Program-made: the position numbers and the translations under genes | DNA from: Eukaryota sp. GEM-RC1 | Taxonomy: Eukaryota | NCBI GenBank assembly: GCA_040285855.1 | Contig: JAUFOQ010000004.1 | Span: 372,001 to 436,000, forward strand | Direction of reading: 5' to 3' | DNA: 64,000 nucleotides | In this document: positions 1 through 64,000 of the stretch, piece after piece | Position numbering within the stretch: the first letter of the stretch is position 1 | Layout of the letters: the number at the start of each line of letters is the position of its first letter | Notes under the pieces: model-generated | The model's input: only the letters and a program-made list of their open reading frames with translations | What the model was told of the DNA's origin: nothing | The model's database searches: none

Positions 1-3000
1 AGTGTTGAACGTGACAGGAGAGTCTGCAATAACTGAAGTTTTTCCTTGATTGACTAAACCATTATCACAATCAGAACAATCACTATCAAATTTGATTGTT
101 CCTGCATTTGTCCCAATACTTAAATCACCTACAACATCCACCAATATATAAGAATCATTTCCAAAGTTGAACACAGCTTCACTGGAACCCTCAAGAGAAA
201 TAGAACCGGATGCATTAACGAACACAATTGAATGATCATTGAAATTCTTGGGTTGAGGAGAATATGCATTGAGTTGGTCAAGGACGTGAATCTCAGTGGA
301 TTCAAGTACAGAACCACCCTTAAAGTTGAAGTCATCAAGATGAACAACACCAGAAGACTTGAAAGAAGCTGTATCTTCCAGGTCAAGCAAATCAATTAAT
401 GTAATACAATCAGGACGGTCAATAAACATCCAAGCAGATTCATCTAACAAAATGTGATCAAAGTGGGGACAACCGACAGTTGAACCTTGTTCAATAGTCA
501 TGTTACCTCCAGAAGCAGAAACTGAAATATTGTTGAAGTGAACATTTGCTCCTGTTTGAACTAAAACATTGCCAGAAGAAAGATCGATATTAGAGTTATC
601 AAATGAAGAAGAATCAGAAGGAATAAAAACAAGATCACCACCTTCTACTTGGAATTCGCCAGTTAAATCAGAAGTTCCAGAGAACTCAATTGAACCACCA
701 TCGTTGATGATGACGTCACCAGGACCATAAATTCTACCAGTAAGTTCCAACTTATCATTTACTTCCAAAACACAGGTTTCACAGACATAAATATCACCAT
801 TAATAATAGAAGGTTCATCCAGAATCACTTTAGCACCATTTTCAATAGAAGCATTACCATCAATTTTAATAGGAACTTTAACAGTAATTGGATTTTCTCC
901 AGTGAACAGCACGTCAGCATCTTCCTTTACTACAATATCACCATCTCCTGTAACTAAAATAGGCTTCTTCGAAGAGTCAAAGATAAGAGAAGAGTCTGGT
1001 TCAGCAGTGATATGAGAATCTTCTTCAAGAACAAGAGATCCATCTCCTCCTTCAATTGTAAGGTTAGCGGAAGGCTGAATAACAATAGAAGAACCTTCCT
1101 TGAGTGTTGGAGTTGATACTAAGGAGATAGTAGAGGGACCTGTGAGGAAAAGAGTCGTGTTTGGACCAATGTTACTGCCTTCAAACTGGAGTTCATCAAC
1201 AATTACTGGTAAAGGAGTTGAAGTAAAGGTACCAGACTCAGGTAAAACGTTGAGGTTATCAATTAAGGGATTATCAGTATCACAGCTGGAGTCAAGAATA
1301 AAGTTGCCATTAGTAACAGTAACAGAATCAAAGGTCTGTTGATCATTTTGACAGTGGAATATCGCGTTTCCATCATTTACAGTGATTGATCCATGATTGG
1401 GATTAGAACCAGTATGACTGATCAAATCTCCTCCATTAACTGTACCGTTAGCGATGTGAACATCACTACCAGTTTCCAAGTGAATTTCTCCACCCTTTAA
1501 GTCCTTAAATGTCAGGTTTCCTACAACTGCACCGTCAGTAAAGTTGAATTCACCACCAAAGTTGTGGCTAATAGTAACATTATCAATTGTAGCGGGACCA
1601 ATGGAAACATTATGGGAATGCATCTCACCAACGATAACACGTTTTAGAACATTATTCTGATCAATATTAATAGTTTTGTTAATAATAACATCAAAGATAA
1701 GGGTATCACCACCAAGATTTGCAAACAAAACAATACCACCTTCCCAATTCAATTGAAGAACGGTAATGGTAGCTTCTCTTAGATCCAAAAGACCATCAAT
1801 CATATTTAATGGAGGTGCAAGATCAATCTGACCATCAACAATTACAACAGGAGCAGGTACACTAGAGTTTGCAAGGACATCGATACGAAGAGAATCCGTA
1901 CCAGAAATAGTACAAGTTTCTGTAACATTGAAGGTACCTGAAAACACAAGTTCACCATGAACAATTTCAAGTTGATCATAACAAGAACTTGCTTCTCCTG
2001 CAATTATGGTACTGCCAGGACCTTTCTGATACGCTGTACTATGAGTGATGAAATCCCAGTGAATAATTGTTTGAGATGCAGGTGCAAAGGTAACATTACC
2101 ATGGGAGAGCAAAAGAGGTCTAGGAGTGGGCACGTAGGGATAGAAAGGCAGAGTCATATCAGCATCTGCAGTAACGAGGTACTCAGATCCTTGTGGGACA
2201 TACAAGACTGCACCAGTTCTTCCTTCAAAGTCACCACTTCCTTCAAAGACACCTTCTTTGATTGTAACGAACACGTCAGTGTCAAAGACTTTATGACCGG
2301 ATGACGAAGCATTGAAGAATACAACAGAGAGATTAGAGGAGGGTCCAACTGTACCGTGTAAGAAATCAAATGAGTCTATATTTGAGATTCCTTGTACAAA
2401 TCCATCATCAGTGAGATGAAGGTTGTTGAAGTGCATACACTCAGGACAGAATGAAGGTCCCGACAGAAGAAGATCAGAGTCAGAAACAAAAACGTCAGCT
2501 TTAGAGAGGTTCCAGATACCTTTGAATTCAAGAGTTGTGTTTTGGAAAAGATTAACCACAGAATCAGAATTAATCTGAACAATAGAATCAGAACTTGTTT
2601 CCAATAATGACTCGGTTAAGTGTACTTCAGAAAGATAGACATTGGAGTCAGAGAAGTAGAACTTAGTGGAATCTGCTGTAACATTGGTAAGAATAACGTC
2701 AGATGAGTCATAGGTAACTACCCCACCATTTGAGGAATCAATCACAGTAGTGATTGTTGATGAGAAAAACATCAATCAGACCATCATTCCCGTGAACAAC
2801 AAGAGTACCATCGAAGTTAGACATAAGTACTTGACCTTCGTTTGAACAAATAGTAATTGAATCAGATCTATCCAAGATATTGAGAACACCATTAGGTAAT
2901 ACATTGAAGCAAGGTACATCAATAACGGTATTTGGATTGAGAGTGACGTTTCCAATGATGTTTACAGGATTGGCAGATGATAGAACATGAGAAGTCTTTA

Positions 3001-6000
3001 GAGTTAGATGACCACCGAGATTGAGATCAGCATCTGATGAACTTGTGGTATATCCATCCAAAAGAGTAGGGCATGTTGGTTCTAAATAGATATCGCCAGA
3101 AATAAAGTTCAATTGGTTGTGATTGTCGATATTGAATGAGCTGTAGAAATCATCATTGACTTCAAAAATTCCATGATTTTCAAAAACAGGACATCCACTT
3201 TCTAATACAAAATCAGTTGATTGATCTACTTTGATTACTCCTGTATGAGAGTTAATCAATCTAGACGATCCAGTACCCAATACTTGAGCAGATGAGAGAA
3301 CCATTTTGTCACTAACAACGACAGAAGAATTACCATGTAATTGAGTTTCACCCTTGACAGTAGAATTAGCCAAGAATGCAGTAATAGATCCAGTAAAACC
3401 TCCAGCATTGAGTTGAGCTAGAGTAACATTAATGGTAGCATCACCAGTGATAAATCCTCCATCCAGCTCCAAGTGCTCAATAATAACGTCACATTCAGTA
3501 TTAAACGACAAGTATCCACCAGTTAGTTTAACATGAGGGAAGAATGAGGGGACATTTAACATCTTCAAAAACAGCAATTCCATCAGAAATGATTAGATCT
3601 ATAGGTTCAACAGTAGTACCATTAAGGAACCGTACAGTTCCTGAAGTGATCTGAAGGTGAGAGCCTTTAGTGACATTAACAAGGAAATTGTTGAGAATAA
3701 GTTCAGCACCAGGTTCAATTCTAATTTCACCCTTGTCTACAACAAACTCACCATTACCTTTAAACTCAGTAGTAGAAGTGATGGGAAGGACACCGTTGGG
3801 ACCTAAATAAATATAGCCATCTAATTCGTTATCAGTTCCAGTAAGAGCAAACTCTCCTTCAATGATATAAATTCTACCAGTGGAAGACTGAATAATACTC
3901 CAATTCATATCAAATGCATTAGAACACGTCTTATTAATAATACCATCGTTAATAAAAACAGAAGAGTTGCTTGTAAGAAAACCTGCATCACCACATATAG
4001 ACATATATCCTGATCCATTGTTGTGGAAAACAGATCCTGCTTCACCCATCACGTTTCCTTCCTTTAGTTTAAGGATACCAGCATTGGTGACGATAGTATT
4101 GGTCATAATTGACTTGGGATTGTTAGATTCAATGACACCTTTATCAAGATTAACAGTGTTTCCGCCTCCAGAAAAGTGACCATGAATCCAATCGAGGTTC
4201 TCAACAATGTAGAGAGTGGCATTACAGGATCTAATGGCGCCATTGATTAAGACTAATTTAGACAAGTATTTACTCTCAAAACCACAAACACCAAAGTCTG
4301 TTCCATCGTTCCAGATGTCAGCTTCAGGACAGATATGAGTACTTTCATAGAACGAAAAGCTTCCTTGACCAGAAATTCCACAATTGACGAGGCAAAAGTA
4401 TCCAAAGATATCAATTTGAGGGAAATTTTCAAACGAGACTGAACAGTTAGCTCCTACAAAGCTAGATGTCGGGGTGAAACCAAAATCATCTCCAAAGTGA
4501 AGAGAAGTTGATAAAGAAACGTTATAAATAGAACCACAACCAGAGCTAAACGAAGTATCTGTTCCAAGGATGTCTGTGATATGTTCATTAATGAAACACC
4601 AGTTCATTTCAATCTTTTCAGTATTTTCTGAAGAAAGGAAAGTTCCACGATTGATAAAGGTACCAACACCTTCGACATGTTCGTGGTCTTCACGAAGAGA
4701 GGGAATATCGAATACGGCAGTTGATGGGATTTGGAAGTGGCCATAATTGATAAGTTTAGCACCGGGGTCACCACCAAATTCAAGAGGAAGATTGTCAATT
4801 GACACGAGTCTGAAGATTAAAGTGGCATTGTTCAGAAGAACCTTTTCATGGAAACTTAGTAAATGAAGGAAACCAGAAATGTTCATAACCACATTCTGAT
4901 GGATACCACCAGTAGACCATCGTAGATCCTCTTCGATATAAACCAAATCATTACCACCAATAAGTCCTCCGTTAAGGATAAACTCACGACCAAACACGGG
5001 ATGACCGGTGAAAAGATTAAGCTCACCAAATCTAGCTTCGACTTTGTCAAAAGTAACTTCATGGTCTCTAGGGTCAAAGTTAACAATAGTTCCACCAATA
5101 AAAAGATCCAAATTAGGGTGAATAGTGGCAGTTGATCTAATGTTCATTGTACCCCAGGTTAAAAGACGAGCAAAATTCATATCTAAAAAGCCCCGTACTT
5201 CGAGAGAAAAGATTCTTGCTCACGCATTCTGACTTGAGCATGAGTTGAGGACAATGTGGAACCAATTTCAAAGACAAAGTGACTTTCAATTCCAAATACA
5301 GTGTTTGGATGAGAATGAACAATAGAATTGTTGTAACTATACCCTCCACCAACAGCTAAGAAAGAACCAAATGTGATATTAACTTCATTATAATTGTGGA
5401 GTTCAGGACCAAAATGACATTTCTAGCGTCCACGTGGACTACTCCTTCATTAATAAACAAAGAAGGGGGTTCATGATCTTCAGCAATACAAACAATATCA
5501 ACATCAGATGTAATTTCAACAAAGGCTCCGGGGGCATTGAAGAAGACTGACTCAGACGAAGCACTCATATAGGACTCTGAGGTGAAATCACAGCGACCAA
5601 CATTTGTAATATTAGCGTGGCGATGAAGTACCTTGTCTTCTCCTTCGGGAATCAACATGGAGTTCATTGAAATAGTGGTAGAATGAGGACCAAAACCACC
5701 AGAAGCCCAGTATAAAGAATTTGTTACAGAAACTACATCAGTACCACCACGTAAACCACTTTCAAGAACTAAGTCTTCAATTGTTCCAGGACGTCCTGTA
5801 AGGAAATCAATTAATCCACCATGAATCTCGACATGATTCAAGATAACATCAGAAGAAACGTTGTAGAAACGAATAAATCCAGCATACATTAAGATATTAA
5901 AAGGGGAAACTATAACAGTACCATTATGGAAACTGACTTCTCCTTCAGGAACTCTTAGAAGAGCTGACGTATCAAAAGTACCTCTGAAATCAACTGGAAC

Positions 6001-9000
6001 TCCTTGGAAAATGTTAATGATACCTTGGCCAGCTAAGTGAGTTGACGATTCAAAGGAATAACCAGCCATTGCAGCAAATACACCACCAGAAGATAAAGAC
6101 AACTGGGCAGAAGGACTGTTGATGTCAATATCACCATAGATATTTCCTGACGAAAACAACCGTAAATTGGACGAATCTTCAATATTCAGCTGAGCACTCT
6201 CACAATGAATGAAAGTGAGGTAAAAGTCAACTCCAAGAGCAGGACTTCTGGTGGTGAGATACCCCTCATTGATGAATTGGGAAGGATAAGTTCCATTAGA
6301 TCTAAATTCCACGGAGCGTTCTACATCAAACACGTGTCGATTAATGAAAACGGCATTGTCGTAGAATTCAATAAATCCTCTGCCTTCAACCAAAGTAATA
6401 TTAGAATTAATGATAGTAGAAGAAGTCAAACGTTTCGGATTATGTCCCTGAATTACTAATGAGCTTGTAACGTTGATAGTAAGACCACCAGAGACTTCAC
6501 CGTCTTGCCAGTAATGTCGTTCAGTCATCAAAGTGTCAATACCGTTGAGGGTACCACCTAAGTGTTCAATTGATTTAAAGAAGAACGGCTGAGTTAAACC
6601 GGAAATGAATCGAACAAGACCTCCCATTACAGTCAAATAAGGTAAATCAAGAGCGGGGCTTAGCTTATTGAAGATTAATTGACCACCTGTTACTGAGACA
6701 GAGTTTGCTACTAGACTTGCACCAGTCATAAACTCTAATTTTCCTATGGGAACTGCAACTCCATTAGGAAGGTTAATAGTACCAAAAGCTCTGACATCTG
6801 CAGGAGTAGGCTTTCTGATACACTGAAATTTTTCACCAGTTCTGTAGTTACGAGCACCATCATTCCAATGAGGATCGTAGTACGTATATCGTCCAACATT
6901 GCGCAGTTCTAAAAGAGCATCATCTTTACCAGCAACAACAACCTCATTGACAACGGAAGAGTCCTCAAACGTGTATGGCCTAGATCCCATAGCTAAAATG
7001 GAACCTTGATAGACTGACCAATTTCCAGAGGATGATCCACCACCATTGAGGAGAACTTCTCCTTCTTTGATTTGAATAGTACCTCTATTAATAAAGTTCA
7101 CAGCAAATTCAGGTCTGGTATTAAAGCCATCAAAGACTAAATCACCAAAGTTGGTGATCGTAAGAGCAGATGAATGTGCATTACATCGATAGCCACTGCT
7201 GGTGAAAGCCCCGTCAGTAACCCAACGAGCAGTCCTAACCCATCTAACAAACCCATAGGTATAAAAGCGTCGCGGAGGATTTGTTCTAGTACAGTCTTCT
7301 GCGCAACGACAACTAATATAGTAACTACTACTGCAACAAGATGAGACTGCATGTAGTTTGGAACTTAAGCTAGATATTTGGCCTGAGGCGTGAATATTGA
7401 TATAACTCTTGGTATTAGAGGTGGGGTTACAATTGAACAAGAATCCAGATCCCTTCCAGTTAATAGTACCATTTAAATTTAGAACAGTATTACCTCCAAT
7501 CATTTTGTCTCGTTGATCAGAAAGTGTACCCCCATCTTCAATGAAAGTCTCAACACTAACATCAATGATGCCATTAAGTACTGCACCAGCATGCCAGACA
7601 AATTTCTTAATTCTAATGTTATCAACTGAATAAATGGCACCTCCGTATAAATGAAGTTCATCGAGCTCAATCGTTTTACCAGTGTGAATGAACACAGTTC
7701 CACCATGAATATACAATACATCAATGATAGAAACATCATCAAAATGAGTCATACTAGTGTAAGCATTTCCTTCAATTGTGTGAACTCGAGTAGCAAATCC
7801 ATCAATACCATCAATCTCAATAGTTCCATCACCCTCCTGGTGACTGGAATCTAAAGACCACCTTCCAGAAGCGTGATATGCACCATCAATAAAGATTTTA
7901 CCAGCATTTGAGTACAAGGAAGTGCAGTTGATCACAGACGCGGGTTTAAAAATAATAGTTCCTCCATCAACCATTCGAATTTCAGGATTCATTTGATATT
8001 CACCATAGAAATTTACAGTAACACAATTATCAAATCTCCATTGACCATGATTACCTGACAAAGTAGATTGAGGATGGAAGGTAACATCAGTATCATCACA
8101 AGTACCAGTATGTGGCTTGTTTCTAAACCAGAGGGTTGAACCTTCAGCTACATACATATCAGAATAAACGTCACTTTCAGATAGGAAAAGAGTGCCTGCA
8201 GGTTCAATGAGTGTATCAGATGCGGTTGTAAATTCAGAAGAAATAACATTAAAACCAGCAGACACACCCGGTCGAACAACCAACTCGTCATTTTGAATAA
8301 AGTGTCCAGATGTGACATGATGATGACTGCGGATACTGATTGTACCATTAACCTCCATAAATTGATCATTTCTGATGGTACCAAAGATATCCATGTTAAT
8401 AGCTCGGAAGAATGTAAATTTACCAGTATTCTTCAAAGTAGCACCAGATTCTATCCTAATCCCTTGGCTAGTACTACTATCAACAAATCCAGAGCCAGCA
8501 ACATTAAGAATTCCCTGTTCAAGTACACCATTATAAAACTCAAACTCATCTACGATTAACTCAACAGATCCGTTTCTAAAGCCCTTGTTCATTGAGGAGA
8601 TAGCGAAGGTACACGAGATCAGGAGATTGGTTGAACTCAATACCTGAATGAACATGACCCAAGACTATGGTATCAATTGTTGGTTGTTGGGCGAAGTTAT
8701 CAAAGCTTACGAGACCACCATGAGCATTATCAATAAGTGGAATGTTTACGTGTCCATTAATGGTAAAGTCTCTGAACAAAACACGTGCTGTAGACGCCAT
8801 TACAGGATCAGGTACATTCATAGTGGTCGCAAGGTTTGCAAAAACAATGTTTGAAGGACCAGAAGAAGCAATTGTAATATTCCAAGTAGGAGAAGCATAG
8901 TACAAGCCATAAGTAGATTGTATAAAGTGAAGATTTCCATTGGAAGTAGTAGTTAGAGTAACAGTTTGATGTCTAGATAGACTCAAATACCGCGTTCTTC

Positions 9001-12000
9001 CTCCAGAGACTGAGATAGCTGTAGGAAAGATCTCACCTTGTAGATCCAATTGACCACTTGAAGAGAAACCAATAGTACTTGGTCCAAATGTTCCATTTTC
9101 CATTATTAAATGACGCCGGTGAAGACTTCCAGAGAAATGTACATGGCATGTAGCACAAGTCCAGACAATACCAGATAAATCTCCACCACCTGAACCAAAC
9201 GTCATTGTTTTAGACTCAATAATAAATCTGTGATGAGACAAAACTCTCCAATCCAAGGAAAATCCACGCAGAGCTGTGATATTAGAAGCAGAATATAGAA
9301 CAGGTGTATCCCGCCCGATTTGGAAATGGGGAGCATCTTTAATGAGAAGATAGTTTCCTTCATTTACAGCAAAGAAGGCATTGTTATATCCACGGAAACT
9401 AAAAGTATCAGATATTTCACAATTATTGTGGAACCAAAACATCGCTGAATGTGCCGAGGTTGAACCCAATGACTTTGTTGACGTACTTCTAATGTCAACA
9501 AAAGGATGTACTTCAGTTTTACCAGAACCAATTTGGCCTGCAGTCCAATGGAAATAGTCATGAATAATCAAATGATCCATGCCAAATCTTGAACCTCCTT
9601 CCATTCTGTAAGTCTTAATATTTACGAATTTAGATGTTCCAAAGATGAAAGACCCACCAGTAATGGTTACATTATGCAAGTTCAGATCTAGACCAAACTG
9701 TCTAAGTTCAAGAATACCCGTCGGAACAACTATATCAATAGGGAAAATAACCAATTGAGATATATCTTGGAATAACAAATGTCCAGAATTCATGGTCAGG
9801 AATGTAAGATTAATAGTCTTGGTATTCACAACAGAAGTTTCTCCTCCAGATATGGTCATGTGACGGATGATAACGTCATCAATTGATTGAAGTCTGACAG
9901 GCCTTCCTGAAGTAGTGAAGGTATCAGCAGTGAATAAAGGACACGTTTGAAATCTTACCTCAGTAGAAAGGACTAACGTACGTAAGGAATCAAACCAAAA
10001 GTAATCTTGGATATTTTGAATAAGTACTTTGGCTCCACTTTCAGCTAGGAAGTTGGTAGAATTGAAGAAGCCCTCAACATTGAGAATGTCTACAGTTCCA
10101 GTTTGAATTAAAACATTTTCAAAGATCATGGAACAATCAATGGGGTTAAAAACAGTTTTTCCACCAGTTAAAGTGAATGAATCAAGGTAAAAAATAGGAG
10201 TTTTTTCACAAGTTTGTACATCCAAAAGGCCAGTTGACACAGTAATCGCATCCCAATCAAAGATCGCATTTTTCAAGAAACGTAAATAACCAACACTGTT
10301 AATGACCAAATCTGGTCCCAAATCATAAACACCGTCAAATGTCGCACCAGAACTTGCTGTTTCACAAACAAAAAGAGATTGGGGTCCAATAGCACTAGAT
10401 GACGTATCAAACAAGATCTCGGCCTGGTTTAGTTTAAAGGCAGAACTAGAATCCATGTAGAGAGCACCTTCGAACAGATGATCACGTGCGCTTCGTAGGT
10501 AGATATAAGCACCTGAAAGCGAAACATTAGCATGTTCATCAGCAAAGAGATTCCATAAGTATAAATGAACATTAGAAGTGATAGTAACGGAATTATTGAA
10601 AACCAGAACTGGTTTAGTTTGGCCTCCATTTGAATCATGTTCGAAGTAAAACTGAGTGAAGTCAGAGATTTCCGTATCGCCACTAAGGGAAAACTGATTA
10701 TCATGAGGTACCCAAAAGACAGGTCCAGAGAATAGGTTAGCCTCAAAGAGAGAACGTTGGAAGGGTGGACCATCAATAATTGTAGAGTTGGTCACTGCAA
10801 CGTGTACAGAAGAACGCAAATGTCTCCAGTAAGCACCAAAAACTGATAAATGACTAATGACTGCATCAGTGATGAAGACTCCCTCCTGCCAATTCAATGA
10901 ATCAAAGGTGGCAACAGAAGTACCTGAGATGGCACCAGACAGTAAGTGGAAGTTATGGAAAAGAACAGAGTCATCATTAACAAAGACATAAGAATCTTTT
11001 GATACAACATAGCTCACATCCAAGGGAACTTCAAAGTGACCTCGGGAATACTGTAAGGACAATTCTTCAAGATGATTTCCTTCATCTAATCCCTCAAAAT
11101 CAATCATTCCCTGATAGATCTCTAATTCTTCCCAATGAACTTTAGCCGTGGGCTTTGTATTAAGAGTTCCTTGATAACTATGAAAGTAGGAATGATCAAC
11201 AGTACCGTGAACGATAACTGTTCCCAGGAATCCAGAAGATAACCAACCAAGTCCAAAGACATGACCAGTAGTCTCAACAGTGATTGTAGATCTAAATGCT
11301 TGAAGAGTAGTCTGATTTTTGATTTCAAGATCTCCCTTTTCAAACCAACCACCCTTAACGGTAGTATTACCATACAGAAACCAGTCATTGTTGTTGTAGA
11401 CTTCAAATTCCAGTTCTAGATCATGGCTTTGAGAGAAGTTTACCTTACCATCATTAATGAAGGCAGTTCTGACGACACCAAAATCTTTCTCAACAAAATA
11501 TGGTCTGTAGATAGAGGTATAAAACTGAAAACTTGTAGTAGAGCCGATGACATCCAGCTCAGTACCACTTCCTATTGTAAAGGTAGTGTGATCATCACCA
11601 GAGAAGATACCTTCGTCAAACAGAACGTATTCAGAGATGACCAAAGAAGTACCATTACGGATTGTTTTTTCCCATGAAGAAGAAATATGTGCTTGGCGGA
11701 TAGTGTTAGTAGAAGGATCAGAAAATCCACCACCAAAAAAGTCGATAATGTCGATGGAAATATCATCTGAACCATTTCGAACACCTCCCTGTAAGAAAAG
11801 ATAGGGAATCGTAATTTGAACAGCGCTATCAAAAAAGATTGAGGTGTTTTTCTCGGAAGATGAAGTTCCAGAGATATTTAGAAAAACTGGGGATTCGCGA
11901 AGATCAACAAAGCGAACGACACTGCCAGTAGAATTAATTCTAGTAAAGTCAAACTCCACATTGTCGTCAAACTCAATTAAACAATGGACAGAAACAAAAT

Positions 12001-15000
12001 CAATAAAAATGTTTTTAACTGAGAACGATTCAAAACGAACATGTGAGTCAAAAGAAGGAACATATGAGGGAAAGAACAGTGTTTCACCAATATTAACGAA
12101 GTGAACAAAAGATTCTCTGAACGAAACAGTTCCCATAGTTAAGGTATCCTTAGGATTGTCAATGATTAAGGTGGCATTATCAGTAAGGATGTTCTCCAAG
12201 ACCCAAGCAGTGGGAAAAGGTTCAAGGAAAACCATTGAAGTGGAATCTAGAGAAAGGTTGGCCCAGTTATGATAAAAGTCTGGTGTTAAAGAGAAAGAAC
12301 CACCAAAGAATTCAGGAGACTGGTTCAATAGAACTGTACAAGAGAGGTTGGCAATAATGTCTCCAGTAGATGTAACAGCGGTATCTGAACCAGAAGAAAT
12401 GCCATCAATTAAGGCAGTTTCAGTCATAACTAAGACACCATCAAAAAAGTCAATGACACCAGCAGAAAGGAACTGAATGTGAGAAGAAATGAAACCTCCA
12501 CCTCCAATTGAAACATAGGACTCATTGAATACAGTAATTATACCAGAATGTTCAAGGTAAAACCCAATGAAAAATTGATCACCATAGACATTAACAGTTC
12601 CTTCAACAATAAATCGTGGAACGATGGAATCATTTTGATTGGAGCAGCAGTCGTATTTGTTACCAGCGACACGTCATCATAAACAGAAAGAACACCTTGA
12701 GAGGCTACCACAAGACTTCCTTCATTCAAACCTTCGATGTAAGACTGGGGATGGAGAACAAAGTTAGTCTCAGTTCTAATAGAACCAAATGATCCAATGG
12801 TACAAAAGTTACAATAAGAGTCGGCAGTAGTAGTGGATTCCAAAACAAGACTGTAAGGAGAAAGTTCTCCATTATACCAGACAAATGAAGTATTAACATA
12901 GATGGCATCATTACCGTCAATAACAGAAGGGCCGTCAATTACAAGGTTTTGAATGTAAACAGGCCAGTTGGTGTTGAAAGAGACTCTAGATCCATTAACA
13001 ACTAAATTCTTGAAGTACAAGGGTTCATCTAGAGCTCCAAAGGAAATCACACCTCCTTCTAAAATAAGAGACTGGATATCAATAGAATTGGGCAAGTCTA
13101 GGAACTGAACATCACCATCAGATACATGTAATAAATCAATGAACAGAGGTAAATCGAAGTGAGAAAACACAACCTGGCCACCAATGATACGAACTCTATC
13201 AATATACCAAGCATAAACACCAACTGGAGCAACAAAGAATCTTGCATCACCTCCTTGAACCTCAATGTCATTAAAATCATGGACAGCGTCTTCAATAAAG
13301 TAGATTGTACCAGCGTTCATTATAAATAATCGACTCATCTCCCATCTACCTGCAAATAAAACAACAGCTGAGTCAGTAAATAGGAAACAGGTAGTACATT
13401 CACCACGAACAACCGAGGACTTTTCAACCACAAAAGGAGAAGAAATAACAAAGCAGATCCGTCACTGACATAGAGGTCAGCGACAAGGTTTCCAGATCCA
13501 TTGAGATAAATGTGGGATCCAGGAGCCAATTCTAAGTCTTGGGTAAAGGAAACTTGCCAATCGATAACGAAATCTCCAACAAAAGTAAAGTTATGGCCAG
13601 CAACAACATGAGGCCAAGGGTGGACAGAACCAGGTAAAGTAATGTCAGCTGAATAACTAGCACCATAATAGTCATCAAAGGGTTCAGCAATAGAAGGGTA
13701 ACTACAAGGATCAGGACATTCAACAGTTAAATCTCCAGTTCCAAACCAATGAGTATCTGGATGAGTGGTAATGGTAGCACCAGTAGAACCAAAGAGAGGA
13801 GCAATCGTGTCAAATTCAACAAGACCTTGCATATCAGTAGAGACAGAGTACATCAAGAACTTATTGACTGAACCAAAGATCTTCGATTTGACATTTCCAT
13901 CAACAAATCTGATGGAGTTATCCTGACCAAACCCTCCTCCGGAGAACAAAAGTTCTTCACGAAGATCAATGTTTGTCATTCCAGTGGACATTCCCCCAGT
14001 TACATTTAATAAATCAACAACAACAGTATTTACTGAAGTTGTGGTGAACTCTGGTCCTTGGAAGTCAATCGAAAGATAAAGGCTTTTCCATCTAGTCATT
14101 AATTGATGACCTGGAGTCACGGGGATAACTTCTACATAATCAGAAATGATTGGTTCCCAATTGAAGGAAGCAGTGGAGACTGGACCAAGATGAAACTCAG
14201 TGACAAAAACGTCAATATAACCAGAGAGTTCAAACAGTCCAGAATCTAATTTAATAGAATCAAATTCAGCATTAGCAGCGGAACCTCCTAGCTGTACTGC
14301 AGACTTAAAATACAGTAATCCCATATCTGTAACATATACATTTTTCATTGAGATCCTTGCGGTGGAAGTGAAAGTCATAATACCTTTGGAGTGTTTCAAT
14401 ACCTCTGGACCTACAAACAAACCCTTAACAAACACATTGGCAAAGTAACTATCAGAATAGAAGTTATTAGAGTCCACATTTAGAGATGATGACGTGGAAA
14501 AGTCATGATCAGAGTACATTTTAAACACAGCAGCGTCAGAAAACATGTTAAGGGTACCAGTGAAGAGCGAATATCCGTAAACTGCAACAACTCCTGAGTC
14601 AATAGAGAATGTTGAAATAGTAGTTGTAGTAAAAGGAAGATAGAAAGCAGAAGGGGTGGGACTATCGAAATACAGAGTTCCTTTAAGAGTGAAAACATCA
14701 GCTGGATTGGCAGAGGGAAGAAAAGTAAACCCATGGGTGACATTAAGTCTACCAAATACCTCAAACTTTGCAGAGGAGATCAGAATCATCACAGGTAAAT
14801 CCTTTGAAGAGTAAACAACACCAGAACCTCTATAGTCCAAGAAGTGTCCTTCGGTTACGGAAATGTTATTAGCAGAATCATGAATAAAACAATGATTAAC
14901 ACAAGAAGTGGTAGAGTTCTGTTTAAAAGTAGATCCAGCCATATCAAAGTGATTTACAGTCAGGATATCAAAACCAGTTCTAATGGAATCAACCAAGATG

Positions 15001-17879
15001 AGTTTGGAAATAGTAGTAGTTAAGAGATTTGAATTCAACGTGATAGTGGAATCATAGAGAGTTAAGTTCCGCAAAACATATGGAGCTTCAACATTATCAA
15101 TGAGTGGGAACTTTTCAAACACAAAGCGGCCGAAAGATGAGGTAAAATTGTGCAATTCCAATCTATTAAGTCTTTCGACATGTAATAAAGCTGGATCTTG
15201 TTCAGTAGCATCTATAACAAAGTCATGCACAATGAACCCAGTATCTGCCACAATAATATTACCTCCAAACATCTGAACAAAAGGAAACTCTAAGAGAAAC
15301 AGAGCCCCTCTGTCGTAAACAGCTGATCGTTGGAAGTAAATATACCCAGAATGTACCGTAATAGTTTGAATGGGTCCCCAGACAAAACAGAAAGGAGTGA
15401 AGAAAAGTTTTCCAATAGAGTGGTTGATATCGACTGACAACTCATAATCACAGCGTAAGTGGATCTCACCAGAGGGATGAGTGAATCTATAACCTCCCGG
15501 TCCAACAACAGAACTAGAGCTAGACAGTGTAAGTTTGTTTGAATCAACTCTGACATAAGAGGTTTCACTGAGAGTCTCGATATCTAAGGTCAGGGTGTTG
15601 TTCATTCCCAAATGAAGAATAGAGTCAGTTCTAATGTAAATCTTGTGAGAATTGGTGATGAAAGTTCCTCTAGCTAACTCGAGTTTAGCGTGATTGATAT
15701 CAATAATACCATTGTTCTCAATCAAAGAAGGTTTAGAGGAGACATCAGAACAGTTACACCACATCTGCCATTCAACTTCTTTTGGCATAGAAGTACCATT
15801 ATCAGGAGCTAATACACGAGGATTGGAAGCAGAACTTGGAACATATGAACGACTAGGACAACCAGTACCATGGTGATGTCTGTGACAATGCCATGTATTT
15901 CCTCTCAAATACTTAAGACCATGGACAGGATCGTCAGAGTGAAACCACGGAACAGGAGTAGTAGTTCTTAGATCCATTGGCCAATCAGTGATTCTCCATC
16001 TAGTAGATAAAGGAACTAAGGCATCATAAATGGAATCGAACGCATCCCTGTATTTAATCAGACACTTATCCTCACAGAAAGGCCAACTATTGGTACCAGA
16101 GACTGTCGGGAGACATCCTTGGTGCCTCAACTGGTGGTTGGTAGTCAGATTCTTGTTCTCTAGACACACGTGATGAGAGGATCTAGAATAGACCCACTCA
16201 CTGGAAAAAGAATCAGCAGAGTACTTGCCACTGCCAGAAGAACAACCTTTACAACAAGGAGAGTTAGTGATATCATTGCACTTGGTACGATCCACCAAGA
16301 ACTGAACTATTGAAGGAGTAGAATCAGCTAAAACACAGCAAGAGGCTATTCCTGGACCAACGTGAAATAAAACATCAGCAGTAACGTTGATAATGGCACC
16401 GGGATGGTTAGTGAAGTGGAAATCCACATAAGAAAACAAGTCAGTGGTATCATTAAAATGGACAACATCGTGATTATCAATGGAAGAATCCTGTCCAAAT
16501 ATGAAATCACCTTGAATAGTGAGATGCCCTTCATTCACGAGAGAAGATTTCATAGTGAAAACCTTTTCAGGTCCTTTCTGAATATAACCTCCTTGCTGAA
16601 GTACAGTAGTACCAGAGAATCGACCTCCACTCCAACCAAATTCGTTCTCCACAACAAGGGTATCTCCACCCAGTCTATTGGAAGTACCATGCATAAGTAG
16701 AAAGTCAGTAATGACCTCAGCATTGGTTTCAAGGGTGACAGTACCATCAAACAGGTACATTTCCGCAAACCTAGCGGGTCTATCGGCATTCTTAAAATGA
16801 GCATTACCAGTTTGAACTGTGAGGTAGAACCGTTGTTGTGTGAATAAGCGAGCATTATCCTCAATTAAGAAGAGTCCTCCAGTAACTGTAACATGAAAAT
16901 GAGTTACTCTAATTTCAGATTGACCTTTAAAGACAATAGAGCCACCAGTGTTAACCGACCCAACGGTCATATCATACACGCGAGAGGATTCATCAAAGAT
17001 AGCTGCTCCTGTATTAACAAATACAGATCCAAATAGTCTAAAACTGTTAATGGATAGAACAACAGTACCAGATTCAAATAGTAAATCACCGGGACCTTCA
17101 ATAGCACAAGATCTGTGAATTCTGTAGTCAGAGTCGAGTACTAGCATGGAATCAGCATTATTCATTCGGAAATCACCGTAGGCTTCTCCATATCTAGTGA
17201 TTGTGAACTGGGTATAAGGAGCGTTGAAAAACATGGAGCCGTAATGTTCGAACTGGAGGTCCATGGAAATGTGAGAAGGAGCATCAAGATATATGTCACC
17301 CATGTTAGAGAATTCAGCATGGCGGTCTTCAGCAACGGAGGTAAACGTAACATCAGCGTAGAAGTGGGTAGAACAGAAGATATCAGTCTGGAAGATAGAG
17401 AGACGGTTGGTATCAATGAATTGAGGGTCCAAGAAGCGAAGAGTACCGAGAGTAAGAAAGGCGGTTCCCTCTCCAATAGTTTTGCGTTGGGAAGAGGTGA
17501 AGAGGAAGTCGAAAGAGGAAGTGATGGAGCCGTCGCCTGATATTGTGCCAGAGATCCAGGTAACGTTAGTAGCACGAAGAGCGCGCCCATTCGTAATACG
17601 GAGATCAGGTACGGTCTCAAAAGAATCGGAACCCAAGGTGAGACTGCCTATAGTACGATGGGCGGTGAGGATTACGGAATAATCCCCCTCTTTTGTGATG
17701 AAGGCGTGGTCATTGGACCCCGGGACTTGGTTAGGATTCCAATTAGAGGCATCGTGAAAAGAAGAAGAAAAGATCACCCGTCCAGTAAACGTCTGAGATA
17801 AGAAGGATCGATAATAGTAGATACCAAAAGCATATGACAAGAAGAACAACACACTCAACAACAAAAGAATTGTAGTCAT
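1..17879 (-). CDS. Giant secreted/surface beta-helix (autotransporter-passenger-like) repeat protein, >5900 aa, C-terminus beyond window edge; split by about 7 frameshifts
   Basis: ATG 17879 gives signal peptide MTTILLLLSVLFFLSYA, then SFHDASNWNPNQVPGSNDHAFI. ORFs 13335-17978, 12538-13431, 8576-12427, 5356-8655, 3528-5180, 2738-3583 and an open frame from about 2740 to 1 share recurring motifs (WxxGxxxG, GGxRxGxD, FINxG, G/S/T/V/I-rich strands). They join by single-base shifts at homopolymers near 13452, 12630, 8580, 5412, 5208, 3538 and 2766. Confidence 0.8.
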
Positions 17880-18136
17880 GTGGTGATATTGGAAACGAAA
17901 AAATGAGTTGTGTAACATAATGTGATCACAATGTTTCCCTCTGTCTATGTTGAGCTTTTTCTTTTTGTTACCGTCCATAACAGCTACATGTTCATGGTGT
18001 GACCATCAATGTATCCCTTGTCTTTGACCTCTATTTTGCATATGGTTCTTCTCATATATTTCATATAGATGTTGCACTTTTAGTTGGTTTTTTATCTTTA
18101 AAAATTCAATACATGTAGGATACCTGTAGGTGAAAC

Positions 18137-18826
18137 TTACTCAATCTTTGCTTTCAAGAGATTTTTGACATCCATAGCCATTGACCTGATGATTGGTAAT
18201 GCAAGACTCAGATCAGATATACTGATCACTCTCCGGTCAAACATCTGAGGTTTATCACGGGAGAGGTGTATAGTGGATAGACCAGCTTTTGCTGCTCCAA
18301 TACAATCCCACGAATGTGCTGATATAAAGACAATTGATTCATTTTCCTCCCGGGGTGTAAGTCGAGACAGTAATTCGTATGGAGATGCTGAAGGTTTATG
18401 TGAAGAGACTTCCTCTGATGATATCCAATAGTCAATAACTTCTCCCAATCCACTCGTCTCTTTAACTTTATTCATGAGCTGAAGAGACGAGTTTGTCAGT
18501 ACGGCCAAATGAAAGTTCATACTCTTCAACTCTGCGAGGAATTCAGGAACATCCTTGTAAACGGGACAGTTGATATATTCTGATAGAAAGAGTGGATATA
18601 CGTCCGGACATTGAATTTCATTTAGACTATCTTTGACAAGGTCTTCAAAGGGGCGGTAAGAATGTTCAGTGACGCTCAGTTGAAGTTTATGGAACAGGTG
18701 GTTCCAGAATTTAGTGTTTAAGCTGTTTTGCTTACTTTCAGAGTCGGTATACACACGAAAACAATGTGAAACATGATTGGTGTCAATTAAGGTACCATTG
18801 AGATCAAAAGCGATGATCAAGTTCAT
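18137..18826 (-). CDS. HAD-superfamily hydrolase, haloacid dehalogenase type II-like
   Basis: Motifs IAFDLNGTLID, LAVLTNS, KPSASPYE, FISAHSWDCIGAAKAGL. Confidence 0.85.
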   Translation of the reverse strand: MNLIIAFDLNGTLIDTNHVSHCFRVYTDSESKQNSLNTKFWNHLFHKLQLSVTEHSYRPFEDLVKDSLNEIQCPDVYPLFLSEYINCPVYKDVPEFLAELKSMNFHLAVLTNSSLQLMNKVKETSGLGEVIDYWISSEEVSSHKPSASPYELLSRLTPREENESIVFISAHSWDCIGAAKAGLSTIHLSRDKPQMFDRRVISISDLSLALPIIRSMAMDVKNLLKAKIE

Positions 18827-18941
18827 TGAAAGATACTAGATATCCTGAAAATTCGCATCTGAAAGAAAGTCGATAATACAGTGTTTAAAAAAAGGAACAA
18901 GAATTTTGATTTCAGTTTTGGTTCAATCGAAGTGTATTTAC

Positions 18942-19350
18942 CTATGTTCGGAGTCACCTCAACACGTGTTGAATGGTGTTGTCGAGAAGTCCAACACGTG
19001 TTGGATATGTCATTCTTCTATGTCACTTCAATGAATTTGGGTAAATTATTACTGTTCTAGATAAAACTATATTGAATAAAGGTAAAAAATTCAAGTTTAC
19101 TCCAAAGTTTACTTTAAATGTCTGGATTATTGTTGAGCTCTTCATGTTATCACTTCTGGAATCATTGAAAATCAGTGTCAATTTATCAACTTGGTTCAAC
19201 TGTAACATGAGTGAAAAACAGATGTGTTTTTTCAGTTTGTTGATCTTAAGGTGAGTTATTCTTTTCTGCTCAGAATTTATCCAACACGTGTTGGCGCCAA
19301 CACGCAACACGTGTTGAATATTTTCCAACACCGTGTTGAACCGAACACAG
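18942..19350. mobile_element. hAT-type MITE (family A)
   Basis: TIRs ctatgttcgg / ccgaacacag (1 mismatch). 8-bp TSD gtatttac at 18934-18941 and 19351-19358. Repeated subterminal palindrome caacacgtgttg at both ends. Confidence 0.85.
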
Positions 19351-20742
19351 GTATTTACATGTACATTGTATTCTTGTTACTATTTTCTAGTGTTACGAGA
19401 AACGTTTCAACGTTTCAGCTTCTTTACATTACCAATTATTAAAAATAAATTTGAGTTGGTCAAAACATCATGAACTACAATTAAATGTACACTGTCCAGT
19501 CACGTTTCGGAGCCGCGGAAAGTTTCCACTGGAAACGTAGAGACGTTTCTGGAACGCTTCCTCAACGATTTTTTGAAAGTTTTTTCAGTTCAGATCCGTT
19601 TTACATAATGCAGTTCGTGACGTTCCGTATCGATATGAAATGTTTAAATGCAATGGTTTAAATCGAAAATATTTTCGAATACAACCTCTTCTTAAACATT
19701 ACAGTGATGAGATTATTACCAATTCCGACGAGGTGATCTCATTGTTCCATATCTTGATTCTTGTCAAGCAGTGATAGATTGGACAACTGTTGATCCTTGT
19801 GCAAAAGTGAATTAAAATTCTGTTCCGAGTGCAACCGTAATCAATTGCCAAAGCTGGAGGAAGAAAAATCGATAAGGACTTTGACACAATGAAGAACTGG
19901 AGATGACTTCCAATAGTATTCTTCCTCTAAATGCTCTGATTTTACCGTATCAATTCTTGGTAATATTGAAGGTGCTGCTGAAGATTTTTGATGCATTTTC
20001 AGAATTCTATCGTGATTGAAGGAATAACTGAAATCCAACGATTTGGCGCAATCGCATTGTGTTTTCATCGTATAGAAGTTTTCAAAGTATTTGAATAGTA
20101 TACAAATTGTATCGTGATTCAATAGTACAGTACTAGTAGGTGTAGATCATTTTATATTTTTTAAGTACTAATACTGTAGTTTGTATTTCGTTAATTTATG
20201 ACATATACTTTCACAATTGTAATAAAATAGTTTTAAAAACAATTCCTGTTATGATCTCGGAAGCTCTGGTAGCTCTATTTCTGTAAACAAAACGTTTCTG
20301 TGAGTTTCAATGACAATGAATATTTTTTTACAGTTTTGCTACAAAATTGTAGTTATTGTTCTTATTGTATTCTATGTTCTATAAAATTATCTCTAGAAAC
20401 ATAAGAATACGACACAGTTTTTCTTTGAACAAATTTTCGAAATGATGTCATGCGATTGAAGCATAAATTTGAATCTTTATTCTTTGGCACAACCGAATAG
20501 TTACTTAATTATATGTAAGCAGTGCTCTTATTATTTCTTAATTGGCAATTATGTAAACTTGGAAAATAGCTTCCATTCAATTATTGCAATTAATTGTTCA
20601 ATAGATTATCATTACTCGTTACCGAAATAACAAAAAAACCGTTCAAAGTTGATCTTTTAGAATTATCTCTAAATACAATCTAAAATATTTCTCACTGTTC
20701 GTCCGGACTTTCATCGACGACATTTGTAGAGCATTGTGTTCT

Positions 20743-20906
20743 AAAGTACTTAATGTCCCATAAAGACCTCTTGTATCTCAAAAAGAGCTATATGTTCATG
20801 TGTCGGTCAGTAAGAGAGTGTCTCTGTAATCCATAGAGAGATTTCACTACCGAAAATGGTGTTCAACTTCCACCCTAATGGCTGGTACAAAGGCTATCTT
20901 CACGTA
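20743..20906 (-). pseudogene. hAT transposase C-terminal dimerisation domain remnant (copy 2)
   Basis: Reverse complement of 45137-45300. Confidence 0.55.
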
Positions 20907-21672
20907 ATTGTTTCTCGCTTCTGTTATTCAGTTTGTGGATAATTGACAGCAACTTTGCTGACCAAAATTTGCTGAGCCATGGCTTGAAGAATACCCCAGT
21001 TATTGGCAAATAATTGGAGCTGAAAAACAGCTACCAGTCAATACTGCAATTAACTGATTGCCAATTATTGAATTTTCAGTCCAGTTTTGAAACACTTACA
21101 TAATACACAGTAAGTGTTTCAAAGTATTTGAATCGTTTACAAGTCAAAGTCCACTGTGGTTCAAGAGTAGATGTAGAACATCCAGTATATTTAAGTACTA
21201 ATTGTTTCATTCATTTAACTTAAGGATTGATATTTATCAAACCCATTAAAAACACATCAAGAGTTGTCAAACTCTGATGTAGTATCACTAGTAATTGTCG
21301 GCAAAACATGAGGCCGTAAACACGGCTATGTTAATGCGTGAAATACTAAATCGAGATGGAACTGTAAAGGTATCAACTTTCGATTTGATACCTTTACAGT
21401 TCCAAGAGGATAACTGTGAGGTTCTTTTGTGTACGGTTTCTGAAGATGGAGTGGTGGTTATGTTCGCCTCAAAAAAAATCTCCAACCGTTAGCACATTCT
21501 GACACACTCCGAGATATGTTGCGTTCAAGCCTGGATGGTAACAGTACATGCTGAGAGATTCCTGCTACCCACCACCTATATCCTCCCTTTTGATTCTTTT
21601 GAACACTTTCTTTTGATTTATGGACTTAACCAAATATGGCCGGGTTTCACCAGCCAGCTAACAAAAATAAAG

Positions 21673-22773
21673 CTAATTTCTACACAAATACTCTACTCTA
21701 TCATCACTACCATTCATCCAGTGTTCAAACATGTTCATCATGTTCAAACAAGCCATCTTGTTTCGATTCCAATACATTTGACTGGGCACTGTATGCCCTT
21801 TCTTTTTCCCCTTTCAATCGTTTCTTGACTTCTCCCAGACAATGTTTGCTCTTACACTCTAGTAAGCCATGGGGGTGAATCCATTCTCTCTTCTCTCTTG
21901 ATTTGGGCTTTGGGTTGACAACCTCAATAGAAGTTTCAAAAACATCTTCATTACATTCTGGACACTTGGACGAAGTGTTTCTCTCATCATTCATAACTGT
22001 TAAAAACCGTTTCTCTGAAAGAATGAAGTCCAAGTCTTAGTTCTCGATGGTGGACTGTGTTTTAAGTTGGTGATTGGCTTCTGACCTAAATCACCAATAC
22101 ATAGTACAATTTTGTCACGACTACCGAAAGTTTTTACAATGCTGTTAACCAATTTAGACTCTGTCTTTTGCTTGTGGACATGATTTTGGATTTTGTGAAT
22201 CCTCCATATATGCAAAGCATAGAAGTCTTTAGTTGCATTGTAGTGAATGCATTTAGCCAGAATAAACTTTCTAAATTTATTGTAATTAACAGTTTTAGAA
22301 TTCTGTTCTTCACTTAACCAAGTGTTCCATTTCTCAATTTTCATTGTCACAGTTATTGGAATATCATCACCTGCACTCACGGTAGTAGTACCTGATCTCC
22401 TTCTAACAAGGTACTGGTGGATTCTTTTATGCTTTCTTGAAACTCTAGACCACTCAGCATATGTCAATCGTAAGAAGTTGTATTTCTTTAGAGGATTTTG
22501 AGTTTCCCTATTTGATTTAGATGCAAGTTGTAGCATATCTCTCTTTCCAATGTCCACATAACCCATTTCTTTAGAAATAAAATCAGACCTATCACATTCA
22601 TTGAAATATTGTACTTTTACTGAAGCTTTACTTGAATCAGGTTTACATTTCATTCCTTTCAAATCCTTTCTCACAAATTGAAAACAAATGGATATTCCAT
22701 CAGTTACAGCATAATTGTTGAATTCAAAATTGGCTTTGTGAAAACTTCTGTCATCACAGTTAAACCATCTTTT
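21673..22773 (-). pseudogene. 5'-truncated Fanzor1 (C-terminal region with RuvC and zinc finger only)
   Basis: RWFN...TDGISICFQF, YVDIGKRDML, LCIGDLG, NDERNTSSKCPEC, HGLLECKSKHC and, in a shifted frame, YWNRNKMACLNM...RVEYLCRN*. Start codon and N-terminal two thirds are absent. Confidence 0.85.
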
Positions 22774-23026
22774 AATTCTTCATTGGGATTTGACAGTTTA
22801 CAAATATTTACATTGTGTACTGCAAAAGAACATTCTGAGGTCAGAATGTTGCATATAATACGTGGAAAAAACAAATTCGGTATTGTTTTCAGGGAGTGGC
22901 TATATTTTCCAAGTGTGTTGCATATTATTGAACACGCAACACGAAGAAAACACGTCATTTATGGGCATAAAGTGAATTTTCAAAATGATTTCAATTACAC
23001 TAACAGTCGTTTCTATCTCAGTGCTG

Positions 23027-23320
23027 CTATTGTTCCTTCTCAAACTCAGTACTTGTACTAATGTGTTTGTGTTGTGTCTCGACCTCTGTTGTCGGATATG
23101 ATGTTCTTTGTCTTGTTTCCACAACCTCTTCCTCAACAGTTTGCGCTGATTGTTCTCGTGGTGACTTTGACCATACTCTTTTGATCTCTTGACCTGCTTG
23201 TGTCATCTTCTGTCTGAACTTGTCCAGCCCCTCTTGGATCTCTTTCGAAGTGTCTTGAACATTCTTGCTGAGTCGCTCTTGGCTGGCTTTCCAAGATTGG
23301 GAAAATGATTCTTGTGACAT
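23027..23320 (-). CDS. Small hypothetical coiled-coil-like protein
   Basis: ATG-started ORF MSQESFSQSWKASQERLSK with charged amphipathic composition; no recognisable family. Confidence 0.5.
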   Translation of the reverse strand: MSQESFSQSWKASQERLSKNVQDTSKEIQEGLDKFRQKMTQAGQEIKRVWSKSPREQSAQTVEEEVVETRQRTSYPTTEVETQHKHISTSTEFEKEQ

Positions 23321-23685
23321 GGTGTTTGAATAGGAGTTTGTTAATAGAATTTGAGGATTTCTCACTAGTGGTGTTGGTAGATTTCTTGAAAGATTTCCTT
23401 TCGCCTAAAATCTGCACAGTTAACAGGTGTATTACTAACACCTAACTACGTGATCAATATTCACAGTAATAAATACCGATTTTAAAAAGAACCATTTTAA
23501 ACACTTATAAGAACTTGCTATACTGAAAATACAACAAGACGATTACTCATTCAAAAATCAATTTCCTCAAACTCAAGTTTGCCTACAGACAGAAAGGCAG
23601 AAAATCTTCTCTGCGTAATAGTCACCTAGACTTCTTTTCAAAACACCGATTTATATAACACAAAAAACAAAAATACACTTTGGAA

Positions 23686-25161
23686 TTATCCAAAGATCTC
23701 TTCAATGGAGGATATCAAACGCTGAGCATACAGTGAAGGAGGTAAACAACTGGCTGTTCTCCTACACCATAAACAATTCCTAAAGAAATACTCTAAAAAC
23801 TTCCGAAAATTGAAATCTTGTAAAATATCAATAAGTCCAAAAAGTAAACTTCGTCACCCTGAACAACGTCAGTTTCCCCATCAGTTTTAATAGGAGTAAC
23901 AACTGAACTTCGACATTTCTCCTCCAAAGTTCCAAAAGAGGATTAAGAAAGTTAAACTCATTCTGATCGTCATCACTATCTGATAAACTCAATTGATCGA
24001 CTAAACATGACAGACTTCTTGAAGGTCTTGGTGATCCTAGTCTAGGGGAAACTAGCTCAGATTCAATCAAATCACGTGAGTTTATGACCGAAAGCTTCCG
24101 CCTAGGTGTTTCAATTGACTTCAAGCGACTCATGCTACTGAAACCCCCATTATCTATAGTAAACATTGTCTGTAAGATATTCTTATCCCCAATATAAGCT
24201 GGAGCTTTCGGTCCTTGTGACAGTAGGGATATCTTTCTCTTGGAATAAAGATACTTGGAGGTCTTTGAGGGAGCTAATCCAATCAAAAATGAGTAATCCA
24301 TGGAATTGACCGAGAGTAAGAAGTTACAATCTAGACAGAGCTGAGTCATCAAAGTTGACTTCTTCAGACTTCCGAGTGGTAATGAGTGCTTTCCTTTGAT
24401 ATTAATGAAGTCATTGTCTTTTAAAGTCTTAGAGAAGTCACCAGAGGTCTTGTTTAGGGAAGTTCTACCAGCAGATGAACCCTTTAGATCAAACACATTC
24501 CTTATAGATAGATTTGTAGCGAAAAGATTCTTCAACACAATGAAATAATACTGACTCTTACGGAAAGGACCAGGCAAAGTAAGTCTATAATGACCCAAGA
24601 ACCAAGGCAACAGAGTATGAGGATGAGCTAGAATGTATTGATAGTATCTGAATAATATGCTTCGAAGGTATTTAGATTCATTTTTGGAAAGAGTTTTGAC
24701 TATAAAGAGATCATCTTTCGACCAGTAGAACAAGGCGGAGGACTTGCCAGTTGTAGGTTTGACACGTAAGCAAGAGGAACATAAAGATTCTATCAGCTGA
24801 TTGTTTGAAACACTGAAGCGGTTGCGGATATTCTCATAAACAGCAGGGGTATAAGTTCGGAATGAAAAAGGTGTTGGTGATGATGAGAAGATGTGTGTAT
24901 CATTATGGAAAAAGTTAAGATCGTCAGAATTAGAAGACGATTCAGAACCAAGTGAAGTAGCGAGACCCAGCTAATGTGAGACATAATCCTGATGCATACA
25001 GTTATGATAGGAATCAGATCCTTTGGATGATGTGATCGGGTAGAAAGAGGGAATACGGGTGGTAATATCACTTTCGAAAGGAAAAGTAGTAGAAGTAGAT
25101 GTACAACAGTGACACAGAGAGCTGCAATGATGACAAGAAGTACCGTGGAGGTGATCGGCAT
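23686..25161 (-). CDS. Phosphatidylinositol-phosphate kinase (PIP5K/MSS4 family) with predicted 29-nt intron and a 3' frameshift
   Basis: FSFRTYTP, GKSSALFYWSKDDLFIVKT, HPHTLLPWFLG, FDLKGS, LKDNDF, MDYSFLIG, then after a shift near 23840 IDILQDF...PPSLYAQR. Removing 24971-24999 joins DLIPIIT to LGLATSLG in frame. Confidence 0.85.
24971..24999 (-). other. Predicted 29-nt spliceosomal intron in PIP5K
   Basis: gtatgc...tctcacattag; GT-AG ends with a CTCAC branch-like motif. Removal restores the frame and deletes an in-frame TAG. Confidence 0.65.
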
Positions 25162-25217
25162 GACGACACCTACACAATAATGCAGTGCAATCCTTTGACA
25201 AACTTACCAACCTTCAA

Positions 25218-26432
25218 ATGTTCACTTCCTTCAAAGACAAAGTCTATGCTGCAATGCACTCGGATGTTGCTAAATCAGCCATCAAAGCTTCCAATCATGA
25301 TGACATTGTCAAGGAAAAGCATGTCCGAAACCTTATCATTTCCTCTCATTCTTCCAGCCGAGTAAGTGAGGTGATATCTTCATTAGCATTACGTCTCAAT
25401 CATAAAGAATCTTGGATAGTTCTGAAGTCTCTCATTATTCTTCATCGACTAATTAAAGAAGGTTCATCACAGTTTCTCTCTTCTGCTGCTCTGTCAGCAT
25501 CTAGCCTCATCTTCCATCATTCCTTCTCAGATCCTACTTCACCACAATCTCTTATACTATCTCAATTCGTCCGTGGATACTCCAAATACCTAGAAGAGTT
25601 ACTCCTTGTCTGCAAACAAAACCGCAACGCCTCATCACGTGTATTAGCCTCCAAAGTCCTACGTGACAACCACGCAGATTACACGTCATCAATCTCTTCA
25701 GGACCAAAGTCTCAGTGCTTGGATCTCTTCCGAACCTCTCCTGTCCAAGAATGCTCCAAACAAGCAGACTTTCTACTTGACATTCTAGACTCTGCTCTTT
25801 CTATTGACTATGAATCAGTACCTCATGGACTACAGATTACCAGGATTGCTACTGGGATGATGCTGACAGACACTCTGAAGGTAAGTGGAGCTCTGATTGC
25901 GTATAATAGGAATCTACTTGATGTTTACTTTCAATTGACTTCCGTTGACCACGCACAGGGAGCTTTGAATCAATACAAGAAGTTTGCTTCTCTTCTAGAA
26001 CGAATGGTTGTATTAGACTGTGTAGCTGTAAGGTTTAGAGTAGAGCTACCCAAGTCTGTATCTGTGTCTATTACTCAAGATATGGAGTTGTACATTGAGA
26101 ATTTAAGAAGAGGAGAGGAGTGTGGGGGGTCTCTTGGTCTGGATTTAGAGATTCCTGATGTTGAGTCAGTTGAGGATGCAGAGAAGAATATACAGGATTC
26201 TCTGTTTGGTGATTTTCTGTCGAAAGATGAAGCTTCTTTGTTTGATGATGATTTTTTCAAAGACGAAAGTGCTGGTCAGAATAAGGATCAAGATCAAAAT
26301 CAGGAATCTAAAGGTCAAATGGGATTTGATGATGAGTTCTTTGATGGGTTTGGTGATGGTCTTACGAAGTCAGAGGATTTAAAGAAATCAGATCAATCAT
26401 CTAGAAATTCTGATTTATTGGATCTGTTTTAA
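25218..26432 (+). CDS. ANTH-domain clathrin assembly protein (AP180/CALM-like)
   Basis: AIKASNHD..VKEKHVR, WIVLKSLIILHRLIKEG, FVRGYSKYLEE; acidic tail with DF/FF motifs and terminal DLLDLF. Confidence 0.88.
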   Translation: MFTSFKDKVYAAMHSDVAKSAIKASNHDDIVKEKHVRNLIISSHSSSRVSEVISSLALRLNHKESWIVLKSLIILHRLIKEGSSQFLSSAALSASSLIFHHSFSDPTSPQSLILSQFVRGYSKYLEELLLVCKQNRNASSRVLASKVLRDNHADYTSSISSGPKSQCLDLFRTSPVQECSKQADFLLDILDSALSIDYESVPHGLQITRIATGMMLTDTLKVSGALIAYNRNLLDVYFQLTSVDHAQGALNQYKKFASLLERMVVLDCVAVRFRVELPKSVSVSITQDMELYIENLRRGEECGGSLGLDLEIPDVESVEDAEKNIQDSLFGDFLSKDEASLFDDDFFKDESAGQNKDQDQNQESKGQMGFDDEFFDGFGDGLTKSEDLKKSDQSSRNSDLLDLF

Positions 26433-26759
26433 TTCGTGTTTTTTTTGACGGTATTTGTTTACATTTTTGCGGTTTTAATGAGAGAAGCTCAATTGCTCTA
26501 GCTAAGTTTTTAAAATAGTTGTTCGATTGGATACATCATTAATATACTTTTATTAAAGTTTCTGGTTTTCTTCAAATATGTATACACTGTTTCTACGGCT
26601 TCGTGAATGTCGTGTCTAAGTAAACGAGTTCTGACATAATTGCAATGTCCTTGTTGCTTGGCATCTCATTTGAAAAATTTTGAATTGGGTCCTAATCTAT
26701 CTTTAAATACTAGTATTAAAAAAGTTTATCGATGAAGGGCACATAAGTGTATATCATAA

Positions 26760-27130
26760 TAAAAGCTATGAAACACTACACAGAAAATTCCTGGTCAACA
26801 GTACCACAGTTCTTACACAACTTTGTGATAATTGATTTAAAGAACTTAGGCATCGAACGGAACAGAGAAAAATCAAACGGTTTTGTCAAGCTATGTACAC
26901 TCAACTACTGGTACAGTCTACGCTTTCTATTAGTGCAAATTTGAATTACAAAAAGCTATAGTGATCAACACAAACGATCTCTAGAACAATCTACTCTGCA
27001 TTTTTTAGAGCACGCAAAAACAATTTACTGTGTGTGACAATGTAATCAACAGTGTCAACACTACTGTGCTTTTAGGTCAGTTTGCACCTTTCCATAATTT
27101 CAACATCCCCAAAAGATGAATATAACGACC
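26760..27130 (-). mobile_element. 3' remnant of RLE-type non-LTR retrotransposon
   Basis: Degenerate VDTVD and NRLIF..LFRSMPKFFKSII, resembling 31400-31470; DNA similarity to 50781-50880. Confidence 0.5.
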
Positions 27131-27343
27131 AGTTTTTAGAAGTTGATTTATTCTTAAACGTCATGAGTTAAAACAGTAAAATTATTAAATTCCAAATGAA
27201 AAACTGTATGAAAGAACTGTAAAAGTAAGTACGTTGAACTATTATGCAGATCTACGATATGTAAATACATAGATGTAGATAGTAGTAGAGAAATCCTACT
27301 GCTAGTGGTACCAATTCCTGTATAACACACGTGTCTACAAACG

Positions 27344-28090
27344 ATGATGTTTCCTATTACTCGGCTGCATAATATTCACTGTACGTCCAGCGATATCAGT
27401 TCTGTTGTTCCACACTTGTCCCCTTGTGTCTATGCTGTGTTATTGTTTGATGATAACGATGACATCCTACTTCAAGGAACTGCATTAGCTGTCTCTTCTG
27501 AGCTTCTTCTCACATATTCCTCCATATTCTCCGAATCGTTCGATCCTACTAAACTTCATGTGACAAATCAGCCACAACTTCTTGGTTGTACAGACATGTT
27601 TCCAGTCGAAATTGCTGCTATTGGACGAACACAGATATCTACTTTACATTCTATACCACTTCCTCTAGTGTCAAAGTATGATTCCCAAAATCGACCAGTT
27701 GATGATTTGGTGCTCCTAAAGGCGGCTAGTAATAGTTTACTACCTTGTGAAGTTACTGTCAATCCACAAGTCTCATTATCAACATCTTTATTATCAGCGG
27801 GATTTACTGTTTGTTATCAGTCCCCGCTTGCGTGCTGTAGTTCCACTTTTGAAAACAAGGATTCCAAACAGATAGCTAAATATATTAGTACTCTCAGGGG
27901 ATGTCCTCGTAAAGTAGTAGTTCCTTTTGAAATCCGAACAAAGACAGATGAAGGAGAAAGCATTACATCCATTTCTGGTAAAGAATGTATTGGGGCACCT
28001 GTGTTTTCTGGGATTCAAGGCGAGTGTGTTTTAATAGGAATGGTGAATGACTGTGGAAAGGACTCGGATTTTGTCAGTGTTTTTGAATGA
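27344..28090 (+). CDS. Trypsin-like fold protein, probably catalytically degenerate
   Basis: QGTALAVSSELLLTYSS, DDLVLLK, GKECIGAPVF...LIGMV follow trypsin-like peptidase motifs, but catalytic His and Ser are not evident. Confidence 0.5.
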   Translation: MMFPITRLHNIHCTSSDISSVVPHLSPCVYAVLLFDDNDDILLQGTALAVSSELLLTYSSIFSESFDPTKLHVTNQPQLLGCTDMFPVEIAAIGRTQISTLHSIPLPLVSKYDSQNRPVDDLVLLKAASNSLLPCEVTVNPQVSLSTSLLSAGFTVCYQSPLACCSSTFENKDSKQIAKYISTLRGCPRKVVVPFEIRTKTDEGESITSISGKECIGAPVFSGIQGECVLIGMVNDCGKDSDFVSVFE

Positions 28091-28173
28091 TGGGACCTCT
28101 ATAAAGAGTTTTTATATTTGTACAGGGGGAACCATATCTTGGGAGAAGTTCTACCAATCACGTCAGGATTCGG

Positions 28174-28370
28174 AAAGAATTAAAAAGGAAGGATATAGGT
28201 GGTGGGTAGCAGGAATCTCTTAGCATGAACTGTTACCATCCAGGCTTGAACGCAACATATCTCGGAGTGTGTCAGAATGTGCTAAAGGTTGGAGATTTTC
28301 TGAGGCAAACATAACCACCACTCCAGCTTCAGAAACCGTACACAAAAGAACCTCACAGTTATCCTCTTGG
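28174..28370 (+). repeat. About 200-bp segment also present just downstream of both Fanzor copies (44447-44645; 21402-21599 inverted)
   Basis: Direct match ggatataggtggtgggtagcaggaatctct...cacagttatcctcttgg with scattered substitutions. Confidence 0.92.
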
Positions 28371-28430
28371 TGCAGTTGCTGAGCCATGTTGATCAGAGTA
28401 CTTCTTCGCTTACTTAAAGTTACTGTGATC
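28220..28430 (-). pseudogene. SRF/MCM1-type MADS-box domain fragment
   Basis: ITVTLSKRRSTLINMAQQLHQEDNCEVLLCTVSEAGVVVMFASENLQPLAHSDTLRDMLRSSLD aligns by eye with MCM1/SRF (VTFSKRKxGIxKKAxELSxLTGxxVLLLVVSETGxVYTF...P...LIQACL). The N-terminal MADS residues are not evident. Confidence 0.7.
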
Positions 28431-29179
28431 AGGGAACCATAAAATGAACACACCATATCGCTTCCGTTGATTCTCAATGTAACATAGATCTGAAGAGACT
28501 GTTGGTCGTGTAGACATACAGAGCTGTGGGGGTTCTTTCTGTTCAAATTCTGAACTTCCATCACGTCTATTAAGGCCCATTTTGAACGACTATCGATTTC
28601 CTCTTTTGGCAGGATCTTTCTCTTTTCGGGAATCATGACCTGCTTTAAATTCAATGTTTTAGCAAAATGCTTAAACAGAGAACTAACGGGGTCAAACGGT
28701 TCTTGACACCACTCCAGGACTTCTTGGACTCACTTGTTGCATCCTGAAGTCTGTTATTATGCCCATTCCATCTTCACTATATAAAGGTTGGTGTTTCTTA
28801 CGTGATCACTTTTTCCTCCTTTCGGACTGCGTATAATGGAACTTTTTTTTACAGGTAGTCTGCAGCTAAATGAGTCAAAATCAGAATTTGGCTTTGTACT
28901 CTCATGGTCAATCGTTGTTGAACCGTTCTCGAGATTCATTATTAGCAATTGTGAGCAGAAGAAGATAATTCAGTGTCCATTTTGTTAATACCATAATGTT
29001 CATCGTTAGCTGTAAAAATGAATGTTCACAAGACACCATTAATTGTCAAAAGATGAGTTAATATCTCATACAATTTGTGTGAAGAATATATGCTCTACGT
29101 TTACTAAGAAATTGATTCTGTCTTTCGTCACCACAATAATAACAAGTACTTAATTAATTATTCTGTTTAATTTGTATTT

Positions 29180-29790
29180 GTGTGATGAAGCGCAGAATTT
29201 AAGTTGTGATTACTTTTAGGTTCGTACTCTGCATAATTGTTCAACAACTCTGAATATGTGTGTTGTAATCGTTGCAGTGCAACTTTGAGACATGTAATTG
29301 ATTGCCCCGAATTAATACTATTGCGTTCTGTAAATGCTGTCAGAGATTGAAAGGATTAAAACTCATGGCATTTATGCTAATGCTGAACCAATATTCAGTC
29401 ACTTCAGTTTTCAATAATCAATAATTCTCGTCGTGGTGACATTTCGTGGTCCCTTTGTGGACTCCAGTCAAAATATTCTTAATGTTACAACATTGGATCT
29501 ACTGTGCTCAAATTTATGTAAGCAGCATAACTTCACAAGGTCTTAACTGCTTAAAAACAGTAGCAACACGTAAAGTATTCCAGTTGATGTTGCTAAGCTT
29601 CATCTAAAATTGGAATTTGTTGCATATGATATTTCTGTTTTCGGTAGTATTGGTGAAGAGACTGCTCAGTTCATAAATGATTCTTGGTCTATGTGAATTT
29701 CTCAAAAGGGATTCAATTTGACCGAATTGTTTGTTTTGTTATTTATTTCGATCGATGCCCAGTTTATTAGGTCCATTTCCTATGTTTTGT
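29180..29790 (+). mobile_element. Degenerate RLE-type non-LTR retrotransposon 3' end
   Basis: Broken frames: LHN, AEPIF, RRGD, NVTTLD, ISVFGSIGEETAQF, FRSMP. Confidence 0.55.
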
Positions 29791-30719
29791 AAGAAATGTG
29801 GTGCTAATGATTAGCAGTGTTATAAATACCATTCATCACGTGTGCATTTTCCAAATATACCTTACCCATTGCATTTCTACCATCCTTACCTCCTTAGTTA
29901 GTATAGTATCAGTATAGTGTCTCAGGATAAGTAGCCAATTAGAGGTCTGGCTGATGTTATATCTCAGAAAATCTGAATGCAATATTTTGTAGTATTTTAA
30001 TGTAATCAATTTAATAATGAAACTGAAATGTAAACACAATATTGTATCACAAACCACTAAGTATTTCCAGATTTTGTAAGATCTCATTAAATATTTTCGA
30101 GCAATCAGGCCCTCTCATAAAGTAATTTTAAATAATTTGACAAAGAAAGGTACCAAAAATATATGTGAAATAAATAAAAATAGAGCAATAGAAACACAAA
30201 TACAACAAACTACATTTATATATGTCATAGTTCAAGTCAAGGTCAGGGGACACTTAATCCTTTGGACAGTTTTTGGTTCGTCTAAAAGTATCTGACCCAT
30301 TTCTTATGAGTGATCTATTATTGCTGTCAATTCATCGAAACCCGTGAAGATTAATCAGCATTTTAGTTGCTTAATGGTATCTTTCGTTCACTCCTGAACA
30401 ACAGGTGGGTTGGATAAGAAAACAGCTCCATCAAAATCTAATAATTCGTTTCTGAAAATTTTGACAGTTTCTGTGGAAATGAGCACAATGTACGGTTAAA
30501 CAGGACCTTTTGGGGGGGGGCGTTCATTTGACTATGATCTGAAAGAGCGTTTTGCACTTAGTTTGAGAATATCGGACCTCAAGTAAATGGATAAATGATT
30601 CTATTTTCATTTATTTCCAAAAAGTGTTTAGCTTGGCTAAGACTAAGATCCCGCTTTTTGTGCTTTTTTGAACTATATTTCTTCAAGCTCTGCGTTTTCA
30701 TTTGTTTCTCCTTTGCCAA

Positions 30720-31527
30720 TAAAATTTTGTTTTAATCTTAAGGATCATGGATGGCTTATAAACATGAGAGTTAGGTTAGGTTTATGGCCCTTAAGTCTTT
30801 TGAAGCATTCTCCATGTCTTTGTGGTGGTTCAAAGGTTTCAAATTTTCATCATTTAGTTAACTGTCATCAATTTATTCAATTTTTTTTATATTTTTTTAT
30901 TATAAATGTAATAGATCAAACAACTAGAATTTAAAACAACACCCGTCGTTATCAAACCTTTTGATTCATTTTAGATCAATTATTCACAACAGTATCCGGG
31001 GTACATGTTTAGATATGTTTTAGGCTAATGGTTTGCATGGAACACTTGAACCGTTACTTGCTAATCTTTCTCATCAGCCAAAAGTTGATAGCAGTTGTGA
31101 AAGTTGTGGTGATTTGATTGGTCCTTGGTTGTCTTGTCAGGAAATTATCATGGATTTCACAACTGTTGGTCCTTGTAATTCAAGATCAATTTCCAAAATT
31201 TATGATGATGCCTTTTCTGCTCTTGAAGTGATCTGAAAAAAGAAAAAAATACAAAGTTCTTTCACTTAATTAACCACTTGAATGTTGACAGGTACATTTC
31301 TTTTGTGTTTCCACGGTAAAGTTGGACCAGCTGCACAAGGTTTTTTAACTTCCTTTGGTAAACTGTGTTCCGAGTGCGGTATAGTTTTCAATGAAAATTT
31401 TTGGTTGAGTAGGTTAACGTTTGCGTTGTTTCGTTCAATGCACAGATATTTTAATTCAATTTCAGGTAAGTTGTTCGGTGATGGACAGAAGGATCATAGT
31501 TTAGATGCTTTAGTTAGTGTCTGTTAG
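30720..31527 (+). mobile_element. Degenerate RLE-type (CRE/SLACS-like) non-LTR retrotransposon 3' end: zinc knuckle plus restriction-like endonuclease
   Basis: RVRLGL..PCLCG..HHLVNC, IHNSIR, LEPLL, CGDLIGP, MDFTTVGPC, KKKY-like, HGKVGPAAQGFL, FWLSRLTFALFRSM; stops and frameshifts present. Confidence 0.7.
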
Positions 31528-32022
31528 TTATTAATTTTTGCAAATGCATTTATTCCACTGTTTGATCATAAACCCCGTTTTTTTAAAAATGTCAAAAATC
31601 AATTAAAATATAAATAAATGTTAATAAGTACTTGTACAATTTATATACATATGTATGTATATTCATGAGGAGCGCTGGAACAATATGTACATATTTAAAC
31701 AACACCACAAATGTTTTCCATGTACTGTACTGAAATCGCCTCGGTACGGAATAATTTGCGTTCCAGGGTTTAAATCAAATAGATATCTACCAGCACGAAT
31801 TTCCATTAATAATGAACCATCATTCCGAAATTGATGAACAAATTCCAAAAATCATGTTTCCGCCAAAAAAGTCACAGATTTCGATAGTTTTTCTTCAATC
31901 ATAACAAGAACATTTTTTAGACACAATGCGAACATATCATTTAACTTCAGAATTGACTGCAATAACACGTTTTATCAACAACAATAATCAACAAATTCTA
32001 TACATATTTGCCAGTACGTTGA

Positions 32023-33022
32023 TTAGCAAACAACTCTGCATTCCCATTCTCCACGGGAGTTGATGGAGCATGAAGTACGGCATCTGTTATCATTAGCGGG
32101 GACTTCATCATTGGGAGCAGATCCAGCTTGACCGGCAGTGACCATAGATTCAATGTTACATTCGTTAACACCACGGCGGATACGGAAGTGACCTGATTCA
32201 CCCCATCCAGTTCCCCAGGAGTTAGCAACTAACCAGTACTTTTGACCGTTTTCAACACCCCACCCAATCATCTTGACGGCATGTCCACCTTGGAGATAAC
32301 CAGTTTGATGATGATAGATACCAGATCGGTAGGACATGAAATCGGAGTAGACGGAGAAACCGACTTCAACGGAACCGTATTGTTGGATTTCAGACATGAT
32401 GGCGGCTTCAGAAGAGGAGACGTCATAAGCATTAGCAGCCTTGTACATCTTAAGAGCAGATCCATCTTCACATTGAGAAGGACATGGAGGAACTTGACCG
32501 GCACGTCCGGAAACGTACTTCATACAAGAGTCTTCAACAACACCAGTGGAAGCCATGAATCTCCAAACCTTGTCTAACCAACCACCGTTACAGGCCATGT
32601 TAGACTTGTCACAGGATACTAACCATTGAGGGGAGAGGACAACCTTCTTGTTTTGAGCGATACAGAATCTATCGGAGAGAGCCTATGATAAAATGAAAAA
32701 TGATACTTACCTCAGCAGCACCGAAAGCCCAGCAGGAACCACAACGTCCTTGATCACGGATAGAGTAGGAGGGGCATCCAGGCCACTGTTCACGGACATC
32801 AAAGGTATCGGGAAGGTTGTCATTTTCTTCAACTTTCTTGGGAAGGTTGATGAAGTCGAGCTTCAAACCCAAAAGAGAGCGCATTTCTTCATGAGTCATA
32901 CCGACAAATCTGGGGTTAACACCAGCAACCCATGTGGAGGTGGGATTGGAGTTGACAATGGAGACGATTTGAGGGTTAGCGAAAACCACAGCAGCAAGAG
33001 CTAAAACGAACAACAGCTTCAT
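32023..33022 (-). CDS. Cathepsin B-like papain-family (C1A) cysteine protease with signal peptide and a 28-nt intron
   Basis: [77 protein letters not shown]. Confidence 0.95.
32683..32710 (-). other. 28-nt spliceosomal intron in cathepsin B
   Basis: gtaagtatcatttttcattttatcatag; removal restores the conserved AAE-ALSDRFC. Confidence 0.92.
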
Positions 33023-33499
33023 GATACGAGAATAAGTGACTTTTGATTTTGCCTGGGTGATTTCTGTCAATGTGTCAATCAGTGAACTGTCTTGTTTCAT
33101 CAATCTTCCACGTTATTACCGTATTTACACTTCATTGGTACTAAGCGTACTTGTCCACTATTCGTACTCTTAGCAATCATGATTTCAGTTGTTTTAGTTG
33201 TTGTTCGTATTTTTCAGAACATCGGCGGGCAACAGCAATTAAACTCTCTCTCAAGGGAGAATTGGCATGCACAGTCTCTGAACACATAGAATGAAGACAT
33301 TCAAAAGCAATGAAATTACCCACCTATATATGTCAAATAATTTAAAAAGTACAATGTATATCGATATGACACTAATTAGACAAACCAGTTTAGTAGACTG
33401 AAAAGAAGGAAGTACAAAAACTAACCCTCGTCATCATTAAGCCAATCCACATCACTATCAATTCTTATCACAGTTTTAGCCTCAAAAAGGAACTCACAA

Positions 33500-33850
33500 C
33501 TAGGACTGTTTGAAGATGATTTGGGGAATTATGTTAAAACAGTACAAACTGATACTATTCAACCATAGCACATGATCAAACGTAAGTACATCATTTTGTT
33601 TTTACGATTTTTCAGAAAGCATTTAAAACCACTTCAGAGCGCTCTTTCCTAAACGGCCGTAGATTGATAAAGCTAAAGGACATAAGTCTTATTCAACACG
33701 GTTTTTCACATTTATGAGCCTACTGTTGTACTTAGTAGTATCCTGTTTGACTTGTATTCAAAACAACAGATACAATTTTTTCAGACCTGCACATAGCATG
33801 TATTTGGTCTCTAACGGCATCATGCATATAAGTTCGATAAGTAATATAAC
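33500..33850 (-). mobile_element. Degenerate RLE-type non-LTR retrotransposon remnant
   Basis: MHDAVRDQIHAMCRS and TKYNSRL...CPLALSIYGRLGKSALKWF. Confidence 0.6.
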
Positions 33851-34002
33851 AGCTAATAAACAGTAACCAAGTTATTGTCACCATACAAACGAAAACTACT
33901 CACTTGCATTCGTGTTCGTGTCTCGTTTTGAGAGGGCAGACTTAACGACTTCAACAACAACAACGAGATTCGTTGCTAAGATTGACTTTTTCCCCTTCAC
34001 AA

Positions 34003-36518
34003 ATGACTGCAACATCCCAATTTTGGGAACTCGATGCATCGTATCTTGGTGATATCTGTGATCAACTGGGACATTGTGTAGTATCATCCACCACTGTTGA
34101 CGATGATGTGGAACTTCATCTCAATGGGTCTATAGAAGACTTTTTAACATCGGACCCTTCTCCTCTACGACTCCAGGCTCTTCTTTTCCCCTTAGACAAG
34201 TGTCGTATCGTAGAACTCCTTTTACAACTCTTGCAAACAGACACTTTATCTTCTTCTCTACGACTCCTTTGCTTCAAGAATCTTCGTTCAGTAATCGAAG
34301 TCTGTACGGCTGCTGATGACCAGAGCAACACGTCTTCCTCCAAACTTTCCTTCATGCTCGCAAGATCCCTCCTCAAAGCTGATGCTTTAAATCGCTTGGC
34401 CATCCTTGCTGGTGCTCTCCCAAGTGAGTCAGAGTTCCCCTCTCTTTCTTATCTAGAACAAGCTGCCGCTCTCGAAACCCTCTCCTATGCCGTCTGCTGC
34501 CACCAAATCACCATCCAATCTGTATCTTCCTCCACTCTCTTCCCCGCCATCCTCTCCCTCCTCACCTCTCTTCAGTCCATCCACTCAGCAGCTGAAGTAC
34601 GTAAATGGACTGCTATCGTCGTCTCTGTCATTGCATCTCATCGCGCCAACGACTTGCTTCACGAACCCGCCACTCTACCTACTCTACTGAACGCAATCAA
34701 ATTTGATTGGTCTCATGAGGTTAGAGCTCAGTCTGCCGATGCTCTTTCCCTGATTGTTGGTGGAGCTCCTGTTTGCATTCGGTCTTTGACTCAAGATCAT
34801 GAAGTTCACTTGTTCATTCATGAACGATTGGAAGACGAAAGAAATGAAACAGTTATTCTTGCCCTACTCAACTTATTTGAAAAGTTTTTAGTGTCCACGG
34901 GAATTGTTACTTATTTCAATGATTCTGAAGGTAGTCAGCTTATTTCTGCTAACGCCACCTTTATCACTTCATTTATTGAACATCGATGCTGGAAAACACT
35001 TACCGTCATGTTAAACAAACGGATTAATCCCGCTATCACATCCCTAGCAATCAGATGCCTTCGTTTACTAGTCCAACTGAGCCCAGTCAATCTTCGATTT
35101 GGACTGACAATCGTCAATCACTTTGAAATGATCTCTTCCCTACTCACTCTAGGTTCTGCTACTCCAACTACTCCTGAGGTAATCCTCTGCTGTGTAGAGG
35201 CTTCACTGTGTATTTCTTGGATAGCTGCAACAGATAGACATGCGCTAAAGAAGCTTTCCTCTGACCTCACCCCCTTTTCTGTATGGGCTGACTCTGTGGG
35301 AAGAGCTCTCATCAATTCCCTTCTTTTGTTAGAACCTTCCTCTCTCAATGGTATGGTTCTACGTGATGTCTCTGGTCAACGTCTTAATGGGCTAGGTCTA
35401 GGAGAGATGGCTTTGAACTCTAGCTTGGTATCTCCTTTTGTTACCTTGGGAACCCATGGAGACTTAGTCAAGGTTAGGACCATGGATCTATCTGAACGGA
35501 TTCTGACCATGATTAAGGAGATTCCACTTGATGAGGATCAATCACATTTGATTGGAAGTGTTCATGACTCCGAAGTGAGCCCTTCTCCTTATTCTGATTG
35601 GGATAATAAGCTCACGTTTTCTCTTTTGCTATTATCTCTAGCTAGATCGGTTGCTCCCAAAGGAATAGCTGCTTCAGACATGATCAAGGCTGCTAAACAG
35701 AAGAAATCTTTAGTAGGATTGTTGGAAGAGAGGAAGGAGAAGAAAAGTCCGGAACCTTTTAAGTTTGGACTTGGTGATGGAACTAAGTTTGGTGGGAAAA
35801 CTAACTTTGAAGAGAGTTCTCGGCTGTATTCACCTTTACATAGTAAGAGTCGTGTTGAGTATGACTTAGGAGATAGTCTGGAATCGTCTCCAATGCTGAA
35901 CTCATCTCCCAAGAAGAGCTCACCACCAAAGTCTGTTTTTAAGAAGGTTCCCTTTAGTCCTAGTGGTGTTGTTAGAAAGGGTTGTGATGGAAGTTACAAG
36001 TTTAGATATGACGAGTTAGTCTTGGATAATCAAACGACTTTTGAAGAAAGTCAACTGGAGTTTTCCATTGAGAAGAACGACGTTTGTCATTCTAAAATGG
36101 CTGAGATATCAAAAGTTCAGGCAAAGATTCTCTCTCTTTTGAAAAGGAAAAGCTTCTCTGTCCTGTTAATCCTACAACTAGACAGAAGAGAACTCTAGTG
36201 ACTAAGTACATGAAGAGAGCGGCTTCAAATGACAATTATCTAACAAAGATTGTCAAATTGATCGAGACTAAAGGTGAGGAACTTACGAAGCTTGCAGTTG
36301 AGCGGTTCGAAGATGAGTTTGTTACTGATTCGAATCTCAAGTCTTTCGGAATCCTGTTGAATTCTTTGACTCAAGAAGACCTTCCAAAGGTTGAAGAACC
36401 TGAACCTGTTGAGGAAGAGGTTGATGAGAACGATGAGTCTAAGGAAGAAGTTGTTGAAGAGGAAAAGAAAGAAGAGGCTGTTGAAGAGGAAAAGAAAGAA
36501 GAAGAACCAAAAGAATAG
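34003..36518 (+). CDS. Hypothetical ARM/HEAT-like helical protein with acidic C-terminal tail (one frameshift near 36135)
   Basis: Leu-rich helical repeats (EVRKWTAIVVS, EVRAQSADALS). The 36198-36518 ORF frame is open back to 36138 and joins by a -1 shift in ctctctctttt. Confidence 0.65.
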
Positions 36519-36619
36519 TTGTAAAATATCTACGTTGTATTTCATTGTTAAATAAATTGTCTAATCAAGCGGTTACATAATACTAAAGGAATAAACATTG
36601 ACAATAACATATCTTTTTA

Positions 36620-38110
36620 TTAACACTTCATTTTAGGAGTTCGGCCTCGAGGACAGAACAAGTTCATGAAAGGATAAGGTTTAATAGAGTTGAAATAAGG
36701 AAGCTTCTCAAAATCATATTCAAATCCTCCAAGTATTTGACATGCACCTCTACTTCCACATCCACACCACTCTGGCTTTCCCACCCACTCCTCTCTATAA
36801 ATCCCCAACTGACAGACATCTAAAGGGGTGAACTCACCAGGAACAAGACTAGAAGAGACTTCTTCATCAAACACACCTGCTTCTTGTAACACTTTGATGA
36901 CGTAACCGGAGCACATCAATTCTGGAAGACCTTCCTCATACGTCCAATCATTCTGTTCAGGGATCGACATCACGTCACCAAGATTGAGTGCTCTCCTAGA
37001 TCGAATTTCACGAAGAACTTGTCGCATTGAGTTCAGCTCCTCATTACCTAGTCTTTTAGCAATTCCTCTCACCGCAATCTCTCTTACAATACTAGGAGCA
37101 AACACATCTCCAATTTGAAGTAACATTTGCATGAAAGCCCAAGACCAAGTTCCAGGAAAGCTCTCATACGAGTCTATCCAACTGTACAAGAAATTACGAA
37201 GTCCATAATGAGTACCAAGATGACGTGAAACCCACGTGACAGCTCTTTCGTTATCAAACCTATCCCTAACCTCATCCTTTAATGGCAACAACACAGTCAT
37301 TCCTCTCTTAGTTCCATGTTCTACTCTCCACCATTCGTCAAAAGGAAGAGCCACGAAACCCCTTCTAACCTCAGTAACGTTATCATAACCCCAGAGCTCT
37401 TCTGAGAAGGGATCAGAGTCAGTTGATTCAGTGATGTAGAGCTCACCATTGATCTCTACAGCAATACACATGTGAGACACCATTCCACCAGTTCCATATG
37501 CGATAACAGAAGATCCAGCGGCGAGAGAATATTGCAGAAGAATATCTCCAGGTTTAATCAACTTTTTAACTTCATCTCCTCTGTTTGGAGGTGCAGGAGG
37601 TCTGGGTAAAAACTCAACATCAAAGTTCCTCTTCATAAACTCTTGGTTGTGTTCAACTGTATTGGACCCCCAGAAGAGATTCAGCGTGTTTATTAGCTCA
37701 GGCATCCACTGCTTAAATGATTGGTGAATGTAGAAGAGAAGAAGCTCATTGCGAACAACTAGATCATATCTAGATGGAGATAGAATAAGATTCCAAGTGT
37801 TGACACCAGAGGATCGAATGATACGAAAGCGAAGAGCACGGGGGAAAATGAGAGCATATGATTCAGAACAAGAGTCTTTTGATATAGAGACTGAGTGAAC
37901 TTTGATTTGAACTCGCTTAATCCAACTGAGGTTGTCATAGAGACGTAGAGAGGCAGAGTGGTGATAGCAAGGAGTTGACCATGTGTAAGGACCCGATGAG
38001 GAAGGTTTGAATTCAGCAACTAGGGGAGGTGATAAGTCCATGTAAGTGACGGGTTCATATGAGATGACGACAACAATTAACAAGAAGAAGAATAAAACAG
38101 GTAATTGCAT
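36620..38110 (-). CDS. Secreted permuted papain-like (NlpC/P60, YiiX/YaeF-like) amidase
   Basis: Signal peptide; IKPGDILL, SHMCIAV..ELYITES (His first), LMCSGYV (Cys later), FTPLDV. Confidence 0.7.
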   Translation of the reverse strand: MQLPVLFFFLLIVVVISYEPVTYMDLSPPLVAEFKPSSSGPYTWSTPCYHHSASLRLYDNLSWIKRVQIKVHSVSISKDSCSESYALIFPRALRFRIIRSSGVNTWNLILSPSRYDLVVRNELLLFYIHQSFKQWMPELINTLNLFWGSNTVEHNQEFMKRNFDVEFLPRPPAPPNRGDEVKKLIKPGDILLQYSLAAGSSVIAYGTGGMVSHMCIAVEINGELYITESTDSDPFSEELWGYDNVTEVRRGFVALPFDEWWRVEHGTKRGMTVLLPLKDEVRDRFDNERAVTWVSRHLGTHYGLRNFLYSWIDSYESFPGTWSWAFMQMLLQIGDVFAPSIVREIAVRGIAKRLGNEELNSMRQVLREIRSRRALNLGDVMSIPEQNDWTYEEGLPELMCSGYVIKVLQEAGVFDEEVSSSLVPGEFTPLDVCQLGIYREEWVGKPEWCGCGSRGACQILGGFEYDFEKLPYFNSIKPYPFMNLFCPRGRTPKMKC

Positions 38111-38290
38111 GACAAATGGGGTACGTAATACAGATCAGAAGATCGATTCTGATATCATGTTGTAGCAAGGTTTTCTTTGGAAGTAGGTTTCTTGTAAGTA
38201 CAACACTAGGTTTCATAAATTAGATAGCGAATTAATACACTAAAAATAAGGAAGGTATGTGAAGGAAGATGCACAATACTGTAGAAACAC

Positions 38291-38745
38291 CTAACGAGCA
38301 CGACTATCTATTGAGATGGTAACAGGACCATCGTTAACGATCGTTACTTCCATCATTGCTTGAAAGACTCCTGTTTTAACCTCTCCCGAATGTTGATCTT
38401 TTACTTTCGACGTCAGATATTCGAACAAAGTCGTTGCACCATCGGGACTCATTGCCAAATGAAAGTCTGGTTTGGTTCCCTTTTGCAGATAGAATATAAA
38501 GTGAATTGACTGACTAGCAAGACACCATATCCGAGATCGTTCACACTCTTTTTCCAGTGAAGTCCTTCTTCATTGGAAAACAGACGAAGACTCACAATTT
38601 TTCGGGCAATATAGTCCGCATCCTCCATTGTATCATCTCTATGAATTCCAACTAGAACATTCAGTCCATGAGCGATCTCGCCGGAAACAGTTCCATCTTC
38701 AAGAGTGACTCGGGATTCCTTAACTCTTTGTATGATAGCCTTCAT
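38291..38745 (-). CDS. DTD1: D-aminoacyl-tRNA deacylase (one frameshift near 38482)
   Basis: MKAIIQRV, LVSQFTL, shifted KGTKPDFHLAM, GVFQAMMEVTIVNDGPVT. Confidence 0.93.
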
Positions 38746-38865
38746 CTGAATTTCCATCTTTCAACTGCTTAATTTCCAATCTTGCAAACAACTCGAACAA
38801 ATGATTGATGCCTATATTGGAAACAAAATGAACATAGGATATATGTTAAACATTCGCAAGTCTCA

Positions 38866-38944
38866 ATGTCTTATAAACTGTTCGTTGGACAAATTCCCAA
38901 AACATTCACAGAACAAGATTTAGAGAGTTTATTTAACAAATATG
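38866..38944 (+). other. Orphan exon encoding the first half of a CELF/Bruno-like RRM, ending at a 5' splice donor
   Basis: MSYKLFVGQIPKTFTEQDLESLFNKY(G) followed by G|GTAAGT; the unspliced frame stops at TAA 38950-38952. Confidence 0.65.
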
Positions 38945-38995
38945 GTAAGTAAGCAAATCAGAAAATTGAACCAGAACAAAATCCAAACACTTGCA

Positions 38996-39637
38996 ATGGC
39001 CCAACCTCCACCAGGCTTCGTAAATCCATATGGTCATAACTCTTATGCCACAAACCCTCATGCTTTTCAACCGCCAGCAGCATTTCCGACTCAACAGGTT
39101 GCTTACCAGCAAGTATCTCCTCATAATCATCTCTATATTGAAATGCTTAAACAGCGTTTTGACCAGATTGACACTGATAGAAGTGGATCAATTGGTTCAG
39201 CTGAATTAGTAGCAGCCTTCTCTACCAGGGAGAAAGTGTTCAGTACTCGTATCGCCAGACTTCTAATTCGAAGTTTCTCTACCAAAGGGGAAGTCTGCTT
39301 TGCTGAATTCGAACGTCTTGATGCTTTTGTTCATCGTATCCGCTCCGCCTTTGTCAAAGCTGATGTCAGCCGTACTGGTCATATATCCAAGGCTGAAATG
39401 AGGCTTGCTCTTCATGATTTAGGTTTTGGTCACCTTTCTAATATTACTTGTGCTAATTTGATTCGAGTTTTCGATGTAAGTAGAAGTGATAATATCAGTT
39501 ATGAATGCTTCGTTGAATTGTCTGCCTTATTGAATCTGTTGACAACTTTGTATTCTAGGTATGACAAGAATCCTGGTTCTGGAACAATTGAACTTACTTT
39601 TGAGCAGCTTATTTCATTTGCTTTGTTCATTCAGTGA
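38996..39637 (+). CDS. Penta-EF-hand protein (peflin/ALG-2/sorcin-like)
   Basis: P/G/Y/Q-rich N-terminus, FDQIDTDRSGSIGSAEL, ADVSRTGHISKAEM, GTIELTFEQLI. Confidence 0.9.
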   Translation: MAQPPPGFVNPYGHNSYATNPHAFQPPAAFPTQQVAYQQVSPHNHLYIEMLKQRFDQIDTDRSGSIGSAELVAAFSTREKVFSTRIARLLIRSFSTKGEVCFAEFERLDAFVHRIRSAFVKADVSRTGHISKAEMRLALHDLGFGHLSNITCANLIRVFDVSRSDNISYECFVELSALLNLLTTLYSRYDKNPGSGTIELTFEQLISFALFIQ

Positions 39638-39890
39638 TGTTATGGGGTGCACATTTTAGTGTTTTTTGTAGATGTTTGTTCAATATTTCTCAATTTCTTT
39701 TTAATTGTATATTTCCAACCCTTTAAACCTTTAAATGAAACTGACCATTTTTGCCATTATGATAAGCTACATCCACTTTCAATGTATCACAGCTGAGGAT
39801 AAAGCTGGTCACAAATAGTGCTGGGGTATTCACATACACCTATGAGTTATCAATTGCAAACGTGCTTTCAAACATCATTTGTCTGCTTAA

Positions 39891-40568
39891 ATGACTTTTG
39901 ATATTGACTGGACTCGGTTGAGTTCCAACTTACGTTCTTGTTTTGATCAAATGATGAACAATGAAGTGTCTGAGATTCTGCTAGATGGCAACTCCATTGG
40001 TCCTCAAGGTGCTATAGCAATTGCGAAGGCATTGAGCGTTAATACGTCGGTTTCTTTGATCCAACTGGAACTCAACTCTATCGCAAGCAGAGGTGTTATA
40101 GCAATTGCAGATGCTCTCAAGGATAATTCTTCTCTGTCTAAGATCTATTTGGGCGCCAACTCACTCGGAGATGAAGGAGCGATAGCAATTGCTGCTGCTT
40201 TAAAGGTTAATACATCAATTTCTGAAGTCGATCTCAGTGGCAACTACATCGGTCCTAAAGGAGCTAAAGCCATTGCAGACGCTTTGAAGGTGAATACGTG
40301 TGTTTCTGTGGTCGATCTTTGTTACAATTCTATTGGTCCTAAAGGAGCTAAAGCCATTGCAGACGCTTTGAAAGTGAATACGTGTGTCTCGAAGCTCCTT
40401 TTAAGGGACAATTCTATTGGTCCAAAAGGTTCGGTAGCGATAGCAGACGCTTTAAAGCTTAGACCTTCAGTGACTCAGATCGATTTAGGCGGTAATTCCA
40501 TTGGTCCTAAAGGTGCTAGAGCAATTGCAGAAGCTGCGGAGGTTAACTCAATGATATCGTTGATCTAA
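39891..40568 (+). CDS. RNI-like leucine-rich repeat protein (28-aa repeats)
   Basis: About 7 repeats of LxxNSIGPKGAKAIADALKVNTxVSxIx. Confidence 0.9.
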   Translation: MTFDIDWTRLSSNLRSCFDQMMNNEVSEILLDGNSIGPQGAIAIAKALSVNTSVSLIQLELNSIASRGVIAIADALKDNSSLSKIYLGANSLGDEGAIAIAAALKVNTSISEVDLSGNYIGPKGAKAIADALKVNTCVSVVDLCYNSIGPKGAKAIADALKVNTCVSKLLLRDNSIGPKGSVAIADALKLRPSVTQIDLGGNSIGPKGARAIAEAAEVNSMISLI

Positions 40569-41275
40569 TGCCCCAACATACACTTTGTACAATCCAACTG
40601 TATTTAGGTTCTGGGAGGTGGAGAATTTCTTTCTACATCTAGATGTATCGAAAATATAATGATATCACTGCTTTTAACAAGTGTATGTGATCACAGTATC
40701 CGTTATTGTTCATTATGGACAGCGACAAGTGTTAATTGTAGGAATTGGGCCAATTAGAATTTTCTATCACATTCGATATTTCTTTCTGCATGTACAAATG
40801 TAATCCAGTGTTTTTTTGAATAGAATACAGAACTTTAAGCAAGTACTCTATTGAATACCGGTACGTCTAATTTCGAACTGACGTGTTTTTCTTCGCGTTG
40901 AGTGTTCAATACGATGCAGCATACTTGGAAAATACAGCCACTCCCCTGACAAAAATACATAATTTGTATTTTCCACGTATGATATGCAACATTCTGACCT
41001 CCGATTCTTTCTTTTGCAGTACACAATTTAAATATTTGTAAACTGTCAAATCCCAACGAAGAATTACCTCAATAGCTCTGTTATGTATCAACGTATTAAC
41101 TCAATACATCACATTTACGTTGGCGATACTACTGTTGTTACTTAATGAACAACTGTAATGTTTAATATTCATTTGTGTGCAGACCAAATGACTGTGGGAA
41201 ACAATTGTGCTGCAGTAACTTGGACTCATTAAGATATATAAAACAAATACCATATGACCATATTTTTTTGTTACG

Positions 41276-44200
41276 ATGTCTTGGCGAGATCATTACAAAG
41301 AAAACCAAGATTGGGAATATACTGAAAGAAGATTAATTAGAGTTCATGCAATCTACACTGATCAACAAATCATCATGATCTCTGTCATTATTGCAAAATT
41401 GCAATCCAATGGTGAATTACAATTTGACAACTCAATCGTCCTTTACACTGACTACAACTATAAAATCAAATTCAGTGAATCAGAAACACCAGCTTTTAAA
41501 TTAGATTTTTTGGACTTCCCAAATGAAAACGAATTATTGGTTACGACGCTAATATTGTTAATCAATATAAACCAAAAGCTTTTATTGGACATAATATTTT
41601 CAATTTTGATTTGCCCATAATTGACAATAGAATGTGGGCTCTTGACCTTCCTCTTTTAACAAATCCAAATCCAATTGAGTTACCTTTACATAGTAGATGG
41701 CTGGATATCATAAAAGATCACAATGGTTTTACAGTTTTGGATACCTTCTTGTTTGCAAAAAAGCATATTGGTCTCAAGTATGGTTGTAGTCTAGCCAATT
41801 TATTTTGGAATTTACTTTCTGAACCCAAATTGAAATTGGATAAAGACTTGGATCACTTACTCCCAGTTGATTGTTTAAGAAATGATAAAAGAATGAAAAT
41901 TTTAATCAACTACTGCCTTCATGATTCAATGTTGGCGATTAAATTGTTTATTTTACTTCAGAAAGACAAAATTGTTTTTCAATCATGGGCTTCTATTAAA
42001 ACTTCAGTTGTTAACTACTGCCTTCATGATTCAATGTTGGCGTTGAAATTGTTTACTTCATTTCAGAAAGACAAATCTGTTTTTCAATCATGGGCTTCTA
42101 TTAAAACTTCAGTTGTTTGTGTGGTAAAACATCAAGAAGTTCAAGATGCAATGCTTTTAGGATCTCAGTTCTACAATGCGTTAAGACAACAGACTACAAT
42201 GTGTGTTAAAGAATATCTGTTGGCTGGCTATCGTCTTGGACAAGATTTGTCTAAGTTTGATTACAAGTTGTTTTATCATACAATGCTTTCAATTAGAAAT
42301 CTTTCATCTGAAGTTCATGGATTCAAAATTTACAACAATTATCCTATATCAACAATTGATACAGATCTTCGTGATTTTGTTGCTGGAGAAGGAATCTATA
42401 CTGCCAATTCAAACTATCCTGGATATAAGCACTGTGTTACTGATAAATTTGGCCAATGTCATATACCAGAACTTGATTTTGATCATATCAGTAGAGCTTT
42501 TGAATACACTACTCAGTATGAAATGTGGCCTGCGTTTGAACTAAATATTCGTCGCAATTATGAGTTATACATTAAAAGATTAATCAATACAGTAATGGGT
42601 AAGAAACAGTTTGAAAAGGGAATGAAGAAGAAACGTAATTTAGTTTTAGGTCCAGAACTTGCAGGACTAACAGGTCGTGAAGCTCAAAAGTTCACTAGTT
42701 ACTTCAGATTTCGCTTAAAGATATTGAAAGACCAGATTTTGTATCGACCTAGACATGAAGCCTTACAGTATATTAATTCTTTTAACTCTGCCACTCACCC
42801 AGAAAATGTTAAATTTATTGATGAAGTTTCCAAAGTTTTTGATGATGATTTCAGTATGTTAATATTTGAACAGGTTAATTCTCTAATGGCTGATAAAATT
42901 CCAGAATTACTTCAAAGATTTAACATCATATTTCCTGCTACAATCACTACTAACGACAATGAAACTGTAGACGTTCATGATTTACTTTACACAATTCAGG
43001 AGTATCCACTTCATTTTCTAAGAAATTCTCTGCAAATCTCAGATTACTTGGAATCAAAGGGTGCTAAGTTGTATAATGTAATTCCTCTAAGTTTAGAGAA
43101 TACTCATTGTTTTTTCCCAATAGACACTAGAACTCTTTGGGGACTGGCTAAGCACTGTTTTGGATATAAGAATAATGATAAGAAGATTGGTCCTTTACAT
43201 TCAAAAGTGACTAATTACATGTCTGCTTATCAGATTAAAAACTTGACCCATTCTCAACAACAGGATTACTGGAAAAGATGGTTTAACTATGATAACAGAA
43301 GTGTTGACAAAGCCAATTTTGAATTCAACAACTATGCTGTAACTGATGGAATTTCGATTTGTTTTCAATTTGTGAGAAAGGATTTGAAAGGAATGAAATG
43401 TAAACCTGATTCAAGTAAAGCTTCAGTAAAAGTGCAGTATTTCAATGAATGTGATAGGTCTGATTTTATTTCTAAACAAATGGTTTATGTGGACATTGGA
43501 AAAGAGATATGCTACAACTTGCATCTAAATCAAATAGGGAAACTCAAAATCCTCTAAAGAAATACAATTTCTCACGATTGACATATGCTGAGTGGTCTAG
43601 AGTTTCAAGAAAGCATAAAAGAATCCACCAGTACCTTGTTAGAAGGAGATCAGGTACTACTACCGTGAGAGCAGGTGATGATATTCCAATAACTGTGACA
43701 ATGAAAATTGAGAAATGGAACACTTGGTTAAGTGAAGAACAGAATTCTAAAACTGTTAATTACAGTAAATTTAGAAAGTTTATTCTGGCTGAATGCATTC
43801 ACTACAATGCAACTAAAGACTTCTATGCTTTGCATATATGGAGGATTCACAAAATCCAAAATCATGTCCATAAGCAAAAGACAGAGTCTAAATTGGTTAA
43901 CAGCATTGTAAAAACTTTCGGTAGTCGTGACGAAATTGTACTATGTATTGGTGATTTAGGTCAGAAGCCAATCACCAACTTAAAACACAGTCGACCATCG
44001 AGAACTAAGACTTGGACTTCATTCTTTCAGAGAAACGGTTTTTTAACAGTTATGAATGATGAGAGAAACACTTCGTCCAAGTGTCCAGAATGTAATGAAG
44101 ATGTTTTTGAAACTTCTATTGAGGTTGCCAACCCAAAGCCCAAATCAAGAGAGAAGAGAGAATGGATTCACCCCCATGGCTTACTAGAGTGTAAGAGCAA

Positions 44201-44373
44201 ACATTGTCTGGGAGAAGTCAAGAAACGATTGAAAGGGGAAAAAGAAAGGGCATACAGTGCCCAGTCAAATGTATTGGAATCGAAACAAGATGGCTTGTTT
44301 GAACATGATGAACATGTTTGAACACTGGATGAATGGTAGTGATGATAGAGTAGAGTATTTGTGTAGAAATTAG
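41276..44373 (+). CDS. Fanzor1 (TnpB-like RNA-guided nuclease) fused to an N-terminal PolB-type 3'-5' exonuclease domain, about 1030 aa reconstructed across three frameshifts (near 41542, 43502, 44238)
   Basis: Exonuclease: DQQIIMIS, FPNENELL, PKAFIGHNIFNFDLPIIDNR, LDTFLFAKK..LKYGCSL, NYCLHDSMLAIKLF. Fanzor: SIKTSV, FFPIDTRTL, TDGISICFQF, RuvC-I VDIG (D 43492), IGD, RuvC-II NDERNTS (E 44061), CxxC...HGLLECxxxxC, RuvC-III WNRN (44275-44286), terminal RVEYLCRN*. Confidence 0.85.
41908..42117 (+). repeat. In-frame 105-bp tandem duplication (35 aa x2) at the exonuclease/Fanzor junction
   Basis: 41908-42012 and 42013-42117 encode NYCLHDSMLAIKLFILLQKDKIVFQSWASIKTSVV and NYCLHDSMLALKLFTSFQKDKSVFQSWASIKTSVV. 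Confidence 0.95.
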
Positions 44374-44465
44374 CTTTATTTTTGTTAGCTGGCTGGTGAA
44401 ACCCGGCCATATTTGGTTAAGTCCATAAATCAAAAGAAAGTGTTCAAAAGAATCAAAAGGGAGGA
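44374..44465 (+). ncRNA. Candidate Fanzor omegaRNA (scaffold plus guide); boundaries uncertain
   Basis: Lies immediately 3' of the Fanzor stop. GC-rich hairpin tggctgg-tgaaac-ccggcca at 44390-44409 in AT-rich context; same sequence in copy 2 (21637-21656). Confidence 0.45.
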
Positions 44466-44642
44466 TATAGGTGGTGGGTAGCAGGAATCTCTCAGCATGT
44501 ACTGTTACCATCCAGGCTTGAACGCAACATATCTCGGAGTGTGTCAGAATGTGCTAACGGTTGGAGATTTTTTTTTGAGGCGAACATAACCACCACTCCA
44601 TCTTCAGAAACCGTACACAAAAGAACCTCACAGTTATCCTCT

Positions 44643-44690
44643 TGGAACTGTAAAGGTATCAAATCGAAAGTTGATACCTTTACAGTTCCA
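44643..44690. repeat. Perfect 20-bp inverted repeat with 8-nt loop (also 21357-21404)
   Basis: tggaactgtaaaggtatcaa-atcgaaag-ttgatacctttacagttcca. Confidence 0.95.
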
Positions 44691-45136
44691 TCTCGATTTA
44701 GTATTTCACGCATTAACATAGCCGTGTTTACGCATGTTTTGCCGACAATTACTAGTGATACTACATCAGAGTTTGACAACTCTTGATGTGTTTTTAATGG
44801 GTTTGATAAATATCAATCCTTAAGTTAAATGAATGAAACAATTAGTACTTAAATATACTGGATGTTCTACATCTACTCTTGAACCACAGTGGACTTTGAC
44901 TTGTAAACGATTCAAATACTTTGAAACACTTACTGTGTATTATGTAAGTGTTTCAAAACTGGACTGAAAATTCAATAATTGGCAATCAGTTAATTGCAGT
45001 ATTGACTGGTAGCTGTTTTTCAGCTCCAATTATTTGCCAATAACTGGGGTATTCTTCAAGCCATGGCTCAGCAAATTTTGGTCAGCAAAGTTGCTGTCAA
45101 TTATCCACAAACTGAATAACAGAAGCGAGAAACAAT

Positions 45137-45300
45137 TACGTGAAGATAGCCTTTGTACCAGCCATTAGGGTGGAAGTTGAACACCATTTTCGGTAGTGAA
45201 ATCTCTCTATGGATTACAGAGACACTCTCTTACTGACCGACACATGAACATATAGCTCTTTTTGAGATACAAGAGGTCTTTATGGGACATTAAGTACTTT
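45137..45300 (+). pseudogene. hAT transposase C-terminal dimerisation domain remnant
   Basis: YVKIAFVPAIRVEVEHHF, then after a shift VVKSLYGLQRHSLTDRHMNI*LFLRYKRSLWD, resembling IPxTSxxVERxFS...RxxL...LFLRxNxxLW. Confidence 0.6.
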
Positions 45301-46391
45301 AGAACACAATGCTCTACAAATGTCGTCGATGAAAGTCCGGACGAACAGTGAGAAATATTTTAGATTGTATTTAGAGATAATTCTAAAAGATCAACTTTGA
45401 ACGGTTTTTTTGTTATTTCGGTAACGAGTAATGATAATCTATTGAACAATTAATTGCAATAATTGAATGGAAGCTATTTTCCAAGTTTACATAATTGCCA
45501 ATTAAGAAATAATAAGAGCACTGCTTACATATAATTAAGTAACTATTCGGTTGTGCCAAAGAATAAAGATTCAAATTTATGCTTCAATCGCATGACATCA
45601 TTTCGAAAATTTGTTCAAAGAAAAACTGTGTCGTATTCTTATGTTTCTAGAGATAATTTTATAGAACATAGAATACAATAAGAACAATAACTACAATTTT
45701 GTAGCAAAACTGTAAAAAAATATTCATTGTCATTGAAACTCACAGAAACGTTTTGTTTACAGAAATAGAGCTACCAGAGCTTCCGAGATCATAACAGGAA
45801 TTGTTTTTAAAACTATTTTATTACAATTGTGAAAGTATATGTCATAAATTAACGAAATACAAACTACAGTATTAGTACTTAAAAAATATAAAATGATCTA
45901 CACCTACTAGTACTGTACTATTGAATCACGATACAATTTGTATACTATTCAAATACTTTGAAAACTTCTATACGATGAAAACACAATGCGATTGCGCCAA
46001 ATCGTTGGATTTCAGTTATTCCTTCAATCACGATAGAATTCTGAAAATGCATCAAAAATCTTCAGCAGCACCTTCAATATTACCAAGAATTGATACGGTA
46101 AAATCAGAGCATTTAGAGGAAGAATACTATTGGAAGTCATCTCCAGTTCTTCATTGTGTCAAAGTCCTTATCGATTTTTCTTCCTCCAGCTTTGGCAATT
46201 GATTACGGTTGCACTCGGAACAGAATTTTAATTCACTTTTGCACAAGGATCAACAGTTGTCCAATCTATCACTGCTTGACAAGAATCAAGATATGGAACA
46301 ATGAGATCACCTCGTCGGAATTGGTAATAATCTCATCACTGTAATGTTTAAGAAGAGGTTGTATTCCAGGTGACCACCCGGGTGGAAAATT

Positions 46392-46402
46392 TTCGAACAC
46401 TG
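46392..46402. repeat. Solo right TIR of the MITE family at 57410-57895
   Basis: gtggaaaattttcgaacactg versus gtgggaaatttcgaacactg at 57876-57895. Confidence 0.6.
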
Positions 46403-46735
46403 GTTGAAATAATATGTTGACCTTTTTTTGTTTCATTTGTTCATCATCTATTCTGAATTTGACTCTGTGAAATGCAATCAGTTCATAAACAAACGATCTC
46501 CCAAACCAAAAAAGTACGACTATCTCTATCTAATAGTCTGATATTACATCAAATCTGTGCTAAAAAAGCACTTGCAATGTGTGTTTGAAAAGTACACTAA
46601 AATACAGTCTGTATTTTAAAACTCACTTTTGAAAAATACATAAAATACAAAATACAGAAAATACAGAAATCTGTATTTTACAAGTATGTATCTAGGTTTT
46701 GGCTTGCTTTGCCTTCTGAGCCAACAGTTACTTAT

Positions 46736-47524
46736 ATGATTGACTCAAGACTCCTCTGTCTTTCCTCCACCATTCCTGATGCCTATCTTGTGACAGAGAA
46801 CTCTTCCAACATTCCGAAGTTGGCAAAATGTCTGATTCGAATGCAAACCTCATCGCCATCTATTTCAACCAATGGATTTCGATTGAAGTACGAACTCCAA
46901 CTCATTGATCGTATCATCTACAAAGCCAGGAATGCTCATCGCACGTGGACTTGCTTTCAAAAACTTCAAAGAATCCGTCAACTATCTCGCAAAATCTCTA
47001 TCCTAGATCCCATTGCTCTACGTGACTCTCTCCAAGCTCATCTCCAACTTCCTTCAACCAACGTTCCCCTTACTTCATTTCCACTACCTACAACTGATGC
47101 ACTGTATTTCACTCTATTCAAACTTTACCACCTTACTTATCTTCTCTCTGAACTTCGTTTGGCCTGCTTACTCTGTTCAGAAGCATTAACCCGCCAACTT
47201 CAAGTCAAACACATGGTTCATTTCCTGCTAGTAGTTCTATCTAGTATTAGCTCAGTGAGAAGTACCATTGATCCTGTTATTGAAAGTTTAGATGAAGTAT
47301 ATTCAAAAGTTCTTGCTTTTAAAAAGGTGTTGGCTTCTCCTACTACTAGTCAGTTTTCTTCTTATGTAATTAGAACTCTTTCCAGTCAACCTCCGTCGAA
47401 TCTTTATAAGCATTTGTTGGAGTTTGATAATTCACGGAATTTGTTTGCTGGTTTTTGTGATTTCATTAGTAAAAGGAACAAGTTGTCTTTACAGTCGGGT
47501 GATTATGGAGAGATTGTGGATTAG
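46736..47524 (+). CDS. Rmp1/Nepro-like (DUF4477) RNase MRP subunit candidate
   Basis: ELQLIDRIIYKARNAHRTWTCFQKLQRI and HMVHFLLVVLSSISSVR resemble DUF4477 motifs. Confidence 0.6.
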   Translation: MIDSRLLCLSSTIPDAYLVTENSSNIPKLAKCLIRMQTSSPSISTNGFRLKYELQLIDRIIYKARNAHRTWTCFQKLQRIRQLSRKISILDPIALRDSLQAHLQLPSTNVPLTSFPLPTTDALYFTLFKLYHLTYLLSELRLACLLCSEALTRQLQVKHMVHFLLVVLSSISSVRSTIDPVIESLDEVYSKVLAFKKVLASPTTSQFSSYVIRTLSSQPPSNLYKHLLEFDNSRNLFAGFCDFISKRNKLSLQSGDYGEIVD

Positions 47525-48193
47525 GGCTCAATCATTTATGATGGTCATTTTCTGAATTTGTCGTTTTTTCAAATATTGTACAATTTTATTGAAACATTTG
47601 ATCATTCCACAATTGTTGCAGTTTCCTCAAAGACTTTTCAAATATCCAAGAATTTCTACTCATCATTTCCTTGGAACAATCACAACTTTGACTCTGCTGA
47701 TCTTTTTGGCATTAATATGATTCTAATATTTTCTAATGTTACTTTTTTTTATAAGATATATAGACTCTTGCAGATAACGTCAGTTGACTCAACATGTGAC
47801 TTAACTGCCAACAGACTGCCTTGTTTGTAACAAATCTGTTTCATAAATTTTCAGTGGCTTTGAATGTAACATGAACTAATTATACGTAAGTATGGTGAAT
47901 GATTCGAACTAAAATTTGATATCACTATAACAACTCCCATCACTATCAAGTCTTACAACAGCTTTATCCTCATAAAAGGAACTGACAGCGAGTACAGCTT
48001 TGGAGATGATTAGGGGAATTGTTTTAAAAACAGTTAATATTGCAATAATGCAATTATTAACCGGTGTTACAATAAATATTGATCGAAATACATATTGGAG
48101 CACTCTTGATTGCAATATTGGAAAAGCATGCATTTTCTTGTGTGTGCATGCGGTCTAGGTTGTTTTTAATTTTCTTTCCCACTATTGTGCAAA

Positions 48194-49402
48194 ATGACTG
48201 GATTCAGAGACCTCAACTCTCCCAGAGCTGTGGAAGAAATCAAATGTCTACATCTCCTATTTCCCAATCATCCTCTGCATGAGATCACGGCGGAGTATCA
48301 AGCATCTGATTCCTTCGCTGAAGCCCACAACACTCTTTTAGAAGACTGTCCCACCACATGTGACATCTGTAGTGTTTATATTAAAGAAGGAACTGATCAC
48401 TCATGTGGACCAGAAACAGTGGATAGCGATAAGGTTCAAGCTTATATGCAGGGCAGGGAGCCTCCGATTCCTTCAGCGGAACCCGAGCCATCCTCTACTT
48501 TGGACACTTCTCTGAGTTCAACTAAAACCTCAGAATCTCTTCCTGAAAAAACGAATCAACTGGACGTAAACATCCATGTATCACCTTCATCTGTCGTTCA
48601 ACCAAATCCATTCATCAGTGTCACTCAATCCTTTAATGATGACTCGCAACCACCCCCACAATCTCATACAATTGACTCTACAGGCATACCTTACTCTCTT
48701 GATTCAGAAGAAGAAGATGAACAGGACTCACAACAATCCACTGACTCTGATTCCTCCTCTTCTGAACAACCAAACGAACCACATAACTCCCCACTTACTG
48801 CCAACGTTGTCAGGATACCTGAATCGTATGAATCTTCGAATGATCATGAGAATAACAAAAACACTGATCACGTCATCATACAGAAACCCCCCGTCAATGA
48901 GGAAGAGTTTAGCAAAGAACTAATCTCTTTTGGAGAACAGAATCAGTCAAGACTATTGTTACTTCATGAATTTTTGAATGAACTTCTGCATACTCTATAT
49001 CACTTAATCTCGACTCAATGTCAGTCTTCTAACTACATTTCTATAGATTCCACAGAGTTTTCCCTTCGGAAGTTCTGTAGTTTACCAAACACAACACCAG
49101 AATCAGTATATCTAGTTGACCTCTACTCTCTCATGGTTGTTCGTAACATACTACTGAGCTATTGTGAAAGGTTTTCCTTCCAGGAGAATCTAGGTCAAAA
49201 TGTGTACAGATCTTTACTTGCATTCACACACTTTCTTAGCCGGAGGATACACGCAGAGGTTCAGGTTGGAGACTTGCTTTCAGTGGAAGCTGGAATTTAC
49301 CTGCTTACCGGTACAAGTACCTCTGCTCATATTCTTCAAGCCATGGGCCATCAAGTAATACCGGAAACGTCATCAGATGATGTTATCTTTTTGAAGGAAT
49401 AA
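48194..49402 (+). CDS. Hypothetical protein with N-terminal Cys/His motif and S/D/E/P-rich disordered middle
   Basis: Open frame of about 400 aa; CPTTCDIC...HSC; no family recognised. Confidence 0.6.
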   Translation: MTGFRDLNSPRAVEEIKCLHLLFPNHPLHEITAEYQASDSFAEAHNTLLEDCPTTCDICSVYIKEGTDHSCGPETVDSDKVQAYMQGREPPIPSAEPEPSSTLDTSLSSTKTSESLPEKTNQLDVNIHVSPSSVVQPNPFISVTQSFNDDSQPPPQSHTIDSTGIPYSLDSEEEDEQDSQQSTDSDSSSSEQPNEPHNSPLTANVVRIPESYESSNDHENNKNTDHVIIQKPPVNEEEFSKELISFGEQNQSRLLLLHEFLNELLHTLYHLISTQCQSSNYISIDSTEFSLRKFCSLPNTTPESVYLVDLYSLMVVRNILLSYCERFSFQENLGQNVYRSLLAFTHFLSRRIHAEVQVGDLLSVEAGIYLLTGTSTSAHILQAMGHQVIPETSSDDVIFLKE

Positions 49403-49567
49403 ATATCATGAATTAGAAACTGTTGGATTATCGATACATTGATTTAATACTTTGATTGAAACAAAATCAGTCATTCATGAAGTTCAGAAATCTAACAGGA
49501 GAAATAGAAAACAGACACAAAATACACCTTTAATGGAAGATTCTTTGTTTGAAAAAATACTCTGTTT

Positions 49568-50713
49568 CAGGAGTGTGTATTATCGATATCTTTTATTTAT
49601 CTTTTTGTTAGGCAACTTCGATAAATATATGGTCAGGAAATTTATCTTATTTATTTATCGACTATTGCACCATGAATCGATAAATATATCTTCGATAATT
49701 GAGTAACATACAATAACAAAATGAAAGATATCTTTATTAATCAAACTACGTTTACTATGTTTAACGCATTTCCAAGCACCCTGCGTATCTCTGAGCTCAG
49801 CTTTTGGTGGGGTTGGGCAGAATTAACTAGCATAAAGTAGAAGTTTCCAACCTTGGCATAACGTATAGCCTCAAGGTCTTTTTTGAACAACTCATGGGTC
49901 ATGATGGAATTGTGCAGCAGCAAACAATTTCTCCAACATCATTTATCAGCACTTACTACATTTTTGAATACACCGATTGCCTTAATTATTCTCACTAGAA
50001 AACAGTCTCAGTGAGACTAATTCCGATATGAGAGTTTCAATTTTGACCTTCCAGAAATGTACTACTTTGGTTGTTTTAACGAGAAAGGAGTAACAAAGAT
50101 ACATTTGATTGAAAGAGCGTTTATAGTCAGAAGAACTTTTATACTGATAAGATCAACTTCAAAACCCTACTTGAAAATATGAACACTCTAAATCATTTGT
50201 TCTAGTTTCATCTGTAGCTTTAAGGCCCAGAGCATCTTCCAAGAGCCAACTGGAGAAGGTACTGTAGTTTGTCATGAATAAAAGTTGACCATTGATCTTC
50301 AAGAAATTGTGACTAAACACAAATGGATCAAGGGCAGAGTTTATTTGTTAAAGAGATTAGTATCTTAAATTAGAGAGACGGTTTTTCAAAAAATGATGTC
50401 ATGGATGTATGTATTTAGTGAGACTGGTACAAGTGCGAAAAAATTAGCAACTACTCTCACTAGAAATTAGTCTCAGTGAGACTCATACCGATAGGTGACC
50501 AGTGAAAGTGACGTGTTTCAGCGAAATCACTCAATGAAATCAGAAAAATGGTCTATTTTGTTTCCAAAAATTATCTCTATTTATCACAATATATCGGAAT
50601 ATTGTTGGAGACCGTCGATAAATAAATATATTTCAGAATTGTTGGCTCGATAAGATATCGATAAGTAGATATATGGTTATCGAACAATAAGATTTTATCG
50701 ACACACACTCCTG
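49568..50713. mobile_element. hAT-type non-autonomous element (family B), 1146 bp
   Basis: TIR caggagtgtgt / acacactcctg. 8-bp TSD ctctgttt at 49560-49567 and 50714-50721. Many subterminal tatcga/tcgata motifs. Confidence 0.9.
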
Positions 50714-50780
50714 CTCTGTTTTGTATTAAATATTCTACAGAGGTCTATGAAAATGACAAATTTTAACCTTAAACTAACAT

Positions 50781-50880
50781 CTATGAAACACTAGACGTCG
50801 AAAACAGCTGATCAACAGACCACAGTTCTATTACAACATAGTGACAATTGACTCTATCAATTTGGGCATCGAACAGAAGT
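50781..50880 (-). mobile_element. Short 3' remnant of the same RLE retrotransposon family as 26760-27130
   Basis: Shared ctatgaaacacta, tcaacag-accacagttct and ggcatcgaac; minus frame SMPKLIESIVT. Confidence 0.5.
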
Positions 50881-51034
50881 ATAAGCTAAATGCTACACTA
50901 AAGAATATGGTCCTTTTAAAAATTGAACATCAACAGTAAAGACAATAGCCTCTTCACATATATGTTGAGGATAATGTGTCCCTGTTCAATAACTTGATTG
51001 AATTGAACTTATTGAATTTGTGAAATTCAAAAAT

Positions 51035-51116
51035 CGCAACCAGTGAGATTTGAACTCACGCGGGAAGATCCCACTTGTTTTCTAGACAAGCGCCATAACC
51101 ACTCGGCCATAGTTGC
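51035..51116 (-). tRNA. tRNA-Ser(AGA)
   Basis: GCAACTA acceptor stem, TGGCCGAGTGG A-box, CTTGT-CTAGAAA-ACAAG anticodon arm, long variable arm, GTTCAAATC T-loop, G discriminator, followed by a T-run. Confidence 0.95.
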
Positions 51117-51191
51117 TGATGACTTTGTTAGGCAGAATCCATCTCAATTTCCTCAACAAATACGATTTTTGATTTTTTAAGGCATTATGGC

Positions 51192-51744
51192 CAGGCTTCA
51201 CTAAAGCAGTCCAAAATTCAAAATTAAAGTAAAGTAAAGTAATCTACTTTACTTTAAGCTTTACTTTACTTCAGCTAAAAAGTTACCTTAAGGTCAATAA
51301 TGTTTGACCTGATCTCAATCCTCTTTTCACAACTTTCTCTCTTGAGTTTTTCTTATTCAGTTTCGCTTCCCATATACACATGACTTCACTCAACACCGAA
51401 CAACGGATACCAGTAGGTAATGGGTCGAAAGTTATCCAAAACTGAAGAGACATCAGATACTGATTGATGTATTGAAGTGACCTGAAGTGACCTGACGTTT
51501 GAATAATGGATCTTGGTTGAATAAGTTTCTGTTAGAAACAATTTTACATCGTTTTTTGTTTTGCGTTTTTGTTGGGTTCCTAAGATAGACCATGTTATAC
51601 TGGTATAAAAGAGTCATTTACAGTGCTCTGAAGGCAAACTAAACAAGTTTGAGGTCTGTAACTTTACCTTTTCAAAAATTTAAAGTAAAGTAAAATAAAG
51701 TAAAGTAAAGTCACTTTAGCACTTTACTACTTTAGTGAAGCCTG
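51192..51744. mobile_element. hAT-type MITE (family C)
   Basis: 19-bp TIR caggcttcactaaagYagt. 8-bp TSD attatggc at 51184-51191 and 51745-51752. Subterminal taaag/cttta arrays. Confidence 0.93.
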
Positions 51745-53174
51745 ATTATGGCTCAAATTTCGCTTATTCAGATATTTTGCTTAAATTAGTGTAAACTCCA
51801 AAAACACCACCATTAGATGGAAGTGATTACATTCCTCTGATTGTCTATGGCTGTCACGAATTACTCATCAATTAAACAAATAAGTCTAATTGTTGTGGAA
51901 ACGCTCTTTCTTGTTGGTGGTTATGTTCGAATTAACCAAATGCATTCTAGTTTGATGATGTAATCCATGGAACGATTCTACTTCCCTGTTTTGTTCTGGA
52001 AACAATCTTCGTGAATTTGTCTCGACAACCTAAACTTTCTAACCGACATTGAATAATCCCAAAATAATAATTAGAGTCATTATGAGTGTAGTTATTAGGA
52101 ATATTAATTGGTTCAGTAGGAAATGATTCGATTGGAATCTTACTTAGTTTTGCTGAGTTGCAACATATATATTAATTATCGAACTTGCACACTAGTGTAA
52201 GGGACCAAATAAATACTATGTACAAATCCTAAAATTTTGTTCAATCATTGGAAGTGAATGATTGTAATCAAGAAAGGCAAAATCAACTTCTTGGTAAAAT
52301 GAGAGCAAATTTTGTTGTCCCTTCTGCTCCAGACGAATTGTAAGCCCTCTATGTTGTGTCTGTGTAGTTTTCTAGAAAGACATTCTTAAAGAATTCGAGT
52401 CCTTATTTCAAACTTCCCCTTCAGCTATTTCTGCACATATGCATATGCAACATGTAAAACATGTTGCAAGTGAATTATGTCCTTTTGATGTATCAATTGG
52501 TCACGGTCGTTTCGGAAGAAGTCTATTACAGTATTAAAAAAAATTTGGAAAAATATGAACAACCACTATGATTGTATACGATCGTTTAATTGTACAGTTT
52601 ACACTCTTTTCCAATAATTAAAAAACCCAATCGATCTCCAATAATTGACATAATCAATGAATATCAATCTCCAGTAATCGACACCTAATCGATCTCCAAT
52701 AATCGGCTCCAATGCTTCACTAGCAAGATCGTTCTATGAGGATAAGGATGTGGCAAATTTTGACTGTGATGTGTGTTGTTTTAATGATATCAATTTTTAG
52801 TTATTACTCTTATCCATTTAAAACACACACTACAAATAAATTCAATTTTGATTTAGTAAGATTCTAGTCTCAACAAAAGCGTAACTAGTAATAGGTTGTA
52901 CTTCTGTCTTTGAAGAGAACACCGTAAAATATAAAAGGAATGCCCTTCAAACCTTTAATAGACATATGTTCATAACAGACATTCTGCTTTCGAATATCAA
53001 ACTAGACACGAAGAAAAGTTTCATCATTCATTTTTAGGTAATATACTAGTAGTGAGATAAACAAAAGTAGCAATGATTTCCATACTAATACCTCTTAAGT
53101 AATTCTCTCAGACAAATCCTTGGAACTATCTTCCAAGTATCATCCTAATAGAGTCCTTCAAAGGAAGTTTAAGA

Positions 53175-55826
53175 TTACCTCTGAGGACAAGTTCTTCTAT
53201 TATGACCAATTACAGAACAAATACCGCACTTTCTTCCCACACCTTCTTCAGTTTCCACTTCAATCTGTTGAGTAGGTCTAGTTTGAGTTGATATCTTCAG
53301 TCTACCAGAGGCAGTCTTTGGTAGTTTTGGAAGAGTGGTGGCACTAGAGGTTGGACAGGGATTAAAGCTAGGGTTGTGTTGTTTAATGAAGAGAAGAAAA
53401 CCAAAGGAGTCACACGTGTTTGTACAGACGTTACGGTCAAAAACAGAAACAACGCAATGATCAGGACTATTACATTGTGAGCACGCCGAAACAATTGAAA
53501 AATCAGATGGAATTTGTAAAAATTGTCGACATTTTGGAAAATTCGAACATCCAATAAAAGTTTTGGTCTGATCTTTTTTAGCTTTTCGTAATTTCCAATG
53601 CCCATCTTTACAAACTGGACAAGGATAAATATTTAATTTGTCTCTGTTTTTCTGAGCAAGAACACATTCATATTTAGTACAAGACCAACAGTTAACAAAC
53701 TGCTGATAACCAGAACCAAAGTGACATCCAACACAGAAAGGAACAACAAAACCCTGTTTAACTTCAACTTCAACAACAAAGGACTGACAATGAGGACATT
53801 GACTCAGAGGTTCTTTAGGTACAACTTTCTTGTCAGACGAAGCAAAAAAAGGTAGAGTTGTAGAGAAATCACATGAATTACATTGCAAAACATAGTCATC
53901 TTGAGAGGTTGCTAGACTTAGAGTCTGACCACACTTACATGGAATGAAATTAGGGTTCAGGACATGGGAAACAGTGACAGTTTCTACTGAATTCATAGTT
54001 CTACTGAAAACTGACTTAAATGGTCTAATTGAAGCCTCTAAAACATCAAATGAATCTCTAAAAGCAGTAATTCCTCTTTCAATAGCCTGGTTTTTAGTTA
54101 GATTTCCTCGAGCTACATTAGCTATATCACTTTCCATATCAGACCTAATAGAAGTATCACAAATAGCCAAACCAACCGATTCAAAAGCTGATATCAGGGC
54201 AATTCCAACTGTGGTAGGAATAAGTGTACTAGTTCGAGGTTTACGGGTGACGTATTTCCTATCAATGTTAGTTTCAATATGGGAGGCCATTGTTGCATCA
54301 GTACCAATTGAAAATCTTTCCATTTTTTCAATTAAGGTCGACTCTGATATCAGTGGAGGTGGCTTAGTTTGATCTTCTGTCAAATTAACAGAGTTTACCT
54401 CATATAAATCATTCAACCTCAAGTTTACATCATTAGACTGCTTGTGTTGAGGCCATTTAGTCCAGGGAAGTGCTATAATCCACCCAGATTGAGTAATAGT
54501 AGCAGAAGTAAAGTGAAACTCATGACCAGCTAAATGAAAAACATGTTGCTTCTGGACCGCGCTGGCAGTGGGTAAGAATATTGCGATAAACCTACGGATT
54601 ATATACTCCAGGACAAGAATATGACGTGATGAGAGTGAGTAGTAATCAGACATTTTGAGCCCTTTGGCTGGCATGATTGGATCGTGAGCTTCATCTGATT
54701 TTCGACCTGACTTTGGAGTTGGAATAGAGTTGAGATCAATCGAGCTCATGACTGAACTTAGAGTGGGATTGTCATTTGCACGGACAACTTTACCTAAAAT
54801 ATCTTTAGCACTGGAAATATTTGAAATTTTGTTAGTTTCAGTTCTAGGGTACGTGATTAATCCTTTTAGATACAGTTTCTCAGCAATATCTAAGGTGTCC
54901 TTAGCAGATATTCTATACTGACTTGACATTGACTTTTGCAAATCTACAGTAGTTAGAGGTAAAGGTGGTACTTTTTCCAAAGAATTAGTATGAATTGCAG
55001 TTAAAGTTGCTCCGTATAACGATTGATCAATGCACTGTTGAACAATTCCTAAAGCTTCATTCTTGTCAAAAACTCTAGTTTCACTCCAAGTAAGAGTAAT
55101 TCCATTACCTAATCGGACATCAACTCCCCAAAAAGGCTGGGGTATGAAGTGTTTGTTGGAATTGAAAGCATCAACTATTATTTTCAATGTTGGAGTTTGA
55201 CAAGGTCCAAATGAACACGTTTTAAGTTGAGAAAATGAGAGAAAAGGCTTGAGTGAAATAGTTAGATATCTCGTAAAAGCACAACCAACACGATAGTCAA
55301 GTTCTTGTCGTACAGCAACCGCATCAATATCTCCCTGGTTAAGAGTTCCTGGGTTAGAGAAGGCTGTGTGGATGGCAGAAGCTGTGAGAGAGGAGAAACG
55401 AGGACGGGTGACAGTAAGGCGAGGATTAACCTTACAGCAGACAGTAGCAATGGAGTTGCCAATGGCTTCTCCTTCTCTATCTGCATCAGTAGCAATAACT
55501 AAGACTTGGGCTGATTTAGCTTCTTTCTCAAGAGTGCGAGCTATGTTCTTAGAGGATTTGGCAATGTGGTGGTTAAGACGTACAGAGAACAAAGATCGGG
55601 GATCGACAGAGCTCCAATTACTGTACTCATCGGGAAAGGATACATCGAATATGTGACCTGAAACAGACGTGACTTTCCAATCAGATTGACCATTGATGTT
55701 TGCAGAAAAGGCAAAAACCTTATTGTATTTGGAGTATCCCTCATGGACGGTAAACGTATTTTGTGACAGTATAGTGGTGATGGAACGAGCTGCTGAAGGC
55801 TTCTCAGCTACACAAAGGATACGCAT
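53175..55826 (-). CDS. TOP3A: DNA topoisomerase III (type IA, alpha-like) with C-terminal zinc ribbons and CCHC knuckle
   Basis: MRILCVAEKPS, TSVSGH, ATDADREGEAI, SFGPCQTPTL, GLITYPRTET, DEAHDPI, IGTDATMASHI; C-terminal CGICSVIGHNRRTCP. Confidence 0.92.
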   Translation of the reverse strand: MRILCVAEKPSAARSITTILSQNTFTVHEGYSKYNKVFAFSANINGQSDWKVTSVSGHIFDVSFPDEYSNWSSVDPRSLFSVRLNHHIAKSSKNIARTLEKEAKSAQVLVIATDADREGEAIGNSIATVCCKVNPRLTVTRPRFSSLTASAIHTAFSNPGTLNQGDIDAVAVRQELDYRVGCAFTRYLTISLKPFLSFSQLKTCSFGPCQTPTLKIIVDAFNSNKHFIPQPFWGVDVRLGNGITLTWSETRVFDKNEALGIVQQCIDQSLYGATLTAIHTNSLEKVPPLPLTTVDLQKSMSSQYRISAKDTLDIAEKLYLKGLITYPRTETNKISNISSAKDILGKVVRANDNPTLSSVMSSIDLNSIPTPKSGRKSDEAHDPIMPAKGLKMSDYYSLSSRHILVLEYIIRRFIAIFLPTASAVQKQHVFHLAGHEFHFTSATITQSGWIIALPWTKWPQHKQSNDVNLRLNDLYEVNSVNLTEDQTKPPPLISESTLIEKMERFSIGTDATMASHIETNIDRKYVTRKPRTSTLIPTTVGIALISAFESVGLAICDTSIRSDMESDIANVARGNLTKNQAIERGITAFRDSFDVLEASIRPFKSVFSRTMNSVETVTVSHVLNPNFIPCKCGQTLSLATSQDDYVLQCNSCDFSTTLPFFASSDKKVVPKEPLSQCPHCQSFVVEVEVKQGFVVPFCVGCHFGSGYQQFVNCWSCTKYECVLAQKNRDKLNIYPCPVCKDGHWKLRKAKKDQTKTFIGCSNFPKCRQFLQIPSDFSIVSACSQCNSPDHCVVSVFDRNVCTNTCDSFGFLLFIKQHNPSFNPCPTSSATTLPKLPKTASGRLKISTQTRPTQQIEVETEEGVGRKCGICSVIGHNRRTCPQR

Positions 55827-55955
55827 AGCATTGGTGCAGGGAAATTGCAATTGTCTGCACTTTTCCAACGTCCTTATGTTAGGACTAATTCTTTCTTCAA
55901 ACAACTACTTGTCATCCCTTTTCTCAAATGAAGTATCTCGCAGAATGGTTGCTCT

Positions 55956-56660
55956 ATGCCATTCTGTTGTTTCCTGGGGCAAGACTTACACCCATCCACT
56001 CCAAACGAACTTCGAACTGCTCGTTCCACTCTTCGAAGTGCATGTGAACGTTCCCTTTCACGAGGAAACTGTACTATTGTAAATAAGTTGTTGGGTAGTC
56101 GCTCTCTTCGATATGAGCTCCAAATGTCTTCAAAGAACTACAATGTTCCCTTTGCAGTATTATTTATCAAACTTAGTCACGGAGATTCTGAATTAGATCC
56201 CATTGATGAACCTTCCCTTTTAGGTAAGTGGGAGACACCAGTGTTTAGGATTGATGGAGATTCTTTAGTTGAGGATGATGACGTGGTGCAATTGGCTCAG
56301 GTAGATTCATTCTGTAACCATCTTTTAGGTAGAGTTTCCACCAATTCAAATGTTGAAGTATCTTGTGTAAATCTTCCAAGTGAGAATTGCAAAGATATGG
56401 ATTTACTCACAAAACAGACTATTAATTCAGTTAAACAACGTCTCATGTCTCGGCTTCCTATACTACCAGGTGATTTCATTGCTGACGGGGGAATACAGAT
56501 AAGTGCTCCAACAGGAATCACGATTACCTCAGCACATTTACACTATTTAACTAATGTGTTTTGGACGTCGATATCTAACATACCAACTAACAATGAAGAA
56601 TTAAACCAAACAGTGACAGACTATTTGGTTTTTATTCAGAATAAATGTCAAGATCTTTAA
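55956..56660 (+). CDS. Kti12-like protein, divergent
   Basis: ARSTLRSACERSLS..TIVN...LRYEL and IDEPS..GKWETPVF resemble Kti12; no in-frame P-loop. Confidence 0.6.
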   Translation: MPFCCFLGQDLHPSTPNELRTARSTLRSACERSLSRGNCTIVNKLLGSRSLRYELQMSSKNYNVPFAVLFIKLSHGDSELDPIDEPSLLGKWETPVFRIDGDSLVEDDDVVQLAQVDSFCNHLLGRVSTNSNVEVSCVNLPSENCKDMDLLTKQTINSVKQRLMSRLPILPGDFIADGGIQISAPTGITITSAHLHYLTNVFWTSISNIPTNNEELNQTVTDYLVFIQNKCQDL

Positions 56661-56808
56661 TTACATTAATTACTAATATGTAAGCAACAAATACGGCACG
56701 GATGTACTATGTCAGTACAATTGCGTCCCATACTAGTAGTCACGACTAGTAAATAATACAAATTTTTATTCACTAATTCTACATGATAAACAAAGATGAA
56801 AGCAAGCT

Positions 56809-57325
56809 CTACTGGAAGGTCCAGAAGTCGGTCACTCTTGGGGAACGTGACACAGATCCTCCAGGACTAGCTTTAAGAGGACTATGGGCTGAGTATTTTG
56901 AGGGTCCAGGAGAACATCCAGGTTTATGGAAATGCTTCATGCGATCATCCTTTGGGAATGCGTAATTGCGGGTTGGAGAAGGTGGCGTAACGTTATACTT
57001 GGGGCCTAGGATGAGATAGGACGTCAAACAACAAACCCGGGGACCGCTGTGAGCGTTCAATCATTCGCAGTCTCAAATCCTCTGCACTCAAGGGAGAACG
57101 AGGGGTAAGGGGGGAGCTAGGAGTTTTGGGGGCTGTAGAAGACCCAGGACGAGATCGTGGAGAAGGAGTACCCATAGAACTGCGAGGTCTGGGGGAGAGT
57201 TGCTTCGTATCGATAGAGATTTTACGGGCAGGGCTTTGAACGGGAGTTTCAAGATTGAGGGAGCCAGTGCCAGATTTGGCAACAAGATCCGAAAATTGCC
57301 CGTACATATTGGAGTCGTTATTCAT
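56809..57325 (-). CDS. Ser/Pro-rich hypothetical protein with a SHIPPO-like PGP motif (frameshift near 57003)
   Basis: Two overlapping ORFs with similar SP-rich composition; YAFPKDDR...SPGPSKY. Confidence 0.5.
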
Positions 57326-57409
57326 CTAGACTAGTTGTGAAGTAGAGTGGAGAGGTTTTGTACTTGAATGCAATTTCACTTCATTGCCAGTAGTACTAGT
57401 ACATCACAC

Positions 57410-57895
57410 CAGTGTTCGAAGACACGCGTGGACACGTTTGGACACGCAGACACGGTGTCTTTTGAAAAACACGCAAAAAGACACCGCGTGTGTACGTGTT
57501 TTTCTGCAAAAAACCTAGAAAACTTCGAAAGTACCCTTTTATTTCCCTCAATACTGTTCGACTTGAGTGTTTTTCTATATGTTATACCACAATAGACTGC
57601 AATGCCAACAGAAAAGTGGCCAAAATACTGACATGATGCGTTGTCAAACAAACCTAGAACACAATTCAACTCAACAGAACCACAGAATCCAAGATTTAGT
57701 GATGGGATGTCAGATAAAGGCAAGAATTGGCCCAAAAGAATGTTTTGATAGTCAAACTCTGTATAGTTGATGAGAAATTTTTTTCGAAAAAACACGCAAA
57801 AACACCCAAAAGACACATCAAAGACACCGTGTGGACACGCGTGTTAACACCGACACGGTGTCTTTTAAAAAACACGTGGGAAATTTCGAACACTG
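57410..57895. mobile_element. hAT-type MITE (family D)
   Basis: TIR cagtgttcgaa / ttcgaacactg. 8-bp TSD catcacac at 57402-57409 and 57896-57903. Subterminal gacacg/aacacg repeats. Confidence 0.93.
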
Positions 57896-58009
57896 CATCA
57901 CACCCACATTTGCATACATTGTATGGCTTTATGGCACATCATAAATGATTGCTCGCTGCTAATAGACTTTCAAAATATAGTGAGTCATAAATGTTTATTC
58001 GACAAATGT

Positions 58010-58320
58010 TACCCTACTCATTTACTTCGACTTCTATCCACGATCTGTTTCATCTGCTTCTTTCTAGTATTATCTAATTGTGATTAGATGATATTGAAGA
58101 ATTAAATGGAAAATCATGTTCCAAATTTGTGGTACAATCTTTTGTTACTTCTCTCTTCGGATCGATTCGTCTTGCAGGAAAACAATTTATCACGGTTTTT
58201 GAAGAGCTCTTTAAAGATAAAGTAAGTTTAGTGTAAGTTTAGATAGTCTGAATGGAAAAACGTACTGTGTTTTCCATTTATCGGAGTATGCCTTTCTATT
58301 TCTCTCGATTAGTTGAAAAA
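58010..58320 (+). mobile_element. Degenerate RLE retrotransposon 3' remnant
   Basis: FVTSLFGSIRLAGKQF and SIYRSMP parallel the other remnants. Confidence 0.45.
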
Positions 58321-59195
58321 CTACAGAGTAAGAAACCTATAGAGTTCCATATAGAGTGTGGAAACACTTATTCTGAGTTCTTCATCACCCACTTCTTTAA
58401 TGTCATTCGAGTCCTTAGAAACTGAATACGACAAACTTATAGAACTTCTTACCAATGTGAGTGCTCCATCAGGAAATATTCCAGATTCATCTTCTCCTGA
58501 ATTCCTTCAAATTCTAAACCAAATCATATTGTGATCATATTCTATTCTTGCTTAAAACTCTTATTGTGATAATCGTTAAAGAAATTTGTTAAGAGTACAG
58601 ATTTAAGATCATAAAAATTGAAAAGTAAGTGTTAAATTAACGTAATACAACCTGCTAGTACTTAAAATGACAGATCCTTGTTCTTAAGTAGATTGTTCGA
58701 ACAACAAACTTCATCCACTATACACACTGTTCTTATTGAGAATAGATAACTGGCAAGAGACACTTCTACATCAGAATTGGGTATTTTTTTCATCCTTTAT
58801 GAAATCATATAGGTATCGAGAAAGACTTGATGTGAATGATAGCTATTGTCGTATCATTAAGAATTGGGTAATAGAGGATAGTTTTGTTGACATGTAAGTC
58901 ACTAAACTCATTACAGAAATTCTAGGATAAAACTCACCTAAAACAGTAATGGAAGAAAATTTACGGAATTTTATTATATGCACTATCGGTATGTACCATA
59001 CAAGGGCCAATTATTTGATACATGTACTTGTGTTGTACACTGAACTTTTTAACCCATCAACAAAGAATTCCAATTCAACAAATCTGACCTTGTTTTCAGT
59101 AAATACTAAAGTCATCAGTCCCAGTGTATTTCAATTAAAGAAAGAATTAGGACCAATTAAAACTGTACAGCGAATACCATCAATTCAACTAATCA

Positions 59196-59909
59196 CTACG
59201 ATACAAAAACAGTGTACATCAGAGTTTCTCCAACTCCTGAAACTAGAACATTTTCAACTAAATGATTGCTCACCTCAACTTGATCTGCATCAAAGCCCTC
59301 AAAAAGAGCATGAAAGTATCCATATTCGTCACTTTTCCCTATCAGTACACCTCCAGTCGACACATCTACATCAGCAACATGAGAATGATCATCACTTCTT
59401 ATAACAAATCCTCTCACCGTGGAATTATAGCTCTGCAAACCAAACGAAGTCCATTCATGGTCCCGTGGCAGATCTCGATCAATGACCAAGAAACGGCTGG
59501 TTGAAAAGAACTCCGGGTGTATCACTGTAAGGTTGTAGAGGGCTCTGGGAAGTTCAGATAGTCGGAAGAAGCCATTAGGAGAGGAAACTGATGTGAATGA
59601 CTTTGAATCCGAGGATAAAATAATTGATGCATCAACTACCGGGGTATTGTCAAGAATGTTAAAGATAGTTCCTCTTACGACATAGATAGAGGAATAGTAT
59701 TGTACAAAAAGAAGTGCTAGAATTGCTGAAAGTAGCAAAACAATAAGAATCGAACTGAAGCAAGAAAGAGAGAAGTAGCGTATTTTTTGCCGTGTTTTGG
59801 TTGGAGATCGGTGATGTTCCATGTGTACTGAGGAATCCGAACTAAGTTCAAGTCCTTGTTCTTCGGCAATGTTTTTCAACAGATCTATAACATTGGAATG
59901 TGATGACAT
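59196..59909 (-). CDS. Type II membrane protein with carboxypeptidase-regulatory-like beta-sandwich
   Basis: TM helix ILIVLLLSAILALLFV, then VRGTIFN...PVVDASI...SSPNGFFRLSELPRALYNLTVIHPEF. Confidence 0.65.
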   Translation of the reverse strand: MSSHSNVIDLLKNIAEEQGLELSSDSSVHMEHHRSPTKTRQKIRYFSLSCFSSILIVLLLSAILALLFVQYYSSIYVVRGTIFNILDNTPVVDASIILSSDSKSFTSVSSPNGFFRLSELPRALYNLTVIHPEFFSTSRFLVIDRDLPRDHEWTSFGLQSYNSTVRGFVIRSDDHSHVADVDVSTGGVLIGKSDEYGYFHALFEGFDADQVEVSNHLVENVLVSGVGETLMYTVFVS

Positions 59910-59952
59910 TGGAAAAATTCCTTGAATTTTCCTTCTTCACAAACAACTTCTC

Positions 59953-61170
59953 ATGGCTAAAATACGGAAAAAGCAATTGTCTTCAGTTGTTCTACAACAA
60001 GAAAAACAGGCAGGTGACCTTCTTAAAGACTTTGGAACCCTTGAAGATTCAGATTCTCTTATTTCCCTGCAACAACACTTCCAACCCCGTCCTGAATCTC
60101 CATCTGATGCCGGTGAAAAACGTCTAGCCCTTACTTCCTCCCCTTCACATCAACCATCTGACATGGAACAATCATCAGACAGCGACTCAGACTCAGAAGA
60201 TGAAGAAAAAGGTCTCGGTACCATCAAATCTGGTACCAATCTGGAATCTCTTTCTAAGAAACAACGCAAAGTCCTTGCCAGACCCTCTCCAGCTCAACTT
60301 AAGATGAAAGTGGACAGGGCTGACCTTGTTGAATTCTGGGACACCACGGCTCCTGATCCTGTTCTCCTAGTCTCTCTCAAATCAGTAAGAAACTCAGTCC
60401 CTGTCCCCAGACATTGGTCAGAGAAGAAGAAGTTTCTGCAGGGAAAGAGAGGAATAGAGAAGCTCCCCTTTATGATTCCAAAGTACATTACTGAAACTGG
60501 AGTGGTTGGTTTAAGAGAAGCTACTCTAAAGGAGTTTGAGAAAGGTCTCAAGACTAGGATGAAGCAGAGGCTGGATCCCAAGACTCACAGGTTTGAGGTG
60601 GATTACGAAGTGTTACACGATGCCTTCTTTAAGTATCAGACTAAGCCTACTTTGTCTTCTTTTGGAGAGCTTTATTATGAAGGGAAGGAGTATGAAGTGC
60701 ATTTGTTGAAGTGTAAGCCAGGGAAGTTGTCAACTAGGTTACGAAGAGCATTGGGTATTGCTCCAAATGGACCACCACCGTGGCTTGTCAATCAACAACG
60801 TCACGGACCTCCACCTTCCTATCCTCTATTAAAAATACCCGGGTTAAACGCCCCTATACCCCCGGGTGCCAAGTACGGATATCATCCTTCTGGTTGGGGT
60901 AAAATACCAGTTGATATTAATGGAAGAGGTTTATATGGAGATGTTTTTGCTGAACAAGTTGAGGAAGAAGAAGTTCAAGAAAAGAAGTTGTGGGGTTCCT
61001 TCCAGTTTAGTGAGGGATCTTTGGTTTCAGAGACTTTGGAGGCTGCTGGGACTATCACTGTACAGACAATTAGGGAGAAACAGGAGGAAGAGAAGATGAT
61101 GGGGGAGTTGGTAGAAGGGGTTGAGTATGAAACCCCTGGGAGACACGGTGGAGTGATTGATATGACGTGA
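59953..61170 (+). CDS. SF3B2: Splicing factor 3B subunit 2 (SAP145/Cus1)
   Basis: DTTAPDP..LVSLKSVRNSVPVPRHW..K..LQGKRGIEK, DYEVLHDAFFKYQTKP, PPPWL..QQRHGPPPSYP.LKIPGLNAPIP. Confidence 0.96.
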   Translation: MAKIRKKQLSSVVLQQEKQAGDLLKDFGTLEDSDSLISLQQHFQPRPESPSDAGEKRLALTSSPSHQPSDMEQSSDSDSDSEDEEKGLGTIKSGTNLESLSKKQRKVLARPSPAQLKMKVDRADLVEFWDTTAPDPVLLVSLKSVRNSVPVPRHWSEKKKFLQGKRGIEKLPFMIPKYITETGVVGLREATLKEFEKGLKTRMKQRLDPKTHRFEVDYEVLHDAFFKYQTKPTLSSFGELYYEGKEYEVHLLKCKPGKLSTRLRRALGIAPNGPPPWLVNQQRHGPPPSYPLLKIPGLNAPIPPGAKYGYHPSGWGKIPVDINGRGLYGDVFAEQVEEEEVQEKKLWGSFQFSEGSLVSETLEAAGTITVQTIREKQEEEKMMGELVEGVEYETPGRHGGVIDMT

Positions 61171-61521
61171 TTGGTGACGTGATGAGATTCTACATTCAAC
61201 AATTTTTCAATTTTGGCCTTATTTAAGGTGTGAAAGTTGTTTTTTTTTGATTCAAATTTATATGTGATCATTTTGGTCAATTTCATGGTCCTTATAATGT
61301 GTTTCTTTGTTTGAAGATTAAGTTAATTTCAACTGTTTCTGTGTAACTACTATTAGGACATGGCAAAAAATAACAAAATTGATTTGAAATTTTTCATTTA
61401 TGATTTTAATATTACTCTCGTTAATCCAAATTTAATTAGATTCTGAGGATTCTTGTTGAGAAAAGACATTTCAACAATAAATTAACATTTGAACAATTGA
61501 AACTCCACTCAACTATGATCT

Positions 61522-64000
61522 TTACTCTATATCCAACTCTTCTAGGTCAAAATACGACGTGATCACCACGTCATCACTCATTCCCTTTCTCCTTCTAGTT
61601 TTTACCATTAAATCTCTAGCCAAATGACTCTTCTGAACCTTAGTCAAAGGAGGCAACTCTATAGAACTATCAAGAGGATCACCTTCAACTATCTGGTAAT
61701 GAGAATAGAAAGAGGAACAAAAGATCTGTCCTCGAGATAACAATCGAATATCTGTTTCTAATCCAATGGACTCAATGGCAGGTACATATGCCTGAATCAA
61801 AGTGATTGGAGTTCCAGGAGAAGGAGTTGTCTCAGTGAGGTGACCGCGCCTCTTTTTTAAAACTTTGTTTAAAATTTCAAAATTGTCGCCTAGACAAATA
61901 AATTCATACAGTAGAACTGGTTCCATTAGTCTAACTCCAGCGGTTAATAGAGCTCCATGACAGGCTTTTCTCATTAAAGGAATGATTTGCATTTGATTTC
62001 TACCAAACATAGTATCAGCAAATGAGTGATCAAGAAGTTTAATTCCAGAATTAATGACTTCTCCAGAAGTCAATGGACCTTCCCGAACAGCCCAATCAAA
62101 TCCTTTTTGATTGATTGATCGACGTCATTAGGAACAGGAGAATAATCACCTGATTCAGCCACCATCGACTCATCAACCAGAGCATTGGAAGGGAGAAGAG
62201 AAGGTGCAAATGACCAGAGATTGGCTAGGGAAAGATCATCCCATCCAATATTGGAAAGTTGACCTTTTGTGACGTCATTGATTAGACCTTCACTATGTTG
62301 GATGATCCTTGCTGAATCATTGTTAACTGGGAATGCGGCAAGAGTTAGTTTGTTTTGATTGTTGAGTGATTTTGAAGTGCAGTCTATTTGACTTTCCTGA
62401 ATGATAGTTTCCTTGAGCTCTACTAAAGGATCAACGACTTTTAATTGGAATTTACCAAAGAACTCTGACACATCCTTCAGAACTGAGTCTAGATAGAGTT
62501 CTCCTGGAGCAGACAGTGAATACTCGCCTGATTCTGCAACTGAAATTTTTAAATTAGGGTAATATTTTTGAACAATTAAGAGACAACTAGCCAGATTTGG
62601 AAGTTCAGAACTCAAAACCGGTTCAATAGGTAACTTAATAACAGGAGGAAATGAAAATTTAACTACATTTAAAGAAATAGCACCAAAAACTTCAGAAAGT
62701 TCCATTCCAACCGCAACCCCGATACTTTGACTCAGAATATTATTATTATCTAATTGAAACGTGACCAAAGAGCCAGAAGAAGCATATGGAAGCTCAAAAT
62801 CAAATCGTGATTGATGAATACCAATTGAGCACACTCTTGCCGTTTTCAATTCACTATCATGATGGACACTTGATTGTTCTTTAAAAGTCAACGTTTGATT
62901 GACAGTCAGCTGACCATTTATGACCCTTCCAAGATAGGAAAACGATAGTCCATCAGGATTTGGAATAATCTTGGAAAAAACAACAATAGTTTCTTCTTTG
63001 AGTAAATGAGACTCTATTTGTAAATTGAGATTCTTAATCACATTTGATTGATAAACAAGATCACCAATCACAGAGGAGAAACAATCAAACAATTTGACTG
63101 TCAAAGATTCAGCAAAAGGAGCATCGTTTGTTGAAAAGAATCTGTTTAAAACAGTATAGACTAACTCTTTTGAATTAAGTTTACTTTCATCAGCTGAAAT
63201 CTTAACTCTTTTAAACGGGAAAACTCTCAAAAATGATCGTAGTTGCTTTGGTTCGAGGGTGAGGGTCTGAATGAATAATTTGTAAATGGGGTCGAGAATA
63301 AACTCAACAAAGGTTTGATTTTGACCCTGTGATTGGTTTGAAAAAACCTGCTCATTTGGATGATAATAAATATTTCCCCAAAAATTTGAATTATTTAATT
63401 CTACTTCAGGAGTACTGTACATTCGTGAAAAGAAGGATAAATCGAACTGAAATCCATAAAAAGAAGATCCAAAAACGACATTATTCTTTCTAGGGTCAAA
63501 ATGATATGTGTCATCTAAGAAATTTGCAGAAAACTCATTCAATTGACCTAAAATATGTTTAATTTTAAAAAAACAATCCACTGGAGGAATCCTCAGGTCC
63601 ATAATCAATCGGTCAAATTTATTTAAAAACAACAAAATTGACTTATGTTGCTCCAAACAGATTTTCAACAACGACAGTGAATGTTGAGTCACCCCTTCTG
63701 CAACATCCAAAACGAATAGAACAGCATCAGAAAGTAACAAGGAACACTCAACTTCCTCCACCAGTTGAGAATGGCCAGGAGTGTCAATGAGAGAGAAGGA
63801 ATGATCAGAAGAAAGAAGAGTTAGAGGTTGGGATTTGATGGACATTTGACGTTGATGCTCATCTGTTCGTCTGTCTGTCCAGTAAAGTCCTGTGGGTAGT
63901 GTGGAGTTGGAAAAGAATGAAGGAAGGTTGGATTGAGCAAAGAGATCAAGAAGAGAGGTTTTACCAGAGTGGAGAGGTCCAACAACGCTAATGACAGGGT
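61522..64000 (-). CDS. EFTUD2: U5 snRNP GTPase Snu114/EFTUD2 (5' end outside window; frameshift near 62105)
   Basis: GPLHSGKT at window edge, DTPGH, NKFD, EESGE-like AESGE, GELYLD, shifted GFDWAVREGPL, LETDIR, LARDLMVKTRRRKG. Confidence 0.9.

Follow-up and report, generated by a model that had tools for sequence, protein, structure and literature searches.

An exonuclease-Fanzor1 fusion from anaerobic protists, apparently undescribed and seen through a broken copy

The role of Fanzors in eukaryotes is described as an open question (PMC10432273). The closest described systems to the locus studied here are SpuFz1 of Spizellomyces punctatus (PDB 8GKH and 9CEU-9CEZ), PpFz1 of Parasitella parasitica (PDB 9CF0) and GtFz1 of Guillardia theta (PDB 9CER). 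SpuFz1 is reported to cut the non-target strand after base 16-17 and to contact the start of the heteroduplex through H21, T22 and K25 (PMC10432273). GtFz1 cleaves with an Asn at RuvC-III, the D606N mutant of SpuFz1 was more active in vitro than the unmutated protein, and the first stem-loop of Fz1 (SL1) is given as seven base pairs (all as reported in PMC11423790). The omegaRNA of GtFz1 overlaps the last 17 codons of its gene. OMEGA systems have also been reviewed as homing endonucleases (PMC13565253). A further point of comparison is the homing of the T4 td intron (I-TevI, DexA and gp43), in which an offset cut is followed by 3'-5' processing; DexA and gp43's proofreading domain are reported to aid homing, and one-sided events with microhomology occur as well (PMC12153337, PMC2988022).

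We analysed a window of 64,000 nt from Eukaryota sp. GEM-RC1 and conclude that the exonuclease-Fanzor1 fusion is a real, apparently undescribed variant of Fanzor1, seen here through a broken copy (copy A). The whole WED-REC-RuvC-zinc-finger body of the family aligns with SpuFz1 and PpFz1 (Z 25-27) and shares with them the relocated RuvC-II Glu and the TDG motif, to which the family adds an N-terminal DEDDy exonuclease of about 250 aa and an upstream 2A-like motif. GtFz1 has the same D-E-N triad as the family but is more distant in sequence (E 1.5e-19), and no exonuclease domain aligned with it. The added domain shares its fold with the exonucleases of PolB enzymes (Pol delta, Pol epsilon, E. 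coli Pol II, HSV UL30 and T4/RB69 gp43), as well as their Exo I DxE, Exo II NxxxFD and Exo III YxxxD motifs; unlike those enzymes, the family has no polymerase domain and, in a structure model, carries a helical insert after Exo I. No natural exonuclease-Fanzor or 2A-Fanzor was found among the matches listed for the full-text literature searched (Repbase and subscription journals lie outside its scope), in agreement with an earlier note on this DNA that had not recognised the fusion as described. Exonuclease as a word has 0 occurrences in the main text of any of PMC10432273, PMC10530073, PMC10711439, PMC3627910, PMC10691335 and PMC13565253, and none in the searchable supplements, in which figure labels (e.g. 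fig. S1B of PMC10530073) may be pictures.

Copy A lies on the plus strand, where tblastn with relatives resolved four frame pieces (41357-41542, 41548-43503, 43500-44243 and 44233-44370) followed by a stop codon at 44371-44373. The first piece of PolB-type exonuclease (41357-41542, 97% identical to residues 146-207 of P0007) carries DQQIIMIS (41360-41383) and FPNENELL (41516-41539) in the same frame. After frameshift 1, near 41543-41547 and without a homopolymer at the break, a second exonuclease piece (41548-41990) holds Exo II, HNIFNFD (41590-41610), and Exo III, YCLHD (41911-41925), and leads into the Fanzor1 WED-REC-WED region (41992-43503), which runs to the RuvC-I Asp and ends at frameshift 2, near 43500. 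A single open frame thus extends from Exo II via Exo III, SIKTS and TDG (43342-43350) to VDIG (43489-43500). The RuvC part with the relocated Glu (DERNTS, 44058-44075) and a C4 zinc finger (CPEC from 44082, CKSKHC from 44190) occupies 43500-44243 and ends at frameshift 3, near 44235-44243. RuvC-III (WNRN, 44275-44286, with Asn at the position of SpuFz1 D606), the C-terminus and the stop codon follow at 44233-44373. Part of what the earlier note had read from the letters holds: the exonuclease motifs are present, in order and where it placed them, Exo II does run into the Fanzor1 body in one open frame as far as VDIG, and SIKTS, taken there as the opening of that body, aligns with the SpuFz1 WED strand around K25. 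Some points need amending. The single frameshift it reported is one of three. Its first motif, DxxIIMIS, is present but is not the catalytic Exo I, as the DxE of relatives lies about 50 residues upstream. Its start at 41276 is an ATG that shares the frame of the first exonuclease piece, yet the stretch that this codon leads (41276-41356, plus strand) has no homology to family N-termini.

Several features indicate decay. An in-frame tandem duplication of 105 nt (41908-42117, plus strand) covers the Exo III helix and the first WED strand, and its copies are 93% identical (7 differences), so that Exo III and SIKTS are present twice; it is not seen in aligned relatives. The 2A-like motif and the Exo I DxE of the family are missing from the N-terminal region of copy A: residues 1-145 of P0007, the closest long relative, have zero tblastn matches within the window, a permissive search of 40861-41360 gave a best E of 0.15, and the 2A-like motif is absent from the window. 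Since the Exo I region is absent, copy A is predicted to be exonuclease-dead. Frameshift 2 does not occur in the second copy in the window (copy B, described below), while frameshift 3 is identical there and the tail is shifted in the same way in 4 of 15 aligned cluster proteins (P0006, P0008, P0010 and P0013), so that either inheritance or an error of a systematic kind may explain it. The window ORF matches PF03104 weakly (E 1e-4, under the curated cut-off), close relatives match it at E 9e-12 (P0001) and 4e-14 (P0007), and the 3' ORF of copy A matches PpFz1 at E 1e-14 and SpuFz1 at E 5e-14; on these sequence comparisons, the exonuclease and Fanzor matches of copy A are not due to chance. Because of its three frameshifts, the 105-nt duplication and the missing P0007-like N-terminal 145 residues, copy A is most likely a pseudogene, a decayed member of a multi-copy family.

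The relatives come from a narrow set of sources. One sequence search returned a single cluster (89% identity) with 18 members, all labelled Eukaryota sp. GEM-RC1, with 15 of them among the members listed, and a phmmer search against 1.84 billion representatives gave 86 matches. The 20 proteins checked for name (19 of these matches and one other) carry the labels GEM-RC1, TZLM3-RCL or TZLM1-RC, with the sole exception of P0039, which has no exonuclease. A profile search of proteins of 880-2510 aa added three further members under the same labels, from clusters of 30, 19 and 1. We provisionally take these labels to belong to the genus Skoliomonas, from the resemblance of the names. Skoliomonas sp. 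GEMRC, sp. RCL and S. litria are reported as free-living metamonads with described genomes (PMC11316075). Judged by its sequences, the family is multi-copy and belongs to anaerobic protists under three genome labels. It comprises about ten families with exonuclease identities mostly of 25-48% (pairwise range among ten representatives, 16-48%), and most of its gene models are partial. Some of these models are chimeric, P0142 with an RT and P0026 with DM10, and P0001 carries the precomputed Pfam accession PF26935. In a quick, midpoint-rooted tree of Fanzor cores, from which 16 short rows were dropped, 15 family rows, several of them C-terminal fragments and one (P0026) with a source label outside the look-up, are set apart by a long branch (SH-aLRT 100) from 44 other matches. 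The exonuclease profile, run against 68 other proteins, matched three polymerases and the fragment P0077, and 0 of 44 Fanzors. In viral contigs two loci matched, both ordinary phage-type PolB genes, and relatives of P0011 were not found there; nor were relatives of P0116 or P0104 found in metagenome contigs by a scan sensitive to close relatives only.

To describe conservation, we scored 12 exonuclease and RuvC sites in 75 proteins of named source, counting at each site only rows with a residue there. All 12 occur in one ORF in five of the 75 (P0018, P0103, P0104, P0116 and P0141). The Exo I DxE is present in 20 of 24 aligned rows, the other four being fragments or a chimera without the region, the Exo II Asp in 23 of 24, and at Exo III the Asp in all 32 and the Tyr in 30 of 32. 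Two proteins speak against a reading of selection: P0025 is without the exonuclease region, and P0031 is altered at the Exo II Asn and the Exo III Tyr. In P0028 and P0038 a DIE can be seen by eye although it is misaligned, and P0122 is misaligned too. The junction has a fixed length: in 11 of 11 proteins, the WED Lys/Arg comes 25 residues after the Exo III Asp.

A profile built from 21 members matched PolB exonucleases at about 110-286 (Pol delta, E 2e-11) and the Fanzor1 body at about 300-1007 (SpuFz1, E 3e-50; PpFz1, E 3e-52). The AlphaFold model of P0104 (protein only, with neither RNA nor DNA; 71-sequence alignment, mean pLDDT 78.6) gives the same division. With VIA-align, its residues 130-377 correspond to PolB exonuclease domains (Z 17-18.6; best rmsd 2.6 over 182 aligned) and residues 383-1096 to SpuFz1 18-631 (Z 26.7, rmsd 3.7, 573 aligned), the two matches lying about five residues apart. 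Foldseek returned SpuFz1 (E 8e-30) and Pol delta (E 5e-7), so that both the DEDD exonuclease and the Fanzor anticipated by the earlier note are matched, and the best viral folds were giant-virus Fanzor-like proteins. In the ESM Atlas the exonuclease part fell with PolB-exonuclease clusters at 0.91-0.93; P0116 at full length had no usable match there. Taken together with the single-ORF relatives and their conserved catalytic residues, the sequences and the model make it nearly certain that intact members are a DEDDy PolB-type exonuclease directly joined to a complete Fanzor1 in one chain, the fusion proposed in the earlier note. That note had also allowed that the fusion might simply record capture from a PolB gene, and the fusion could also be what is left of a Fanzor that landed in such a gene, or an artefact of gene prediction or assembly. 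The relatives' assemblies are described as Nanopore reads with short-read polishing (PMC11316075), and the chimeric models P0142 and P0026, as well as P0025, fit such an account, but in the window's own DNA the junction falls within a single open frame, and the catalytic acids and the junction length are conserved across families and three genomes. The polymerase domain is also gone, as PF00136 has zero matches in the family proteins and is present in the control matches P0075, P0082 and P0091. Mere capture is unlikely, because families that have diverged deeply conserve the catalytic acids without retaining a polymerase domain; relic or artefact is a reading already largely refuted and highly improbable.

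Within the Fanzor1 body, the RuvC-I Asp is found in 37 of 40 aligned rows and the relocated RuvC-II Glu in 28 of 31. At RuvC-III, where SpuFz1 and PpFz1 have Asp, the family has Asn in 22 of 26 rows, with Asp in one and Gln in three (frameshifted tails), and the Asp of the WED TDG motif is kept in 30 of 38 rows, the other 8 having Asn. The literal RD of Bao and Jurka's Fanzor1 motif is not in copy A, which has WNRN instead; we considered this as the mark of a dead RuvC and dropped the idea, since GtFz1 is active with Asn (PMC11423790). With the RuvC-I Asp and the Glu kept, and by analogy with GtFz1, the clade is predicted to be active with a D-E-N triad. The Asn triad here is a naturally selected one, and a triad of this kind made SpuFz1 more active in vitro (PMC11423790). 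For the enzymes of intact members as a whole, activity is probable.

What such a fusion might do depends on where the exonuclease sits, and it ends a few residues before the strand equivalent to the one that carries H21, T22 and K25 in SpuFz1. We tentatively put just short of an even chance on the proposal that it trims the 3' end at the Fanzor cut and so primes homing-type copying of the element into the break. The predicted cut, made in DNA by the omegaRNA-guided Fanzor, would leave about 16 nt of flank on the TAM-side 3' end. As this flank would lie beyond the element in the element-bearing allele, it could not prime synthesis into the element. The exonuclease, held by its tether to the WED strand at the start of the R-loop, would remove the displaced single-stranded 3' tail, and the trimmed end would prime copying by host recombination from an element-bearing template; overshoot or ectopic repair would account for captured host DNA and for missing TIRs and TSDs. 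The DNA end processing imagined in the earlier note would hold in that a 3'-5' exonuclease shortens 3' ends, but it would not perform 5'-3' resection. In T4 td homing a protein does the targeting and the exonucleases are phage proteins of their own, whereas here both activities would share one RNA-guided chain. Points against homing are that reliance on end-joining is said to make it less adaptive in eukaryotes (PMC13565253) and that homing at an allelic site alone does not explain spread to many loci. With a catalytically complete exonuclease fused to Fanzor1, the homing model becomes directly testable, as cutting and end processing can be told apart with a single point mutant.

The same conservation of catalytic sites is compatible with an exonuclease that makes cuts mutagenic or destructive, 3' chewing either deleting the target and ending futile re-cutting or destroying rival mobile DNA or viruses. 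Its 3'-5' polarity would remove ligatable ends, which is also the mechanism behind the effect of TREX2-Cas9 fusions, and the family is a natural counterpart of such engineered exonuclease-nuclease editors. TREX2-Cas9 fusions are used for an effect of this kind (PMC13370227). We nevertheless consider destructive trimming unlikely, as a selfish element would gain less by destroying an empty site than by copying itself in, and a domesticated defence gene would not be expected to look like a multi-copy family with mostly partial gene models. DEDD folds also include RNases, and the domain might instead act on RNA and trim the 3' end of the omegaRNA to guide length; Fanzor guides are cut to about 15-20 nt by a route that is left unstated. 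This we judge improbable, given that the top sequence, fold and language-model matches are all exonucleases of DNA polymerases and that the guide's 3' end would lie at the heteroduplex end, far from the WED tether.

Copy B (19677-22960, minus strand) consists of a 5' segment of 190 nt directly joined to the Fanzor ORF's final third and then the 3' region; it lacks the equivalent of 41067-43272 of copy A and consequently has no exonuclease. Its left end is 88% identical to that of copy A (40879-41066, plus strand, beginning TGACGTG), and it matches 43273-46366 of copy A at 99%, with 13 non-synonymous and 7 synonymous changes in the shared coding part. In the non-coding 3' region common to both (44646-46366), 1634 nt (44733-46366) are 100% identical, and four ORFs of 75-121 aa in or overlapping this region had no Pfam match. 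Gene conversion would yield such a left end of 88% joined to a right part of 95-100%, and a duplicated segment or an effect of assembly may lie behind the gradient instead. Between the two regions, copy A holds a captured piece of 200 nt resembling the 3' part of a MADS-box gene (44447-44645, minus strand, antisense to the Fanzor ORF), which starts 73 bases past the stop codon and is 94% identical to 28174-28370 (minus strand). This host source overlaps an ORF 16 kb away (28223-28729) with an SRF-TF match of E 6e-5, under the curated cut-off. A perfect 20-bp inverted repeat, forming a hairpin (44643-44690), begins where the MADS homology stops.

As only two copies were read as DNA, and these share their 3' flank, the element ends, TAM and guide are putative. 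We found no TIR or TSD at the boundaries defined by A and B, 40879 and 46366, and the right end may instead be near 44446. Spu-1, by comparison, has 30-nt terminal inverted repeats, none of which are seen here, and the apparent lack of inverted repeats in GtFz1 is only a candidate likeness. A right end near 46690, suggested by an 18-nt inverted match, was rejected, as its score of 32 is not above shuffles (mean 24.4, max 43). The element could also be a cargo-bearing DNA transposon, for example Helitron-like, with its transposase in trans or upstream of the 2A motif, in which case the exonuclease-Fanzor would merely restore excised donors. Its start with T, hairpins, lack of a TSD and captured host DNA suit this account, Fanzor1 is known from Helitron2, and a DEAH helicase lies upstream in the gene model P0103, of which P0127 shows a faint trace (E 0.009-0.06). 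However, the family proteins scanned have no RepHel or transposase domain above cut-off, and the window ORFs scanned have no RepHel. A 12-nt inverted match (40923/45475) lies 44 nt from one of the A/B-defined ends and about 880 nt from the other rather than at the Helitron2 ATIR positions (5' 0-2 bp and 3' 20-30 bp from the ends), and the imperfect 17-bp hairpin at the left end of copy A (40920-40981) differs in copy B without compensation. A transposon of this kind is therefore, in our view, quite unlikely.

A candidate omegaRNA scaffold (44318-44447, plus strand) spans the last codons of copy A, as in GtFz1, a likeness that is only a candidate one. It has a 10-bp closing stem (44318-44327/44438-44447) and a GC-rich stem-loop of 7 bp (44390-44409), a candidate equivalent of the first stem-loop of SpuFz1 and PpFz1. 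With ends picked after inspection, 44318-44447 folds better than 199 of 200 shuffles (z -3.06), and its 7-bp stem, in which five or more pairs are G-C, is the only one of that description on the plus strand, by criteria likewise picked after inspection; the region 44374-44645 has a folding z of +1.08. A complement of at least 8 bases turned up in 1.6% of resamples, and 7 of 147 control positions had such a complement, the candidate site itself being among these 7. As copies A and B are identical at 44318-44447, they show neither covariation nor a variable guide. Were 44446 the end of the scaffold, the first bases of the captured MADS piece would be a candidate guide. Guides 3' of 44645 or 28370 had no target in the window besides the hairpin itself, and Rfam gave one match over 38000-48000, at chance level. 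The pair 44447-44645 and 28174-28370 was rejected as a stand-alone omegaRNA (z +0.49, no covariation among 3 sequences, overlap with the host ORF).

Upstream of the exonuclease, 16 of the 75 family proteins, with all three labels represented, carry a GD[V/I]xxNPGP motif, while NPGP occurs in 0 of the 68 other proteins compared. The motif, near the N-terminus, resembles class A 2A/StopGo peptides (PMC12338488), including those of non-LTR retrotransposons, but differs in its position upstream of an exonuclease-Fanzor, and some variants lack the canonical Glu (GDVHKNPGP and GDIHPNPGP). The predicted ribosome skip would free the exonuclease-Fanzor from an upstream peptide or protease. After the motif, P0122, P0126 and P0128 match Peptidase_C48 (Ulp1-like) below threshold (E 0.002-0.006), and His, Asp, Gln and Cys motifs can be made out there by eye. 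Together these modules suggest a polyprotein strategy, none having been found for Fanzors in the literature searched. The element might be free of any transposase, a 2A-processed protease/exonuclease/Fanzor1 polyprotein spreading by RNA-guided homing alone and turning captured host pieces into guides, a possibility that we regard as doubtful. In P0119, a similar Cys motif is found upstream of the 2A-like motif.

The window contains a MADS-box-like (SRF-TF) host ORF at 28223-28729 on the minus strand, and a fragment from the 3' part of this ORF is present in both element copies, namely copy A, the decayed exonuclease-Fanzor1 element, and copy B, a second and deleted copy that lacks the exonuclease. 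Copy A's version of the fragment includes a frameshifting A-run. Immediately past the captured piece at its host source, positions 28377-28389 share a 13-nt match with 45061-45073 in the element's 3' region, and 49330-49354 is also similar to the 3' region (22/25). These likenesses may reflect chance or a trace of microhomology.

The 3' region shared by the two copies also carries, at 44901-44957 and 45938-45967, a 14-bp hairpin and a direct repeat of 26-31 nt with a spacing of 1037 nt. The right boundary shared by copies A and B, at position 46366, is spanned by an open frame of 86 codons on the minus strand (46269-46529), for which a Pfam scan returned no match. This frame may indicate that the flank of copy A is native and was copied by copy B. 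At the opposite end of copy A, the left-end heptamer TGACGTG occurs 17 times across the whole window when both strands are counted; instead of marking an end specific to the element, this heptamer may belong to host promoters as a motif. Directly upstream of copy A lies a leucine-rich-repeat ORF on the plus strand (39891-40568) that contains 84-nt repeats.

Additional domains were observed in gene models of related proteins. One model, P0103, has a DEAH-type helicase upstream of the exonuclease-Fanzor, and P0127, from another family, has a weak match to a DEAH-type helicase (E 0.009-0.06) upstream of its 2A-like peptide motif. These matches provide a lead toward an element-encoded helicase, or else they are gene-model chimeras. 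In a single case, P0142, a non-LTR-type reverse transcriptase is fused to part of the exonuclease, a joining that is probably a nested insertion.

Elsewhere in the window, the minus strand of 1-18005 holds a series of exceptionally long ORFs, the largest with 1556 codons, which resemble the pieces of at least one big, repeat-rich surface protein split into frames. There are also two pairs of direct repeats of roughly 50 nt, one at 49984-50033 and 50449-50498 (465 nt apart) and the other at 57425-57473 and 57828-57876 (403 nt apart).
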